Assembly (NCBI GenBank): GCA_963741945.1
Contig: CAVUKA010000006.1
Coordinates: 160,001-224,000 of the forward strand
Direction: 5' to 3'
DNA from: an uncultured Gemmatimonadales bacterium
Lineage (GTDB): Bacteria > Gemmatimonadota > Gemmatimonadetes > Longimicrobiales > RSA9
DNA: 64,000 nt
Position 1 is the first letter of the stretch. Each line of letters opens with the position of its first letter. Below are positions 1 to 64,000 of the stretch, one piece after another. Made by a program: the position numbers and the translations under genes. The notes beneath the pieces were generated by a model. It did no database searches. It worked only from the letters and a program-made list of their open reading frames with translations, and was not told where the DNA came from.

Positions 1-765
1 AAGCGCCTGAACGCCAAGATGTACCGGGAGGCGAAGCGGCTCGGGGTGAAGTGGATCCTGGGCGGGGAGTGCGGCCACATGTGGCGGGTCGTCAACCAGT
101 ACATGGACACCGTGAATGGGCCCGCCGACTTCCTGGAAGTTCCGAAGTCGCCGGTGACGGGCACGGTGTTCGAGAACGCCCGCTCGACCAAGATGGTCCA
201 CCTGATGGAGTTCCTGGCGGACGTGATCCGGCACGACAAGCTCGAGCTGGACCCGTCGAGGAACGATCACAACAGCGTCACGTTCCACGACTCCTGCAAC
301 CCCGCGCGTGCCATGGGGATCTTCGAGGAGCCGCGCTACGTGATCCGGAACGTGTGCAACCACTTCCACGAGATGCCCGCCAATACGATCCGCGAACAGA
401 CGTTCTGCTGCGGTGGCGGGGCCGGTCTCGGCACGGACGAGAACATGGAAATGCGGCTCCGGGGCGGCATGCCGCGCGGGCTGGCCGTGCGCCACGTGCA
501 GGAGAAGCATGGCGTCAACCAGCTGGCGGCGATGTGCGCCATTGACCGCGCCACGCTGAGCACGGTGTGCGACTACTGGGCTCCCGGCGTCCAGGTGACG
601 GGGATCAGTGAGCTGGTGGCCAACGCCACGGTGTTCAAGGGAGAGAAGCGCCGGACCGTGAATCTGCGTCTGGAGCCGATCCCGGGGATGGAAGAAGAGC
701 CGGAAACAGACGAGCCGCTGACCGAGCCAATGCCGGTGGTGGCGGGAGGTGCCGTCCATGGGTGA
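1..765 (+). CDS. dsrK: DsrK, HdrD-like CCG-domain Fe-S subunit (5'-truncated by window edge)
   Basis: Open frame from base 1. Motifs GECGHMWR, TFHDSCN, TFCCGGGAG and MCAID. Immediately upstream of dsrJOP. Confidence 0.93.
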   Translation, partial: KRLNAKMYREAKRLGVKWILGGECGHMWRVVNQYMDTVNGPADFLEVPKSPVTGTVFENARSTKMVHLMEFLADVIRHDKLELDPSRNDHNSVTFHDSCNPARAMGIFEEPRYVIRNVCNHFHEMPANTIREQTFCCGGGAGLGTDENMEMRLRGGMPRGLAVRHVQEKHGVNQLAAMCAIDRATLSTVCDYWAPGVQVTGISELVANATVFKGEKRRTVNLRLEPIPGMEEEPETDEPLTEPMPVVAGGAVHG

Positions 766-1126
766 CCGCAAGTGGATCTACACGGGGCTGGGTCTTTTCC
801 TGGCCATCGCGCTGCTCCCGGTCTGGCTCGGGATGACGTCCGGCACCGAGCGGACGCCGCCGGTCCTCGTACTCCCCGACAGCGGGAGCTGCATCGAAGA
901 CACGACGTTCATGATCCCGAACCACCCCGCCCTCCTGAGCGACTGGCGGACGCGCGTGGTGCGCGACGGGGAACGGGATTTCACCGCCTCGGACGGCCAT
1001 GTCTACACCATGAGCCTGACCGGTACGTGCATGAACTGCCACGACAGCCGCGCGACGTTCTGCCAGCGCTGTCACGACTACGCGAACGTTCAGCCCACCT
1101 GCTGGAACTGCCATGTCGAACCGTGA
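758..1126 (+). CDS. dsrJ: DsrJ triheme cytochrome c
   Basis: GGAGG RBS at 745-749 and ATG at 758. N-terminal TM helix, three CxxCH motifs (CMNCH, CQRCH, CWNCH), and conserved 'H..LL..WR..VVR.G.R'. Confidence 0.93.
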   Translation: MGDRKWIYTGLGLFLAIALLPVWLGMTSGTERTPPVLVLPDSGSCIEDTTFMIPNHPALLSDWRTRVVRDGERDFTASDGHVYTMSLTGTCMNCHDSRATFCQRCHDYANVQPTCWNCHVEP

Positions 1127-1961
1127 TCGCGAGGAAGGGCCCCGGCAGGGGACCGATCGGCGCACGTTCCTGAAGGAAGCGGGATCAGCCGCGCTCGGAC
1201 TGGGCTGGGGACTGCCGATTCTGAGCGCAGCCTGTCGCCCGGCCACGGCCGCAACGGCGATGCAGGCCGGGGCCGGCGAAGCCGCCGGGCGTCAGCTGGG
1301 GCTGGTGGTGGACGTGGAGAAGTGCCGGTCCGCCGCCGTGCAGCAGGCGGCTACGGAAGCGTGCCGCCGGGCGCACAACATCCCGCGCATCCCGGATCCC
1401 GAGGACGAGGTGAAGTGGATCTGGAGCGAAAAGTACGAGCACGTGTTCGAGGACCGTGTGCACGACCGCATGCCGGAACGGCTTCTCGAGACGCCGGTGC
1501 TCGTGCTCTGCAACCACTGCACGAACCCGCCGTGTGTGCGCGTGTGCCCCACACAGGCCACGTGGAAGCGGGAGTCCGACGGCATCGTGATGATGGACAT
1601 GCACCGCTGCATTGGCTGCCGGTACTGCATGGCCGCGTGTCCGTTCGGTGCCCGCAGCTTCAACTGGCGCGACCCCAGGCCCTACGTGGAGACCGACGGG
1701 GATGGGAAGTACGCCTCCGACTACCCGACGCGGACGCGTGGGGTGGTGGAGAAGTGCGACCTGTGCGCCGAGCGTCTGCGCGACGGCAAGCTGCCGGCGT
1801 GCGTGGAAGCGGTGACGTCCCTGCCGGAAGGGGAAGGGGCGCTGCTATTCGGGGAAGTGACGGATCCGTCGTCCGAAGTGAGTCGCGTACTGAGCGAGAG
1901 GGACAGTGCGGTCCGGCGAGCCGAGCTCGGCACCGGTCCGAACGTCTATTACCTGATCTGA
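1113..1961 (+). CDS. dsrO: DsrO periplasmic Fe-S protein
   Basis: Tat motif TDRRTFLK. Cys motifs CNHCTNPPCVRVCP, CIGCRYCMAACP and KCDLC. Ends with GPNVYY. Confidence 0.93.
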   Translation: MSNRDREEGPRQGTDRRTFLKEAGSAALGLGWGLPILSAACRPATAATAMQAGAGEAAGRQLGLVVDVEKCRSAAVQQAATEACRRAHNIPRIPDPEDEVKWIWSEKYEHVFEDRVHDRMPERLLETPVLVLCNHCTNPPCVRVCPTQATWKRESDGIVMMDMHRCIGCRYCMAACPFGARSFNWRDPRPYVETDGDGKYASDYPTRTRGVVEKCDLCAERLRDGKLPACVEAVTSLPEGEGALLFGEVTDPSSEVSRVLSERDSAVRRAELGTGPNVYYLI

Positions 1962-2001
1962 GGCGCGTCCCGGCCTGATCCGGGACAACCGTGAGGTGGA
2001 C

Positions 2002-3162
2002 ATGCTGGAAGCGGCATTTCGCGGGGGCAGGCGGTACTGGACGCTGATGGCCATATGGGCCGTGCTCATCACCATCGGCGTGCTGGCCTATGGCCGTCAA
2101 TTCAGTGAGGGGCTCACCGTGACCGGGATGAGCCGCGACGTGACGTGGGGGCTCTACATCGCGCAGTTCACGTTCCTCGTGGGCGTGGCCGCCTCCGCGG
2201 TCATGGTGGTGCTCCCGTATTACCTGCACGACTACAAGACCTTCGGGAAGCTGGTGGTGCTGGGCGAGTTCCTGGCCGTGTCCGCCGTGATCATGTGCAT
2301 GGCGTTCATCTTCGTCGACATGGGCCAGCCGCGGCGCGTGCTCAACATCTTCCTCCACCCGACTCCGAACTCGGTCATGTTCTGGGACAGCGTGGTCCTG
2401 TTCGGCTATCTCGTCCTCAACCTGGTCATCGGCGCCACCACGTTCGACGCCGAGCGCAAGGGCGCCCCCCCGCCCCGCTGGGTGAAGCCGCTCATCTACC
2501 TGTCCATTCCGTGGGCGGTGAGCATTCATACGGTGACCGCGTTCCTATACTCGGGGCTGGAAGCCCGGACGTTCTGGATGACGGCGATTCTGGCGCCGCG
2601 CTTCCTGGCCTCCGCGTTCGCGTCCGGTCCCAGCCTGCTGATCCTGCTGGCTGTCCTGCTCCGGCATACCACCCGGTTCGACGCGGGGCAGAAAGCCATT
2701 GGCAAGCTCGCGGTGATCGTCACGTACGCCCTGACCATCAACCTGTTCTTCGTGGTCGTGGAGCTGTTCACGGGCCTGTACAGCGACATGCCCGGACACA
2801 TGCGCGCGTTCCAGTACCTCTACCTGGGGATCGAGGGGCACACGGCCCTGGTCCCGTGGATGTGGACCAACGCCGCGCTCACCCTCGTCTGCGTGGGGCT
2901 GTTGATGACGCCTGCGGTGCGCCGACGCGAGGGGCTGCTGGCCGCCACGGCCGTGGCGGTGATCGTCGCCGTGTGGATCGAGAAGGGGATGGGGCTCGTG
3001 ATCGGCGGCTTCATTCCGAACCCGCTCGGCCATGTCACGGAGTACGCTCCCACCCTTCCGGAGATCGCCATCACGGTGGGGGTCTACGCGATGGGATTCA
3101 TGATCCTGACCCTGCTGGTCCGGATCGTCGTGAATGTTAGAGAGGCACTCGAAGCGGCCTGA
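2002..3162 (+). CDS. dsrP: DsrP NrfD/PsrC-family membrane subunit
   Basis: TGMSRDVTWGLYIAQFTFLVGVAASAV and SIPWAVSIHTVTAF, about 10 TM segments. Start could be GTG 1996. Confidence 0.93.
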   Translation: MLEAAFRGGRRYWTLMAIWAVLITIGVLAYGRQFSEGLTVTGMSRDVTWGLYIAQFTFLVGVAASAVMVVLPYYLHDYKTFGKLVVLGEFLAVSAVIMCMAFIFVDMGQPRRVLNIFLHPTPNSVMFWDSVVLFGYLVLNLVIGATTFDAERKGAPPPRWVKPLIYLSIPWAVSIHTVTAFLYSGLEARTFWMTAILAPRFLASAFASGPSLLILLAVLLRHTTRFDAGQKAIGKLAVIVTYALTINLFFVVVELFTGLYSDMPGHMRAFQYLYLGIEGHTALVPWMWTNAALTLVCVGLLMTPAVRRREGLLAATAVAVIVAVWIEKGMGLVIGGFIPNPLGHVTEYAPTLPEIAITVGVYAMGFMILTLLVRIVVNVREALEAA

Positions 3163-3211
3163 CACGGGGGTGTCAGAAGACCGCCCCGATACCCGGTGAA
3201 AGGAGATCAGG

Positions 3212-4456
3212 ATGGCAGACGCCAAACGAAACGGCACCCCTCTCCTGGACGAACTGGACAAGGGCCCATGGCCTTCGTTCGTCCGGCAGATCAAGGAGAT
3301 GGCCGACGAGAAGGAGCAGTGCGGACAGCTGCTGGAGCTGCTCGAGCGCTCCTACGAGGAGAAGAAGGGTCACTGGAAGCACGGCGGCATCGTCGGCGTG
3401 ATGGGATATGGCGGCGGGGTGATCGGGCGTTACAACGACGACCCGGAGAGCTACCCGGCGATCGCGCACTTCCACACGCTGCGGGTGAATCAGCCGAGCG
3501 GCTGGTTCTACACCGCGGACGTGCTGAACAAGATCTGCGACATCTGGGATGAGCACGGCTCCGGGCTGACGAACATGCACGGCTCGACCGGTGACATGGT
3601 GCTCCTGGGCACCACCACCGACGAGTTGGAGCCGACGTTCGCAGCGCTCAGCGAGATCGACTTCGACCTGGGCGGCAGTGGCTCGGACGTGCGCACGCCG
3701 AGCGCCTGTGTGGGCCCGGCCCGCTGCGAGTGGGCATGCTACGACACGCTCGACCTGTGCAACGACCTGACCCAGACGTACCAGGACGAGCTGCACCGGC
3801 CGGCCTTCCCGTACAAGTGGAAGTTCAAGTGCTCCGGCTGCCCGAACGACTGCGTGGCGTCCATCGCCCGCTCCGACATGGCGATCATCGGCACGTGGCG
3901 CGACGACATCCGCATTGATGCCGATGCGGTGACGGCGTACGCCGAGGCCGGGATGAACATCGAGCGGGACGTGGTGGGCAAGTGCCCGACGGGCTGCATG
4001 GAGTGGGATGGGCAGACGCTGGCGATCGACAACAGCAACTGCGTCAACTGCATGCACTGCATCAACGCCATGCCGAAGGCGCTGCGGCCCGGTGTGGACA
4101 CGGGTGCGACGATCCTGGTCGGCGCGAAGGCGCCCATCGTGGAAGGTGCGCAGCTCGCGTCGGTGATGGTGCCGTTCATGAAGATGGAGCCGCCGTACGA
4201 GGAGCTGAAGGACCTCACCGAGCGGATCTGGGACTTCTGGGGCGAGAACGGGAAGAACCGCGAGCGCGTGGGCGAGCTGATCCAGCGCGTGGGGCTGGGC
4301 AACTTCCTCGAGGCGATCGAGCTGGATCCGATCCCGCAGATGATCGCGCACCCGAGAGACAACCCGTACGTGTTCTACGAGGAATACTACGAGGAAGAGG
4401 AAGAAGAAGAAGAAGTGGCGGAAGCGCCGGACGCCGTGCCCGCGGGAGGGGCATGA
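3212..4456 (+). CDS. dsrA: Dissimilatory sulfite reductase alpha subunit
   Basis: TPLLDEL..GPWPSFV and [21 protein letters not shown]. Siroheme-Fe4S4 Cys motifs [11 protein letters not shown] and KCSGCPNDC. Ferredoxin motif [12 protein letters not shown]. Confidence 0.98.
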
Positions 4457-4515
4457 TCGGCCGGACCGTCTTCAATTGACCGCGCTTTGAACCATAGAAC
4501 GTGAGGAGAGATTCG

Positions 4516-5595
4516 ATGGCGACGGAACAGAGACGAACCGATTTCGGGCCACCCGATTTTCGGCGCTTCCTCCCGCCCGTGATCAAGGAGAACTACGGGA
4601 AGTGGAAGTACCACGAGATCCTGAAGCCCGGCGTGATGGTGCACGTGGCCGAGTCCGGCGACGAGCTGATCACGGTGCGGGCGGGGTCGCCCCGACTGCT
4701 GAGCACGAAGCGGATCCGGAAGTACTCGGACCTGGCCACGAAGTATTGCGACGGCTTCCTCCGCTTCACGAGCCGGCACAACGTGGAGTTCCTGCTGACG
4801 AAGCGGGAGAACGTGGACCCGCTGATCGCGGATCTGGCGGAGCTGGGTCATCCGGTGGGCGGGATCGGCCCGGCCATCTCCAGCATCGTGCACACGCAGG
4901 GGTGGGTGCACTGTCACTCGGCGGCCACGGACGCATCGGGCGTGGTGAAGGCCGTGATGGACGACCTGCACGAGTTCTTCGACGGGACGCGGCCGATCCC
5001 GGGCAAGCTGCGCGTCGCGCTGGCGTGCTGCCTGAACATGTGCGGCGCCGTGCACTGCTCGGACATCGCGATCCTGGGCGTGCACCGTCGTCCGCCGAAG
5101 GTGCAGGACGACAACCTGAACAAGCTGTGCGAGATCCCGAACGTGATCGCGTCGTGCCCGACGGGTGCGATCCGTCCGGCCACGGTGAACGGCAAGCAGA
5201 CGGTGGAGATCGAGGAAGAGAACTGCATGTTCTGCGCGAACTGCTTCTCGGTCTGCCCGGCGCTCCCCATCGCCGACCCGCTGAACGACGGCGTGAGCAT
5301 CTGGGTGGGTGGCAAGGTCTCGAACGCACGGCACGAGCCGATGTTCTCCAAGCTCGCGATCCCGTTCATCGAGAACGAGCCGCCGCGCTGGCCGACGGTG
5401 GTGCAGAGCGTCCGGAAGATCGTCGAGGTCTGGGCGGACGGCGCGCGGCCGTACGAGCGGATGGGCGAGTTCATCGAGCGGATCGGTTGGCCGAAGTTCT
5501 TCGAGCTGGCCGACATCGAGTTCACGAAGGAGCACATCGACGACTACCGGTACGCCGGTCTGACGTACAAGCGCTCCACGCAGTTGAGGCACTAG
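4516..5595 (+). CDS. dsrB: Dissimilatory sulfite reductase beta subunit
   Basis: RBS GAGGAG and ATG 4516. Motifs [43 protein letters not shown] and NEPPRWP. Confidence 0.98.
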
Positions 5596-5603
5596 GAGGA
5601 ACA

Positions 5604-5852
5604 ATGGCTGTCACCACTGAACAGGTCGCCGACGCCATGTACCAGCTGGTGAGCGAGTACCAGGGCAAGAAGAAGTTCAAGGCCCTGGACCTCACCAAGG
5701 CGATGAAGGAGAAGTTCGGCGCGGACGCCGACCGGAACACGTGCAAGGACGCGATCCGAAGCCTGATCGACTCGGGTCGCTGCGTCTACACGTATTTCGG
5801 TGGCAGCTACATCGAGGTCCCGCACAAGGAAGGGGCTGCCGAGGGCGCCTGA
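5604..5852 (+). CDS. dsrD: DsrD (82 aa)
   Basis: AGGAGG RBS and ATG 5604 right after the dsrB stop. MAVTTEQVADAMYQLV..KKKFKALDL..KDAIRSLIDSGRCVYTYFGGSYI fits the small winged-helix DsrD pattern and position. Confidence 0.85.
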   Translation: MAVTTEQVADAMYQLVSEYQGKKKFKALDLTKAMKEKFGADADRNTCKDAIRSLIDSGRCVYTYFGGSYIEVPHKEGAAEGA

Positions 5853-5894
5853 CGCCCCGAGCGGTCGCTGCGGGAATACACGAAGCACCCGACT

Positions 5895-5920
5895 CCGTCG
5901 CCCCCTCCGGGGGGCGGCGG
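5895..5920 (+). other. GC-rich stem-loop between dsrD and dsrL
   Basis: CCGTCGCCCCC-TCCG-GGGGGCGGCGG, an 11-bp stem with one G-U pair and no U-tract. Confidence 0.5.
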
Positions 5921-5968
5921 GGGATGGGCTGAACGATACGAGCGTGAACCGGTCGCGTGAGGTGACGT

Positions 5969-7648
5969 ATGGCTGTCAAGAAAGTAGTCAAGAAGAAGAA
6001 GTCGTTCGGTTCCCGCGGAGGCGGGGGCGGGCGCGAGCAGTCACCGCTGCGGCCGAAGCACGTGGAGAAGCGTCCCCCATGTCAGGACACGTGTCCCAGC
6101 GGCAATCGCATCCGTGAATTCCTGACCACGCTGGCGCAGGCGGAAAAGCTGGGCAAGACGCGGGAGCAGGCGCTTACGGAGGCGTGGGAGATCTACACGG
6201 ACACGAGTCCCTTCCCATCGGTGTGCGGGCGTGTCTGCCCCGCGCCGTGCGAAACGGAATGCAACCGTCGCGAGCTGGATGGCGCGCTGAGCGTGAACAA
6301 GGTCGAGCGTTCCATCGGCGAGTGGGGACTGGAGCAGAAGCTGGGGCTGAAGCGCCTGTCGGAGGAGATGAAGCCGCAGAAGGTGGCGGTGGTGGGCGGC
6401 GGGCCGAGTGGCCTGTCGTGCGCGTACCAGCTGGCGCGCCGGGGCTACGGGGTCACGGTGTTCGAGGCCATGGAGAAGGCGGGCGGGATGCTGCGCTACG
6501 GCATTCCGGGCTACCGTCTTCCGGAGCCGGTGCTGGACCAGGAGATCCAGCGGATCCTGGATCTCGGCGTGGAGCTGGAGACGGGCGTGAAGATCGGGCA
6601 GCAGATCACGATGCCCGAGCTGCGAGAGCGCTTCGACGCGGTGTACGTGGCGCTGGGGGCGCAGCAGGGCGTGCGCCTGGGCGTCGAGGGGGAGGACGCG
6701 CCGAACGTGTTCAGCGGCGTGGATTTCCTGAACCGGTTCCATCACGGGGAGAAGCTGGATCTGGGGCCGGACGTGGTGGCGATCGTGGTGGGCGGTGGGG
6801 ACACGGCCATCGACGCCGCGCGCATCGCGAAGCGGCTCGGCGCGAACGTGACGGTCCTCTACCGGCGGACGCTCGATGAGATGCCGGCGGTGAGGGAGGA
6901 AGTGGAGGAGGCGATCGCCGAGGGCGTGAAAGTGGAGTTCCTGGCCGCGCCGGTGGGCTTCGTGAAGGAGAACGGCCGCGTCACGGCGATGCGGGCGATC
7001 CGGATGGAGCTGGGCGAGCCTGATACGTCCGGGCGTCGTCGCCCGGTGCCGATCGAGGGTTCGGAGTTCGAGATCCCGGCCAGTGCGGTCATCTCGGCGG
7101 TGAGCCAGGCGCCGGACTTCACCGGCTTCGAGGACCTGATCGAGGGCAGGGACTGGGTGAAGGTGAACGACCGCGGCGCTACGAAGGTGGATGGCGTGTG
7201 GGCGGGCGGTGACGTAACGCGGCTGGCGCTGGTGACGGACGCCATCGGCCAGGGTCGTCGCGCGGCCGAGTCCATTGTCAGTGCCTTCACGGGCGAGTCG
7301 GTTCCGGTGGACACGCGGAAGGTGATCCGCACGGACAAGATGATCCTGGACCATTACGAGAAGAAGGCCAGGAACGAGCCGGCGACGCTCGAGGTGGACA
7401 AGCGGTTCGATGCCGTGGACCGGGAGGTGAACCTCGGCCTCACCATGGACGAGGCCTTTGACGAGGCCACGCGCTGCATGAGCTGCGGCTACTGCTTCGA
7501 CTGCGAGAAGTGCTGGATGTACTGCTCGGAGGCGGGAATCGAGAAGCCGCCGCAGAAGGGGCAGCTGTACATCTTCAAGCTGGGCAAGTGCACCGGGTGC
7601 GCCAAGTGCGCCGAGATCTGCCCCTGCGGGTTCATCGAAATGGCGTGA
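5969..7648 (+). CDS. dsrL: DsrL Fe-S flavoprotein (DsrL-2-like, NADP(H)-type)
   Basis: GltD-like PPCQDTCP and CGRVCPAPCETECNR, two Rossmann motifs (GGGPSG, GGGDTA), YRR at 6860-6868. C-terminal ferredoxin domain CMSCGYCFDCEKC..C / CTGCAKCAEICPCG. Follows dsrABD. Confidence 0.92.
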   Translation: MAVKKVVKKKKSFGSRGGGGGREQSPLRPKHVEKRPPCQDTCPSGNRIREFLTTLAQAEKLGKTREQALTEAWEIYTDTSPFPSVCGRVCPAPCETECNRRELDGALSVNKVERSIGEWGLEQKLGLKRLSEEMKPQKVAVVGGGPSGLSCAYQLARRGYGVTVFEAMEKAGGMLRYGIPGYRLPEPVLDQEIQRILDLGVELETGVKIGQQITMPELRERFDAVYVALGAQQGVRLGVEGEDAPNVFSGVDFLNRFHHGEKLDLGPDVVAIVVGGGDTAIDAARIAKRLGANVTVLYRRTLDEMPAVREEVEEAIAEGVKVEFLAAPVGFVKENGRVTAMRAIRMELGEPDTSGRRRPVPIEGSEFEIPASAVISAVSQAPDFTGFEDLIEGRDWVKVNDRGATKVDGVWAGGDVTRLALVTDAIGQGRRAAESIVSAFTGESVPVDTRKVIRTDKMILDHYEKKARNEPATLEVDKRFDAVDREVNLGLTMDEAFDEATRCMSCGYCFDCEKCWMYCSEAGIEKPPQKGQLYIFKLGKCTGCAKCAEICPCGFIEMA

Positions 7649-7652
7649 TGCC

Positions 7653-9077
7653 ATGACGACGCCCCGGGTTCTCGTAGCCGGACTTCGCGGCGGGAGCGGC
7701 AAAACGCTCCTCGCTGTGGGACTCGAGGACGCGTGGCGGCGGCGTGGGCTGCGGGTGGTCCCCTTCAAGAAGGGGCCGGACTACATCGATGCGGCATGGT
7801 CCTCCGCGGCCGCGGGGAGGCCATGCCGCAATCTGGACCTTTTCCTCCACTCCCCGGACATGGCCGTCCGCTCGTTCATCGGCGGGTCGGGCGACGCCGA
7901 TGTGGCGGTCATCGAGGGCAACCGCGGCCTGTTCGACGGCGCGGACGCCCAGGGTTCCTGCAGCACTGCGGAGCTGGCCAAACTCCTGCGCGCGCCGGTG
8001 GTGCTCGTGGTGGACTGCACGAAGGTGACGCGAACCGTGGCCGCCACCGTCCTCGGGTGCCAGCACCTGGACCCGGCCGTGGACATTCGCGGGGTGGTGC
8101 TGAACCAGACGGCCGGACTCCGGCACGAGGAAGTGGTGCGGGCCTCCATCGAGGACGCCACCGGGCTGCCGGTGCTCGGGGCCCTGCCCCGCCTCCGCAC
8201 CGAGATCCTCCCGGAGCGGCACCTGGGGCTCCTCCCTCCCGCGGAGCACGGCGCGCGGGCGGATGCCGTGCGGGAAGTGGGCGAGCTGGCGGAGCGATTC
8301 CTGAACCTTGACGCGATCCTGACCGTCGCCCGTTCGGCCCCGCCGCTCGCGGCGCCATCGGCCGAAGCGGCTGTGGTCCCGGACGGCTCGATCGCCGGGC
8401 CGGATCCGCGGTCCGAAATCCGGATCGGCGTCTTCCAGGACGCGGCGTTCCAGTTCTACTACCCGGAAAACCTGGAAGCGCTCGAGCGCGCCGGAGCGCG
8501 GCTGGTGGAGATCTCGCCCCTCCGGGATCGGGAGCTTCCGGACGTGGACGGTCTCTACCTGGGGGGAGGATTCCCCGAGACGCAGGCGGCGGGACTCGCG
8601 GAGAATCGATCGTTCCGGACCGCCGTGCGGGACGCGGCCATGGCAGGGATGCCGATGTACGCGGAGTGCGGCGGTGCCGTGTACCTGGGGCAGGACCTGG
8701 ACTATCAGGGAGAGCGCTATCCCATGGCGGGTGTCTTCCCGGTGGCGTTCGGGTTCCAGCAGCGGCCGCGGGGGCATGGCTATGCGGTGCTCGAGGCGGT
8801 GCAGGAGAACCCGTTCCATCCGGTCGGCACGGAGGTCCGCGGCCACGAGTTCCACTACACCTTCATGCGCGCTGCGCCGGTGGCAGAGCTCAGGTTCGCG
8901 TTCCGCGTTCGACGCGGGTACGGGTTCGACGGCGAGCACGAAGGACTGTGCCGTCAGAACGTGATGGCCTGCTACACCCACATCCACGCCCTCACGGTTC
9001 CGCAGTGGGCGCCTTCCCTGGTCCGGGCAGCCCTGCGCTTCCGGTCCGAAGCGGGCGCGGCCGCTTCGGCGCGATGA
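7653..9077 (+). CDS. dsrN: DsrN, cobyrinate a,c-diamide synthase-like siroheme amidase
   Basis: GLRGGSGKT, FKKGPDYID, IEGNRGLFDG, ERHLGL and YAECGG. Located in the dsr operon. Confidence 0.9.
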   Translation: MTTPRVLVAGLRGGSGKTLLAVGLEDAWRRRGLRVVPFKKGPDYIDAAWSSAAAGRPCRNLDLFLHSPDMAVRSFIGGSGDADVAVIEGNRGLFDGADAQGSCSTAELAKLLRAPVVLVVDCTKVTRTVAATVLGCQHLDPAVDIRGVVLNQTAGLRHEEVVRASIEDATGLPVLGALPRLRTEILPERHLGLLPPAEHGARADAVREVGELAERFLNLDAILTVARSAPPLAAPSAEAAVVPDGSIAGPDPRSEIRIGVFQDAAFQFYYPENLEALERAGARLVEISPLRDRELPDVDGLYLGGGFPETQAAGLAENRSFRTAVRDAAMAGMPMYAECGGAVYLGQDLDYQGERYPMAGVFPVAFGFQQRPRGHGYAVLEAVQENPFHPVGTEVRGHEFHYTFMRAAPVAELRFAFRVRRGYGFDGEHEGLCRQNVMACYTHIHALTVPQWAPSLVRAALRFRSEAGAAASAR

Positions 9078-9090
9078 CGGGAGAGCGAGC

Positions 9091-9744
9091 ATGGCCATCA
9101 TCACAATCTCTCGTGGATCCCTCAGCGGAGGGCGCACCGTGGCCGAGTGCTTGGCGGAGCGCCTCGGCTATCCGTGCGTGGCGCACGAAGTGCTCCGGGG
9201 GGCGGCCCGGAAGCTCGGTCTGGCGGAGGACGTCGTCCGGGACAAGTTCGAGACACCGCCCGGACTCTGGTCCCGGCTGAGCCGCGACCGGGAGATCTAC
9301 CTCCTGGCGGTGAAGACGGCGCTCGCCGACAAGTGCCGGGACGGGTGCCTGGTCTATCACGGCCCCGCGGGCCAGTTCTTCCTGGCCGGCCTCCCGGGCG
9401 TTCTTGCCGTTCGGCTCATTGCGCCGCTGCAGCAGCGGGTCCGGGCGTTGACGGGCCCACACCACCGCCTCGCGCGGAAGGCCGCGCTCGAATTCATCGA
9501 GAACGTCGACGAGGAGCGGCGCCGGTGGGCCCGGTTGATGTTCAACGCGGACGTCGAGGACCCGGGCCTCTACGACCTCACGGTGAACCAGCGCTTCCTC
9601 TCCGTGGAGACGGCGTGTGTGGCCATCGCCGAGGCCGCGGGGCAGCCCGAGCTCCAGGTCACGGAGGACGTGCTGTCGGACCTTGCTTCATTCGCGACCG
9701 CATGCCACGAGCAGCTGGACGCGCTGCTGGACGGGGAGGAGTGA
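9091..9744 (+). CDS. Cytidylate kinase-like family protein (paralog 1)
   Basis: MAIITISRGSLSGG degenerate P-loop, LVYHG, RLIAP..R and YDLTVN. Confidence 0.8.
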   Translation: MAIITISRGSLSGGRTVAECLAERLGYPCVAHEVLRGAARKLGLAEDVVRDKFETPPGLWSRLSRDREIYLLAVKTALADKCRDGCLVYHGPAGQFFLAGLPGVLAVRLIAPLQQRVRALTGPHHRLARKAALEFIENVDEERRRWARLMFNADVEDPGLYDLTVNQRFLSVETACVAIAEAAGQPELQVTEDVLSDLASFATACHEQLDALLDGEE

Positions 9745-9748
9745 GACC

Positions 9749-10567
9749 ATGGCCATCATCGCCATCTGTCGCGGCACGAAGAGCGGTGGGGCGGCCATGG
9801 CCGAGTGCCTGGCCAATGGCCTCGACTATCCGGTCCTGGGCCGCGAGGTCGTGCAGGATGCGGCCGCGGAGCTGGGCGTCCCGGCCCAGCTCCTCGAACA
9901 GCGCATGGATGCGCGGCCCACGCTGTGGAGCCGGTTCTCCAATCTGAGGCGCACCTACATGGTGGCCATTCAGGCCGCCATGGCGGAGTACGCCGTGGAG
10001 GGCGACCTGGTCTACCACGGCCTCGCCGGCGGGCTCCTGCTGCGCGGCCTTCCCGCCACGCTCTGGCTCCGGCTCATCGCGCCGATGCGTTATCGGAAGC
10101 GGGTGGTCATGGGCGAGTCGGACATGGATGACGCGCTGGCGGAATCCTACATCCGCGAGATGGACGAGACCCGTGCTCGCTGGGTGAAGGTGATGTACGG
10201 CGAGGACATTGGAGATCCGGACCTTTTCGACATGGTGGTCAGCCTGGACAAGCTGACCATCGACGGTGCCTGCTCGGTGGTGGTGAAGACGGTCGAACAG
10301 CCCGAGTACACGATCACGGACGAGATCCGGTCCCGGCTGCTGAACTTCCGGACGGCGTGCCGGGTGAAGCTGGCGCTGGTCCGGGACAGCGAGCTGCGCA
10401 GCCTCGAACTCGACGCCCGCGTCGAGGACGGTGCTGTGGTGATCACGGGGGAAGCGCCCCTCATGAAGGGTGGACGGACGGGGAACCGCATGGTCGACCT
10501 CGCACGATCGGTACAGGGCGTGGAGGAGGTCCGGCTCAAGGTGGAGTGGTTCGACCCGTATCCGTAG
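9749..10567 (+). CDS. Cytidylate kinase-like protein with C-terminal BON-like domain (paralog 2)
   Basis: ATG 9749, MAIIAICRGTKSGG, LVYHG, RLIAP, FDMVVS. C-terminal 'LDARVEDGAVVITG..ARSVQGVEEV' is BON-like. Confidence 0.78.
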   Translation: MAIIAICRGTKSGGAAMAECLANGLDYPVLGREVVQDAAAELGVPAQLLEQRMDARPTLWSRFSNLRRTYMVAIQAAMAEYAVEGDLVYHGLAGGLLLRGLPATLWLRLIAPMRYRKRVVMGESDMDDALAESYIREMDETRARWVKVMYGEDIGDPDLFDMVVSLDKLTIDGACSVVVKTVEQPEYTITDEIRSRLLNFRTACRVKLALVRDSELRSLELDARVEDGAVVITGEAPLMKGGRTGNRMVDLARSVQGVEEVRLKVEWFDPYP

Positions 10568-10623
10568 GCCGAACGACGATCCGGCACGCCCGCGTCGAGA
10601 GCGGGCGGCCAGGAGTGAACGAT

Positions 10624-11619
10624 ATGCACCAGCGCTTCGTTTGCGCCGCCGGCAGTGTGATTCCACTCACGCTCCTGCTCCTCCTGTGCCTGTGCGCGCC
10701 CGCCGTGGCGCAGCACGCGACGCCGGATGCTGCCGAGATGGCCGGCATGGAGGCGGCCATCAGCGACCACGTCTGGTGGTTCTGGCCCGCCGTTCTCTTC
10801 GGGATGACCTTCGTGATGGGGATCCTGGCGGCGGTGGCGGGCGTGGGTGGCGGCGTCCTGTTCGTGCCCATCGTGAGTGGATTCTGCCCGTTCCACCTGG
10901 ACTTCGTCCGCGGGACGGGGCTGCTGGTGGCCATGTCGGGAGCCCTTGCGGCGGGACCCGGGTTCCTGCGGATGAACCTGGCGAGCCTTCGCCTGGCCAT
11001 GCCCGTGGCGCTCATCGCGTCTGCGTGCGCCATAGCCGGTGCGATGGTGGGGCTGGCGCTCCCCACCAACGTGGTGCAGACGGCGCTCGGCGCGTCGATC
11101 CTGGGGATCGTGGTGATCATGATCCGGGCGAAGAAATCGGCATTCCCCGTGGTCCCCCGGGCGGACCGGCTGTCCACGGCTCTGGGCATTTCCGGTGTGT
11201 ACATGGAGGCGAGCCTGGGCCGCGAAGTGGACTGGAAGATCCACCGGACCCTCCCGGGTTTGATCCTGTTCATCCTCATCGGGTTCATGGCCGGCATGTT
11301 CGGGCTCGGCGCCGGGTGGGCCAACGTCCCCGTGCTGAACCTGCTGCTGGGCGCCCCACTCAAGGTGAGCGTGGCCACGAGCAAGTTCCTCCTCTCCATC
11401 ACGGACACGTCCGCCGCCTGGATCTATCTGAATCAGGGGTGCGTGATCCCGCTGCTCGTGGTCCCGTCGCTCGTGGGAATCATGCTCGGGTCGTTCGTGG
11501 GCGTGCGGGTCCTCAAGGTGGCGAAGCCGGCGTTCGTGCGGTGGATGGTCATCGCGCTCCTGATCTTCTCGGGGGCGAAGGCGATGACGAAGGGGCTCGG
11601 ACTCCCGTTCTTCTTCTGA
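10624..11619 (+). CDS. Sulfite exporter TauE/SafE family permease
   Basis: Two repeats, GILAAVAGVGGGVLFVP and GFMAGMFGLGAGWANVP. About 8-9 TM segments. AGGAG upstream of ATG 10624. Confidence 0.85.
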   Translation: MHQRFVCAAGSVIPLTLLLLLCLCAPAVAQHATPDAAEMAGMEAAISDHVWWFWPAVLFGMTFVMGILAAVAGVGGGVLFVPIVSGFCPFHLDFVRGTGLLVAMSGALAAGPGFLRMNLASLRLAMPVALIASACAIAGAMVGLALPTNVVQTALGASILGIVVIMIRAKKSAFPVVPRADRLSTALGISGVYMEASLGREVDWKIHRTLPGLILFILIGFMAGMFGLGAGWANVPVLNLLLGAPLKVSVATSKFLLSITDTSAAWIYLNQGCVIPLLVVPSLVGIMLGSFVGVRVLKVAKPAFVRWMVIALLIFSGAKAMTKGLGLPFFF

Positions 11620-11644
11620 CCTGGTCGATGGTGGAGGTGTGGAA

Positions 11645-12094
11645 ATGAGCGAACAGGCGAGCGGGGCTCGACCCTCGGAGGAACAGCGGCTCTATGCCAC
11701 CATCCTGGCTGCCGGGATGTACACGGGGCTGGGTCTGCTGCTTCTGACCTTCGCGCTCTACATCTTCGGGGTCGTGGAGCCGGCCGTCCCCATCGACCGC
11801 CTCGAGACGTACTGGACGCTGAGCGTCGACCGGTTCAACGAGGTGATCAACGCCGAGTACCTGCATCGGGAGCACGGGCTCACCGGCTGGTGGTGGCTCT
11901 CCGCGTTGGGGCGGGGCGACTACCTGAACCTGGTGGGAATCGCGGTGCTGTCGGGCGTCACGGTGATCTCCTTCATCGGCATCATCCCGGTCCTCATCCG
12001 GAAGCGGGACTGGGTCTATGCCGCCATCGCCGTGGTCGAGGTACTCATCCTCGTTCTGGCGGCCAGCGGCATCCTGGCCGTGGGCGGGCATTGA
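11645..12094 (+). CDS. DUF1634-like membrane protein (usual TauE partner)
   Basis: Three TM segments, EQRLYA..L..G and 'TGWWWL..L..GDYLN..GIA.L'. Directly after tauE. Confidence 0.65.
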   Translation: MSEQASGARPSEEQRLYATILAAGMYTGLGLLLLTFALYIFGVVEPAVPIDRLETYWTLSVDRFNEVINAEYLHREHGLTGWWWLSALGRGDYLNLVGIAVLSGVTVISFIGIIPVLIRKRDWVYAAIAVVEVLILVLAASGILAVGGH

Positions 12095-12939
12095 TGCGCT
12101 TCCTCCCCGTTGGCCTCGACCTGCGCGACCGGCCGTGCCTGGTGGTTGGCGGTGGTGCCGTAGGAACGCGCAAGGTGCGCACGCTCGCGCGTGTGGGCGC
12201 GCGCGTCACCGTGGTAGCGCCGGCGCTGACCGATGAGCTGGCCGGCGAGGCCCGGGCGGGGCGCATCCGCTGGCTGCGCGAGCCTTTCCGCCCGGAACAC
12301 CTGGAGGGCGCCCGTCTGGCCGTGCTCGCCACCGATGACCCGGCGGTGAACGCCAGCGCGGCCCGCGAGGCTTCGGCGCGTGGGATCCTGACGTGTGACG
12401 CGTCGTCGGCCGAAAGCTCCGACCTGATCTTCGGCGCGCTCCTGGAGCACGACGGCGTGACCATGGGTGCGTTCACCGATGGCCGGGATCCGGCGCGGGC
12501 GAAGCAGGTGCGCGATGAAGTGGCACTCTGGCTGGGCGCGCCGCGCGTGAACGGCGATGCACCGGCGCCCACGGATGCGCTCCTCGTCCTGGCTGCACAC
12601 GGCAGCCGCGATCCCGGGTGGGGGCGCCCGCTGGAAGTGCTCGCCGAATCGCTGTGCCGGCGCATGGGCGACGACCGCGTGCGCCTGGCATACGTCCAGT
12701 TCGCAACCCCTTCGCTGGAGGACGTGGTGGCCGACGCCGCGCGCTCCGGCTACCGGCGCGTCCGCGTGCTCCCACTGTTCATGACGGCGGAAGGCCACGT
12801 GGAGCGCGACATCCGCCCGGCGGTGGAGCGACTCCGCCGGGACCACGCAGAGCTCGAGGTGACCCTGCTCCCCGCCGTGGGACAGCTCCCCTCGTTTGAA
12901 CAGCTTGTTGCTGATATCGCATTGGAGGTAACCCGATGA
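12094..12939 (+). CDS. Precorrin-2 dehydrogenase (SirC/CysG-N) fused to a CbiX/SirB-type chelatase
   Basis: TGATG overlap. N-terminal 'LPVGLDLRDRPCLVVGGGAVGTRK'. C-terminal 'AAHGSRD..AYVQFATPSL..PLFMTAEGHVERDI'. Confidence 0.85.
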   Translation: MRFLPVGLDLRDRPCLVVGGGAVGTRKVRTLARVGARVTVVAPALTDELAGEARAGRIRWLREPFRPEHLEGARLAVLATDDPAVNASAAREASARGILTCDASSAESSDLIFGALLEHDGVTMGAFTDGRDPARAKQVRDEVALWLGAPRVNGDAPAPTDALLVLAAHGSRDPGWGRPLEVLAESLCRRMGDDRVRLAYVQFATPSLEDVVADAARSGYRRVRVLPLFMTAEGHVERDIRPAVERLRRDHAELEVTLLPAVGQLPSFEQLVADIALEVTR

Positions 12940-12976
12940 GCAGTCCTGTGTCCAACCCCCGACGCCGGAGGAACGC

Positions 12977-14533
12977 ATGATCACCCCGGCTCGCCCGAAA
13001 CCCGGAACGGTGTACCTCGTCGGAGCGGGACCGGGGCATCCGGGACTGCTCACGCTGCGGGCCGTGGAATGCCTGAAGAAGGCGGACCTGGTCATGTACG
13101 ACTACCTGGCGAACGCGTCGCTCGTCGAGCACGCGCGCCCGGATGCCGAGCTCATGCGGCTCGGTCACCACAACGGCGGCCCGCGTCTCTCGCCGAGCGA
13201 GATCATCTCGCTGATGGTGGAGGAAGCCCTGAAAGGGCGGTCCGTGGTCCGCCTGAAAGGCGGGGACCCGAGCATCTTCGCTCGTGGCGGCGACGAGGCG
13301 ACCGCGCTCCGCGACGCGGGCGTCCCCTTCGAGATCGTACCCGGCATCACGTCCGGCCTGGCACTGGCCGCGTTCGCCGAGATCCCGCTCACCCATTTCG
13401 AGGACGCGTCCGCAGTGGCGCTCGTCACCGGGCGGGAGCGGAACGCAAAGCTTGAAAACGACGACTGCCACCTGGACTATGCCGGCCTGGCGTCGTTTCC
13501 CGGCACCCTCGTGTTCTACATGGCCGTGAAAGGCACGCAGGCGTGGAGCAGCGCGCTCATGGAGGAGGGCAAGTCACCGGACACGCCCGTGGGCATCGTG
13601 CGCTGGTGCAGCCGGGCGTGGCAGCAGACCGTCCGCTGCACGCTGGGCACGGTGGCAGAGGTCGTGGAGACGCACGGGCTCCGTCCGCCCTGCCTGTTCG
13701 TGGTGGGGAAGGTCGTCGACCGCACGCCTCGCCTGAGCTGGTTCGAGTCGCGGCCCCTGTTCGGATCCACGGTCCTCGTGGCAGGCTCGGCCAGCAGCGC
13801 GGGCCGCCTGCGCGAGCGGCTGGCGGAAACAGGGGCGGAAGTGATCATGCAGCCGGCGATCCGGGTCACGCCGCCGCCTACGTGGGTGCCCGTGGACGAT
13901 ACGCTTGAGCGCATTGACGACTACCAGTGGCTGGTCTTCTCCACGCCGAACGCCGTGGACGCGCTCATGGACCATATCGATGCCCGGGGCGGCGACGCGC
14001 GCTGGCTGGGCCGCGTGCGCATCGTCGCGCTCGGGTCGGGCACGGTGGACCGGCTGCGGGCGCGCCAGATCCGCCCCGACCTGACCCCCGACGGCTACCA
14101 GCCTGCCGTGCTGGCCCGGACGCTGACGGCGGCGGGGCCGACCCGCGTGCTCCTGGCACGCTCCAATGGTGAACGGCCGGTCCTGGCCGCGGAGCTGGAA
14201 GCGGCGGGCGCGAGGGTGGGCGAGATCGTCGTCTACGCGACGGCTGAAGTGGACGAGCCGGACCCGGACGTGGCGCTCTCGCTGGCTGAAGACGAGCTGG
14301 ACTGGGTGGCCGTGACCAGCCCGGCCACGGCCCGATCGCTGGACCGGCTGTACGGGAGCGCACTGCGCCGCGCGCGCATCGCCTCCATCAGTCCCCTCAC
14401 TTCGGAAGCACTGCGTGAGCTGGGGCTGGAACCGGACGTGGAAGCCGCCCCGGCCAGCGTGGCGGGGCTCGTGGACGCCATAGCCGCGGCGGTGCCCCGC
14501 GTGGCCGTCGCCGAGACCGCAGGAGTTCCGTAA
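12977..14533 (+). CDS. cobA-hemD: Uroporphyrinogen-III C-methyltransferase / uroporphyrinogen-III synthase fusion
   Basis: VYLVGAGPGHPGLLTLRA, VVRLKGGDP and IVPGITS, then 'WFESRPLFG' and a HemD-like half (VFSTPNAV, VTSP, ASISPLTS). Confidence 0.92.
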   Translation: MITPARPKPGTVYLVGAGPGHPGLLTLRAVECLKKADLVMYDYLANASLVEHARPDAELMRLGHHNGGPRLSPSEIISLMVEEALKGRSVVRLKGGDPSIFARGGDEATALRDAGVPFEIVPGITSGLALAAFAEIPLTHFEDASAVALVTGRERNAKLENDDCHLDYAGLASFPGTLVFYMAVKGTQAWSSALMEEGKSPDTPVGIVRWCSRAWQQTVRCTLGTVAEVVETHGLRPPCLFVVGKVVDRTPRLSWFESRPLFGSTVLVAGSASSAGRLRERLAETGAEVIMQPAIRVTPPPTWVPVDDTLERIDDYQWLVFSTPNAVDALMDHIDARGGDARWLGRVRIVALGSGTVDRLRARQIRPDLTPDGYQPAVLARTLTAAGPTRVLLARSNGERPVLAAELEAAGARVGEIVVYATAEVDEPDPDVALSLAEDELDWVAVTSPATARSLDRLYGSALRRARIASISPLTSEALRELGLEPDVEAAPASVAGLVDAIAAAVPRVAVAETAGVP

Positions 14534-16140
14534 TGCAGATCGTCTGCGTATCCAGGGGATCGCTCGCAGCGGGCCGTGAGCTGGCCGATACCCTCGCCGC
14601 CAAGCTGGGCTATCCCGTCCTGAGCCGGGAGAAGCTGATCGAGGAAGCGACGCACGAGGGCATCCAGGTCGGGAAGCTCGAGACGGCCATGATGAACCCC
14701 CGGGCGTTCAACGAGCGCCTCGCCCGGGAGCGGGATCACTACCTGGCCTTCTGCACCGCGTACCTGTGCGACCGGCTGGAGGAGGGCCCGCTGGTCTATC
14801 ACGGGCGCACCGGCCACCTCCTGCTGCGCGGGATCAGCCACGTCATGCGCGTTCGCGTGGTGGCCGATGAGGAGTACCGCATCGCCAGCGTGATGCGCGA
14901 GCTCGGCATCGAGCGGGAGAAGGCGCGGGCATACCTCAAGGCCGTGGAAGAGGACCGGCGCAACTGGACGCGGGCGATGTACGGGGTCTCCTCGGAGGAG
15001 GCCGAGCAGTACGACGTGGTGGTGAACATCGAGCGGATGAGCGTCGGCAATGCCGCCGCTTCGCTCGTCGACATGTGCCAGCTCCCGGACTTCCAGGCGA
15101 CACCGGCATCCCGGCGCGCCATGGAGGACCTGCGCCTCTCGGCGCGCGCCCGGCTGATGCTGGCCCGCGACCCGCGCACCAACCGCTTCGGGTTCTCCGT
15201 GGGCGCGCACGACGGCGTGCTCACGGTCACTTACCTGCCCCACGATGCGGAGGTGGCACCGCACATCGAGCCCGTCCTCCAGCCGCTCGCCGGCGTGGAC
15301 GAGATCCGGGCCACCATGGCGGCCACCACCATCCTCTGGGTCCAGGAGTCGTTCGACCCGGCCTCGGACACGTTCCGCGACGTGGTGGAGATCGCGGGGA
15401 AGTGGAACGCGGCGGTGGAGCTCGTACGCTACACGCCGGACAAGCCATCGGAGTCGAGGCTCGACGTCGAGTCCGTGGCCACCGCCGCTCCGGCAGGAAC
15501 GGGCGCCCCCGCACCGGTGAGTGCTGGAGTCGCCGCGGGCGAAGGCGGGACGGCCATGGCCGGAGCCGTGGCCGTCGCTCCGCCGGCCATCACGACGCCT
15601 CCCGGCGGCATCGAGGAGGACGACGACGAGGAGCCCGCGCTGGATGAGGGACTGAAGGCCACGCTCGACGCGCTGGCCCGGCTCGGGCGGGCCGGCGGCG
15701 CCCGTCACGTGCATGGCACGCGAGGCAGTCTGGTCGCCTCGTGCTGCGGCGGCGTTCCGCACTCGATGGTCGTTCTCGGCGACCTGTTCCTGGGGAGCCC
15801 GCATGCGGCGAGGCTGCGGCTCACGCGCGAGCTGCGCGGCTCCATCACGGAACGGGTGAAAGTGCCCGTGGTGACCGCGGACGAGCTGCGCACGCAGTAC
15901 CTGTTCGGCCGCCGTGACCTGTTCCGTCTGCTCGGGTGGGTGGCCCTCGTCCTCCTGCTGTTCATCGTGGTCTTCACCAACCAGGACGCGGTGATCCAGT
16001 TCCTGTCGGGCGGCGAGGAAGAGCGGAGCCGCGTGATGAGGCTGCTGGTGGCCGCCGCGGTGTTCGCGTTCGTGCCGATCGTCGCCTACTCCTACGGGAC
16101 GGTGGCACGGCTGGTCATGAAGCTGATCCGGATGGAGTAG
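14533..16140 (+). CDS. Cytidylate kinase-like + BON-like + USP-like + two C-terminal TM helices (paralog 3)
   Basis: MQIVCVSRGSLAAG, LVYHGRTGH and YDVVVN, then 'VGAHDGVLTV..LAGVDEI', then 'SMVVLGD..GSITERVKVPVV', then two hydrophobic helices. Confidence 0.7.
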   Translation: MQIVCVSRGSLAAGRELADTLAAKLGYPVLSREKLIEEATHEGIQVGKLETAMMNPRAFNERLARERDHYLAFCTAYLCDRLEEGPLVYHGRTGHLLLRGISHVMRVRVVADEEYRIASVMRELGIEREKARAYLKAVEEDRRNWTRAMYGVSSEEAEQYDVVVNIERMSVGNAAASLVDMCQLPDFQATPASRRAMEDLRLSARARLMLARDPRTNRFGFSVGAHDGVLTVTYLPHDAEVAPHIEPVLQPLAGVDEIRATMAATTILWVQESFDPASDTFRDVVEIAGKWNAAVELVRYTPDKPSESRLDVESVATAAPAGTGAPAPVSAGVAAGEGGTAMAGAVAVAPPAITTPPGGIEEDDDEEPALDEGLKATLDALARLGRAGGARHVHGTRGSLVASCCGGVPHSMVVLGDLFLGSPHAARLRLTRELRGSITERVKVPVVTADELRTQYLFGRRDLFRLLGWVALVLLLFIVVFTNQDAVIQFLSGGEEERSRVMRLLVAAAVFAFVPIVAYSYGTVARLVMKLIRME

Positions 16141-16144
16141 CGAA

Positions 16145-17245
16145 ATGGACCCGACTCTTCTGTTCCAGCATTTCATCACGATCGACGCCACCACCGCCGT
16201 GAAGGTGGTCCTGCTGGGGTTCATCGGCGGCATCCTGTCCGGATTCATAGGGAGCGGCGGCGCGTTCTTCATGACGCCCGGGATGATGAACCTGGGCGTT
16301 CCCGGCGTGGTCGCGGTGGGGAGCAACATCACGCACAAGTTCGGCAAGGCCATGGTCGGCTCGCGCAAGCACAGCGAGCTGGGCAACGTGGACAAGCGGC
16401 TGGGCGTGTACCTGATCTTCACTTCCTTCATCGGCATCCGCATCGCGGTCTGGATCAACAGCGCCCTGTTCGGCAGCGGCGGCGACGGCCACGGCGCGGG
16501 CGGCTCGGCGGCGGCGGACCTCTACATCAGCGCGGTCTTCATCTTCATCCTCTCGCTGGTGGCCATCTCCATGCTGCGCGACGTGCTGCGTCCGGCCGGC
16601 CAGGGCGACGACGAGGGCGGCCCATCGCGGCGGATCGCCAACTTCATCGGCACCCTCAACCTGCCCCCCTACGTGTCGTTCAGGGTGGCGGACGTCCGGG
16701 TATCGGTGTGGGTGCTGGCGCTGGTCGGGCTGGCGACGGGATACCTGGCGGGGACCATTGGCGTGGGCGGCTTCATCGGCGTCCCCTGCATGATCTACGT
16801 GTTCGGCGTGCCGACGGCGGTCGCCGCGGGCACCGAGCTGTACCTGGCCATGTTCATGGGCGGATGGGGCGCGCTGAACTACGCGTTCGAAGGGTTCGTG
16901 GACCTCCGCCTCACCATGCTCCTCTACCTGGGCTCCCTGCTGGGCATCTACGTGGGCGTCTACGGGACCAAGGTGGTGAAGGAGCGGCTGATCCGGCTGG
17001 TAACGGGCGTGGTCATCCTGCTGTGCGTGGTCAGCCGCGCCGTTGCGGCGCCGGCGTACCTGCGGCAGCTGGGCTGGATCCAGTTCGACCCGGCCTGGGA
17101 CGCGCATTTCAACATGGCGAGCGAAGTGATGCTGTTTGCGGCCGGTATGTCGGGCTCCGGTCTGATCCTGTACCACGTGGTCCGCTCCTACCGACTGCGG
17201 CTGCGGGTGCAGAAGCGGCTGGTGGAGGCGAGGCAGGCCGGCTGA
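16145..17245 (+). CDS. Second TauE/SafE family permease
   Basis: GFIGGILSGFIGSGGAFFMTP and GLATGYLAGTIGVGGFIGVP repeats, multiple TM segments. Confidence 0.85.
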   Translation: MDPTLLFQHFITIDATTAVKVVLLGFIGGILSGFIGSGGAFFMTPGMMNLGVPGVVAVGSNITHKFGKAMVGSRKHSELGNVDKRLGVYLIFTSFIGIRIAVWINSALFGSGGDGHGAGGSAAADLYISAVFIFILSLVAISMLRDVLRPAGQGDDEGGPSRRIANFIGTLNLPPYVSFRVADVRVSVWVLALVGLATGYLAGTIGVGGFIGVPCMIYVFGVPTAVAAGTELYLAMFMGGWGALNYAFEGFVDLRLTMLLYLGSLLGIYVGVYGTKVVKERLIRLVTGVVILLCVVSRAVAAPAYLRQLGWIQFDPAWDAHFNMASEVMLFAAGMSGSGLILYHVVRSYRLRLRVQKRLVEARQAG

Positions 17246-17315
17246 GGCCGGGCAAGGCGGGAAAAACGGGTGGGGGGGAGCGGAGGGTGAAGGGTCTGTC
17301 GGCTGGAGGGGCGCG

Positions 17316-17921
17316 ATGGCGGACATGAAGAAGAAGATCGAGGACTGGATGGTCCGGGTTTCCTTCGCGGAGGCGAACGCGGACGAGGAAGGGTTCCGCG
17401 CGACGGGGGAGACGGTGGACCGGAAGACCAGCCTCGCGCTGGATCGGATCCGCATGGTGCGGGACGAGCGAGCGCCGGGGCGCGGCACGGAGGGCGACAT
17501 GGCGGAGACCGATGAGACGTTCGCGGCGCGAGTCGGCGGCGACCTGAGCGTCATGGTGATCGATGATGAGCCGATCGTGGGGAAGCGGCTGAAGCCCGCG
17601 CTGGAGAAGGCGGGGTTCACCGTGGAGTGCTACGAGCATCCGGCGGCCGCGGTATCCCGGCTTTCGGAGAAGGAGTTCGACATTGTCGTGACCGACCTGC
17701 GCATGGAGGGTATGGACGGGATCGAGATCCTGGAGCACGTGATGTCGCACAGCGAGCACACGCGGGTCATCCTGATCACCGGCTACGCCACGGTGGAAGT
17801 GGCGCGGGAAGCGCTGGTGAAGGGTGCATTCGACTTCATCTCGAAGCCGTTCAAGCCCCGTGACCTGCGGGCGGTCATCAACAAGGCCGCGCTCTCGCTG
17901 GGCTACCAGGGAATCATCTAG
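17316..17921 (+). CDS. Receiver-domain response regulator with N-terminal extension
   Basis: VMVIDDE, VVTDLRM, ILITGYA and FISKPF. No output domain. GGAGG upstream. Alternative start near 17499. Confidence 0.85.
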   Translation: MADMKKKIEDWMVRVSFAEANADEEGFRATGETVDRKTSLALDRIRMVRDERAPGRGTEGDMAETDETFAARVGGDLSVMVIDDEPIVGKRLKPALEKAGFTVECYEHPAAAVSRLSEKEFDIVVTDLRMEGMDGIEILEHVMSHSEHTRVILITGYATVEVAREALVKGAFDFISKPFKPRDLRAVINKAALSLGYQGII

Positions 17922-17930
17922 GAGGCCCCA

Positions 17931-19475
17931 GTGCCCCCGCCATCCACGGGCGCCAGGGGCGCCTCTCCGCTGGACGCGATGGCGGACGAGGCGCAGCGGG
18001 CGTTGAAGGCCAGGCGCAGCCTGTCCATCCGCACGCGGCTCACGCTCGGGCTGCTGCTCTGGCTCGCGCTGAGCCTGGGCGTGACGCTCGTGTCCATCCT
18101 CATCCTGGGCCGCGTCCAGGCGAAGCTCGATTCCGTGGGCGCGATAGAGCGCTACGCCTTCGAGATTCAGCAGGCCAGGCGGTTCGAGAAGAACTACTTC
18201 CTCTATGGGACGAACCTGCCCGACGCCCTGGACGGTGTCCATACGGCAGGCTCCCTTCTGGACCGCGAGCAGGGCAGCATCGCGTCCGTGCTGGGCCAGG
18301 CGGCGCTCGACACCATGCGGCTGCACGTGCGGCGGTACGAGGAGCTGCTGACACGGCTGCCCGCGCTGCGGGCGGATGCGGACGCCCGGCAGCTGACGGA
18401 GATCGAAGCGGAGCTGCGCGTCCACGGCGCCGAGATGGTGCTCATGGCAGAGGAGCTGTCGACGCGAGAGCGCCGGAGCGTGCAGGCGCTGCTGGTTGCG
18501 TCCCAGCGGATCGCGCTCGCCTTCCTGGTGCTGCTCCTGTTCGTGATCGTGCTCTTCGGCGTGTTCGTGGTGCGCCAGATCCTGGCCCCTCTCGATCGGA
18601 TCATGCGAGCGACGCGTCGCATCGCCGAGGGGGACCTGACGCCCATCACGCCGCGGCGGCGCTACCACGACGAGTTCAGCGAGCTGGCCACAGCCATCAA
18701 CTACATGATGAGCGAGCTGGTGCGCCGGCAGCAGTTGCTGGTGCAGACGCACAAGCTGCAGGCGATCGGCACGCTCACCGCCGGCGTCGCCCACGAGCTG
18801 AACAACCCGATCAACAACATCATGCTCACGGCGGACAGTCTCCAGGAGGACTACACCGAACTCTCCGACGCCGAGCGGCTGGACATGGTGGCGGATCTGG
18901 TCCACGAGTCCGAGCGCGCCCGCGGCATCGTGCGCAACCTCCTGGACTTCGCGCGCCAGACGGAGACGGAGCTCACCCCGCTGGACGTGGAGCAGATCGT
19001 GGGCGAGACGCTCCAGCTGGCGAGCAATCAGGTGAAGATCGCGAAAGTGAAAGTCCAGGGTGAGGTGGAGGAGAACGTGCCGCCGATCTTCGGTGACCGG
19101 CAGCAGCTGATCCAGGTCTTCCTCAACCTGGTCCTGAACGCGCTGCACGCCATGCCGGGCGGCGGAACGCTGGTCATCGGCGTGGAGAAGTCGGAGGATC
19201 GGAACTTCGTCGAGGTCTCGTTCGCGGACACCGGAACGGGGATCGCGCCGCAGCACCTGTCGCGGATCTTCGACCCGTTCTTCAGCACGAAGAAACAGGC
19301 GCGGGGGACGGGACTCGGCCTGAGCGTCTCACTGGGGATCATCAAGCAGCACGGCGGCGACATCCGGGTCCGGAGCAGCGAGGGCGAGGGGACGGTATTC
19401 ACGGTCTCGCTGCCCGTGGCGCGCGTCCCTGCCACCATGGCGGAGGCAGAGGCGGAGGTGGCGGCCGGCACGTGA
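17931..19475 (+). CDS. Membrane sensor histidine kinase (helical periplasmic sensor, HAMP, HisKA, HATPase)
   Basis: Two TM segments, 'ARRFEKNYFLY', HAMP, GVAHELNNP, QVFLNLVLNA, DTGTGI, FDPFF and GTGLGLS. Confidence 0.92.
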   Translation: MPPPSTGARGASPLDAMADEAQRALKARRSLSIRTRLTLGLLLWLALSLGVTLVSILILGRVQAKLDSVGAIERYAFEIQQARRFEKNYFLYGTNLPDALDGVHTAGSLLDREQGSIASVLGQAALDTMRLHVRRYEELLTRLPALRADADARQLTEIEAELRVHGAEMVLMAEELSTRERRSVQALLVASQRIALAFLVLLLFVIVLFGVFVVRQILAPLDRIMRATRRIAEGDLTPITPRRRYHDEFSELATAINYMMSELVRRQQLLVQTHKLQAIGTLTAGVAHELNNPINNIMLTADSLQEDYTELSDAERLDMVADLVHESERARGIVRNLLDFARQTETELTPLDVEQIVGETLQLASNQVKIAKVKVQGEVEENVPPIFGDRQQLIQVFLNLVLNALHAMPGGGTLVIGVEKSEDRNFVEVSFADTGTGIAPQHLSRIFDPFFSTKKQARGTGLGLSVSLGIIKQHGGDIRVRSSEGEGTVFTVSLPVARVPATMAEAEAEVAAGT

Positions 19476-19564
19476 GGCCGGGAGGGTCACAGGCGCAACG
19501 CAGGTGCGGAAGGCAAGGGGCAGTGGTCTCCCTCGAGAACGTGAGCTGAGCTACAATGTCGATC

Positions 19565-20233
19565 ATGAGTGAGTCTTCCCTTCCGGTCACGTCGTCCGTG
19601 CCGAACACGGAAGCAGCGGCCTTCATGGGCCGCATCACGGCCGCAGCCACGCACGAGCTCAGGAACGTGTTGGCGATCATCCGGGAGTCGGCCGGACTGG
19701 TGGACGACCTGCTCGCCAGGTCGTCCACACGTGCCCTGGATGCCGACAAGCTGGAGTGGGCGACGGGGCGGATCGCGGCGCAGGTGACGAGGGGCGCGGA
19801 GCTGTGCACGTCGTTGAACCACGTGGCGCATGGCCTGGACCGGCCTGCGGAAGCGGTGGCGCTGAATGTGGCGGTGGCCGACACTACGCTGCTGTGCGGG
19901 CGCTCGGCGCGGCAGCGGCAGCGTCGGCTGGCTATACTCGCCGGTGATGGGAACCCAACGGTCGAGCGGAATGCGCTCCAGCTGTACATGGGGCTGGCCG
20001 CCGTGGTGGAATGGTGTGTGGAGCGGGTGCCGGAAGGTGGGACGTTGGCGATCCGGGGCGAGATGCTGCCGACCGGGCCGGCAGTGGTATTCCGGTCCGA
20101 GCCCGTGTGGCAGACGGAGCTGGCGGAGAACGGGGATCTGCGGATGGCGCTGGATACGGAGCCCCTGCGCTCGCTGGCCGTCAGCATGGAGGTGCCGCCC
20201 CCCGGGTCGGAGCTACTCCTCTGCTTCCATTGA
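19565..20233 (+). CDS. Degenerate histidine kinase: HisKA H-box retained, ATPase boxes absent
   Basis: FMGRITAAATHELRNVLAII with no recognisable N, G1 or G2 boxes. Start could be 19556. Confidence 0.7.
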   Translation: MSESSLPVTSSVPNTEAAAFMGRITAAATHELRNVLAIIRESAGLVDDLLARSSTRALDADKLEWATGRIAAQVTRGAELCTSLNHVAHGLDRPAEAVALNVAVADTTLLCGRSARQRQRRLAILAGDGNPTVERNALQLYMGLAAVVEWCVERVPEGGTLAIRGEMLPTGPAVVFRSEPVWQTELAENGDLRMALDTEPLRSLAVSMEVPPPGSELLLCFH

Positions 20234-20281
20234 TCCCGCGGGTGCGTCCCAACGGAGCCAAGATCGGGTGAGGAAGGAACC

Positions 20282-21202
20282 ATGAGCAAAATGAAGCTCC
20301 TGCTGGTCGACGACGAGGAGGAGTACGTCCGGACCATGGCAGCGCGGCTGTCCATGCGGAACGTCTCCAGCCAGGTTGCCCTTACAGGTGAAGACGCCCT
20401 CGCGGCCGTGGCGGCAGACGCTCCGCACGTGATGGTACTGGATCTGCGCATGCCCGGCATCGACGGCATGGCGGTGCTGGAGCGGGTGAAGCGCGAGCAC
20501 CCACACGTACAGGTCATCATCCTCACGGGACATGGATCGGAAGACGAGAAACGGAAGGCGCTGCAACTGGGCGCGTTCGACTACCTGGAGAAGCCCGCGG
20601 ACACGGGGCAGCTCTTGGGCGTGATCCGGGAGGCGTGGAAGCGAGCGCTCCGACTGCTCAAGGAGTCGGAGGCGGAATTCAGTCGCTCGATGGTGGCCGC
20701 GGCGATGGCGGAAGCGGGCGACGCGGACTCGGCGCTGGAGCACCTGGCCCGGACCCGCGAGACCGGGTCGCCGGCTCCGGTGCTGGAGCCAGAGCCGGCG
20801 CTGAAGGTCCTGTTCGTGGACGACGAGGAGGACTTCGTCCGCACGCTGGCGCAGCGCATGGAGATGCGGGACATGGGCGGCGACGTGGCGCTGAGTGGGC
20901 AGGAGGCGCTCGCGGCGCTGGAGCGGGAGCCGCCGGACGTGATCGTGCTGGACCTGAAGATGCCCGGCCTGGGCGGAATGGAGGTCCTGCGTCGCGTGAA
21001 GAAGCTGGACCCGGCGATCGAGATCATCATCATGACCGGCCACGGCTCCGTGCAGGACGAGGAGGAGGCGAAGCGCCTGGGCGCGTTCGAGTACCTGCGC
21101 AAGCCGGTGGAGATCGAGGTGCTGATGGACGCCGTGCGCCAGGCCGGGCAGCAGCGACGCGCCAGCCCCGGCTCGCGGGGCGGTGAAGCGGTCGGGGACT
21201 GA
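20282..21202 (+). CDS. Tandem double-receiver response regulator
   Basis: Two REC domains (LLLVDDE..VLDLRMPG..ILTGHG..LEKP and VLFVDDE..VLDLKMPG..MTGHG..LRKP). Confidence 0.9.
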   Translation: MSKMKLLLVDDEEEYVRTMAARLSMRNVSSQVALTGEDALAAVAADAPHVMVLDLRMPGIDGMAVLERVKREHPHVQVIILTGHGSEDEKRKALQLGAFDYLEKPADTGQLLGVIREAWKRALRLLKESEAEFSRSMVAAAMAEAGDADSALEHLARTRETGSPAPVLEPEPALKVLFVDDEEDFVRTLAQRMEMRDMGGDVALSGQEALAALEREPPDVIVLDLKMPGLGGMEVLRRVKKLDPAIEIIIMTGHGSVQDEEEAKRLGAFEYLRKPVEIEVLMDAVRQAGQQRRASPGSRGGEAVGD

Positions 21203-21217
21203 CCGGCGCCGATTCCA

Positions 21218-22987
21218 ATGAGCGAGCGGGCAAGGAAGCCGCCGGGCCCGGCAGCGGACGCCGAGGGCCTCATCTCCGGCAATCGGTATCGCCGGATGCT
21301 GCTCACGGCCGTCCTGGCCATATCGGCGGTGGCGCTTCTACCGCTGGGCCTCATGTCCTGGGTCAGCTACCGCCAGTACCGGGAAGCGTTCCGGGCGGAG
21401 CTGACGCGGCCGATGCTGCGCTTCGCCGAAGCGGGGCAGCATTCCATGGAATCGTACCTGGCGGACCGGCTGTCCGCGCTGGCCGGCGTGGGCCGCACGA
21501 GCAGCTACGACCAGCTCACGGCCCCGGCGCGGCTGGACTCGGTGCTGGCGGCGATGAACCAGCGTTTCGGCGGTGTCGTGGACCTGGGCGTGATCCGTGA
21601 CGATGGCACCCAGGTGGCCTACGCCGGCCCCTACGGCCTCACCGGTCGCGACTACAGCCAGCAGAAGTGGTTCCGGGAAGTGGCGACCGCCGGATCGTAC
21701 GTGAGCGACGTCTTCCTCGGCTACCGGAACCTGCCCCACATCGTCGTCGCCATCCAGGGCGACCGGGGCGGCGGCGGGTGGTATGCGCTCCGCGCCACCA
21801 TCGATACGGACGTGCTGCACTGGCTGGTGCGGGACCGGGGCAGCCGTCGCCCGGAGCAGGGCTCGGTGTGCAACCGGTGCCACTCCCTGGGCGTGCCGCC
21901 GTTCAGCGATGCGTTCATCATCAATGGCCAGGGCGTGCTCCAGACGCCGTCCCGCCGGTACGGCGCGGTGCTGGACACCGCGCTGCTGCCGCCGCTGCCG
22001 CCGGCGCCGGATCCACGCTTCGCCTCGTTCACGGACGGGACCGGCGAGCCGGTGGTGGCCGCATACGCCGGCATCGCCCGGTCGCCGTTCACGCTGGTGC
22101 TGCTCAGTCCGCTGGACGCCTTCCACGCCGGCTGGCGCTCGCTCCGCCGCGAGCTGGTGATCATCCCGCTGGTGAGCGGTCTGGTCATTCTGCTGGTGAT
22201 CATCTTCGGTGCGGTCTGGGCGGTGCGCTCGGCACGGGAGACGGACCGGAAGCGGGCTGCGCTGTTCCACGAGATGGAGTACACGAACAAGCTGGCGGCC
22301 ATCGGGCGGCTGGCCGCGGGCGTGGCGCACGAGATCAACAATCCGCTCGCCATCATCTCACAGAAGGCGGGGCTCCTGCACGACCTCCTGACCATGTCGG
22401 AGGAGCCGCCGCCCCGGGAGAAGTCGCTGGATCTCGTGGAGAGCGTGCTTCGCTCGGCCGAGCGCTGCGGCGGGATCACGCACCGGCTGCTGGGCTTCGC
22501 CAAGCACATGGACGTGCAGCACGAGCCCATCAGCCTGGAGGCCCTCCTCCGGGAGGTCCTCAGCTTCCTGGAGAAGGAGGCGGAGCACCGGAACCTGCGG
22601 GTCTCGCTGAACGAGGCGGAGGACACGCCGGCCATCGTAAGCGACCGGGGCCAGCTGCAGCAGGTCTTCCTGAACATCATCAACAACGCGTTCGCGGCCG
22701 TGGCGGACGGAGGGCGGATCGGGATCGACATCCGCCCGGCCGGTGAGGGGCGGGTGGCGGTGAGCGTGTCGGACGACGGGGTCGGGATCCCGGAATCCAA
22801 CCTGGAGCACATTTTCGACCCGTTCTTCACCACGAAGCAGGGGGCCGGGACCGGGCTGGGGCTGTCGATCACCTACGGAATCGTGGAGAAGCTGGGCGGC
22901 GAGATCGGGGTGCGGAGCAAGGTGGGCGAGGGCACGACCTTCACCGTCACGCTCCCCATCGAGCCGCCGGGGGTGAGGAGCCGGTGA
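21218..22987 (+). CDS. Cache-type sensor histidine kinase with a CxxCH motif in the periplasmic domain
   Basis: TM, then 'DLGVI..YAGPY.L.GRDY..WF..YVSDVFLGYR', CNRCH at 21869-21883, second TM, GVAHEINNP, QVFLNIINNA, DDGVGI and GTGLGLS. Confidence 0.92.
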   Translation: MSERARKPPGPAADAEGLISGNRYRRMLLTAVLAISAVALLPLGLMSWVSYRQYREAFRAELTRPMLRFAEAGQHSMESYLADRLSALAGVGRTSSYDQLTAPARLDSVLAAMNQRFGGVVDLGVIRDDGTQVAYAGPYGLTGRDYSQQKWFREVATAGSYVSDVFLGYRNLPHIVVAIQGDRGGGGWYALRATIDTDVLHWLVRDRGSRRPEQGSVCNRCHSLGVPPFSDAFIINGQGVLQTPSRRYGAVLDTALLPPLPPAPDPRFASFTDGTGEPVVAAYAGIARSPFTLVLLSPLDAFHAGWRSLRRELVIIPLVSGLVILLVIIFGAVWAVRSARETDRKRAALFHEMEYTNKLAAIGRLAAGVAHEINNPLAIISQKAGLLHDLLTMSEEPPPREKSLDLVESVLRSAERCGGITHRLLGFAKHMDVQHEPISLEALLREVLSFLEKEAEHRNLRVSLNEAEDTPAIVSDRGQLQQVFLNIINNAFAAVADGGRIGIDIRPAGEGRVAVSVSDDGVGIPESNLEHIFDPFFTTKQGAGTGLGLSITYGIVEKLGGEIGVRSKVGEGTTFTVTLPIEPPGVRSR

Positions 22988-23364
22988 TGGAGCCGATACG
23001 CGTGCTGATCGTGGACGACGAGGAGGAGCTGGTGAGCGCCCTGCGCGAGCGCCTGGAGCTGCGCGGATTCGTCGTCCGCGGGGAGACGAGCGGTGAGGCG
23101 GCGCTGGCCGCGCTGGAGGAGACGCCGTGGGACGTCCTGCTGGCCGACATCCGAATGCCGGGCATCGGCGGGTTCGAGCTGACGCGGTGCGCGAAGGAGC
23201 AGCACCCGTCCACGGCCGTGGTGCTGCTCACGGGCCGGAGCGCGGCCGGGGATGCCGAGCAGGGGCTGGCGCTGGGCGCCCGTGACTGTCTGGTGAAGCC
23301 GGTGGCGATCGAGGAGCTGACCCGGGTCCTCCGGGCGGCCGCTGAACGGGAGAGCGAGACGTGA
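22984..23364 (+). CDS. Stand-alone receiver domain protein
   Basis: VLIVDDE, LLADIRMPG, LLTG and LVKP. Confidence 0.9.
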   Translation: MMEPIRVLIVDDEEELVSALRERLELRGFVVRGETSGEAALAALEETPWDVLLADIRMPGIGGFELTRCAKEQHPSTAVVLLTGRSAAGDAEQGLALGARDCLVKPVAIEELTRVLRAAAERESET

Positions 23365-23792
23365 ACACGACCACTGTGCTGCTGGTGGACGACGAGGAGG
23401 ACTTCGTCGCCGTCCTGGCGGAGCGGCTGCAGAACCGGGGGATGACGGTGGACACGGCGCCGGACGGTATGACGGCGCTGGAGAAGGCCGCCGCCCGGGC
23501 ATACGACGCCGTGCTGCTGGACATGGCCATGCCGGGGCTGGACGGGGTGGAGACACTGAAGCGGTTGCGGGAGATCAACCCGGACGTGCAGGTCATCGTG
23601 CTGACCGGGAAGGCCACGCTGGCGCAGGGCGTGGAGTCCATCAAGGCCGGCGCGCTCGACCTCGTGGAGAAGCCCGCGTCCATCACCACCCTGGTGGAGC
23701 GAATCGACGAGGCGGCGCGGCAGCGTGCCCGCCTGCAGGACGAGCGGATGCAGCGCCGGATCACGGAGATAACGAGGAAGAAGGGGTGGTGA
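23361..23792 (+). CDS. Stand-alone receiver domain protein with short C-terminal helix
   Basis: VLLVDDE, LLDMAMPG, VLTG and VEKP. Ends with EITRKKGW. Confidence 0.9.
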   Translation: MNTTTVLLVDDEEDFVAVLAERLQNRGMTVDTAPDGMTALEKAAARAYDAVLLDMAMPGLDGVETLKRLREINPDVQVIVLTGKATLAQGVESIKAGALDLVEKPASITTLVERIDEAARQRARLQDERMQRRITEITRKKGW

Positions 23793-23795
23793 GCC

Positions 23796-25379
23796 ATGAG
23801 CGATCCGGTGATGGCCTCGACCGTATCGGAGACCGCGGCGCCGGTCGTTGAAGTACCGGTCACCCCCGGGCGGGCCTCACCCGCAGCCCGCGGCGGGGCA
23901 CCCCCTCCCCCCGCCCCGGAGGTCCTCGCGCCGGCCGGCGGCCGCTTCGACTGGAAACGCGTCGGCTTCATCCTTCTGGGCGCTGCGCTCTTCGCCGCCG
24001 TCTACCTGGCCCCGACCCCCGGCCCCGCCATCGACCCGCGGGGCCAGGCGTTCCCGCTCCCGCCCGAGGGGAAGGCGGCGCTGGCGCTGTTCCTCTTCGC
24101 GGCCACCTGGTGGATCGCGGAGGTGGTCCCCATCGGCGTGACCAGCATCGCCATCGGCGTGCTCCAGGCGCTCTTCCTCATCCGGCCGGCGCGCACCGCG
24201 TTCACCGACTTCATGGACCCGTCGGTGTGGTTCATCTTCGGCTCGCTGGCGTTCGGGATGGTGTTCACCAAGACGGGACTCACCCGGCGGCTCGCGTATC
24301 GCATGCTGTCACTCGTGGGTGAGCGCACGAGCATGATCTACCTGGGCTGCTTCGCCATGACGTCGCTGCTCACGCTCATCATGGCCCACACTGCCGTGGC
24401 CGCCACGGTCTTCCCCCTCCTGGTGGCCATCTACGCGCTCTACACCGACGAGACCGCGCCCACCCGGTTCGGGAAGGGGCTGTTCATGGGGATGGCCTTC
24501 GTGGCCGGCGCGGGGAGCATCATGACGCTGCTCGGCGCCGCCCGGGGCGCCGTCGCCATCGGCTTCTACAACGACATCGCCGGCGGCAACATCGGCTTCT
24601 TCCAGCTCAGCTACTACATGGTCCCCGTCGGGCTCACCATGACGCTGCTGCTGTGGGGCTACTTCATGCTGTACTACACCCCCGAGCGAAAGACCATCCC
24701 CGGGCTGCGCGAGCGGGCCCGGGAGCTGTATCGGGACCTCGGCCCGATGACGCGCAACGAGATCCTGGCGCTCGTGCTCGTCCTCGGCGCCATCCTGATC
24801 CTCAGCCTGCGCAACTTCGTTCCCCTCCTCGCCCCCGTGGACAAGAGCGCCATCATCCTCACCGCCACGGTGCTGTTCTTCGCGCTCCGCATCGTGAACG
24901 TCGAGGACCTGGAAGGGACGTCGTGGAACATCGTGCTGCTCTTCGGCGGCGCCATGAGCCTGGGCTTCTGCCTGTGGCAGACGGGCGCGGCGGCGTGGCT
25001 GGCCATCCACTGGCTCAGCCTCTTCACCGAAGCGCACTGGATGATCTTCGTGCTCGGGATCGCGTTCTTCGTCCTCATCATGACGAACTTCATCATGAAC
25101 GTGGCCGCCATCGCCATCACCATGCCCGTGGCCCTGGTCATGGCCCCGTACCTGAACGTGTCGCTGGAGGTGGTGCTGTTCGCGTCGCTGGTCACCGCGG
25201 GCATGCCCTTCCTCCTGCTCATCGGCGCCGCCCCCAACGCCATCGCCTACACCAGCAACCAGTTCACGACCAAGGAGTTCTTCATGGCCGGCGTCCCGGC
25301 CAGCCTGATGCTCATGGCCGTGCTCGCGCTGTTCGTGTGGATCATCTGGCCGGCCATGGGGATGCCGGTGCTGGGGTGA
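23796..25379 (+). CDS. DASS/SLC13 sodium-coupled anion (sulfate/dicarboxylate) symporter
   Basis: WWIAEVVPIGVT, KTGLTRRLA, WNIVLLFGG, TNFIMNVAA and GAAPNAIAY. About 13 TM segments. Confidence 0.88.
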   Translation: MSDPVMASTVSETAAPVVEVPVTPGRASPAARGGAPPPPAPEVLAPAGGRFDWKRVGFILLGAALFAAVYLAPTPGPAIDPRGQAFPLPPEGKAALALFLFAATWWIAEVVPIGVTSIAIGVLQALFLIRPARTAFTDFMDPSVWFIFGSLAFGMVFTKTGLTRRLAYRMLSLVGERTSMIYLGCFAMTSLLTLIMAHTAVAATVFPLLVAIYALYTDETAPTRFGKGLFMGMAFVAGAGSIMTLLGAARGAVAIGFYNDIAGGNIGFFQLSYYMVPVGLTMTLLLWGYFMLYYTPERKTIPGLRERARELYRDLGPMTRNEILALVLVLGAILILSLRNFVPLLAPVDKSAIILTATVLFFALRIVNVEDLEGTSWNIVLLFGGAMSLGFCLWQTGAAAWLAIHWLSLFTEAHWMIFVLGIAFFVLIMTNFIMNVAAIAITMPVALVMAPYLNVSLEVVLFASLVTAGMPFLLLIGAAPNAIAYTSNQFTTKEFFMAGVPASLMLMAVLALFVWIIWPAMGMPVLG

Positions 25380-25394
25380 GCCGGCTGCGGCGGG

Positions 25395-26309
25395 CTACCT
25401 TTCGCGTACGGCGAAGCGGGCGGCGATGCTGGTGAGGAGCACCACGGCGATGAGCACCAGCGCGGCCGCCCAGGCCTGGCGGTGCCAGTCGTCGTATGGC
25501 GAGATGGCGTAGTTGAAGATCTGGAGTGGCAGCGCGGCCATGGGGTGGCCGGGATTCAGTGTCCAGAAATTGTTGCCGAGGGTGGTGAAGAGGAGTGGCG
25601 CGGTCTCGCCGGCGATGCGGGCGAGCGCGACGAGCACGCCGGTCACGATCCCCCTGCGCGCGGCGGGGAGGATGATGCTGAGCGTGGTGCGCCAGCGGCT
25701 GGCGCCGAGGGCGAGGCCGCCCTCGCGCAGCTCGGAGGGGACGAGGCGCACCATCTCCTCGGTGGTCCTGGTCACCATGGGGATCAGCATGATGGCGAGG
25801 GCCACACTGCCGGCGAACGCGGAGAAGTGGCCCATGGCCACCACGATCCACGCCCAGACGAAGATCCCCACAACGATGGAGGGGATCCCGTTCATCACGT
25901 CGGCAATGAAGCGCACGACCATGGCCACCCGGCTGCGGTCGCGCTCCGCGAGGTAGACGCCCGCGCCCACGGCGATGGGGATTCCCATGGCTGCGGCGAC
26001 CGCCACGATCAGGAAGGTGCCCGCGAGCCCGTTGGCCATGCCCCCGCCCGTCTCCCCCGGCGGCGCGGGCATGTGGGTGAAGAAGTCCACGCCGAGCGAG
26101 GTCAGCCCTGCCTCGAGCAGGTGCCAGAGAATGAGCACGAGGGGCACGACTGTCGCCACGGCGGCGACACCGGTCAGCGTGAGCATGATGGCGTTCACCA
26201 GCTTGCGACGCCGGTCCCGCCACGTGGGCGGGCGTCCCCATGCCGAGTGCGCCCGGGCGCCCGCGGCCTGGCCGCCGCCTCCCGCACCCACGCCACTGCC
26301 GCGGTTCAC
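25395..26309 (-). CDS. pstA: Phosphate ABC transporter permease PstA
   Basis: GIPSIVVGIF, LREGGLALGA and ARIAGETAPLLFT. Confidence 0.95.
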   Translation of the reverse strand: MNRGSGVGAGGGGQAAGARAHSAWGRPPTWRDRRRKLVNAIMLTLTGVAAVATVVPLVLILWHLLEAGLTSLGVDFFTHMPAPPGETGGGMANGLAGTFLIVAVAAAMGIPIAVGAGVYLAERDRSRVAMVVRFIADVMNGIPSIVVGIFVWAWIVVAMGHFSAFAGSVALAIMLIPMVTRTTEEMVRLVPSELREGGLALGASRWRTTLSIILPAARRGIVTGVLVALARIAGETAPLLFTTLGNNFWTLNPGHPMAALPLQIFNYAISPYDDWHRQAWAAALVLIAVVLLTSIAARFAVRER

Positions 26310-27304
26310 GCCTGCCCCCGGGCGATGCGCCAGACCAGGGCCCGCGCCAGCGCGTTCACCACGATGGTCACGCCGAGCAGGACCAGCCCGATCTCCATGA
26401 GCGCGGACAGGTAGAGATCACTCGATGCCTCGGTGAACTCGTTCGCCAGCACGCTGGCCATGGTATAGCCGGGGTGAAAGATCGAGGACGGGATCTCGGG
26501 GCGGTTCCCGATCACCATCGTCACGGCCATGGTTTCGCCCAGGGCACGGCCGAGCCCGAGCATGATGGCGCCGAAGATCCCGGGGAGTGCCGCCGGGACC
26601 ACGGCCCCTCGCACGGTCTCCCACTTCGTCGCGCCGAGCGCGAGCGCCGCTTCGCGCTGCTCCCTGGGCACAGCCGCGATCACTTCCCGCGAGACGGCGG
26701 AGATGAAGGGGACGATCATGATGGCCAGGATCACGCCGGCGGCGAAGATGCTGACGCCGTACGCGGGGCCTGCCAGGAAGTCGAGGCGGTCGCCGAACGT
26801 GTGGGCCAGCGGCTCCTCGATGGCCTTTCTCAGCCACGGCACCAGGACGAATATGCCCCAGAGCCCGTAGACGACGCTGGGGATGGCGGCGAGCAGGTCG
26901 GTGGCGAACGCCACGGGCGCGGCCAGCCATCGGGGCGAGAGCTCGGTCAGGAAGAGCGCGAGGCCGAGCGCGAAGGGGACCGCCACCGCAACCGCAATGA
27001 CCGAGGACACGACCGTGCCGAAGATGAACGGGAGCGCCCCGAACTTCCCGGCCACCGGATCCCATTCCGAGCTGGTGACGAACGCGGCGCCGAACGCTTT
27101 CATGGCCGGCCACGCCGACACGCCCACGCGGTAGAGAATGAACGCGAAAAGGACCGGGAGGACGAGACCCAGGATGAGGAGGCTGACGTCGTAGACACGG
27201 TCCGGGGCGTGGCCGTGCCGCAGTCGCCGCCGGATCCTGCCCGCGATGGCGCGGAGCCCCCGGCCAGGGGCCTCCGCGCCATCGCCACCGGGCGACGGTG
27301 TCAC
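26306..27304 (-). CDS. pstC: Phosphate ABC transporter permease PstC
   Basis: LAAIPSVVYGLWG, REAALALGATKWE and GRALGETMAVTMVIGN. Confidence 0.95.
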   Translation of the reverse strand: MTPSPGGDGAEAPGRGLRAIAGRIRRRLRHGHAPDRVYDVSLLILGLVLPVLFAFILYRVGVSAWPAMKAFGAAFVTSSEWDPVAGKFGALPFIFGTVVSSVIAVAVAVPFALGLALFLTELSPRWLAAPVAFATDLLAAIPSVVYGLWGIFVLVPWLRKAIEEPLAHTFGDRLDFLAGPAYGVSIFAAGVILAIMIVPFISAVSREVIAAVPREQREAALALGATKWETVRGAVVPAALPGIFGAIMLGLGRALGETMAVTMVIGNRPEIPSSIFHPGYTMASVLANEFTEASSDLYLSALMEIGLVLLGVTIVVNALARALVWRIARGQA

Positions 27305-27346
27305 CGCCGCTCCCGGATCCGTCGGGAGCCGGTCCGAGCCGTCACG

Positions 27347-28495
27347 TCAGCCGGCGGTCGAGTCTGTGCTCGTGGCCGGGCCGCCCATCTCTGCGGCGGT
27401 CACCGGCTGGTTGTTGGGACCGCAGGTGACCGAGTTCAGCTTCTCGAGCACACGGCCCTGGACATTGTCCGGGAGCGGAGCGTAGTCGAGGTTCCGGGCC
27501 GCCTGGTCGCCGTTCTGAAGCGCCCACGCGAAGACGTTCACCAGCGCACTGGCTTTGCGGCAGTCGTCGATGTGCTGGTGCACCAGGACGTAGGACCACG
27601 AGGCCAGCGGGTAGGCCTGCTCACCGGGCGCGTTCACGATGGACAGCTTGAAGTCGGGATGTGCCTCCAGCTGCTGGTCCAGCGCTGCGGCCGCGGCCGC
27701 GGTGCTCTCCACGGACGGCTGCACGAAGTTCCCCTCGCTGTTCTTCAGCTGCGCCGTCGGCAGGTCGTTCTGGGTCGCGTACGCCAGCTCGATGTAGCCG
27801 ATGGCGCCCTCGGTCTGCTTGACCTGGCCGGCCACTCCCTCGTTCCCTTTCGCGCCCAGCCCCGTGGGCCAGGAGAGCGATTTGCCCACTCCGGGGCCGC
27901 TCTTCCACGCGTCGCTCACGGCCGCCAGGTAGTCGCTGAAGATGTAGGTGGTGCCGCTCCCGTCGGAGCGGTGGACCACGAGGATGTCCTCGTCCGGCAG
28001 GCTGACGCCCGGGTTCATCTGCTGGATCGCCGGCGCGTTCCACCGGGTGATGCTGCCCAGGAAGATCTCCGCCAGCACCGGGCCGCTCAGCTTGAGCGGC
28101 TGCTGCACCGATGGCAGGTTGAACGTCACCGTTACCGCGCCCAGGATCACCGGGAGGTTCATCGCCTCCGGAATCTTCGCCTGCTCCTCGTCGCTCAGCG
28201 GCGCGTCCGTGGCGCCGAAGTCCACCGTCCCCTCCGTGAACTGGCGGATCCCGCCGCCCGAGCCGATGGCCTGGTAGTTCACCCGGACGTCATGGCCCTT
28301 GCCGTAATCCGCGAACCAGCGGGAGAAGATCGGATAATCGAAGCTGGAGCCGGCGCCCGTGAGCGTGACGGCCCCGCCGCCGCCGGCCGCGGACCCGCTC
28401 ATCTCCCCTGGCGTCGCCCCGCCCTGGTCCCCGCCGCAGGCCGCGAGCGTCGCCGCCGCCATCAGCACCAGGACCATCTTCCTCGTGTCGAACAT
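27347..28495 (-). CDS. pstS: Phosphate-binding lipoprotein PstS
   Basis: Lipobox LAAC, GAGSSF, YQAIGSGGG, DFGATD, HRSDGSGTT and GAKGNEGV. Confidence 0.95.
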   Translation of the reverse strand: MFDTRKMVLVLMAAATLAACGGDQGGATPGEMSGSAAGGGGAVTLTGAGSSFDYPIFSRWFADYGKGHDVRVNYQAIGSGGGIRQFTEGTVDFGATDAPLSDEEQAKIPEAMNLPVILGAVTVTFNLPSVQQPLKLSGPVLAEIFLGSITRWNAPAIQQMNPGVSLPDEDILVVHRSDGSGTTYIFSDYLAAVSDAWKSGPGVGKSLSWPTGLGAKGNEGVAGQVKQTEGAIGYIELAYATQNDLPTAQLKNSEGNFVQPSVESTAAAAAALDQQLEAHPDFKLSIVNAPGEQAYPLASWSYVLVHQHIDDCRKASALVNVFAWALQNGDQAARNLDYAPLPDNVQGRVLEKLNSVTCGPNNQPVTAAEMGGPATSTDSTAG

Positions 28496-28584
28496 TGGTT
28501 GCCTTTCTCTCGTGTCCCGACTGTTCCGCCCGGAATGCGCCGGCATGATCCGCCCGTCCTGGGCGTGCATCGTCCGGGCCCTCC

Positions 28585-29607
28585 TCAGAACGTGAACTCC
28601 ACCTGGAACAGCGCGCGGGAGCGGAACGCCTCGATCTCGGGGTCCAGGATGTCGCTCTGGTAGAGCCCGTGGTCCACGTCCGCCAGCAGGAGCACGTTCG
28701 GGGAAAGCTGGTACGACACGCCCCCGACCAGGACCGTGTGCCCGTCGTCCCGCGCGTCCGTGTTCGGGTCGACCACGTCCACGCGACCGATCACCTGGAA
28801 CGGTGAGCGGGGCAAGCGAAGGACGCCGAGCGCGCTCATCACCGTGCCGTTCACGATATCGGCATCGCCAGGGGCGTCGCGCGTGACCGCGTATTCCCCC
28901 GCCATCGTGAGCGCGCTGGATCGATACGAGAGCATGCCCGCGAACCGGTCCCGCGCACCGCCGCCGGTGTAGGCGCCCAGCTGGCCGTATCCCGTCAGGC
29001 GCAGACCGCCCACACGGCTGGCGTCATCCGTGCCCATCAGCCTGTACGACGCCCGGGCCTCGAAGTCCTTCCGGCGGTCACCGGGCGTGCCGTGGTACCC
29101 CTCCCCGTTCACCACCACCGCCTGCATGTTGAATTTCTCGCCGCCCCACGAACCGTCCACGCCGAATCCCAGGTCCGAAGAGGTGATGTAGCCGGCCCTC
29201 TCAATGGCCATCGGGCTCTGAAGGCGATAGCCCCAGAGCGCCTCGACCCAGTCCAGCCATGGCGTGTGGATCTGGCCGAACTTCAGCGTCACCGGACTCG
29301 ATTCCGGGGTCCAGGTGACGTACGCATACTTCAGCCGGAGATCCAGGGAACCGTTCGCCGCCCGATAGATGTCGGTGGTGACGCGCGTCCCGATGCCATG
29401 GTCGAACGATCCCCGGAGGTTCACGTACGCCCGCGTGATGTCGAAGTTGTTGCCGCGTCCGATCGTGTCGGAGATCTGGTAGGAGTACTGGGCGTACACG
29501 AGCCCGCCCACCTTCAGCGTCGGGCCCTGTGCTGTCGCGCCTCCGGCGGCCATGGCCATCCCGAGCGTGGCCAGCGCCACACCGGCGGTCCATCCATGCA
29601 GCCTCAT
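28585..29607 (-). CDS. Outer-membrane porin (phosphate-selective porin-like)
   Basis: Signal peptide, 'FDITRAYVN', 'LRLKYAY', alternating beta-strands and terminal Phe (QVEFTF). First gene of the pst unit. Confidence 0.75.
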   Translation of the reverse strand: MRLHGWTAGVALATLGMAMAAGGATAQGPTLKVGGLVYAQYSYQISDTIGRGNNFDITRAYVNLRGSFDHGIGTRVTTDIYRAANGSLDLRLKYAYVTWTPESSPVTLKFGQIHTPWLDWVEALWGYRLQSPMAIERAGYITSSDLGFGVDGSWGGEKFNMQAVVVNGEGYHGTPGDRRKDFEARASYRLMGTDDASRVGGLRLTGYGQLGAYTGGGARDRFAGMLSYRSSALTMAGEYAVTRDAPGDADIVNGTVMSALGVLRLPRSPFQVIGRVDVVDPNTDARDDGHTVLVGGVSYQLSPNVLLLADVDHGLYQSDILDPEIEAFRSRALFQVEFTF

Positions 29608-29661
29608 GCATCGTCCCCTGAGGAGGTGTGCTCACGTTTCCCGTGTAACGTGGCCTCCAGG

Positions 29662-29700
29662 GGTCAGCGAGCCGTCACGCCGGTGTAACGGTGATGTAAC
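29662..29700 (-). promoter_or_regulatory. PHO-box-like 11-bp-period direct repeats
   Basis: Minus strand reads GTTACA-N5-GTTACA-N5-GTGACG-N5-CTGACC upstream of porin-pstSCA. Confidence 0.6.
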
Positions 29701-30376
29701 CCGCGGCGAGGTCGGCCACAGAGACCCGCTCGATGTGGCCGCCCTCGTAGAAATCGAACATGCCGGGGTCATGGAACAGGGAAGGGTTCGCGGCGACCAC
29801 GTCAGCGCGGCCGACGGACAGGAGCGCCTGGACGGCCGGCCCGCGCACGCCGGCATCGGGGTAGCGTGCGGCGGCGACGAGGGCGGGCATGATCGAATCC
29901 GCCTCTGTCCGGGCCAGCGGACCGAGGCGGGCGATGGCCCGGAGCACCGATGGGCGGAAATGCCGCAGGTCCTCCTCGGCGAGCTCGACGAGGAAATGGA
30001 CGATGATCGGGATGTAGGCGCGGAGCTCTCCGGGCCTGCGCACCACGACTTCGGCCATGGCTTCCGGCGCGCGCCAGCAGATGCCGCCGGACTCTTCGGT
30101 CATGAGCCAGTTGAGGCGCCGGACGATCTCGCGGGCGGCGGCGGCGCCTCCCGTCTCGGCGGCGCGGTCAGCGGCGAGGCCGAGGGCGTCGATGGCGCGC
30201 CAGCTGATGATCGGATCGGCATCGTAGGTGAGCGCGATGAGGAGGCCGAGGACCCGGCGCCGCTCGGCTGCCCGGGCCGCTATCTCATCGAGGGCGCCCT
30301 CGGCGAGGAGGGCGCGCAGCGCGGGGCGGGAGAAGCGGGAGCTGGGCGGGCGCCCTGCGTCCTTCCTGTCAGTCAT
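29675..30376 (-). CDS. HEAT-repeat protein resembling the DVU0298 family
   Basis: 'RRLNWLMTEESGGICWRAPEAMAE' and C-terminal 'FYEGG..SVADLA'. Ala/Leu/Arg helical repeats. Confidence 0.65.
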   Translation of the reverse strand: MTDRKDAGRPPSSRFSRPALRALLAEGALDEIAARAAERRRVLGLLIALTYDADPIISWRAIDALGLAADRAAETGGAAAAREIVRRLNWLMTEESGGICWRAPEAMAEVVVRRPGELRAYIPIIVHFLVELAEEDLRHFRPSVLRAIARLGPLARTEADSIMPALVAAARYPDAGVRGPAVQALLSVGRADVVAANPSLFHDPGMFDFYEGGHIERVSVADLAAGYITVTPA

Positions 30377-32870
30377 GGCTGAGCGCGCGACGAATCGCGG
30401 CCTTCACATCCACGCGCACTTCCTTCTTCTCGGCCGCTTCGAGAGCGGCGCGCGCTTCGGGAGTGCCGAGGCGGGCCAGCGCCTGCACGGCGGCGGTGGC
30501 GAAGAGCGGGTCGTAGTCTTTCAGGCCGCGGCCGGCCACGGCGAGGGCGCGGGCCGTATCCCCGGTGGCGACCAGGCCGAAGAGGGCACTGCTGCGGAGC
30601 CCCCGGGACTCGGTGGCCGCAGTCAGGCGAACGAGTGCATCCACCGTCCGCGGATCGTGGAAGTCGGACATCACGCGGGCCGCCGCGCGCCGCATGGCCT
30701 CCGGGTGGCCGGGCTCACTGGCCTCGATGACCGTCGCAAGCGCTTCGTCGCCGGCGAGCGCCGCGTAGGTGGTGAGCGCCGCCGTGCGGACCTGTGTGGC
30801 CGGGTCGTGCTCGACCATGTCCAGCGCCGTACGGGCCAGTCCCTCGGGGTCCAGGCGCTGCATCACCCGGAGCGCTTCCGCGCGCACGTCGGCATCGGGG
30901 TCTCGCAGCGCAGACCTGATCACGGCGACGTCTTCCGGCGCCGCGGCGGTCGGCTGACCGTCGGGGGGCGCTCCAACGGCAGCGCTCCGCGCCCCGCGAC
31001 TGTTGCGGCCGTGCGGCTCCCCGCCCGCGATCTGCCGGATCGCCTCGACCCGGAGCTGGGGGACGTGCTCGTTCAGCACGATGAAGCGACGCGCGGCGGC
31101 GGCAGCGCTGTCACGGGAGGCGGCGAGGGCGTGGAGCGCCCAGTTCCGGGCGGCGGTGTCCAGGTCGTGCCGTGCCATGCGGGCGAGCTCGGCCGCGCTC
31201 TGGTCCGTGTGCACGCTTCCCATGAGCCATCCGCCCTCGTCGAAACGGAAGGACAGGGGCGCGGAGGGGAGCGGGATGCGGAAGGCCTCGCGCGCCTTCG
31301 ACACCATCACGTCGTGGCGCACCACGGAATCGGCAGTCACCACGCGGATGGTGGTCGGAAACCGGAACACGGGGCGGACGGAGTCCACCGGCTGCGTCTG
31401 CTGGACGGTGACGGTGAGGACACGCGCGTCCCGGTCCCACTGGCGGGTGACGTCCAGCCGCGGATAGCCCACGCCGTAGGCCCACTGATCGAAGAACCAG
31501 TCCAGGTCGCAGCCGCACGTCTTCTCGAAGGCAACGGCGAAGTCCGGGGTGGTCACGGGCTTGTGGGCGTTGTCCACGAGGAACCGGTGCATCCCTGCCC
31601 AGAAGACGGAGTCACCCAGGAGCCGTCTCAGCTGGTGGGCGACCTGCGCGCCTTTCGGGTAGATGTGGCCGCTGAAGAAGAGCACGATGGGGTCGCTCCC
31701 CGGGTACTCACCCCACACGAGCGGCCGCGCCTGCCGCTCGTCCGCCTGCATGGCCTGCTGCTGCTGGCCATACCACTCGAGCTGCCCCTCGCCCCACCCC
31801 CGCGTCTTCTCCGCGTAAACCGATTCCATGTACGTGGTCAGCCCCTCGTTCAACCACGCGTTCGCCCAGTTCGCCGTGGTCGTATAATCGCCGAACCACT
31901 GGTGGGCCAGCTCGTGCGCGACGAGCCCGCGGCTCCCGCTGGGCTCGGTCCCCGGGCCCTCGAGGGCATCATCCGTCTGCGTGGTGGCGGAAACGTTCTC
32001 CATTCCGCCGTACGTGAAGTCCGGGATGGCCGATTGGTCGTACTTGGCCCAGGGGAACGGCACACCCGTGAGGCGGGAGTACAGCTCGATCATGGAGGGC
32101 GTTTCGCCGAAGGCGCGCCAGGCGGCCTCCACGGTGTCCGGGTACACCCAGTAGTCCACGGGGACATCGCGCCAGTGGTCGCGGAGGACAGTGAAGGGGC
32201 CGACCACCACACTGTAGAGATAGGTCGACGCCGGCTCTTCCTGCATCCAGTGCCACACGTTCTGCGCGCCGCCGTTCACCGGCTCCACGCCTGCGAGCCG
32301 CCCGTTGGACAGCACTTTCATGGCCGAGTCCGCCGTGACCAGCATCTCCCACGTAGTCTTGTCGTTCGCGTTGTCGTACGTGGGCACCCACGCCCGTGTC
32401 TCGGTGGCCTCGCCCTGGGACCAGATCACGTGCCTGCGTGGCACGAAGTAGATCCCGCGGACCGGGTGCGTGTGGTATGCCAGCGTGAAAATCACCGTGT
32501 CGCCGGCCGACGCGCGTCGCGGCAGCCGGACCGTGACGTGGTTCGTGTCGGCGTCGAACCGGAGCTTCGCGCCGCCCATCGTCGCCCGATCGATCGTCAG
32601 CTGCTCGGCATTGAGCCTGATCGAGTCCGTGGCCGCCTTTGCCACCACCGTGGTGGTCACCTCCCCCGTCACCAGCCGCTTCGCCTCGTCGAAGGAGACG
32701 GCGAGCCTCTGGTGGACCAGGTCGTAATCGTGCTGCGCCTGGGGCCACGTCCGGGGAGGCGAGTAGCGCCCGACTGCGCCAGCGGCCTGCCCGGCCTGGG
32801 CCGAAGCGAGGGATGGAGCAAGGGGCGCGGCGAGGGCGGCGGCGAGGGCGAGGAGGGCAAGACGGTTCAT
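30369..32870 (-). CDS. M1 family aminopeptidase with C-terminal HEAT repeats
   Basis: Signal peptide, GGMEN, HELAHQWFGD..WLNEG and YPKGA. Confidence 0.93.
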   Translation of the reverse strand: MNRLALLALAAALAAPLAPSLASAQAGQAAGAVGRYSPPRTWPQAQHDYDLVHQRLAVSFDEAKRLVTGEVTTTVVAKAATDSIRLNAEQLTIDRATMGGAKLRFDADTNHVTVRLPRRASAGDTVIFTLAYHTHPVRGIYFVPRRHVIWSQGEATETRAWVPTYDNANDKTTWEMLVTADSAMKVLSNGRLAGVEPVNGGAQNVWHWMQEEPASTYLYSVVVGPFTVLRDHWRDVPVDYWVYPDTVEAAWRAFGETPSMIELYSRLTGVPFPWAKYDQSAIPDFTYGGMENVSATTQTDDALEGPGTEPSGSRGLVAHELAHQWFGDYTTTANWANAWLNEGLTTYMESVYAEKTRGWGEGQLEWYGQQQQAMQADERQARPLVWGEYPGSDPIVLFFSGHIYPKGAQVAHQLRRLLGDSVFWAGMHRFLVDNAHKPVTTPDFAVAFEKTCGCDLDWFFDQWAYGVGYPRLDVTRQWDRDARVLTVTVQQTQPVDSVRPVFRFPTTIRVVTADSVVRHDVMVSKAREAFRIPLPSAPLSFRFDEGGWLMGSVHTDQSAAELARMARHDLDTAARNWALHALAASRDSAAAAARRFIVLNEHVPQLRVEAIRQIAGGEPHGRNSRGARSAAVGAPPDGQPTAAAPEDVAVIRSALRDPDADVRAEALRVMQRLDPEGLARTALDMVEHDPATQVRTAALTTYAALAGDEALATVIEASEPGHPEAMRRAAARVMSDFHDPRTVDALVRLTAATESRGLRSSALFGLVATGDTARALAVAGRGLKDYDPLFATAAVQALARLGTPEARAALEAAEKKEVRVDVKAAIRRALSHD

Positions 32871-33006
32871 CCGGATCGGTTCCTTGTTCCAGGTCGTTGG
32901 CAGCGTGTCGATCGAGGCGGGTGAGCCCCGGCCGGACAGCGCGACCGGCAGGTGATGGCGTGCCCTTCCCTGCTCCCGACTTTCGTCAGCCCTGCGGCCG
33001 CGAATG

Positions 33007-33750
33007 TCAACGGAGCGCGCGGACACGAACTTCGATGTCCTTCTCCCCGGCGAGGCGCTGTACGAGCTCCTGCGGGTCCGTGTCACCATAATGGTACGGG
33101 TACAGGATGCCGGGCCGGAACGAGCGGGCGGCATCCGCCACCATGTCAGGCGTCATGGTGTACGGCAGGTTCATGGGGAGGAACGCGATGTCGACGTCCT
33201 CGAGCGCCTTCATCTCCGGCGTGTTCTCCGTGTCGCCGGCCACGTACACGCGGGTGTCGCCGAACGTGAGGATGTAGCCGTTGCCGTTCCCTTTCGGGTG
33301 GAACGGGTTCCCCGGAGAGCGCATGTGCTCCACGTTGTACGCGGGCACGGCCTCGATGCGGATGCGATCCACCTCGAGGACATCGCCATTCGCCATGACC
33401 TCCGAGCCTTCGATCCGCCCCTCCGCAGATCGGCTGACGATGATCCGCGTACCCGGTTTCCGGATCATGGCCACCGCGTTCGGGTCGAGGTGGTCCCCGT
33501 GCTCGTGGGTGACCAGGACCAGGTCCGCCTGCGGCATGGCCTGATAGTCCCCCTCGCGGGTGACGGGGTCGATGTGGATCACCTTCCCCGCGATCCGGAA
33601 CATGAGCGAGCCGTGGCCGACGAACGTCATGGTGAGGTCACCGGCCGACGTGGGAATGACATCTTCCCGGGGCATTTCCTGCGATCCGCTCTGCTGTGCC
33701 ATTGTGCCCGCCGTGATCAGTGCCGTGATGATCAGATCATGAGGTAGCAT
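33007..33750 (-). CDS. MBL-fold metallo-hydrolase
   Basis: GHGS, IDP, THEHGDHLD, YVAGDT, LPMNLPYTM and PYHY. Confidence 0.9.
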   Translation of the reverse strand: MLPHDLIITALITAGTMAQQSGSQEMPREDVIPTSAGDLTMTFVGHGSLMFRIAGKVIHIDPVTREGDYQAMPQADLVLVTHEHGDHLDPNAVAMIRKPGTRIIVSRSAEGRIEGSEVMANGDVLEVDRIRIEAVPAYNVEHMRSPGNPFHPKGNGNGYILTFGDTRVYVAGDTENTPEMKALEDVDIAFLPMNLPYTMTPDMVADAARSFRPGILYPYHYGDTDPQELVQRLAGEKDIEVRVRALR

Positions 33751-33885
33751 GGGTCGCCTCCATTGAGATTCGGGCCATCGCGAAGGGCCTCTTCCGGAGC
33801 CGTCAGATCGAGATGGCTGTCGCTGTCGAGGACGTAGGGCATGCGTGGAGTCACATACCCCGGGGCCCGTTCACGGGGTTCCTGG

Positions 33886-34716
33886 CTAATCGGCCTCGGC
33901 CGCGGCCGTGCCGGCCTCCATCACTTCGGAGGCGTGCTCAGCGGCCTCACGCGCGGCCGCCGCGGCCGCGCGGTCCCGGCGGCGCTCCACGAATCGGACC
34001 AGCCATATGCTGAGCTCGAACAGGAGCAGGAGCGGGATGGCCATGAGGCTCTGGGTGAACACGTCCGGCGGCGTGAGGAGCGCCGCGATGACGAAGATCC
34101 CGACAATGGCGAACGGGCGGCTGCGCCGCAGCATGGCGGACCGGACGATCCCGAGGCTCCCGAGGATGAGCATCACCACGGGCGTCTCGAACACGACGCC
34201 GAAGCCGAGCATGAGCTTCAGTACGAGGGCCAGGTACGGCCCGATGGTGATGTTCTGCTCCAGACTCTGTGTCTGGAAGCCCGTGAGGAACCCGAGGGCA
34301 ACGGGCAGAACGCCGAAATACGCGAGCGATACGCCGGCGAGGAACAGGAGGAGCCCGAAATAGAGCGCGGGGACGATGGCGCGCTTCTCCGCCGGTCGCA
34401 GCGCGGGAGCGACGAACGCCCAGATCTCGTAGACGATCACGGGAAACGCCAGGATGAGTCCGACGCCCAGCGCCAGTTTGAGGGTGATCCAGAACGGATC
34501 GACCGGGCTCAGGTACTTGAGCTTCGACCCGTTCAGGTACGGCTCTATGGGGCGGATCAGCAGCGGCAGGACGGAGAAGTGCGTGACGAGGAAGAAGCCG
34601 ATCAGCATCCCCACCACCAGCGCGATCAGGCTCCGCAGCAATCGCCAGCGCAGCTCCTCGAGATGATCGAGAAGCGGTACCTCCTCCAGATCGACTGTCC
34701 TGCCCCAGAGCTTCAT
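33886..34716 (-). CDS. tatC: Twin-arginine translocase subunit TatC
   Basis: PLLDHLEELRWRL, WAFVAPAL..EK, FETP and TPPD. Confidence 0.95.
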   Translation of the reverse strand: MKLWGRTVDLEEVPLLDHLEELRWRLLRSLIALVVGMLIGFFLVTHFSVLPLLIRPIEPYLNGSKLKYLSPVDPFWITLKLALGVGLILAFPVIVYEIWAFVAPALRPAEKRAIVPALYFGLLLFLAGVSLAYFGVLPVALGFLTGFQTQSLEQNITIGPYLALVLKLMLGFGVVFETPVVMLILGSLGIVRSAMLRRSRPFAIVGIFVIAALLTPPDVFTQSLMAIPLLLLFELSIWLVRFVERRRDRAAAAAAREAAEHASEVMEAGTAAAEAD

Positions 34717-34765
34717 GAATTCCCGACCTCACTGCGTCCGCCGCTCTCCTGCGGCACCCGACCTG

Positions 34766-35395
34766 CTACACCGCGCCTCCCGGTCGAGTGCCGGAAGATG
34801 ACGAATCGGGGCGTCCCGAGACAGTCCCACCGGCCTTTCCGGATTCAGACCCCTCGCGGTGCTCGCCTTGCCGGGGGTAACGAGCCTGCCAGCGCGCGTA
34901 CTCGGCGGGCGTCATCTTCTCGAGCTGCCGGAGGAATGCGACAATGCCCCAGAGGTCGTGGTCCGAGTGCGTGGGGCCGAACGCGGGCATGCCCGTGAAC
35001 TTGATCCCATGCTTCGTGATCCAGAACAGCTCGGCCTGGCTGAGATCTGATATGTCGTGCGAGAGATCCGGCGGCTCGGGGTCGACCCCCTTGCCCAGAT
35101 CATCCGGCTTCACACCCGGCGCACCGTGGCATTGCTGACACTCCTCCCGGTACTGCCGGAAGCCGTCGGCGGCGAGCGACGAATCGAATGGCGGTGGCGG
35201 CGGGGCACTGCCGGCGCGGGCCGAGATGGAGCGGTCGGCGGTGGTCGCCAGCACCCATCCACTCACAGGGCCGTGCCCGCTCGTGGCGGAGATGTCGTAC
35301 GCGCCGGAATACATGAACGCGAGCCCGGCGACAATGACGATGAGCGCGAGGGCGACCGCGGTTCCGACGACGATCTTCCAGAAGCGTCCGTTCAT
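34766..35395 (-). CDS. Membrane-anchored monoheme cytochrome c (paralog A)
   Basis: N-terminal TM, CQQCHGAPG and FWITKHGIKFTGMP. AGGAGG RBS. Confidence 0.88.
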   Translation of the reverse strand: MNGRFWKIVVGTAVALALIVIVAGLAFMYSGAYDISATSGHGPVSGWVLATTADRSISARAGSAPPPPPFDSSLAADGFRQYREECQQCHGAPGVKPDDLGKGVDPEPPDLSHDISDLSQAELFWITKHGIKFTGMPAFGPTHSDHDLWGIVAFLRQLEKMTPAEYARWQARYPRQGEHREGSESGKAGGTVSGRPDSSSSGTRPGGAV

Positions 35396-35588
35396 CCATC
35401 CTCCTGAGGTCACGCCCCGCCGCCGGCCGGTGCAGCCGGCGTGTGTGGGCAGGGAAATCAGTCGATGGCGCCGGCCGCAAACTTCCCGCCATGCGCACGC
35501 GAAGCCCCGGCAAGGCGGCAGATTCGCCGCATCGCCGGGGCTTCCCCGGGCCCGGGCGCCGGCTGCTCCGCAGCCGGCGGGGCCCTCC

Positions 35589-36152
35589 TCACACGGACGT
35601 CGTGAAGCTGAAGATCATCCCGTACGTGTCCCCGCCGGGTCCGCCCTGCCACCCTTCACCCATGTGGCTGCCCATCCCGCCGCCCATGCCACCGCCCATG
35701 CCACCGCCCAGCCCATCGCCCAGCATCTCGCCCGTGCACCATTCGCCGCCCATGCCCGCGCCGTACTCCCCCATGTCGACGGGATCGCCGTCGGCATCCA
35801 GCATGCCGCCGCCCACGTGGATCGTGTACTGCGTGGCCGGCTTCAGGGGCTGGTCGTGCGAAAAGACCAGCTGGAGCGAGTCGTCGGAGAACGCCCAGGT
35901 GCCCGCCACCTCCGGCCCCGTGACACCTCCCTCGTGAAGCGCAGCATACTCCGCCATGGCCGGGTTCATGGCGTGATCGAACGCGATCACCACCGGCTCG
36001 TTCGGGTCCACGTCCGTCGCACCGCCCTGCGGGATCACACTCAGCAGCGCCGTCTCCGGCGTCACCGGCGACGTCGCGTCCTCGCCGCACGCGACCCCTG
36101 CGGCCGCAGTGGCCCCCAGCAGCACCATCAGCCCCAGCTTTCTCATCATCAT
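35589..36152 (-). CDS. Lipoprotein with Ig-like domain and Met/Gly-rich insert
   Basis: Lipobox VAC, 'SVIPQGGATDV..VIAFDHAM..LKPATQYTIHV..FSFTT' and GGGMGGGMGGGMGSHMG. Confidence 0.8.
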   Translation of the reverse strand: MMMRKLGLMVLLGATAAAGVACGEDATSPVTPETALLSVIPQGGATDVDPNEPVVIAFDHAMNPAMAEYAALHEGGVTGPEVAGTWAFSDDSLQLVFSHDQPLKPATQYTIHVGGGMLDADGDPVDMGEYGAGMGGEWCTGEMLGDGLGGGMGGGMGGGMGSHMGEGWQGGPGGDTYGMIFSFTTSV

Positions 36153-36223
36153 TTCGCTCCCGGCTCTCCCATAAGGGTGCTCCCGCACCGTCATTTCATG
36201 AATGGAATTCTACCGGGCCATCC

Positions 36224-36262
36224 ATGAAGGCGCGCTGAGACGGGCGTTAAGCGCTCTTCATG
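36224..36262 (-). promoter_or_regulatory. Putative OmpR-family operator (site 1)
   Basis: Plus strand ATGAAG-N5-CTGAGA-N5-GTTAAG-N5-TTCATG. Minus-strand TAGAAT (-10-like) at 36207-36212. Confidence 0.55.
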
Positions 36263-36296
36263 ATGGGGATCGTGAGGGTCGGGCGCCGCTCGGGCT

Positions 36297-36914
36297 TCAG
36301 TGGGAGTGCCCGAGTGTGCCGGGGGCATGGTCGTGTCCGGCGGCTTCCGCCCCAGCGTCGCCCTGGTCGGCCTCCTCGGGGCCCTGTGGCGACGCGGCCT
36401 GTGCCGCCAGACGCGCGTACTCCTGCGGCGTCATGTCCTGGAGCCGGCGCAGGAACGCCACGATGGCCCAGATCTTCGCGTCCGGGTGGGTGGGCCCGAA
36501 GCCCGGCATCCCGGTGAACTTGATGCCGTGCTTCGTGACCCAGAACAGCTCTTCGTCGCTGAGATCCCGCGCTGCGTGGGCCAGATCGGGCGGCTCGGGG
36601 TTGAGCCCCTTCCCGAACTCGCCGCGCTCCACCCCGGGCGCGCCGTGGCAGACCACGCACATCTCGCGGTAGTGCTCGAAACCCTCGCCCACCATGGCGG
36701 AGTCAAACACGGGCTTCTCGCCCACGCTGCGCCCGCGGAGCCGCACGGATCGCTGCTGCGTGGTGTTCAGCACCCAGCGCACCGCTCCGCTGTGTGGCTG
36801 AGTCGCGGCCACGTTGTAGAGGCCGGAATAGATGAACACCATGGCGAGGATCGCCAGCGCGGCCATGATCAGGACTGCCGTCAAGGCGAAACGCCGCAGG
36901 GGCCCACCATCCAT
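36297..36914 (-). CDS. Membrane-anchored monoheme cytochrome c (paralog B) with His-rich tail
   Basis: N-terminal TM, CVVCHGAPG, FWVTKHGIKFTGMP and C-terminal GHDH..GHSH. Confidence 0.88.
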   Translation of the reverse strand: MDGGPLRRFALTAVLIMAALAILAMVFIYSGLYNVAATQPHSGAVRWVLNTTQQRSVRLRGRSVGEKPVFDSAMVGEGFEHYREMCVVCHGAPGVERGEFGKGLNPEPPDLAHAARDLSDEELFWVTKHGIKFTGMPGFGPTHPDAKIWAIVAFLRRLQDMTPQEYARLAAQAASPQGPEEADQGDAGAEAAGHDHAPGTLGHSH

Positions 36915-37078
36915 TCATTGCGTCCCGGTGTCAGTGCAGAGCTGGATGCCGACGACGATGGAGCCGGCGTCCACGGACGCGCCAGCCGTCCGCGCCAGTG
37001 AGAACTCCGACGCGGCGGCCCTCGAAGCGAGGCGCCGACGGGCACCAGGGACGCGAGCGCTCGCCGGCGGCTCCGGCC

Positions 37079-37711
37079 TCACTGATGGCTCAGCGAGTAC
37101 ACGTACGCGGCGACCTGGCACACCTGATCGGCCGAGATGCTGCTTCCTCCCTTGGGCGGCATCGGGGCGGGGTGCTGCTTCGGGCTCGGCACCCCCGTGG
37201 TCACCAGCTTCGCGATGGAGGCATAGGAGCCGTCAATGTCCAGCCAGCTGTCATCGGTCAGGTCCGGCGCCAGGGCGGTTCCCTTCGCGTCGGGGCCATG
37301 GCAGGAATGGCACAGGCCGGGACCGGAGAAGATGGCGCGACCCTGTTTGACCATCTCGTCATTGATGGCCAGACAGCCACCCTGCGCCGTTGCCGTGGCG
37401 GCCGCCGCCACCGGCGCGGCGCCCGTGTCCCCCTGCCCGCCCATCATGCCCTCGTGCATGGCGCCCATCTGCCCGCTCATCATGCCGCCAGACCGACCAC
37501 CCATCATCTGGCCCGGCTGCATGGCCCGGCCTCCCGCGGGTGGTGGCGAGTCCGGCATTGTCGCCGGTGTTCCCTGTCCGCCAACGCCCGGCTGCCCGCC
37601 CTCTTCCGCGGCCGGCGTCCCATCCTCGGCGGGCTGCCCGTTCTCCCGTCCGCCGCAGGCCGCCAGGCCCATGGCGATGATCACGAGACCCACCATTGCA
37701 TTCGGCTTCAC
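37079..37711 (-). CDS. Lipoprotein cytochrome c with Met-rich linker
   Basis: AGGAG followed by GTG. Lipobox LAAC, MMGGRSGGMMSGQMGAMHEGMMGG, CHSCHG and distal PMPPKGG. Confidence 0.85.
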   Translation of the reverse strand: MKPNAMVGLVIIAMGLAACGGRENGQPAEDGTPAAEEGGQPGVGGQGTPATMPDSPPPAGGRAMQPGQMMGGRSGGMMSGQMGAMHEGMMGGQGDTGAAPVAAAATATAQGGCLAINDEMVKQGRAIFSGPGLCHSCHGPDAKGTALAPDLTDDSWLDIDGSYASIAKLVTTGVPSPKQHPAPMPPKGGSSISADQVCQVAAYVYSLSHQ

Positions 37712-37868
37712 GGTTTCTCCTCTCGAACTCCAACGTCGCAACGATCATGATTACCGGCGTAATCCCGGCACGCAGCGCGGGCAAGATCCGTACTTGATCC
37801 CTGCTTGCAGGCTCGGGACGTCCGGGTCGGACATGCAGTGGGCGTGGGTTCCTGCTCCCCGCCCGACG

Positions 37869-38300
37869 CTAGTCGTTGCGGAGCCGACGGGCGGCCTCTC
37901 CAAGGAACTCCTTCACGGCCGCCATCTCGCTGTCCGCCGGCGGGACGACGCCCGCCTGGCCAATGTGCCAGCGCATCAGGTCCACCTTACCGCGCCAGAC
38001 CTTCGCGGGGTGCGCGGCCGGGTCCGGCAGCACGTGGCAGGACGCGCAGCGCATGGAGTAGGTGCGGAATCCGGGGAGGTCGTTCACCGCCTCCAGCTCC
38101 GGGGCGCTCGTGGGCGGGACGTGCTTCGACCGGATGCTGACGCCGGCCGCGGAATTGGCCCGGGCCCACGCCCGCAGCCGCAGCGTCTCCATGGATGCGG
38201 CGCGCTCGGCCGCCTGCCGCTCGGCCGCCATGCGCCGGGCATCGAAGAGCCCGACGCCGGCCAGTAGGGCGAGGAGCGCGATCGCCGTCCGGAGTCTCAT
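37869..38300 (-). CDS. Small exported monoheme cytochrome c
   Basis: Hydrophobic N-terminus, CASCHVLPDP and 'W..KV..M'. Confidence 0.7.
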   Translation of the reverse strand: MRLRTAIALLALLAGVGLFDARRMAAERQAAERAASMETLRLRAWARANSAAGVSIRSKHVPPTSAPELEAVNDLPGFRTYSMRCASCHVLPDPAAHPAKVWRGKVDLMRWHIGQAGVVPPADSEMAAVKEFLGEAARRLRND

Positions 38301-38313
38301 GCGCGCCTCGTCG

Positions 38314-38772
38314 TCAGGTGCTGTAGAGATGATCGATGGCGCTCCGGATCTGGTCCAGCGACTTGCCGGCCCTGTGCATCCGGTAGACCATGTCGCCCTC
38401 GGACAGGCAGATGTCGCACTGCGACGCGTGGTCGTTGTGGAAGCAGTCCAGGAGCGAATAGTGGCCCGCGTGCTCCTCGCAGTTGCAGTAGCAGTAGACA
38501 CCGTCCACCACTTCCGCGACCTGCGCCACTTCCCCGTAGATCTGCGCCACGCGCGGGTACGCTGCGTATTCAGCCGCCGGTGCCGTGCGCGCCCGCTGGC
38601 TCATCGGCCGGGGATCCGGGTGATGCCTGCCCCTCGTGCCGAGGCTCAGCGTCGGCAGGATGAACAGCCCCAGCAGCACCGCCGCACCCCCGAACCAGAC
38701 CAGCCCCGAGTCCTTCCAGCTCCGCTCCCCACGTCCGCGCCGTGCCGGACTCCGCTTTCCGCTGCTGCCCAT
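38314..38772 (-). CDS. PCYCGC-motif-like Cys/His-rich membrane-anchored protein
   Basis: GGAGG RBS, one TM segment and YCYCNCEEHAGHYSLLDCF..HASQCDIC. Confidence 0.8.
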   Translation of the reverse strand: MGSSGKRSPARRGRGERSWKDSGLVWFGGAAVLLGLFILPTLSLGTRGRHHPDPRPMSQRARTAPAAEYAAYPRVAQIYGEVAQVAEVVDGVYCYCNCEEHAGHYSLLDCFHNDHASQCDICLSEGDMVYRMHRAGKSLDQIRSAIDHLYST

Positions 38773-38843
38773 GTGAGACCTCCCGTGGTGCGATGACTCT
38801 GCGACGCCCTCCGCGCCGACGCCCCCAGCCTAGCGGATGAGGC

Positions 38844-38882
38844 GTGAGAGTTTCGTGAAACCAGCATGAAGAGAGGCTCATG
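38844..38882 (-). promoter_or_regulatory. Putative OmpR-family operator (site 2)
   Basis: Plus strand GTGAGA-N5-GTGAAA-N5-ATGAAG-N5-CTCATG. Minus-strand TAGGCT (-10-like) at 38827-38832. Confidence 0.55.
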
Positions 38883-38974
38883 GTGGCCCGCGACGCGGTC
38901 CCGGGCCGTATCTTGACCGTGGACCGAGGCGCGCACGGCGGCGCGAATCGACCACGAAGCGGCAGAAGGAGGCG

Positions 38975-39661
38975 ATGATGCGGATCCTTGTGGTGGAGGA
39001 TGACCGGAAGGTGGCCAGCTTCCTGGAGAAGGGGCTCCGGGAGGAGGGCTACGCCGTCGACGTGGCGCACGACGGGATCGATGGCAGCCTGAAGGCGAAT
39101 GTCTACGACTACGATCTGGCCGTGCTCGACGTGATGCTCCCGGGCAAGACGGGGTACGAGATCGTTCGCGATCTGCGCAAGGCCGACAAGCCCGTGCCCG
39201 TCCTGCTGCTCACCGCCCGCGACTCCAAGGACGACATCGTGCGGGGGCTGGACGCCGGCGCGGACGACTACCTCACCAAGCCGTTCAGCTTCGATGAGCT
39301 GCTCGCCCGCGTGCGCGCGCTGCTGCGCCGGGGCGGGGCGGCCAGGCAGGAGCGGCTGATCTACCAGGATATCGAGCTGGACCGGCTGAAGCACAGTGCG
39401 TCGCGAGCCGGCCGCGACCTGGACCTCACGCCGAAGGAGTTCCAGCTGCTGGAGTACTTCCTGCTGCGCCCCGAGGAGGTGATCCGGCGGACCGAGCTGC
39501 TGGAGAAGGTCTGGGACCTCCATTTCGACCCGATGAGCAACGTGGTGGACGTGCACGTGGGCAACCTGCGGAAGAAGCTTCGCGGGCTCGGCGAGCCCAT
39601 CATCCACACGATCCGGGGCGTCGGGTACATCCTCGAGGCCGGTCGCCCGGACGAGGACTGA
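38975..39661 (+). CDS. OmpR/CusR-like response regulator
   Basis: ILVVEDD, LDVMLPG, GADDYLTKPF and winged-helix 'NVVDVHV..LRKK..IHTIRGVGY'. Confidence 0.95.
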   Translation: MMRILVVEDDRKVASFLEKGLREEGYAVDVAHDGIDGSLKANVYDYDLAVLDVMLPGKTGYEIVRDLRKADKPVPVLLLTARDSKDDIVRGLDAGADDYLTKPFSFDELLARVRALLRRGGAARQERLIYQDIELDRLKHSASRAGRDLDLTPKEFQLLEYFLLRPEEVIRRTELLEKVWDLHFDPMSNVVDVHVGNLRKKLRGLGEPIIHTIRGVGYILEAGRPDED

Positions 39662-41070
39662 TGCGCTCCCTCCGCCTGAGCCTCGCGATCCGGGCCGCCC
39701 TCGCCATGGCGGCCGCCCTCGCGGTCATGTCGCTGGCCGTGGTCCTGGCCATGCGCCAGTTCCTCGACCGGGAGCTGAACGCCAGCCTGCTCAACGTGGC
39801 TTCCATCCAGGCCGCGTCCGTCACTGCGGACACCAGCGGCGTGATGCGCTTCCACGAGTGGGAGCTCACGCCCGAGGAGGCCACGCAGATCCGGGAGCTC
39901 AACCGCTTCGCACAGGTCTGGAACGCCAGCGGTCGAAGCCTGCTCCGCAGCCAGTTCGTCACCGAGGACCTGCCCCTCGACACGGCCGCGCTCCACCGCG
40001 CCTCCGCCGGCAACCTGGTGATCGTCGAGCAGCAGTACATGGGCATGCCCATCCGCTCCCTCTACTACCCGCTCGAGCGCCTTGGCCCGCTCCACGCCCA
40101 CCACGTGCTCCAGGTCGCGGCCCCGCTGAACGGACGAAACAGGGTCCTCACCTGGCTCGGCCGCTTCCTCGCCGCGATCACCGCCCTCGTGGGCATCGCC
40201 ACCTTCGCCGGCGGGTGGTGGCTGGCACGACGCATGGTCAAGCCGGTCAACGAGATCATCGACCAGGCCGAATCCATGGAGGCCCGCACGCTCTCCCGCC
40301 GCATCGACGCCCACGCCGACTCCAGGGAGTACCAGCGCCTCGTGCGCGTCCTCAACACCATGCTCGCCCGCCTCGATCACGCCTTCGATGCACAGCGCCG
40401 CTTCACCGCCGACGCCAGCCACGAGCTGCGCAGCCCGCTGACCGCGCTGCGTGGCGAGATCGAGATCGCCCTCCGTCGCCCCCGGGACGACGACGAGTAC
40501 CGGCGGGTCCTGGCGAGCAACCTCCAGGAGGTGGAGCGCCTCTCCCAGCTCGCCGAGGACCTCCTCACCCTCGCCCGCTCCGATGCCGGGGTCATGCAGC
40601 CCCGGCTCCAGCGCACCGACGCCCGCGAGCGCGCCCGGCGCGTGCTCGACCGGCTCGACGGAAACGCTGCGAGCAGGGGCATCACGCTCGAGCTGCGAGC
40701 CGATGGCGACACCGAGGCGATCCTGGACCCCGGCCTCCTCGACCAGCTCCTCTGGAACCTGGTCGACAACGCCATCAAGTTCACGCCGCCTCAGGGACGC
40801 GTCCGCGTGGTCGTCGCCGGCGACGACCACGCGGTCGAGATCCGCGTCGCCGATACCGGCCCCGGCATCCCCGCCGACGACGTCGACCGCGTCTTCGAAC
40901 GCTTCTACCGGGCCGACATTTCCCGCACGCACGGCGACGAGACGGCGAGCACAGGACTCGGGCTTTCCATCGTCCGCGCCATCGCCGAGGTCCATGGTGG
41001 CGAAGTGACCGTCCGTAACGCCCCCGGCGGCGGCGCCGAGTTCGTGGTGCGGCTGCCGCGGGTGGGATAG
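39661..41070 (+). CDS. CusS-like sensor histidine kinase
   Basis: Two TM segments, HAMP, FTADASHELRSPL, NLVDNAIKF, DTGPGI and GLGLSI. Confidence 0.93.
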   Translation: MRSLRLSLAIRAALAMAAALAVMSLAVVLAMRQFLDRELNASLLNVASIQAASVTADTSGVMRFHEWELTPEEATQIRELNRFAQVWNASGRSLLRSQFVTEDLPLDTAALHRASAGNLVIVEQQYMGMPIRSLYYPLERLGPLHAHHVLQVAAPLNGRNRVLTWLGRFLAAITALVGIATFAGGWWLARRMVKPVNEIIDQAESMEARTLSRRIDAHADSREYQRLVRVLNTMLARLDHAFDAQRRFTADASHELRSPLTALRGEIEIALRRPRDDDEYRRVLASNLQEVERLSQLAEDLLTLARSDAGVMQPRLQRTDARERARRVLDRLDGNAASRGITLELRADGDTEAILDPGLLDQLLWNLVDNAIKFTPPQGRVRVVVAGDDHAVEIRVADTGPGIPADDVDRVFERFYRADISRTHGDETASTGLGLSIVRAIAEVHGGEVTVRNAPGGGAEFVVRLPRVG

Positions 41071-41197
41071 ACGGGCCGTCCTTCTGCGGTATGCGGAACG
41101 CGTTGTGCACGCCGCCGCCCCCGCAAATTCGGGCTCGGCCCACTCGAGCCTGGTGGACGAGGCGCGGCCGAGCCAACCCAATGGACTGGAGATTCTC

Positions 41198-41878
41198 ATG
41201 ACGAATCGAACCGCTCTTGCGACCGCGTTGGCATTGCCCATTGCCCTCGGTGCCTGCGCCGCCAACAGCGCCACCTTCGAGCCCGCGCCGGGAGCGCAGC
41301 CCGCGCCGGCCGCGGGCGGGGCCGTGGCCACGGATGCCGGCGTGCGGGTGGTGGCGGAGGGGAACGCGTGGACGGGACGCCCGGCGTCGCTCGATCAGAA
41401 GCTCACGCCTTTCCGGGTGCACGTGACGAACAACAGCACCCATCAGCTGCTCGTGCGGTTCCGGGATTTCCGGCTGGTCACACCCACGGGAGAGACGTAC
41501 TTCGCGCTGCCGCCCTTCCAGATCGACAAGCAGGTGACCCGGACCATCACGCCGGCCTACCCGTACACCGGCTTCGCCGTGGCGCCGTACCTGTCGCCCT
41601 ACTATCCGGACCTCACCGCTGCCGACCCGTTCCTCTTCGACGAGCCGTACTACTCCACGTACTGGCCCATCATCCAGCAGATCGAGCTGCCCACGGTCGA
41701 CATGGTCGACAAAGCGCTCCCCGCGGGGGTCCTCGAGCCGGGCGGCACGGTGAGCGGGTTCGTGTACTTCCAGCACGTGGACCCGAAGGCCGCTCGCGTC
41801 CGCCTGGTCATCGACCTGCCCCGGGCGAGCACACACGAGGACTTCGGAAAGGTCGAGATCCCGTTCGTCGTTCACTGA
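41198..41878 (+). CDS. Hypothetical lipoprotein with Tyr/Pro-rich segment
   Basis: GGAG followed by ATG 41198. Lipobox LGAC and 'LPAGVLEPGGTVSGFVYF'. Confidence 0.75.
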   Translation: MTNRTALATALALPIALGACAANSATFEPAPGAQPAPAAGGAVATDAGVRVVAEGNAWTGRPASLDQKLTPFRVHVTNNSTHQLLVRFRDFRLVTPTGETYFALPPFQIDKQVTRTITPAYPYTGFAVAPYLSPYYPDLTAADPFLFDEPYYSTYWPIIQQIELPTVDMVDKALPAGVLEPGGTVSGFVYFQHVDPKAARVRLVIDLPRASTHEDFGKVEIPFVVH

Positions 41879-41904
41879 CCGGGGGAACCCCACCGAGGCA
41901 GACC

Positions 41905-41949
41905 GGCCCGCCAGCGCCCTCGGAAATCCCCGAGCGTCGCTGGCGGGCC
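41905..41949. terminator. Hairpin between convergent genes
   Basis: GGCCCGCCAGCG (41905-41916) pairs perfectly with CGCTGGCGGGCC (41938-41949), with an inner CTCGG/CCGAG pair. Confidence 0.55.
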
Positions 41950-41984
41950 CGTTCGTTCCCCGAGCGCCCCCGCGTGCCGGCGGA

Positions 41985-42335
41985 TCACCGGAACCTGTGG
42001 GCGAATACGGCTACGCTCGAGAGCCGGATCTCGCGCTCCACGTCCAGCTTCACGAACGCGTTGTCGCCCACGCGCACCGGAGCTTCCCCGTGGGCGCGAG
42101 CATCCCGGGCCGCAGCGGGAAGAGCTCCGTCCCCAGCGCCTCCACCCGCCCCAGCCGGTGTGCTGCCTCGGACCGCGTACACACTCACCGCCTCCCAGCT
42201 CCGGTTGTGAACCTGCACTACCTGCTGATCCGCCCCCGGCACCAGCTCGCTGCTCGTTGATGCTCCTCCCGTGGCGCAGCCCGCCACCACGATCATGGCT
42301 GCGAGTGAGGCCGCTTTCCCTGTGATCGACTTCAT
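41985..42335 (-). pseudogene. Small lipoprotein gene with an apparent internal frame-shifted segment
   Basis: AGGAGG, ATG 42335 and lipobox VAGC. Over 42160-42077 the G/C-ending codons run in a different frame. Confidence 0.55.
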
Positions 42336-42585
42336 GGCCAGTCCTCCTGGTACAAAGAAAGAGGCGCCGTGCCTACGGCGCCTCTTCGATTCCTCTCCCC
42401 GAGAATCCACCTCGTCACCCGGAGCGCAGGAGGTGTTCCAACGCAGATTCAATCAATGGAGCCCCTCCGATAGCCCCGTTTCAGTCCGGTTCTTGCGTTG
42501 CCGCGCGGCGCAGCAGACAACCCTGCAGGGCGACGCCGCGCTCCAGCGCGCGCGTCGCCTGTTTCACATCCAGCCGGAGGTCTCA

Positions 42586-45500
42586 ATGCTCGCCAAGCTG
42601 CCGATGCTCACCGACGTCCTGCGCCGCTGGCCCGTGGTGCGCCAGTTGTCCGAAGCGGGACTGGGGAACGCGGCCATATCGGAGCGGACGCGCAGGATGC
42701 GCTCACGTCTGTCGGGCGAGGACGTGGAGACAGTGGCGAGCGTCTGTCCATACTGCGCCGTGGGGTGTGGAACGCTGGTCCACAAGCGCAGCGACCAGAT
42801 CATTGACATCGAGGGCGACCCGGAGAGCCCGATCAACGAGGGCACGCTCTGTCCGAAGGGCGCGGACATCTTCCAGTACTCGGTGAACCCGCAGCGCCGG
42901 ACGAAGGCGCTGTACCGGCGTCCGTACGGGACGGAGTGGGAGGAGGTGGAGCTGGAGTGGGCGATGGACCGGATCGCCGAGCGGTTCAAGGAGACGCGGG
43001 ACCGGACCTTCCGGATGGAGGACGAGGACGGCAACCCGGTGCGCAGCACGGAAGCGATCGGCTTCCTGGGTGGTGCGGCGCTGGACAACGAGGAGAACTA
43101 TCTGATCAAGAAGTTCTGCATCGGCACCGGGATCACGTTCGTGGAGAATCAGGCGCGAATATGACACAGCGCCACAGTCCCCGGTCTGGGGACACCGATG
43201 GGGCGGGGCGGAGCGACGACGTTCCTCATGGACCTCCAGAACGCGGACTGCGTGATGATCATGGGGTCCAACTTCGCCGAGTGTCATCCGGTGGGCTACC
43301 GGTTCGTGATGCGGGCGAGGGAGCGGGGGGGCGAGGTGATCCACGTGGACCCGCGCTTCACGCGCACCTCGGCCACGGCCACGCAGTACGCGCAGATCCG
43401 GGCCGGTACGGACATCGCCTTCCTGGGTGGGCTGATCAACCACGTCATCAACAGCGAGCGCTGGAACACGGACCCGTTCTTCAGGGAGTACGTGGTCCAC
43501 TACACGAACGCGGCCACCCTGGTACACCGTGACTTCCAGGACGTGGCCGAGCTGGGCGGCTGGTTCTCCGGCTGGAATCAGGGCGCCGGAAGCTACGACT
43601 ACAGCACGTGGCAGTACGAGGGGCAGGAGCGCGTCGCACAGAAGGACTCCGAGGGCGAGGAGCCCATTGGCAGCGTGCCGTCGTGGGCCACCGGCCCCAC
43701 CACGGGCTGGACCACGGACGGGAGCGCGCCCGCGGACGAGACGCTGCAGCACGAGCGCTGCGTCTTCCAGGTGCTGAAGCGGCATTTCTCGCAGTACACG
43801 CCCGAGAAGGTGGAGGAGATCACGGGTGTGCCGGCGGAGAAGGTGATGGAAGTCGCGGAGACGCTGCTGCGGAACTCGGGGCGGGAGCGCACGTCCGCGA
43901 TCGCGTACGCCGTGGGGTGGACCCACCATACGGTGGGGCCACAGATCATCGCATGCGCGGCGCTGCTCCAGCTCCTGCTGGGGAACATCGGGCGCCCGGG
44001 CGGCGGGATCCAGGCGCTGCGCGGCCACGCCACGATCCAGGGCTCCACGGACATCCCCACGCTCTACGACCTGCTCCCCGGCTATCTGAACATGCCGTCG
44101 AGCGATCCGATCCACGAGACGTTCGAGGACTACGTCGGGAACGAGAAGTCCGCGGAGGGGCTGTGGGCCGACACGCGCGCGTTCACGGTGTCGCTGCTGA
44201 AGGCGTGGTTCGGTGAGCATGCCACCGCGGAGAACGGGTGGGGCTACCACTGGCTCCCGCGGATCACCGGCGACCTCTCGCACCTGCCCATGTTCCTGCG
44301 CATGCACGAGGGGGGCGTACAGGGGCTGTTCCTGATGGGGCAGAACCCGGCGGTGGGCGGTCAGAACGCAGGCTTCCAGCGGGAAGCGCTGGGTAAGCTG
44401 GACTGGCTCGTGGTACGCGATTTCTTCGAGGTGGAGTCCGCCAGCTTCTGGAAGGACTCGCCGGAAGTCATGGCCGGGGAGCTGTCGCCGGAGGAGATCG
44501 GCACGGAGGTGTTCCTGCTCCCGGCGGCCGGGGTGCCGGAGAAGAACGGGTCGTTCACGAACACGCAGCGGCTGATCCAGTGGCACCACAAGGCCATCGA
44601 GCCGCCGGGCGACTGCCGCAGCGAGACGTGGTTCATGCACCACCTCATGATGCGCCTGAAGCGGGCGTACGCGGGCTCGACGGAGGCGAAGGACGAGCCG
44701 ATCCGCCGGATCACGTGGGACTGGCCCACGCACGGTCCGCACGATGAGCCGGTGGTCGACTACGTGCTGCGGGAGATCAACGGCTTCGAATGGTCTCCCA
44801 CCTGGGAGGGCCGCAGGCAGCTCGACTCCTACAAGAAGCTGAAGGATGACGGGTCCACGGCGTCGGGCTGCTGGATCTATTGTGGCGTCCACGACGGGCG
44901 GAACCGCGCGGCGAGCAGGGAGAAGGGGAACGCGTGGGTAGCCGAGGACTGGGGCTTCGCGTGGCCCGGCAACATCCGCATGCTGTACAACCGGTGCTCC
45001 GCCGACAAGAACGGGCAGCCGTGGTCGGAGCGGAAGAAGTACATGTGGTGGGATCCGGAGCAGGGGAAGTGGGCCGGGTACGACCAGGCGGACTTCGGCG
45101 ACACCAAGGCTCCGAGCTACCGTCCGCCCGACGGCGCCACGGGCATGGACGCCATCGGGGGCGACTCGCCGTTCATCCTGAAGCCGCACGGAAAGGCCTG
45201 GCTCTTCTTCCCCTTCGGCATGAGCGACGGTCCGCTCCCGACGCACTACGAGCCGTGGGAGACGCCCGTCCACAACGCGCTGTATCCGGAGCAGGAGCGG
45301 AACCCGGCGACGAAGCGCTGGCCGAGGCCGGGCAACCCGTACCACGATGTCGGGGACCCTCGCTTCCCGTACGTGCTCACCACGTATCGGCTCACCGAGC
45401 ACCACACGGGCGGCGGCATGACCCGCTGGAACTCCTGGCTGGCCGAGCTCCAGCCGGGCGCGTTCGTGGAGATCAGCCCCGAGCTGGCGGCCGAGAAGGG

Positions 45501-45882
45501 GATCGAGCCCGGAGGCTGGATGACCGTGGTCACCGCCCGCGGCGAGGCCGAGGCGCGCGCCATGGTGACGCGTCGCATGAAGCCGCTCACGGTGGGCGGC
45601 CGGACCATTCATCAGGTCGGGTTCCCCTGGCACTTCGGCTACGGCGGCATCGCCCGGGGCGGCACGGCGAACAATGTGGTGTCGATCGTCGCGGAGCCGA
45701 ACGTCAGCATCCACGAGGGCAAGGTCCTCACGTGCGATGTCCGGCCGGGCCGCGCCCGGCAGGGCCGGAAAGCCGGCCGCGGGTTCACGCGGTCGGAACA
45801 CGGCGGAGCCGAGAAGGCGGATCCACCGGAGCCGCCTCGCAGCCGGAGCGGCGCGGACCGGCCGGAGGGAGGGAACGAATGA
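42586..45882 (+). CDS. fdnG: Selenocysteine-containing formate dehydrogenase alpha subunit (FdnG/FdoG-like), UGA at 43162-43164 read as Sec
   Basis: CPYCAVGCG..LCPKG, then ENQARI-UGA-HSATVPGLG..GRGGAT, in frame with the 43198-45882 ORF. Also ALRGHATIQG and TTYRLTEH. Confidence 0.93.
43177..43193 (+). promoter_or_regulatory. Bacterial SECIS element (apical hairpin)
   Basis: GTCCCC-GGTCT-GGGGAC stem-loop beginning 12 nt after the UGA, with G at the start of the loop. Confidence 0.8.
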
Positions 45883-47252
45883 ACACGCCCTTCGACAGGT
45901 ACGTCCGCGCAGAGCGGCAGCACGGCGTAGCACCCACCCGCCTGGAAGCGGAGCCGGGGGCGCGAACCACCGCATTCGAACGGCCGGACGGGCGGGCCTA
46001 CGTGGGCGCGCCGCCCCACGGCTCGAACTGGGACGTGGACGCCGTGGTCCCGCTGCTCCAGGAAGCACAGCGCACCGCCGGCGTCACCATCGAGCCGGGC
46101 CGCGCCTACGGATTCTTTACGGACACCACGCTCTGCATCGGCTGCAAGGCGTGCGAGGTGGCATGCAAGCAGTGGAACCAGCTGCCGGCCGAGCCACCGC
46201 ACCTCACCGGCCTCTCCTACGACAACACCCGCTCCTTCTCGGCCACCACGTGGCGGCACGTCCGCTTCATCGAACAGATCGAGCCGGGGCGATTCGGGCC
46301 ACGCGAAGGGGCGAAGGGCGCGAAGAACGGCGCGCCACGTGGAGGGGCGAAGAACGGTGGTAATGGGCAGGCCGGTGGCGATGGGCGCGCGGAGTCGCGC
46401 GCGGACGTCGGCGCACCGGGTGACCGCGGGGCGCGCGGTCACTTCTACGGCGGCGGCCACCGTGGCGAGCTGCCGGAACCGCGCTCCGCGGGGCTGGAAG
46501 GTCGGGATACGGAGGAGGTGGGCCGGGACCAGCTGCGGCTGGACGATCCGGCAGAGGGGCGGAACCGGTCGGCGGCGTGGGCGAGGTCGCACATCCCGGC
46601 ATCGTTCGAGCCGTGGGGGAACCTGACGAGCAGTGAGGCGTGGTCGGACCCGGCGTCGCGCTGGCTGCTCATGAGCGACGTGTGCAAGCACTGCGTCCAT
46701 GCGCCATGCATGGAGGCGTGTCCCACGGGCTCGCTGATCCGGACCGAGTTCGACAGCGTGTTCGTGCAGCAGGACGTGTGCAACGGCTGCGGATACTGCC
46801 AGAGCGCGTGCCCGTTCGGTGTGATCGAGGTGGACAAGGAGGGCGACGGAAAGGCGCACAAGTGCACCCTCTGCTATGACCGGCTCAAGGATGGCCTGGA
46901 GCCAGCGTGCGCGAAGGCGTGCCCCACCGACTCGATCCAGTTCGGTGCCGTGGAAGACCTGCTCGAGCGCGCACGCGTGCGCGTGGCCGAGCTCCGCGAC
47001 CGGGGGATCCCCGCCTACCTCTACGGCAGCGGCGGGGTGCTGGAGGACGATTGCGACACGTCCGAGCTCGGAGGCCTCAACTGTTTCTTCCTCCTGGTCG
47101 ACCGGCCGGAGGTCTACAACCTGCCGCCGGTGGCGAAGCGGCCGTCGGATCGCACGGCTTCGGGTCTCGCGTCGGGGCTCCTGGCCGCCGCGGCATTCAC
47201 CGCCGCCACCATGCTGGCTCTGCGCAGCGGGAAAGAAGGGAGCGGCTCATGA
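45879..47252 (+). CDS. fdnH: Formate dehydrogenase Fe-S subunit (FdnH-like) with long low-complexity insertion
   Basis: CIGCKACEVACKQWN, CKHCVHAPCMEACP, CNGCGYCQSACP and KCTLCYDR..PACAKACP. C-terminal hydrophobic helix. Confidence 0.88.
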   Translation: MNTPFDRYVRAERQHGVAPTRLEAEPGARTTAFERPDGRAYVGAPPHGSNWDVDAVVPLLQEAQRTAGVTIEPGRAYGFFTDTTLCIGCKACEVACKQWNQLPAEPPHLTGLSYDNTRSFSATTWRHVRFIEQIEPGRFGPREGAKGAKNGAPRGGAKNGGNGQAGGDGRAESRADVGAPGDRGARGHFYGGGHRGELPEPRSAGLEGRDTEEVGRDQLRLDDPAEGRNRSAAWARSHIPASFEPWGNLTSSEAWSDPASRWLLMSDVCKHCVHAPCMEACPTGSLIRTEFDSVFVQQDVCNGCGYCQSACPFGVIEVDKEGDGKAHKCTLCYDRLKDGLEPACAKACPTDSIQFGAVEDLLERARVRVAELRDRGIPAYLYGSGGVLEDDCDTSELGGLNCFFLLVDRPEVYNLPPVAKRPSDRTASGLASGLLAAAAFTAATMLALRSGKEGSGS

Positions 47253-48469
47253 GCGACGTGCTGTACGGCCGGAAAGTGCCCTACGGGAAGAAGGGGATCG
47301 GACGCCTGCGCCCCACGGGCGATCAGACCGACGCGCAGGTCGCCGAACCCGCGCGCTCCGGCCCGCTCGCCGGAACGGGGCACGTGACGTACCACGGGGT
47401 GCCGCCGGTGAAGCGCGCGCCGTTCCAGATCCCCTACATCCCTCTCTACTTCTGGGTCGGCGGGCTGGCGGCGGGGAGCTGGCTGGCCGTCACCGCGGAA
47501 TCGTGGACGGGCGAGGAGGACCGCGACCTGGTTCGCGCGGGGCGCTACGTCACCGTCGGATCCGTCCTCGCCGGCACCGGACTCCTCATCAAGGACCTGG
47601 GCCGGCCCGACCGCTTCCTCAACATGCTCCGCGTCTTCCGTCCCCGCTCGCCCATGAGCCTCGGCTCCTGGGCGCTGTCCACGTTCGGTGGCTACGCCGG
47701 CGCGGCCGCGCTGCTGCAGGCGGCGGAGGATGGCTGGTTCGGCGACCGGCCACGCGTCGCCCGGCTCTCGAGCGGGCTGACGGGACGGATGCTCCACCTG
47801 GTGGGGCTCCCGGCCGCGCTGTTCGTGGGCAGCTACACGGGGGTCCTGCTCTCGGCCACCTCCACACCCAGCTGGGCCACGCGCAACGGCACCCTCGCTC
47901 GCCTGTTCGTGGCATCCGCGACGTCCAGCGGCCTGGCTGCGGTCTCCGCCGTCCTCGAGGCCGGTGGCGGGACTCCGTCCCGGACGGCGGGGCGTCTCGC
48001 CCGTGCGCAGGCCACCGCCCTCGGGGCCGAAGGGGCGCTGCACCTCATGGACCTCCGCGAGGCGAAGCGGATGCCGTCGTGGCAGGAGGAGAATGGCTGG
48101 GTGAAGGCGCTGACGACCGCCACACTGGCGGCCGGGATCGCGCTCCCGCTCCTGCTCAACCTGGCCGAGGCACGGCAGGCGCGGCGCACCGGGGGCGAGG
48201 AGAAGGCGGAGGACGAGCCGGGCGGAGGCGAGCGCCGCAGGTCGGGGCGGCGCCTGCTGGCCGCCGGGCTCGCCCTTGCCGGGAGTCTCGCCCTCCGCTT
48301 CACGACCGTGAAGGAGGGCAACCGTTCGGCCAGCACCCCCGCGGACACCTGGGCCTACGCCGGCGATGGTCGCGCTCGTGGCCCGGCCGAAGCGCCAGGC
48401 CAGGACCGGCGGGGATGGACGGGTGGACGAAGCCGCCACGAGGAGGAGCAGACCGATGCCGAAGCGTAG
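47249..48469 (+). CDS. NrfD/PsrC-family membrane anchor
   Basis: IPLYFWVGGLA, DLGRPDRFLNMLRVF..SPMSLGSW and SYTGVLLSATSTPSW. Confidence 0.85.
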   Translation: MSDVLYGRKVPYGKKGIGRLRPTGDQTDAQVAEPARSGPLAGTGHVTYHGVPPVKRAPFQIPYIPLYFWVGGLAAGSWLAVTAESWTGEEDRDLVRAGRYVTVGSVLAGTGLLIKDLGRPDRFLNMLRVFRPRSPMSLGSWALSTFGGYAGAAALLQAAEDGWFGDRPRVARLSSGLTGRMLHLVGLPAALFVGSYTGVLLSATSTPSWATRNGTLARLFVASATSSGLAAVSAVLEAGGGTPSRTAGRLARAQATALGAEGALHLMDLREAKRMPSWQEENGWVKALTTATLAAGIALPLLLNLAEARQARRTGGEEKAEDEPGGGERRRSGRRLLAAGLALAGSLALRFTTVKEGNRSASTPADTWAYAGDGRARGPAEAPGQDRRGWTGGRSRHEEEQTDAEA

Positions 48470-48731
48470 CCGCAGCCGGTACAGCGCGCCGCCGCCCCCA
48501 CCGCCGCCTCGGGAGGGGAGGCTGGAGGGGCGAATCACGATCGTGCAGGAGGACCGCTTCCGGCTGATGGACGGCGACGGCCGTGGCTACCTCTTCATCA
48601 CGCGGAAGCGCGCCGCTTCCCTGGACGACCTCGAGTATTGGCGCGATTCAGGGACGCGCGTGGCGGTGAGCTTCCGGGGCGTTCCCGACATCGGGGCGCT
48701 GGCGCACCATGTTCTACCCGCGAGTGATTGA
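48456..48731 (+). CDS. Small hypothetical protein, last gene of the fdh unit
   Basis: GAGGAG upstream, overlaps the nrfD stop. 'GRITIVQEDRFRL.D..GRGYLF' with high-GC3 codons. Confidence 0.65.
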   Translation: MPKRSRSRYSAPPPPPPPREGRLEGRITIVQEDRFRLMDGDGRGYLFITRKRAASLDDLEYWRDSGTRVAVSFRGVPDIGALAHHVLPASD

Positions 48732-50186
48732 CTGCCGCTCGCGCGCCGGCACGCCGGCCGGGGTGTCCCGGAGTCGCCGGAGCACCGATCGGGCGGCGTG
48801 ATAGCCGCACATGCCGTGTACGGCGCCGCCGGGTGGTGTGGCGGCGGAGCAGAGGTACAGGCCGGCGGCCGGCGTCGCGTACGGATGGAGGCTGGGCACC
48901 GGGCGGAAGAGAAACTGCCTCACGTCCTGGACCCCGCCGTTGATGTCCCCGCCCACCAGGTTGGCGTCGTGGTCCTCGAGCTGGCGCGTGTTCATGGTGC
49001 TGCGGGCCAGGATCGTGTCCCGGAACCCGGGAGCGAATCGTTCGATCTGCCGCTCCACGGGCCCCGTCATGTCCTCCGTCGACCCGTGCGGGACGTGGCA
49101 GTAGCCCCAGGCCGTGTGCTTCCCCGCCGGGGCGCGGGACGAATCGAACAGGCTCGGCTGCGCCACCAGCACGAAGGGCGCGTCATCGGGGCGACGGTAC
49201 CAGGCGGCTGCGGCCGAGTGCGCGATGGCCTCGGCGCTCCCCCCGACATGGACGGTGCCCGCCCGCCGGCACCCTTCCGCAGTCCACGGAATCGGCTCCG
49301 ACAGGGCCCAGTCCAGCTTGAAGACGCCTGGCGCGTACCGGTACCGTCGGAGGCGGCGGCGATAGCCTTCCGGCAGCCGGTGCCCGGCCACCTCCAGGAC
49401 CTGGCGAGGCGTCAGGTCGAGTACAGTGGCCCGGGCGGAGGGGAGGCTGTCCACGTCATCGACGCGCGATCCGGTCAGGATCGCGCCGCCGTATTGCCGG
49501 AGCAGCCCGGCCAGCGCGTCCGCGATGGCCTGGGAGCCACCCCGTGCGATGGGCCAGCCGGCGCCGTGTCCCGCCAGCGCGAGCATGATGCCGAATGCCG
49601 CCGACGGTGACCGGTCCAGCGGGAGCAGGGTGTGGCCGGCGATCCCGACGAAGAAGGCCCGGGCGCGGTCGCCGTCGAAGACGCGCCGGCTCAGGCCCAT
49701 GGCCGACTGGAAGCCGAGCACCCCCAGTCGCGCCATGAGAAGGGGGCGCGCCGGGATGTGCAGCGGAGGGGCAAGCGCTTCCTCCAGGAGGGTCTGCCAG
49801 CGGCGTACGAATGGGTCCATGAGCCGCTGGTACGCCCTTCGATCCTGCCCCAGCGTGGTTCCCGTCTCGGCGGTGGAGCCCAGGAGGAGGGCGGCCGTGC
49901 CATCGTCGAACGGGTGCGCCATGAGCACGGGCGGATGGATCCACTCGAGCCCGTGATCGCTCAGTGGAAGCGTCCGGAAGAACGGGGACCCGATGCCCAT
50001 CGGGTGCACGGCCGAGCACACGTCGTGGCGGAACCCCGGCAGCGTCAGCTCCTCGGTGCGCGTGCCACCGCCGATTCGTGCCGCCGCCTCGTGGACCGTT
50101 ACCCCCAGCCCCGCCCGCGCCAGCGCCACGGCCGCAGCAAGCCCGTTCGGGCCCGCTCCGACGACGACTACGTCTTCTTGCGCCAC
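48714..50186 (-). CDS. Phytoene dehydrogenase-like FAD-dependent oxidoreductase
   Basis: VVVGAGPNGLAAA, GFRHDVCSAVHP and CSAATPPGGAVHGMCG. Confidence 0.9.
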   Translation of the reverse strand: MAQEDVVVVGAGPNGLAAAVALARAGLGVTVHEAAARIGGGTRTEELTLPGFRHDVCSAVHPMGIGSPFFRTLPLSDHGLEWIHPPVLMAHPFDDGTAALLLGSTAETGTTLGQDRRAYQRLMDPFVRRWQTLLEEALAPPLHIPARPLLMARLGVLGFQSAMGLSRRVFDGDRARAFFVGIAGHTLLPLDRSPSAAFGIMLALAGHGAGWPIARGGSQAIADALAGLLRQYGGAILTGSRVDDVDSLPSARATVLDLTPRQVLEVAGHRLPEGYRRRLRRYRYAPGVFKLDWALSEPIPWTAEGCRRAGTVHVGGSAEAIAHSAAAAWYRRPDDAPFVLVAQPSLFDSSRAPAGKHTAWGYCHVPHGSTEDMTGPVERQIERFAPGFRDTILARSTMNTRQLEDHDANLVGGDINGGVQDVRQFLFRPVPSLHPYATPAAGLYLCSAATPPGGAVHGMCGYHAARSVLRRLRDTPAGVPARERQSITRG

Positions 50187-50534
50187 GCCACCTTCGCTCT
50201 CTCCACGGGCGAATGCCGGGGGCCCCGCCCGTACAGGAGCGCGGTGCCGAACCCGAACGCCAGCGGGGCCGTAGCCAGCATGATCTCCACCCGGATCGGC
50301 CGGTCGCTGGGATGCGCCTCGCTTCCGGACAGGACCGCGGCCCCCCAGCGCGGGAACGTGATGGCGTGGCTCCCCCACGCTTTCCGGCCGGATCTGCCGG
50401 CGCAAGTCCGGGGCCGGCGCCGGCGTGCAGCCGCCCATGGCTCGCGCCATGCGCCTCCCGGCACGCCTCTTCCATCCGCCCATGCCCGCAGGTCGACCAT
50501 GGCCCGATCCGACGCACCGAACACCGAGAGGCCC

Positions 50535-51083
50535 ATGCAGTGCAGCCCGCCGGCAGCGCTCCGGCCGACCCGGAGCTTGATCGTCGTCACGGCACTCACC
50601 ATCGCGCTGATGGCGCAAGTCAACGGCGCCAGGGCGCAGGTGCTCCCCACAGTGGCCGGAGCGGCCGGCGGGCTGGTCGCCGGCGGGATCGTCACCCTGA
50701 GCACCGCGGTGGCGCGCACCACGTTCACTTCGCTGTACGTCACCGACGTTCGCGACCTGGTCGGGTTCACGGGCATCCCGCTCGTGGCCGGTCCCGTTAC
50801 CGGAGCCACGCTGGGCCTGCTCGGTTCCGACATTCTCGCGGGCGCCACCGTCGGCGGGATCACGGGAATGGCGGGGGGGATCGTGATCGGCGCCGTGATA
50901 GGGAAGCTGCTCACGCCCGAGCCGGACGGTCCCTGGATCGGCGGCGAGATCGGCGCGGGCGCCGGGCTCCTGCTGGGCGCCGCGGTGGGCGGACTCCTGA
51001 GGGCCACCCGCCGTGGCGGCGGCACCCCTTCAGACCCTGGCGCCGCCGCCCGGATCCCGGTCGCCGTGACGATCCGATTCTGA
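50535..51083 (+). CDS. Exported/membrane protein with glycine-zipper helices
   Basis: Signal peptide ending ARA-Q, repeated GxxxG motifs, coupled to the next gene by TGATG. Confidence 0.6.
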   Translation: MQCSPPAALRPTRSLIVVTALTIALMAQVNGARAQVLPTVAGAAGGLVAGGIVTLSTAVARTTFTSLYVTDVRDLVGFTGIPLVAGPVTGATLGLLGSDILAGATVGGITGMAGGIVIGAVIGKLLTPEPDGPWIGGEIGAGAGLLLGAAVGGLLRATRRGGGTPSDPGAAARIPVAVTIRF

Positions 51084-52312
51084 TGAGCACGCGCCTGCTC
51101 GCCCGCCCCCGAACCCGCCTGACGGCTACCGGCAACGCCGGCGCCACTCTCGCCGCCGCGTTCGTCCTGGCTCTCTCCACCGCCGGCTGCGGCGTGCGCC
51201 AGCTGCCGGATCTGCCGACCCCTCCCTCCATGCCCGAGCCGGACCCCTCCTCGGTGGAGACCGTCCTCTTCCTCCTGGGCGACACGGGAAAGACGCCGGT
51301 GCTGGACCATCCGGTCCTGGGCGCGCTGAAGCAGGACGTGGCCCGCTGGTCGGCGGCGCTGGACCGGGACTCTGCCGTCGTCGTGGTGGTGATGGGCGAC
51401 ATCGTATACCCCGATGGCGTGCACGCGCCGGGCGAGCCCGGGTACGCCAACGACTCCGCGAGCGTGGCCGCACAGGTCGACGTGCTGGGCACCCCCGCGG
51501 CCAGGCGGTCCGCCATCGAGTATTTCGTGGCCGGAAACCACGACTGGGGCCTCCGCGACAGCTGGCCGGGCGCCGTGCGGCTCAACCACCTCGACGCCCT
51601 CCTCGACACCCTCCACGCCGCCGGGCACCTGCGCGTCTCCCTCCAGCCGGCCGCCGGCGAGGGCGGGCCCTCCGTCATCGATTTCGGAACGCGCCTCCGG
51701 CTCATCCTCCTCGACACCGCCTGGTGGCTCCTCGGTCCCGACCCGTCCGCCAAGCCGGACGTCCTCCGCCGCACGGCCGACGCCGTCCGCACGGCCGGGC
51801 AACGGAACATCGTGTTCGTCGCACACCACCCGTTCCAGTCGGCCGGCGCCCACGGCGGCACCGTCCCGTTCTGGAAATCGCTCGGCGTGCGGTTCCTGCT
51901 CAATCGCGCCGGCGCGCTGCTCGAGGACCTGAACTCCCGCCCGTATCGCAAGCTCCGCCAGGGCCTCGGCACGATCTTCGAGGAGCACGGCCGCCCCCTA
52001 CTCTTCGCCGGGGGCCACGACCACTCCATCCAGCTGATCGAGGGGCCGGAGCCGGGCACCCCCAGATGGTCCCTCGTGGACGGCGCAACCAGCAAGCTCA
52101 CGCCCGCCGGCTACGTGGATGGCATGATCTACCGCCGCTCCGAGCCCGGCTACGCCAAAGTGTTCTTCCTGCGCGACGGCTCCGCACAGCTCGTCATCCA
52201 GACCGCTCCCGTTCGCTTCCTCTCCTGCACGGGCACCGACGCCGCCCGCCAACGCTGCATGGCCGACGGCGCCCGCGCCTTCGCCCCCTCCTGGTCCGGC
52301 CTCCTCCGCTAG
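51083..52312 (+). CDS. Calcineurin-like metallophosphoesterase lipoprotein
   Basis: Lipobox TAGC, GDTG, GDIVY, GNHDW, HHP and GHDH. Confidence 0.88.
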   Translation: MSTRLLARPRTRLTATGNAGATLAAAFVLALSTAGCGVRQLPDLPTPPSMPEPDPSSVETVLFLLGDTGKTPVLDHPVLGALKQDVARWSAALDRDSAVVVVVMGDIVYPDGVHAPGEPGYANDSASVAAQVDVLGTPAARRSAIEYFVAGNHDWGLRDSWPGAVRLNHLDALLDTLHAAGHLRVSLQPAAGEGGPSVIDFGTRLRLILLDTAWWLLGPDPSAKPDVLRRTADAVRTAGQRNIVFVAHHPFQSAGAHGGTVPFWKSLGVRFLLNRAGALLEDLNSRPYRKLRQGLGTIFEEHGRPLLFAGGHDHSIQLIEGPEPGTPRWSLVDGATSKLTPAGYVDGMIYRRSEPGYAKVFFLRDGSAQLVIQTAPVRFLSCTGTDAARQRCMADGARAFAPSWSGLLR

Positions 52313-52567
52313 TACTCCGTTCCCCGACAGCCCCCCTCGTGAACCCCCACGCCGAAATGGGCGGATTTCCCGATTGATCACTGCGGAATCTTTTTAGCAT
52401 CTTGGTGATACGGTTCGCCCGGCTTCATCCTGCCAGAGTACTGGCGCCGCCCTCCGGCGCCCCGGACGATCCCCACGACACCGACCTGGACGCACCTGCT
52501 CGATAGATTGCTCGCGCCCCCGCAACAGGGAGGCGCTGTGGCCATCCTCCTTCCCTGGAGGCGGTGT

Positions 52568-53308
52568 ATGGAGTCGACTGTCATTGAACCGCGGCGTGCC
52601 CTGCTCGGTTCGTTCTCACCCTCGGAGCTGGGGCTCACGGGACAGGTGGCTGCCGGCTGGGGAGTGGGGGGCGGGCTGGTGGCCTGCGGGGTGGTGACCG
52701 GCCACATGGTGGCGGGGAATCTGAGCTCGAGCATGGCGATGTTGACGGCTACGCTGTTCTACGGCGTGGCGTCGATCCTGGGCTTCCTGCATGGCGGACT
52801 GCTCGGGTACGCGGGACGACCGGCGCCTGAGTCGCGGTTGCGGGCGCTCCGACACCTTGCACTGGCGCTGCTGTACGCGATCCCGCTGCTGGTGGTGGGC
52901 TGGGTGGTGGGGATGCTGATGGTCATGGCCACGATGGGGTACCTGACCGGGCGGCTCGGAACGCTGGTGGTGGGGCTGGTGGGGTGGCTCGCGGCGCTGG
53001 GGCTGCTCGCGTGGGCCTGGGTCGCCACGATGGAGGCGTTGCGGAACCTGCTCAGGCGCTGGCCTGCGGCGCGTGCGCTGCTGGTGGCGCTGGGGCTGGG
53101 ATTCCTGATGCTTCTCCCTCTCTTCCTTGCCACCCGTCCGGCCATCTGGGGGCTGGGGATCCGGCCCACGCGGACTGCGGCGGCAATCATGGCGCTGGCG
53201 GCCACGGCGTGGATCGGGGGCCCGCTGACGACGCTGGTCCTGCTTGCTGTCCGGGCATGGCGGCTGCGGCATCCGGGCTCGGGCGCGGCGACCGGGCGGG
53301 CGGCATGA
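52568..53308 (+). CDS. Hypothetical integral membrane protein (about 6 TM)
   Basis: GGAGG followed by ATG 52568. Hydrophobic Gly-rich helices, with 'GFLHGGLLGYAGRP'. Confidence 0.7.
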   Translation: MESTVIEPRRALLGSFSPSELGLTGQVAAGWGVGGGLVACGVVTGHMVAGNLSSSMAMLTATLFYGVASILGFLHGGLLGYAGRPAPESRLRALRHLALALLYAIPLLVVGWVVGMLMVMATMGYLTGRLGTLVVGLVGWLAALGLLAWAWVATMEALRNLLRRWPAARALLVALGLGFLMLLPLFLATRPAIWGLGIRPTRTAAAIMALAATAWIGGPLTTLVLLAVRAWRLRHPGSGAATGRAA

Positions 53309-54195
53309 CTCGAGGGCGGGAAACCGCCTCCAGTCTTCTGGCGCTGCTCCTGGTGCTGGGCGGATGCGGGGGCGCGGACACACCGGGGGCCACTCCGCGA
53401 TCGGCCGGTGCCACGACGCAGCCAGCAGCGGGGCTCGCGGGCGAGGCCATGGCTGCGGCGACGCCGGTGTCGTCAGCAGCGGCGGCGGCGCCGGTGTCGT
53501 CAGCAGCGGCGCCCGCGTCGCTGGGCTTGCGCAGGGCGCTGGAGGCGGTGGACTACGCATTCCCGCACAGCAAGCACGGCGGTGTGGACTGCCTGCGTTG
53601 CCACACGCGGCCGGCCAGCCATGTGACCCACCCCGACGCGCCCTGTACGGCGTGCCACACGCGACCCGCCGTCCTGGCTACGCTCCCGGCGCCCGCCAGG
53701 ACCGAATGCCTCGAGTGCCACCACGCCGAGAGGCCGGACCGTCCCTGCGCGCGCTGCCACGAGTCGGCGCCTCGCGCGCCCATTCCGGAACGGCTGAGCG
53801 TTGTCACCGCTGCCGGTAAAGGGCCGCGGACACGGATGGTGGCCTTCGACCACGCGCGGCATTCGGGACGCGCCTGCACCGCCTGCCACACGACGCCCGT
53901 GACCCGTGCGTTCGGCACGACATGCGGCAGCTGTCACGAATCCCACCACCGAGCTGAGGCGGAATGCATCACCTGTCACGACGGACGCGGGATCGCCGCG
54001 CACGACGACCGGAGTCACCGGAGCTGCGCCGGGGCCGAGTGTCACAGCGATCGAACGGTGCTGGGTCTCCCTCCCACGCGCAACGTGTGTCTGGTCTGCC
54101 ACGCGGATCGGCGGAGCCACTATCCGGGGGAGCAGTGCGCCGAATGCCACACGGGTTTCGGCGCCACGATCCGGGGCGCGCGAGGCGCCCGGTGA
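53305..54195 (+). CDS. Multiheme cytochrome c lipoprotein (9 CxxCH + 1 CX4CH)
   Basis: Lipobox LGGC. CLRCH, CTACH, CLECH, CARCH, CTACH, CGSCH, CITCH, CAGAECH, CLVCH, CAECH. c3/c7-like FxHxxH motifs. Confidence 0.88.
   Translation: MTRGRETASSLLALLLVLGGCGGADTPGATPRSAGATTQPAAGLAGEAMAAATPVSSAAAAAPVSSAAAPASLGLRRALEAVDYAFPHSKHGGVDCLRCHTRPASHVTHPDAPCTACHTRPAVLATLPAPARTECLECHHAERPDRPCARCHESAPRAPIPERLSVVTAAGKGPRTRMVAFDHARHSGRACTACHTTPVTRAFGTTCGSCHESHHRAEAECITCHDGRGIAAHDDRSHRSCAGAECHSDRTVLGLPPTRNVCLVCHADRRSHYPGEQCAECHTGFGATIRGARGAR
53462..53511 (+). repeat. 23-bp direct repeat with 27-nt period in the linker (PVSSAAA x2)
   Basis: CGCCGGTGTCGTCAGCAGCGGCG at 53462 and 53489. Confidence 0.8.
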
Positions 54196-55520
54196 TGCGG
54201 TTCGCGGAGGTGGGGATGCGCGGCGCCGGACGCGCGCGCTGGACGCCGCTGGTGCTCGTCGCCCTGCTCGCTCCCGTGCTCGGCCCGCGAGCGCTGGTGG
54301 CGCAGCAGCACCCTTCGAGCGAGGGTTGCATCGACTGCCACGCGACACTCGATGACCCGCGCCTGTCGGGGCCCGCCCGGGAGTTCCCCTCGGACATCCA
54401 CGCGGAGAAGGGGTTCGACTGCCTGTCATGCCACGGGCGGGTGCCGGCGGGCGGGGCGAGCGGGGCAATGGATCCGGCGAAAGGGTTCATTGCGAAGCCC
54501 ACGCGGGCCCAGATCCCGGAGCTGTGCGGCAGCTGCCACTCCGACATCGAGTTCATGAAGAAGTACAACCCGTCGCTGCGGGTGGATCAGCTGGCCGAGT
54601 ACTGGACATCCCGGCACGGCAAGGGACTGCTGGCGGGCGACGCGGACGTGGCCACGTGCGTGAGCTGCCATCCGGCCCACTCGATCCGGCCGCCGTCGGA
54701 TCCGGAATCGAGCGTGTACCCGACCCACATCGCCGATCTGTGCGGTTCGTGCCACGGCGACGAGAAGATCATGGGGCCGCGGGGACTGCCCACGGACCAG
54801 CTGACGCAGTGGCGGGGCAGCGTCCACGGTCGCCAGATGGTCGAGAAGGAAGACGTCTCGGCGCCCACGTGCAACGACTGCCATGGGAACCACGGCGCGG
54901 CGCCGCCCGGCGTCGCCTCCGTCCAGCGGGTATGCGGTCAGTGCCACAGCATCATGGCCGACGACTTCCACGGCAGCGCCCACGACCTCGCCTTCAGTGA
55001 CGCCGGGCTGCCGGGGTGCGAGACCTGCCATGGCAACCACGGGATCCAGACGCCGGTGGACTCGGACCTGGCGGTCCGCGCCCGACAGGTCTGCACGCGA
55101 TGCCATGAGCCGGGCGACACAGCGGCCAATGCCTTCAACGTCATCCTCTCCCTCATCGACTCGCTGAAAGTCGAGCGCGCGGGGGCCGAGGCCGTGCTGG
55201 CCCGGGCGGCGAATCTGGGAATGGAAGTGAGCCAGTCCCAGTTCGAGCTGCAGGACGTCAACAACGCCCTCACCCGCGCCAGGGCGGCCGTGCACACGTT
55301 CTCCGTCGATCCAGTCCGCACCGAGGTGGCCAGCGGCCTCGAGATCGTGGACCGCTCACGGGAGCGGGGCGATCACGCGCTCTGGGAACACGGCTTCCGT
55401 CGGGCCGGGCTGGGCGTGTCCGCCCTGTTCATTCTCCTCCTCATGGTCGGGCTCGTTCTGAAGATCCGGGAAATCGAGCGCCGGCCGCCCTCCCCGCCGC
55501 GGGAGAAAAGGACGCCATGA
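54195..55520 (+). CDS. Nonaheme cytochrome c with C-terminal membrane anchor
   Basis: Signal peptide. CIDCH, CLSCH, CGSCH, CVSCH, CGSCH, CNDCH, CGQCH, CETCH, CTRCH. Helical stalk and TM helix. Confidence 0.9.
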   Translation: MRFAEVGMRGAGRARWTPLVLVALLAPVLGPRALVAQQHPSSEGCIDCHATLDDPRLSGPAREFPSDIHAEKGFDCLSCHGRVPAGGASGAMDPAKGFIAKPTRAQIPELCGSCHSDIEFMKKYNPSLRVDQLAEYWTSRHGKGLLAGDADVATCVSCHPAHSIRPPSDPESSVYPTHIADLCGSCHGDEKIMGPRGLPTDQLTQWRGSVHGRQMVEKEDVSAPTCNDCHGNHGAAPPGVASVQRVCGQCHSIMADDFHGSAHDLAFSDAGLPGCETCHGNHGIQTPVDSDLAVRARQVCTRCHEPGDTAANAFNVILSLIDSLKVERAGAEAVLARAANLGMEVSQSQFELQDVNNALTRARAAVHTFSVDPVRTEVASGLEIVDRSRERGDHALWEHGFRRAGLGVSALFILLLMVGLVLKIREIERRPPSPPREKRTP

Positions 55521-56059
55521 TGATGCGACACCGGGATGCGGACCCGCACCGGGACACCAGCGCTTCGGCCGACGCAGATTCCGTCGGGCCGGAGGACACC
55601 GGGCCGGAGGACACCGGGGCCACCGCGGCCATGAGCCGCTCCCGATTCCTCACGTACGTTCTGGGCACCGGCGTCACCGGACTCGCGGCCGCTGTGATCT
55701 ACCCGGTGACCCGCTACATCATCCCGCCGGATGCGCCGGAATCCGCGGCGAACACCGTGGTGCTCGGGATGTCCGGGACCGACATCCCGCCGAACACCGG
55801 GCGGATCTTCAAGTTCGGCAACAAGCCCGGTCTGCTGCTGCGCACGCCGGGCGGCGAGCTGCGTGCGTTCTCCGCCGAGTGCACGCACCTCCAGTGCACG
55901 GTCCAGTACCGGACGGACCTGAGCCACATCTGGTGCGCGTGCCACAACGGGCACTACGACGTCTCCGGCCGCAACATTGCCGGCCCGCCGCCCGCTCCGC
56001 TCACGGAGTACGACGTGATCGAGCGGGGCGAGACCATAGTCGTGAGTCGAAAGGCATAG
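55517..56059 (+). CDS. Rieske [2Fe-2S] subunit of a Rieske/cytochrome b complex
   Basis: N-terminal TM, CTHLQC, CACHNG and GPPPAPL. Confidence 0.92.
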   Translation: MMMRHRDADPHRDTSASADADSVGPEDTGPEDTGATAAMSRSRFLTYVLGTGVTGLAAAVIYPVTRYIIPPDAPESAANTVVLGMSGTDIPPNTGRIFKFGNKPGLLLRTPGGELRAFSAECTHLQCTVQYRTDLSHIWCACHNGHYDVSGRNIAGPPPAPLTEYDVIERGETIVVSRKA

Positions 56060-56062
56060 GCC

Positions 56063-57229
56063 ATGGCGACGAAGACCACTACTCCCCCATCGACCCGACC
56101 GCCGGCGCCGGGCGCCGCTCCTGAGCCGACGTCGCCCGGCAGGCGTTCGGTCTGGGGCGGGCTGCTGCGCTGGCTCGATGACCGCACGGGGGCCTCCGCG
56201 CTCTGGCCACTGGCCCGGAAGAAGCGCGTGCCGATGCACCGGCACTCATTCTGGTACTACCTGGGTGGAATGGCCCTCTTCCTCCTGGTGCTGCAGGTGG
56301 CCACGGGGGTCCTGCTGCTCTTCTACTACCGGCCCAGCGCCGAGGGGGCGTTCGAATCGGTGCAGTTCCTGATGGCGGAAGTGAAGTTCGGCTGGCTCAT
56401 CCGCTCGATCCACGCGTGGGGGGCGAACCTGCTGATCCTCACGCTCTTCGTCCACCTGTTCAGCACGCTGCTGATGAAGGCCTATCGCAAGCCGCGCGAG
56501 CTGACCTGGATGACGGGCGTGGCCCTGTTCGCGCTCTTCCTCGGGCTCGGCTTCACCGGCTACCTCCTGCCGTGGAACGAGCTGGCACTGTTCGCCACGC
56601 GCGTCGGCACCGAGATCCCGGCGACCATCCCCGTGGCCGGGGGCTTCATCCGCCACGTGCTCCGAGGCGGAGATGACGTGACGGGCGCCACCCTCACCCG
56701 CTTCTACGCCCTGCACGTCTCCGTTCTACCCGGGCTCGCCATCCTCATCGTGGCCGTGCACGCGCTGCTGGTGCAGCGGCACGGGATGAGCGTGCCCCCG
56801 GCCATCGAGCGGGCGGGCGGCGCGAAGCGGAGTGTCCCGTTCTTCCCCAACTTCCTGATCCGCGACCTGGTGGGCTGGCTGGCCGCGCTGGCCATCCTCG
56901 CCTCCGCCGCCGCGTTCTTCCCCGCTCACCTCGGGGAGAAGGCCGACGCCTTCGCGTCCGCCCCGGCCGGCATCCGGCCCGAGTGGTACTTCATGTTCAT
57001 GTTCCAGACGCTGAAGTTCCTGCCCGCCCGGATCCTCGGGATCAACGGGGAGCTGGTGGGCGTGGCGGGGTTCGGCGCGGCCGCGCTCGTCCTCCTGCTC
57101 ATGCCGTTCCTCGACCGGCCGGACGCGCACGGCCACCACCGTGCGATCTGGCGCTACGTGGCCGTATTCGCTCTGGTCTACATCGTGGCGCTCACCTACG
57201 TCGGGTACGCCGTCGACCCCACCCGGTGA
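56063..57229 (+). CDS. Cytochrome b (b6-like plus subunit IV in one chain)
   Basis: [40 protein letters not shown] and PEWY. Confidence 0.95.
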
Positions 57230-57282
57230 GCCGCGCGGGAAGAGGCCAGCGGCGCGGAGGGCGCCAAGAATGCGAAGAACGC

Positions 57283-57467
57283 CGGCTCACGCGAAGCCGC
57301 AGAGAACGCGAAGGGCATTGGGGGGCGAGGGAGCCGCCTCGCACGGACGCTGCGGGGCGTTCCCTGTAAAATGACCACCTGCGGGCGCAGCCCGGTGAGC
57401 GGACTCCGCCAGTGGACGGTGAACCCCCGGCGTGCCCTCGGCGTTCTCCGCGGCTTCGCGTGAGCCG
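57283..57467. repeat. 35-bp inverted repeat pair within a 9-nt-periodic intergenic repeat
   Basis: 57283-57317 matches the reverse complement of 57433-57467 at 32 of 35 positions. Confidence 0.8.
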
Positions 57468-57610
57468 CTGTTCGCCGTTCTCCGCGTGGAGAAACGCGGG
57501 GGTCCCCGAGCCGCGAAGCGGCGACGGGGACCGAGCCTCGATGGCTCGATCCCCGCCCCGCACCTTCGACTCCGCGTTGGACCGGGCGGGCACGCGCCCC
57601 GGCCCGGCGA

Positions 57611-60124
57611 CTACGCGTTCGGGTCGAGCACCTCCGCGATCCGATGCTGCACGCCGATGAGGTGGTACCGTGTTGCCCGGTCACCCGCGCGGGAGATGGC
57701 CCGCTTCACCCGGTCCTGCAGGGTGCTCAGCTCGCCCCGCACCTGGGCCTTCGCGGCCTCGGACAGCGGCGCCGGGCGCCGGAACCCCGGATACGGCGAT
57801 GGCTGGTTGGAGGTGTCCGGCGGATTCAGCTTCTGGTCGAGCATGTCCAGATACGTCATCTGGAGCGCGCGGCGGTACGGCCCCACGAGGACATCGCGGG
57901 AGGCCGCGAGCTCGGAGAAGATCCCGCCGGTCACGTCATCCAGCAGGTTCGTGAGCGTGTACGTCCCGCCCGCCGCCCGACTGAGCGCCTCGGTGTCCAG
58001 CAGCCGGTTCAGCCGCTCGTCGCTCAGGAGCGTCCTGAGCACGGCCTGCTGGGCGCCGTTGACCCGATCGGTCATGGCGTCGGCCTCGATGCGGCGCGCG
58101 ATCTCGGGCTGGACCAGGTACGCGGGCGTCTGGAACACGTTCAGGTTCAGGAACCGCACGGCCGCCTCCTGCCGGTTGCGCGGCAGCGGCTGGTAGACCG
58201 CGCCCGGCTGGCTGCCGGACTTGTACTGCACGGTGCCGCCGCCCACGACCGTGGCCACATGGCTCGCCTCACGCGCCCACTGCCCGACGGTCCGGTCGTA
58301 CAGCTCCTCCATCTCGCTGTTGTCGGTGCCCGGGTGCGTGGTGGCCGACGGGATGTACGTCATGACCCGGCGGATGTTGCGGAAGCCCAGCTCCGTGGAC
58401 TGGATCGGGTCGGCGTCGCCCACCGCTTCCGACATGGTGCCGAAGCCGCCGAAGTCGTTGTTGGCGGAGAAGCGCAGCCACACTACGGTATCCTGGACCA
58501 TGGCCCAGCGATCCAGTGTGGGGACCTCCTCGGCGGGTGTTTTCGCCGACGGGATCGGCTTGTACCCCCACATGATGACGAACCTGTCATAGGGACCGAT
58601 GCGCGGAACGAGGTCCTCCAGCGCGACCCCGTCCTCCGGCTGCGCCACGTAGTTGAAGCGGGAGTAGTCCATGATGCTGGGCGAGTGGCCCATCTTCGCC
58701 ACCCATGTGGCGCTGCGTACGCTGTCGGCGGGGTACGTCGAGCTGCCCAGCTGATCGTGCTGCAGACCGATGGTGTGCCCGATCTCATGGGCCACGATGA
58801 ACTCGAGGATCCGGCCTGTCAGGCTGTCCGGGAAGGGCAGCGACCGGGCCCGCACGTCCAGTGGCGAGACCTGTGCGAAATACCAGTCGCGGCCCAGGGT
58901 GAGCACGTTCTGGAAGATGCGCACGGATCCGTTCAGGATCTCGCCGGTCCGCGGATCGCTCACGTGCGGGCCCTGCGCGTTCTCCACCGTGGACGGGAGC
59001 CAGCGGATGATGGTGTGGCGGATGTCCTCGGCCGACCAGGTGGGGTCGTCCGCGGGCGCGTCCTTGGCCACGATCCCGTTCTTGAAGCCCGCCGCCTCGA
59101 ACGCGGGCTGCCAGTCCTCGATGGCCTTCCGGATCCAGGGCTTCCACACGTCCGGTGTGGCCGGGTCCACGTAGTAGACGATGGGCTGCTTCGGGACGCA
59201 CAGATCCCCGACCATCTGGTCCGAGCACTCCAGCCGGTACTTCGTGATGTAGCGACGCTGGGCCGCCCCGGCCTGCTGGCCGTAGTTCACCTGCCGGATG
59301 CTGAAGAAGCCGAGACGCTCATCGAAGCGACGCGGCATCATCGGCTGCTCCGGGAGCCGCACCAGGCTCCAGTGCGCCAGCACACTCTGCGCCGGCGTGG
59401 CCCGCCCGCCGCGCGCGGCCGGCGATGCGCCTCCACCCCCGTTCCCGGACGGCGTCCCCGTCTGCGTGGCCTCGATCTCCACGTTGTCCGGGAAGGCGCT
59501 GACGCGCTCCACGTAGGAGCGCTTCTCGTCGATGTTGCCCTGGATGGCCTGGAGCTGCGGCACCGACGTGGTGAACAGCTTGGTCACGTCCACCACCGGG
59601 GCGTGCTCCGGCCCCCAGCTCTCCACGGGGAGGACCGCGAGGATCGGGGGATAACTCGAGTTCACCACCGCCCGGTAGACGGGGAGCGTGGTGTCGGCGG
59701 CGATGGCGTACATGGGCGCGCGCACGATCACCCGCTCGCCCTCCAGGTCGAAGCGGAGCGTGCTCTCGGCGAACTGGTCGCCGCCATACTCGCCAAACCC
59801 GCGCGTACCGCGGGGATCATTCGGGTCGAACGCCGACGCGCGGGCGTACCGGCCCACGATCAGCATGTCCTTGCCCAGCTCGGATGCCGGGATCTCGAAG
59901 TACAGCTTGTCGCCGACCTGATGGGTGACGAGCATGCCGCGCTGCGTCTTCGCTTCCGACGTGATCACGGTGTCATACGGCTTCGGCGCGGACTCGGCGC
60001 CCTGCTGCCGGCGCGCCGCGGGGCCTTCGCCTCCGGGGCGCGGCGAGGGTGCCGCGGGAGGAGCATGCGAGCAGCCGGCGCCCAGGAGCGCGGCCGCCAT
60101 GATCATGACGGTGGTTCGTCTCAT
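57611..60124 (-). CDS. Zinc-dependent metalloprotease lipoprotein (DUF5117/5118-type, Met-zincin)
   Basis: Lipobox [30 protein letters not shown] and [16 protein letters not shown]. Confidence 0.9.
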
Positions 60125-60281
60125 CGCTCGATCGGGGTTCTCTGGATGGAAAGCTGGCGTCCGGAGAGGCACGCGGACGCGGGGATCCATTTCCAAGGAC
60201 GCGCGGGGCGCCGGGAACGTTGAGACTCGGCGCGCCCGCCACCGCTTGACACGAGCCCTCGCCGCCCGCGACCATGCCCCC

Positions 60282-60668
60282 ATGAAAGCGCTGCTCCAGC
60301 GCGCCGCGCGCCGGAAGGGGGCCCACGCCCGCGAGTTCTGGATGTCGCGGGGCGGCGGCTTCTACGGCTTCGCGGCCGCGCTCACGTTCGTCTATCTCGA
60401 GGTCGTGGACCTCGTGGGCGATGTCGCCGGACTCGGCGCCGTTCAACTCAACCTCGGCTTCGCCATCGGCTGGCTGGTGCAGAACGCCGTCGACGCCCTC
60501 ATCAACGTGGTCCGCTCCACCCTCTGGCCCATCGCCTGGATCGACCACTTCGGCCTCGGACTCCCCTCCGCCGCCCTCCTCGCCGGTGCCTACGGCCTCT
60601 ACCTCCTCGTCCGCCCCCTGGCCCTGCGCCTCCTGGGCGGATCCCCCCGGCAGCGGCGGATTCGCTAG
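60282..60668 (+). CDS. Hypothetical membrane protein
   Basis: 'GGGFYG..A..TF..LEV' and three hydrophobic segments. TTGACA at 60246 upstream. Confidence 0.65.
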
Positions 60669-60685
60669 CCCCCCACCGGCGAGCC

Positions 60686-60763
60686 GCGCATGCCGCGAGC
60701 TTCGAATCCCGCGCCAGCGAGGCGAACGGCGCATGCCGCGAGCTTCGAATCCCCGCGCCAGCG
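60686..60763 (+). repeat. 34/35-bp tandem direct repeat upstream of glnS
   Basis: GCGCATGCCGCGAGCTTCGAATCCC(C)GCGCCAGCG at 60686 and 60729. Confidence 0.85.
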
Positions 60764-60880
60764 GGGTGCCCGGGCCGCGCCAGCGGCGAAGGGCATCGCC
60801 CCCTCCACCTCCCGACGGCCTCGCCCCGGCATTACGTTCAGTCCCCTGAGCAGGCCACACCCACGGAGAGGAACGGAACG

Positions 60881-63259
60881 ATGGCGCGCGCGGGCGATGC
60901 AGGGGAGGGGAACGGAAGGAAGCTGGAGCCGAGGGACTTCATCCGATCCATCGTCGTCGAGGACCTGGCCACCGGGAAGCACGGCGGCCGTGTGGTCACC
61001 CGGTTCCCCCCGGAGCCCAACGGCTTCCTCCACATCGGCCATGCCAAGTCCATCTGCCTGAACTTCGGACTGGCGCAGGAAGTTCCGGGCGCCCGCTGCC
61101 ACCTCCGCTTCGACGACACCAATCCCGAGACGGAGGACATGGCGTACGTCGAGGCCATCAAGCGTGATGTGGCCTGGCTGGGCTTCGACTGGGGCGAGCA
61201 CCTCTACTTCGCTTCCGACTACTTCCACGAGATGTACGCGTTCGCGGAGCACCTGATCCGCGAGGGAAAGGCGTACATCGACAGCCAGAGCGAGGAGGAG
61301 ATCCGGGAGGGGCGGGGAACGGTAACGGAGGTCGGGACGCGGAGCCCCTACCGCGACCGCTCGCCCGACGAGAGCCTGGCCCTCTTCCACCGCATGCGCG
61401 ATGGCGAGTTCCCGAACGGCGCCCACGTGCTGCGCGCGAAGATCGACATGGCTTCGCCGAACATGGTGCTCCGCGACCCCGTGCTCTATCGGATCCGCCA
61501 CGCCAGCCATTACCGCACCGGCGACGAGTGGTGCATCTACCCGCTCTACGATTTCGCCCACCCGATCGAGGACGCACTCGAAGACATCACACACTCGCTG
61601 TGCACGCTCGAGTTCGAGATCAACCGCCCCCTCTACGACTGGGTGGTCGAGAATATCCCGCTGGAGACGCGGCCGCGGCAGTACGAGTTCGCCCGCGGCA
61701 ACCTGGACTTCACGGTCATGAGCAAGCGCAAGCTGCTCACACTGGTCAGGGAGGGGCACGTCTCCGGATGGGACGATCCGCGCATGCCCACCATCGCCGG
61801 GCTCCGCCGCCGCGGCGTGACACCCGAGTCCATCCGCGCCTTCTGGGACATGCTCGGCATTGCCAAGTCACAGAGCCGCGTCGACATGGGCAAGCTCGAG
61901 TTCGCCATCCGCGACGACCTGAACGCGCGCGCGCCGCGCGCCCTCTGTGTGCTGCGCCCAATGCGGGTGATCATCACCAACTACCCCGATGGGAAATCCG
62001 AGATCATCGACGCCAGCTCGTGGCCCCACGACGTCCCGCGCGAGGGGTCGCGGCCACTCCCCTTCTCCGGCGAGATCTTCATCGACGATGACGACTTCCG
62101 CGAGGATCCGCCCGCCGACTGGAAGCGTCTCGCGCCCGGCCGCGCCGTCCGGCTCCGCCACGGCCACGTCATCCGCTGCGACGAGGTCATCCGCGATGAC
62201 GCCGGCGCCATCCGCGAGCTCCACTGCCGCTACGCTCCCGACAGCCTCCACGGCGACGCCCCCGCCGACTGGAAGGCGGGAGGCGCCATCCACTGGGTGG
62301 ACGCGGAGCACTCGGTGTCGTGTGAGGTGCGGCTGTACGATCGGCTCTTCCTGGTGCCCGATCCGGATGCGGCGGCCACCGAGAGCGGGCGGGACTTCTC
62401 GGCCTTCCTCAACCCCGACTCCCTCGTGGTGGTCGAGAATGCCCGCATCGAGCCGTCGGTCACGGCCGACCCGCCCGGCAGCCGCTACCAGTTCGAGCGG
62501 CTCGGCTACTTCATGAGCGACCCCGAAGACTCGGCCCGGGGACACCTGGTGTTCAATCGGACCGTCACGCTGCGCGACACATGGGCGAAACGGGTCACGC
62601 AGGCGGCCACGCATAGTGGCGAGCCCACCCCCGCCGGGCGGCAGGCCGAGGAGGGGCGCGCGCCGGAGCTCACGGCCGAGGAGCACCGGCGCCTGCGCGA
62701 GGCCGCGGCGCCAGAGCGGTCCTCCGAGCTGGAGCGGCGGCGGCGTCGCTACCGCGACGAGCTGGGCGTGGACGATGAGGACGCCGAGCTGCTCACCCGG
62801 GAGACGGCCATGGCCGACTTCTTCGACGCCGCGCTCGAGGCCGGAGCCCCGCCGCAGCGGGTGGCCAACTGGATCATCAACGAGCTTCCGCGGGAGATCG
62901 GGGATCGGACGCTGGCGAACCTCTCGTTCGGCGGTCGCGACCTGGGGCGGCTGGTGGCGCTGCTCGAGGACGGCACCCTCTCCAGCGGCACCGCGCGCGA
63001 TGTCCTGGCGGAGATGATGGCATCCGGCCAGGAGCCCGACGCCATCGTGGAGCGGAAGGGACTCCGCCAGATCAGCGATGAAGCCGCCCTCGCCCCCGTG
63101 GTGGCCCGCATTGTCGGCGCCAATCCCGGAAAGGCCGAAGAGTACCGGACGGGTCGCTCCGCGCTCATGGGCTTCTTCATGGGCCAGGTGATGAAGGAGA
63201 CCGGCGGCAAGGCCGATCCCGTCCTGGCGCGGCGGCTGCTCGGGGAGCGACTCGGCTAG
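60881..63259 (+). CDS. glnS: Glutamine--tRNA ligase with C-terminal GatB/Yqey domain
   Basis: TRFPPEPNGFLHIGH, LRFDDTNP, VMSKRKL, GWDDPRMPT and FERLGYF. C-terminal 'VANWI..QISDE..GFFMGQVMK'. Confidence 0.96.
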   Translation: MARAGDAGEGNGRKLEPRDFIRSIVVEDLATGKHGGRVVTRFPPEPNGFLHIGHAKSICLNFGLAQEVPGARCHLRFDDTNPETEDMAYVEAIKRDVAWLGFDWGEHLYFASDYFHEMYAFAEHLIREGKAYIDSQSEEEIREGRGTVTEVGTRSPYRDRSPDESLALFHRMRDGEFPNGAHVLRAKIDMASPNMVLRDPVLYRIRHASHYRTGDEWCIYPLYDFAHPIEDALEDITHSLCTLEFEINRPLYDWVVENIPLETRPRQYEFARGNLDFTVMSKRKLLTLVREGHVSGWDDPRMPTIAGLRRRGVTPESIRAFWDMLGIAKSQSRVDMGKLEFAIRDDLNARAPRALCVLRPMRVIITNYPDGKSEIIDASSWPHDVPREGSRPLPFSGEIFIDDDDFREDPPADWKRLAPGRAVRLRHGHVIRCDEVIRDDAGAIRELHCRYAPDSLHGDAPADWKAGGAIHWVDAEHSVSCEVRLYDRLFLVPDPDAAATESGRDFSAFLNPDSLVVVENARIEPSVTADPPGSRYQFERLGYFMSDPEDSARGHLVFNRTVTLRDTWAKRVTQAATHSGEPTPAGRQAEEGRAPELTAEEHRRLREAAAPERSSELERRRRRYRDELGVDDEDAELLTRETAMADFFDAALEAGAPPQRVANWIINELPREIGDRTLANLSFGGRDLGRLVALLEDGTLSSGTARDVLAEMMASGQEPDAIVERKGLRQISDEAALAPVVARIVGANPGKAEEYRTGRSALMGFFMGQVMKETGGKADPVLARRLLGERLG

Positions 63260-63370
63260 CCCTCGTCGCTGCCCACGCGACGGTCGCGCGGATCCGGGAG
63301 CGGCCGCCGTGACGCGAGAGGATCCCGCGGACCGGCCGATCCGGAGGATGGAAGCAGGGTCCGGGGCGAG

Positions 63371-64000
63371 CTAGCTCGTTCCCGGGGCGGCGGGCGGGGG
63401 GACATCGTCGTAGCAGAGGTAACGGAGCAGCGCCCGGTGCTGCCGGTCCCAGTCCACCGGGCCACCCGAGCGCTCGCCGGGGAGCAGGTGGCCGGGCACC
63501 TGCCGGAGATAGGAATCCACGGAGCGGCGCAGGGACAGGAAGGGCGACCTGCTGCGCAGCCAGTTCTTGCCCGACGCCGCCTCCATCGCCTGCACCCATC
63601 GGATCAGCCGCCCCACCTGGACGGCCAGCGCATCGGCCGGATTGCTTTGTCTGAAGTAATGCAGGATCGGGTACTGGTTGTTGGCTGTGGTCACTCGCGC
63701 CAGGCGGTGCGCGAATTCGCGGGCCAGCGAGTACGACCATTCCAGCTCCTGCGGGCTCGGCTCACCATCCCAGTCGATGGGCGCCGCCCCAGCCAGGGCG
63801 TGGTCGATGTCGTTGGCGAGTGCCGTCTGCACCGACTGCTGCGTGTAGATGGAGACCACGTAGGTGATGCCCACGGAGAACAGGCCGAACCCGATGAACG
63901 CTTCCAGGATGGCGAGCATGCGGAACACCGGTTGAAGTGGCACGACGTCACCGAGACCCAGTGTCGTGGCCAGATAGCCGCTGTAGTAGAACGCCTGGAG
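63371..64000 (-). CDS. Two-TM potassium-channel-family protein (5'-truncated by window edge)
   Basis: Reads LQAFYYSGYLATTLGLGDVVP..EAFIGF..ITY..YPILHYF. Confidence 0.75.
   Translation of the reverse strand, partial: LQAFYYSGYLATTLGLGDVVPLQPVFRMLAILEAFIGFGLFSVGITYVVSIYTQQSVQTALANDIDHALAGAAPIDWDGEPSPQELEWSYSLAREFAHRLARVTTANNQYPILHYFRQSNPADALAVQVGRLIRWVQAMEAASGKNWLRSRSPFLSLRRSVDSYLRQVPGHLLPGERSGGPVDWDRQHRALLRYLCYDDVPPPAAPGTS

Follow-up and report, generated by a model that had tools for sequence, protein, structure and literature searches.

A sensor histidine kinase encoded by an uncultured Gemmatimonadales bacterium carries a CxxCH motif on a short, conserved insert in its predicted periplasmic domain, and this insert arose once, inside Gemmatimonadota. 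Judged from its sequence, the kinase is probably a heme c-based sensor of independent origin, and a covalently attached heme is very likely to be present. Cache domains, the superfamily to which the sensor is assigned here, form the largest class of extracellular sensors in bacteria and had long been thought to work without cofactors. The insert probably makes a heme-based sensor out of an ordinary ligand sensor of this kind, along a different route from that of the described heme-Cache family.

That family, sCache_heme, holds heme c in Cache-fold periplasmic sensors, with heme incorporation and NO binding shown by experiment; the work that describes it claims two firsts for it, a covalent cofactor in a Cache domain and a sensor domain that recruited a cofactor-binding fragment (10.64898/2026.02.01.703092). 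Its members have a single Cache module with the CxxCH insert (helix α4) between β3 and β4 (10.64898/2026.02.01.703092). The family, also named Cache_heme, corresponds to PF11845 (DUF3365/Tll0287-like) and includes GSU0582, GSU0935, Tll0287 and the Pseudomonas azotoformans CHH receptor; a Cache_heme–HAMP receptor is reported in a second preprint (10.64898/2026.05.25.727664). Further precedents for periplasmic heme c sensing are DcrA, GSU0582 and GSU0935 (PMC8396549), and the heme kinase DosS is reported to bind H2S at its ferric heme (PMC9062744). Full-text literature searches returned no paper on a heme c double-Cache sensor.

A histidine kinase with a predicted double-Cache sensor

The kinase gene lies in a window of 64,000 nucleotides, the whole stretch of DNA analysed, and comprises the following parts.

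21218–22987, + strand: sensor histidine kinase gene, 589 aa, in the order TM1, predicted periplasmic double-Cache domain with CxxCH insert, TM2, HisKA, HATPase_c
21296–21364, + strand: predicted TM1, aa ~27–49; Kyte–Doolittle 19-residue windows >1.6, with an Arg/Lys-rich N terminus before it
21365–22150, + strand: predicted periplasmic double-Cache (dCache-like) sensor domain, aa ~50–311; fold assigned by AF2, Foldseek and profile search
22151–22219, + strand: predicted TM2, aa ~312–334; hydropathy maximum 3.05, RSARETDRKR directly after it
22304–22504, + strand: HisKA dimerisation and phospho-acceptor domain, aa 363–429; Pfam 37.4 bits (cutoff 26.9)
22643–22963, + strand: HATPase_c catalytic domain, aa 476–582; Pfam 100.2 bits (cutoff 26.4), E 1.2e-28

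With HisKA and HATPase_c both above their cutoffs, the protein is a HisKA-type sensor histidine kinase, and H371 in AHEINNPL is the likely phospho-acceptor. Its homologs are 552–611 aa long. Because hydropathy gives two transmembrane helices, with Arg/Lys-rich stretches before TM1 and after TM2, residues ~50–311 are predicted to be periplasmic.

The AF2 model of the sensor (mean pLDDT 87.1, pTM 0.77) contains a long N-terminal helix, of which TM1 is part, and two tandem PAS-like α/β modules between the two transmembrane helices; a helix spanning residues 299–339 runs unbroken into TM2. Its best Foldseek matches in the PDB are the dCache sensors DctB, MkcA, HK1S-Z16, PctA/B, Tlp3, KinD and Mlp24 (E 2e-10 to 1e-7), with probability 1.00 to DctB, PctA, Tlp3, KinD and Mlp24. 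A profile search of PDB sequences found 3lif (E 2.3e-4); a single-sequence search of the PDB returned noise only (acetyl-CoA carboxylase, E 0.07; 3lif, E 0.33). As modelled, the sensor domain has a double Cache architecture and belongs to the Cache superfamily. Pfam dCache_1 (PF02743) scores 32.6 bits against the whole protein and 36.1 bits against the isolated sensor, short of the curated cutoff of 45 in both cases, and in precomputed annotation PF02743 is assigned to many homologs and missing from many others; we therefore file the domain as a double-Cache fold and not as a strict PF02743 member.

Membership of PF11845 was also considered. The whole protein gave no match to this family at E ≤ 0.01, and neither the sensor domain nor its proximal half gave one at E ≤ 10. 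The sCache_heme architecture, a single Cache with an insert between β3 and β4, differs from that found here, which has two modules and an insert before the first proximal strand. None of 3B42, 3B47 and 5B82 was returned by the fold and sequence searches of the PDB.

A clade-specific insert carries the CxxCH motif

The motif and the insert that holds it map as follows.

~21839–21889, + strand: clade-specific insert of ~17 residues, aa ~208–224, GSRRPEQGSVCNRCHSL; Arg-rich, an alignment gap in insert-less relatives
21869–21883, + strand: CNRCH, aa 218–222; predicted thioether cysteines C218 and C221, predicted proximal axial ligand H222

CNRCH sits between two predicted transmembrane helices with positively charged cytoplasmic flanks, within a Cache-type fold, and is thus predicted to be extracytoplasmic. 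The only cysteines of the kinase are at 218, 221 and 417, which bears out the earlier observation that those of the motif are the sole ones in the periplasmic region. The sequence-only reading had placed an insert between 'LRATID' and 'SDAFIIN', a stretch (21836–21900) that translates in frame as RGSRRPEQGSVCNRCHSLGVP. A real insert in the periplasmic Cache-type domain is indeed present, but it does not occupy the whole of that stretch: the helix DTDVLHWLVRD is common to all homologs and so lies outside it, and the gap in insert-less relatives limits the true insert to ~17 residues. By alignments and the AF2 model, it follows helix 198–209, which itself comes after the membrane-distal Cache module, and precedes strand 231–235, the first one in the membrane-proximal module. 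AF2, modelling the protein without heme, gives the insert pLDDT <50.

The composition of the window proteome (C 1.17%, H 2.37%) predicts 0.00085 CxxCH per 262 residues, and shuffling the periplasmic part gave the motif in 30 of 200,000 trials; a chance origin of the motif is excluded. Among the 50 open reading frames of the window, CxxCH occurs only in this kinase and in five proteins matching cytochrome c families, namely DsrJ (3 motifs), three one-motif Cytochrome_CBB3-type proteins and one protein with 9 motifs. The genome thus encodes c-type cytochromes, as had been noted. No ccm or ccs (cytochrome c maturation) genes were seen in the window; from its cytochromes we infer that the host has the capacity to mature them. 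Compared by eye with the 15 CxxCH contexts of the window cytochromes, the insert has no obvious donor.

The insert was gained once

Close homologs were represented by the best 120 of 350 hits. In 108 of these 120, CxxCH occupies the same aligned position, and the other 12 lack both the motif and the ~17-residue insert; alignment with homologous kinases thus confirms that the insert is real and conserved. Nor is the motif absent from close orthologs, the outcome that would have refuted the sequence-only reading: C218, C221 and H222 are each invariant in all 108 members of the motif-bearing clade, which are otherwise 52–88% identical, so CxxCH is kept down to ~52% identity. The insert region is well conserved around these residues (R207 in 103, R210 in 104, P212 in 102, R220 in 101 and L224 in 102 of the 108 rows).

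Farther out, the insert is missing from all distant relatives shown in the alignment. When hits were represented at 50% identity, only 2 of the best 150 (of 580 hits) had it, and just one of the other 148 had any CxxCH, located within the cytoplasmic kinase part. In a tree of the sensor alone, built with the insert columns removed, the 36 heme-motif rows sampled form one clade (SH-aLRT 99) whose sister is an insert-less group. A single change on this tree explains the trait, which none of 500 label shuffles equalled, and all 16 motif-bearing genome loci are from Gemmatimonadota. The insert-less sister clade has the same scaffold at ~50% identity, which makes the gain of the insert a local and independent event.

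Candidate pocket residues changed with the insert

Five residues outside the motif, F200, H201, W/F202, F229 and H303, are specific to the heme-motif clade, and two of them are candidate distal ligands.

21818–21820, + strand: His201 codon; candidate distal ligand or pocket residue, in the helix before the insert
22124–22126, + strand: His303 codon; candidate distal ligand, in the helix (299–339) modelled as running into TM2

Position 201 is His in 104 of the 108 heme-motif rows, Asn in all 12 insert-less close relatives and His in none of 40 distant rows. Position 303 is His in 105 of 108, Gln in 10 of the 12 insert-less close relatives and mostly Met, Leu or Gln in distant rows. The four rows without H201 keep H303 and the three without H303 keep H201, so that none of the 108 lacks both. 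The aromatic positions follow the same division: 200 is F in 105 of 108 heme-motif rows versus I in 12 of 12 insert-less ones, 229 is F in 98 of 108 versus S in 12 of 12, and 202 is W or F in heme-motif rows and Arg in insert-less close rows. In the distal module, polar and aromatic residues are invariant whether or not the insert is present. Either His may occupy the distal position of the predicted heme; we rate H303 slightly above H201, and each assignment as less likely than not.

Genomic context of the kinase

The kinase is part of a unit with the following genes.

19556–20233, + strand: orf225, sensor-less kinase-like protein; weak HisKA match, E 0.067
20282–21202, + strand: double-receiver protein (REC-REC), 306 aa, no output domain; Pfam Response_reg over two stretches, E 8.7e-54
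22984–23364, + strand: single-receiver protein, 126 aa; start overlaps the kinase stop by 4 nt
23361–23792, + strand: single-receiver protein, 143 aa; 4 nt overlap with the 126-aa receiver gene
23796–25379, + strand: DASS-family Na+-coupled anion symporter, last gene of the unit; Pfam Na_sulph_symp, E 1.9e-47

Wherever the flank reaches, orf225, the double-receiver protein, the two single receivers and the DASS symporter adjoin the kinase. The orf225 product, for which no family matched at stricter thresholds, accompanies the kinase in most loci, in several phyla, with 23–50% identity, and the double-receiver copies are 58–69% identical in the heme-motif loci that extend to that gene. The symporter, which also matches NCBIfam TIGR00785 (214 bits, cutoff 198.6), is present in 12 of the 16 heme-motif loci at 70–76% identity, the other four ending ≤2.3 kb past the sensor region; TauE1 is present in 7 of the 16.

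Control of a dsr-linked module had been proposed for this kinase, and for that role the evidence is circumstantial. The operon encodes no transcription factor, its outputs being receiver-only proteins that have no DNA-binding domain. Of the 11 heme-motif loci whose upstream flank is at least 5 kb, only 6 have genes of the dsr-adjacent cluster there; two heme-motif loci (L003 and L010) have unrelated genes upstream. Within the window, no DsrD family match was obtained for the 82-aa open reading frame that lies between dsrB and the dsrL-like gene, and an Rfam scan of the whole window gave 0 matches. A literature search found nothing specific on a histidine kinase–receiver–DASS module in sulfate reducers: PMC5840216 has no mention of two-component, response regulator, sensor or regulator, and PMC10591310 none of Gemmatimonad, histidine kinase, two-component or DASS.

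Proposed mechanism and alternative explanations

We propose that a double-Cache ligand sensor existed first and acquired heme c later. The cytochrome c maturation system would attach the heme to C218 and C221, with H222 as the proximal ligand, and the clade-specific aromatic residues would form the heme pocket. For the Ccm system, a CxxCH peptide that is exported already suffices as a substrate. A sixth ligand, H303 or H201, would give a six-coordinate resting state; a redox change of the iron, or a small ligand displacing the distal His, would then move helix 299–339. This helix is continuous with TM2, which lies only ~35 residues from the phospho-acceptor helix; the movement would change autophosphorylation, and phosphate would pass to the receiver-only proteins of the operon. 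The signal would be either the redox state of the periplasm or a sulfur species that is reduced or anionic (sulfide, sulfite), a proposal prompted by the Arg-rich site, the neighbouring DASS and TauE anion transporters and the dsr genes. As against NO or O2, we give a sulfur compound or redox state about even odds as the signal, and the Arg-rich character may serve the heme propionates rather than an anionic ligand. The insert, the conservation of CxxCH and the clade-specific His and aromatic residues thus favour the heme-based sensor put forward in the sequence-only reading; that support does not include its signal.

A heme-bearing kinase could instead sense a gas, NO or O2, like the signalling sCache_heme branch, and have no particular link with sulfur chemistry. 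The one signalling Cache–heme protein that has been characterised biochemically binds NO with slow off-rates (10.64898/2026.02.01.703092; 10.64898/2026.05.25.727664), DcrA is described as a proposed sensor of redox potential and oxygen (PMC8396549), and the dsr linkage is absent in 5 of the 11 informative loci. Yet homology of the kinase to the sCache_heme family does not go beyond the Cache fold, so the ligand preference of that family is not transferable; the conserved neighbours are anion transporters (DASS and TauE1, in the numbers of loci given above); and two conserved candidate distal His residues would suggest a six-coordinate site, less typical of a high-affinity gas sensor. We regard a gas sensor as unlikely.

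Explanations without heme fare worse. CxxC is also a classic thiol–disulfide and metal motif, so the cysteines might form a periplasmic redox switch or, with a nearby His, a Zn, Cu or Fe site; His 201, His 303 and His 211 (the last in 15 of 108 rows) are possible metal ligands, and AF2 does not model the insert confidently. A disulfide switch, however, needs no His right after the second Cys, and that His is invariant; the accompanying gain was of aromatic residues, which porphyrin pockets typically contain, and every other CxxCH in the window is in a cytochrome c-family match. These points make a heme-free site improbable. A functionless motif in a variable loop would fit the position of the insert, between two modules where insertions are tolerated, and its low AF2 confidence, but is contradicted by the conservation data: the motif is unbroken across a clade of considerable divergence, the whole insert is strongly conserved and five other positions changed with it. 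Given also how seldom composition and shuffling yield CxxCH, we consider such a neutral feature extremely improbable.

Relation to known sensors

The heme c sensor that we favour resembles sCache_heme proteins, which are coupled to kinases and other signalling outputs, in being an extracytoplasmic Cache-fold sensor with an acquired short CxxCH insert and a near-invariant motif. It differs in its double Cache, with the insert before the first membrane-proximal strand rather than between β3 and β4 of a single Cache, and in forming one clade in one phylum, whereas sCache_heme is spread across many phyla. With the ligand-binding dCache sensors DctB, PctA/B, Tlp3, Mlp24, KinD and HK1S-Z16 it shares the overall fold and the order TM1, long helix, two PAS-like modules and TM2, and its distal-module residues are conserved, but those sensors bind small molecules without a cofactor and lack a CxxCH insert; the 3lif alignment passes directly over the insertion point. 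DcrA of Desulfovibrio vulgaris Hildenborough, compared by description, is likewise a transmembrane receptor with a periplasmic c-type heme in a sulfur-cycling bacterium, but is a chemoreceptor and not a kinase (PMC8396549). FixL and DosS/DosT are also heme-based kinase switches, but their heme b is non-covalent and sits in cytoplasmic PAS or GAF domains, in contrast to the periplasmic, predicted covalent site here.

Our fullest reading is a tentative one. Covalent heme would have entered the Cache sensors a second time, independently, and for the first time in a double Cache, through a 17-residue CxxCH fragment inserted at the boundary with the membrane-proximal module; the distal His would lie on the helix that becomes TM2, and the ancestral distal pocket would have been kept. 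The kinase would take two inputs, a small-molecule ligand and periplasmic redox or sulfide/sulfite, and would link the transport of sulfur oxyanions (DASS, TauE) to the state of dissimilatory sulfur metabolism in Gemmatimonadota that carry dsr. The insert-less sister clade, which apparently replaces the heme form in other Gemmatimonadota genomes, would complete a natural before-and-after pair.

If true, this would be a second, independent case of a heme c Cache sensor, differing from the first in both Cache architecture and insertion point, and would suggest that periplasmic heme sensors can be built repeatedly by acquiring a CxxCH insert. The evolutionary step is directly testable, because the heme-free sister clade is extant at ~50% identity. 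The kinase might also offer a first handle on redox or sulfur sensing in the little-studied, dsr-carrying Gemmatimonadota.

A c-type heme motif in a Cache-type sensor kinase

The gene and motif concerned are:

21218..22987, + strand: sensor histidine kinase ORF, 589 aa
21869–21883, + strand: CNRCH, residues 218–222 of the kinase

Hydropathy gives the kinase two transmembrane helices (residues ~27–49 and ~312–334), both flanked on their outer sides by Arg/Lys-rich segments, and residues ~50–311 are therefore predicted to be periplasmic. Cysteines occur at positions 218, 221 and 417, so on this topology CNRCH holds the sole periplasmic ones; window nucleotides 21836–21900 read in frame as RGSRRPEQGSVCNRCHSLGVP. 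HisKA and HATPase_c lie above their Pfam cutoffs, and a dCache_1 match (residues 66–204; 32.6 bits) is sub-threshold against a cutoff of 45. The sequence-only reading is confirmed in placing CNRCH, as the only cysteines predicted to be periplasmic, in a Cache-type domain.

An AF2 model of residues 25–340, built from 87 sequences (mean pLDDT 87.1, pTM 0.77), starts with a long N-terminal helix and a first alpha/beta module. Helix 198–209, bearing H201, is followed by loop 210–230, in which the insert has pLDDT below 50, by strands 231–235, 267–272, 278–285 and 292–298, and by helix 299–339, which bears H303 and runs on as TM2. Against the PDB, Foldseek ranks double-Cache sensors highest (DctB, E 2e-10, then MkcA, HK1S-Z16, PctA/B, Tlp3, KinD and Mlp24), with no heme c sensor among them. 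Searched against PDB sequences, the sensor profile matched 3lif (E 2.3e-4) and no other entry credibly, the one further row having E 0.7.

A conserved insert gained once

A sensor-region search scored 350 relatives; the 120 best, with the window's own protein among them, were compared. CxxCH is kept at the aligned position in 108 of them, with varying x residues (CRRCH, CSRCH, CHRCH, CGRCH, CLGCH and others), whereas 12 (P0109–P0120; 51–53% identical) have a gap of ~17 residues there; a clean 17-residue gap also appears in alignment with shorter, more distant relatives. The insert proposed earlier between 'LRATID' and 'SDAFIIN' is thus real but narrower, at about residues 208–224, because every homolog, with or without CxxCH, has the helix DTDVLHWLVRD. 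Within the 108 heme-motif rows, C218, C221 and H222 are invariant (108 each), and R207 (103), R210 (104), P212 (102), R220 (101) and L224 (102) are nearly so. When 50%-identity representatives were searched exhaustively, 580 sensor-domain relatives emerged, and among the best 150 of these only P0080 and P0105 have the motif in the sensor.

The expected number of CxxCH per 262 residues is 0.00085 at window-proteome composition, and shuffling the periplasmic part 200,000 times produced the motif in 30 cases. Among 50 window ORFs, CxxCH occurs only in the kinase and in five proteins that match cytochrome c families (DsrJ, three Cytochrome_CBB3-type proteins and one nine-motif protein). Of 148 more distant family representatives, one contains any CxxCH, located in the cytoplasmic kinase part.

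A tree of the sensor domain only, with insert columns removed, sampled every third heme-motif row (36 of 108) together with the full set of 12 close insert-less rows and 30 full-length representatives. In it the sampled heme-motif rows group as a single clade (SH-aLRT 99) whose sister is the insert-less close group; a single change accounts for the trait, and none of 500 label shuffles matched this. Since every outgroup lacks the insert, its gain is the parsimonious reading. Of 592 confirmed matches in species-representative genomes, 78 loci, drawn from the 80 best, were retained. The motif is present in 16, all Gemmatimonadota by record titles, as are the nearest insert-less loci; in one further locus, L033, the sequence ends before the motif site. 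No genome among the 78 loci has both forms, so on these assembled contigs from the 80 best matches they look like alternatives rather than paralogs.

Residues elsewhere in the sensor changed with the insert.

Residues at five positions in heme-motif rows and insert-less close rows
Position 200: F in 105/108; I in 12/12
Position 201: H in 104/108; N in 12/12
Position 202: W in 24 and F in 17 of 41; R in 6/6
Position 229: F in 98/108; S in 12/12
Position 303: H in 105/108; Q in 10/12

The 40 distant rows never have His at position 201, and at position 303 they mostly have Met, Leu or Gln. Every one of the 108 heme-motif rows has at least one of the two histidines: four have H303 without H201, and three have H201 without H303. 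The gained histidines and aromatic residues may reflect the needs of a newly built porphyrin pocket. Distal-module residues including Q132, Y135, Y146, W151, Y161, S163, R170, H174, R192, T194 and D196 are invariant with and without the insert, and the ancestral ligand site of that module therefore seems to be retained.

Relation to known heme Cache sensors

Heme c in periplasmic Cache-fold sensors is already known. One preprint describes the DUF3365/Tll0287 family (PF11845, 'sCache_heme'; members include GSU0582, GSU0935 and Tll0287), in which a single Cache module carries a short CxxCH helix inserted between strands beta3 and beta4; the authors present this as the first Cache domain to have a covalent cofactor, and demonstrated heme incorporation and NO binding (10.64898/2026.02.01.703092). 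A related preprint reports NO binding by a Cache_heme-HAMP receptor. DcrA is a chemoreceptor with heme c (PMC8396549), and passages of PMC8694187 list as heme c structures only GSU0582, GSU0935 and Tll0287. Searching full texts for a double-Cache sensor with heme c brought up only this sCache_heme, Cache_heme-HAMP and DcrA work. Unlike sCache_heme, the kinase domain has two modules, carries its insert at a different fold position and has no PF11845 match even at E <= 10; the insert-less sister on the same scaffold further indicates a local gain. For these reasons we regard it as functioning in the manner of a Cache-heme sensor but outside the sCache_heme family.

Genomic setting and a possible link to dsr

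All genes from 19 to 25379 are on the + strand, beginning with:

19–9077, + strand: dsr cluster, with dsrK partial at the window edge and dsrJ with three CxxCH

From dsrK the order runs through dsrJ, dsrO, dsrP, dsrA, dsrB and dsrL-like (encoding an NAD(P)-binding Fe-S flavoprotein) to dsrN. Three cytidylate-kinase-like genes follow, with two TauE/TSUP genes and a CysG-HemD fusion, then genes for a receiver protein and a HAMP kinase, and finally orf225, REC-REC, the kinase under study, REC, REC and a DASS symporter. Gaps between the kinase, the two single receivers and the DASS gene are 3 nt or less where these genes do not overlap. Among the window ORFs scanned, neither dsrC nor dsrEFH was recognised. 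Between dsrB and the dsrL-like gene, the place of dsrD in reductive-type operons, an 82-aa Lys-rich ORF (5604–5852, +) gave no DsrD match in Pfam, only weak winged-helix noise.

The orf225-to-DASS set recurs around sensor relatives in Gemmatimonadota, Myxococcota, Thermodesulfobacteriota, Planctomycetota, Ignavibacteria and other groups (by record titles), at times with a TauE-orf151 pair. Upstream sequence of 5 kb or more is present in 11 heme-motif loci; 6 of them have TauE1, CK2 and orf151 (>= 50% identity), and three of those 6 also reach dsrL and dsrN, versus 0 of 6 insert-less Gemmatimonadota loci with such a flank that have TauE1, CK2 and orf151. As the one-sided Fisher value (~0.04) ignores kinship among loci, the linkage to the dsr-adjacent cluster is suggestive only. 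Two heme-motif loci (L003 and L010) have ABC-F, OmpA and H+-pyrophosphatase genes upstream. The proposed control of a dsr-linked module thus gains partial linkage, but the orf225-to-DASS unit encodes no DNA-binding output domain, which leaves the case for dsr control circumstantial.

At 9091–17245 (+), the three cytidylate-kinase-like genes (PF13189) are paralogous and alternate with the two TauE/TSUP transporters, a 151-aa ORF without clear family and the CysG-HemD fusion; parts of this set accompany the kinase in other Gemmatimonadota loci. orf225 (19556–20233, +) has a HELRN box, a weak HisKA match (E 0.067) and no significant family match; it lies beside the kinase in most loci across phyla, gives 25–29% tblastn matches inside the kinase gene of some, and is a possible sensor-less kinase or phosphotransfer partner. 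The unit (17316–23792, +) has four receiver proteins, with five receiver domains between them, and encodes no output domain. Two insert-less Gemmatimonadota loci encode a sigma-54 activator response regulator upstream, on the other strand (L016:334-1674, L020:6571-7974), possibly the transcriptional output absent from the window. When L049, L058, L059, L063, L069, L074 and L076 were compared with window 10357–12094 and 23796–25379, TauE1 was 57–72% identical across phyla and the adjoining sensor domain 35–40%; DASS is 56–76% identical in most loci and ~24–25% in L029, L039 and L070. Conservation of TauE1 and DASS far above the sensor's reflects either strong constraint or transfer between lineages.

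Elsewhere in the window are a nine-CxxCH protein followed by a Rieske protein and a cytochrome b (53964–57229, +), three one-motif Cytochrome_CBB3-type proteins beside a TatC gene (34766–37741, -) and a molybdopterin oxidoreductase as two adjacent ORFs (42271–45882, +), of 297 aa with an Fe4S4 domain then 894 aa with catalytic and dinucleotide-binding domains; the two ORFs may be a genuine split or result from a frameshift or a recoded codon.

A proposed mechanism

The earlier reading of the kinase as a putative heme sensor is well supported by comparative evidence, short of proof. The cytochrome c maturation system would attach heme to C218 and C221, with H222 as proximal and H303 or H201 as sixth ligand. 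Displacement of this last histidine, on a change of redox state or when a ligand binds, would shift helix 299–339 and hence TM2, which only ~35 residues, with no HAMP or PAS, separate from the H-box H371. As the signal, sulfide, sulfite or redox state is suggested by the Arg-rich insert and by the setting among anion-transporter and dsr genes; NO and O2 are live alternatives.
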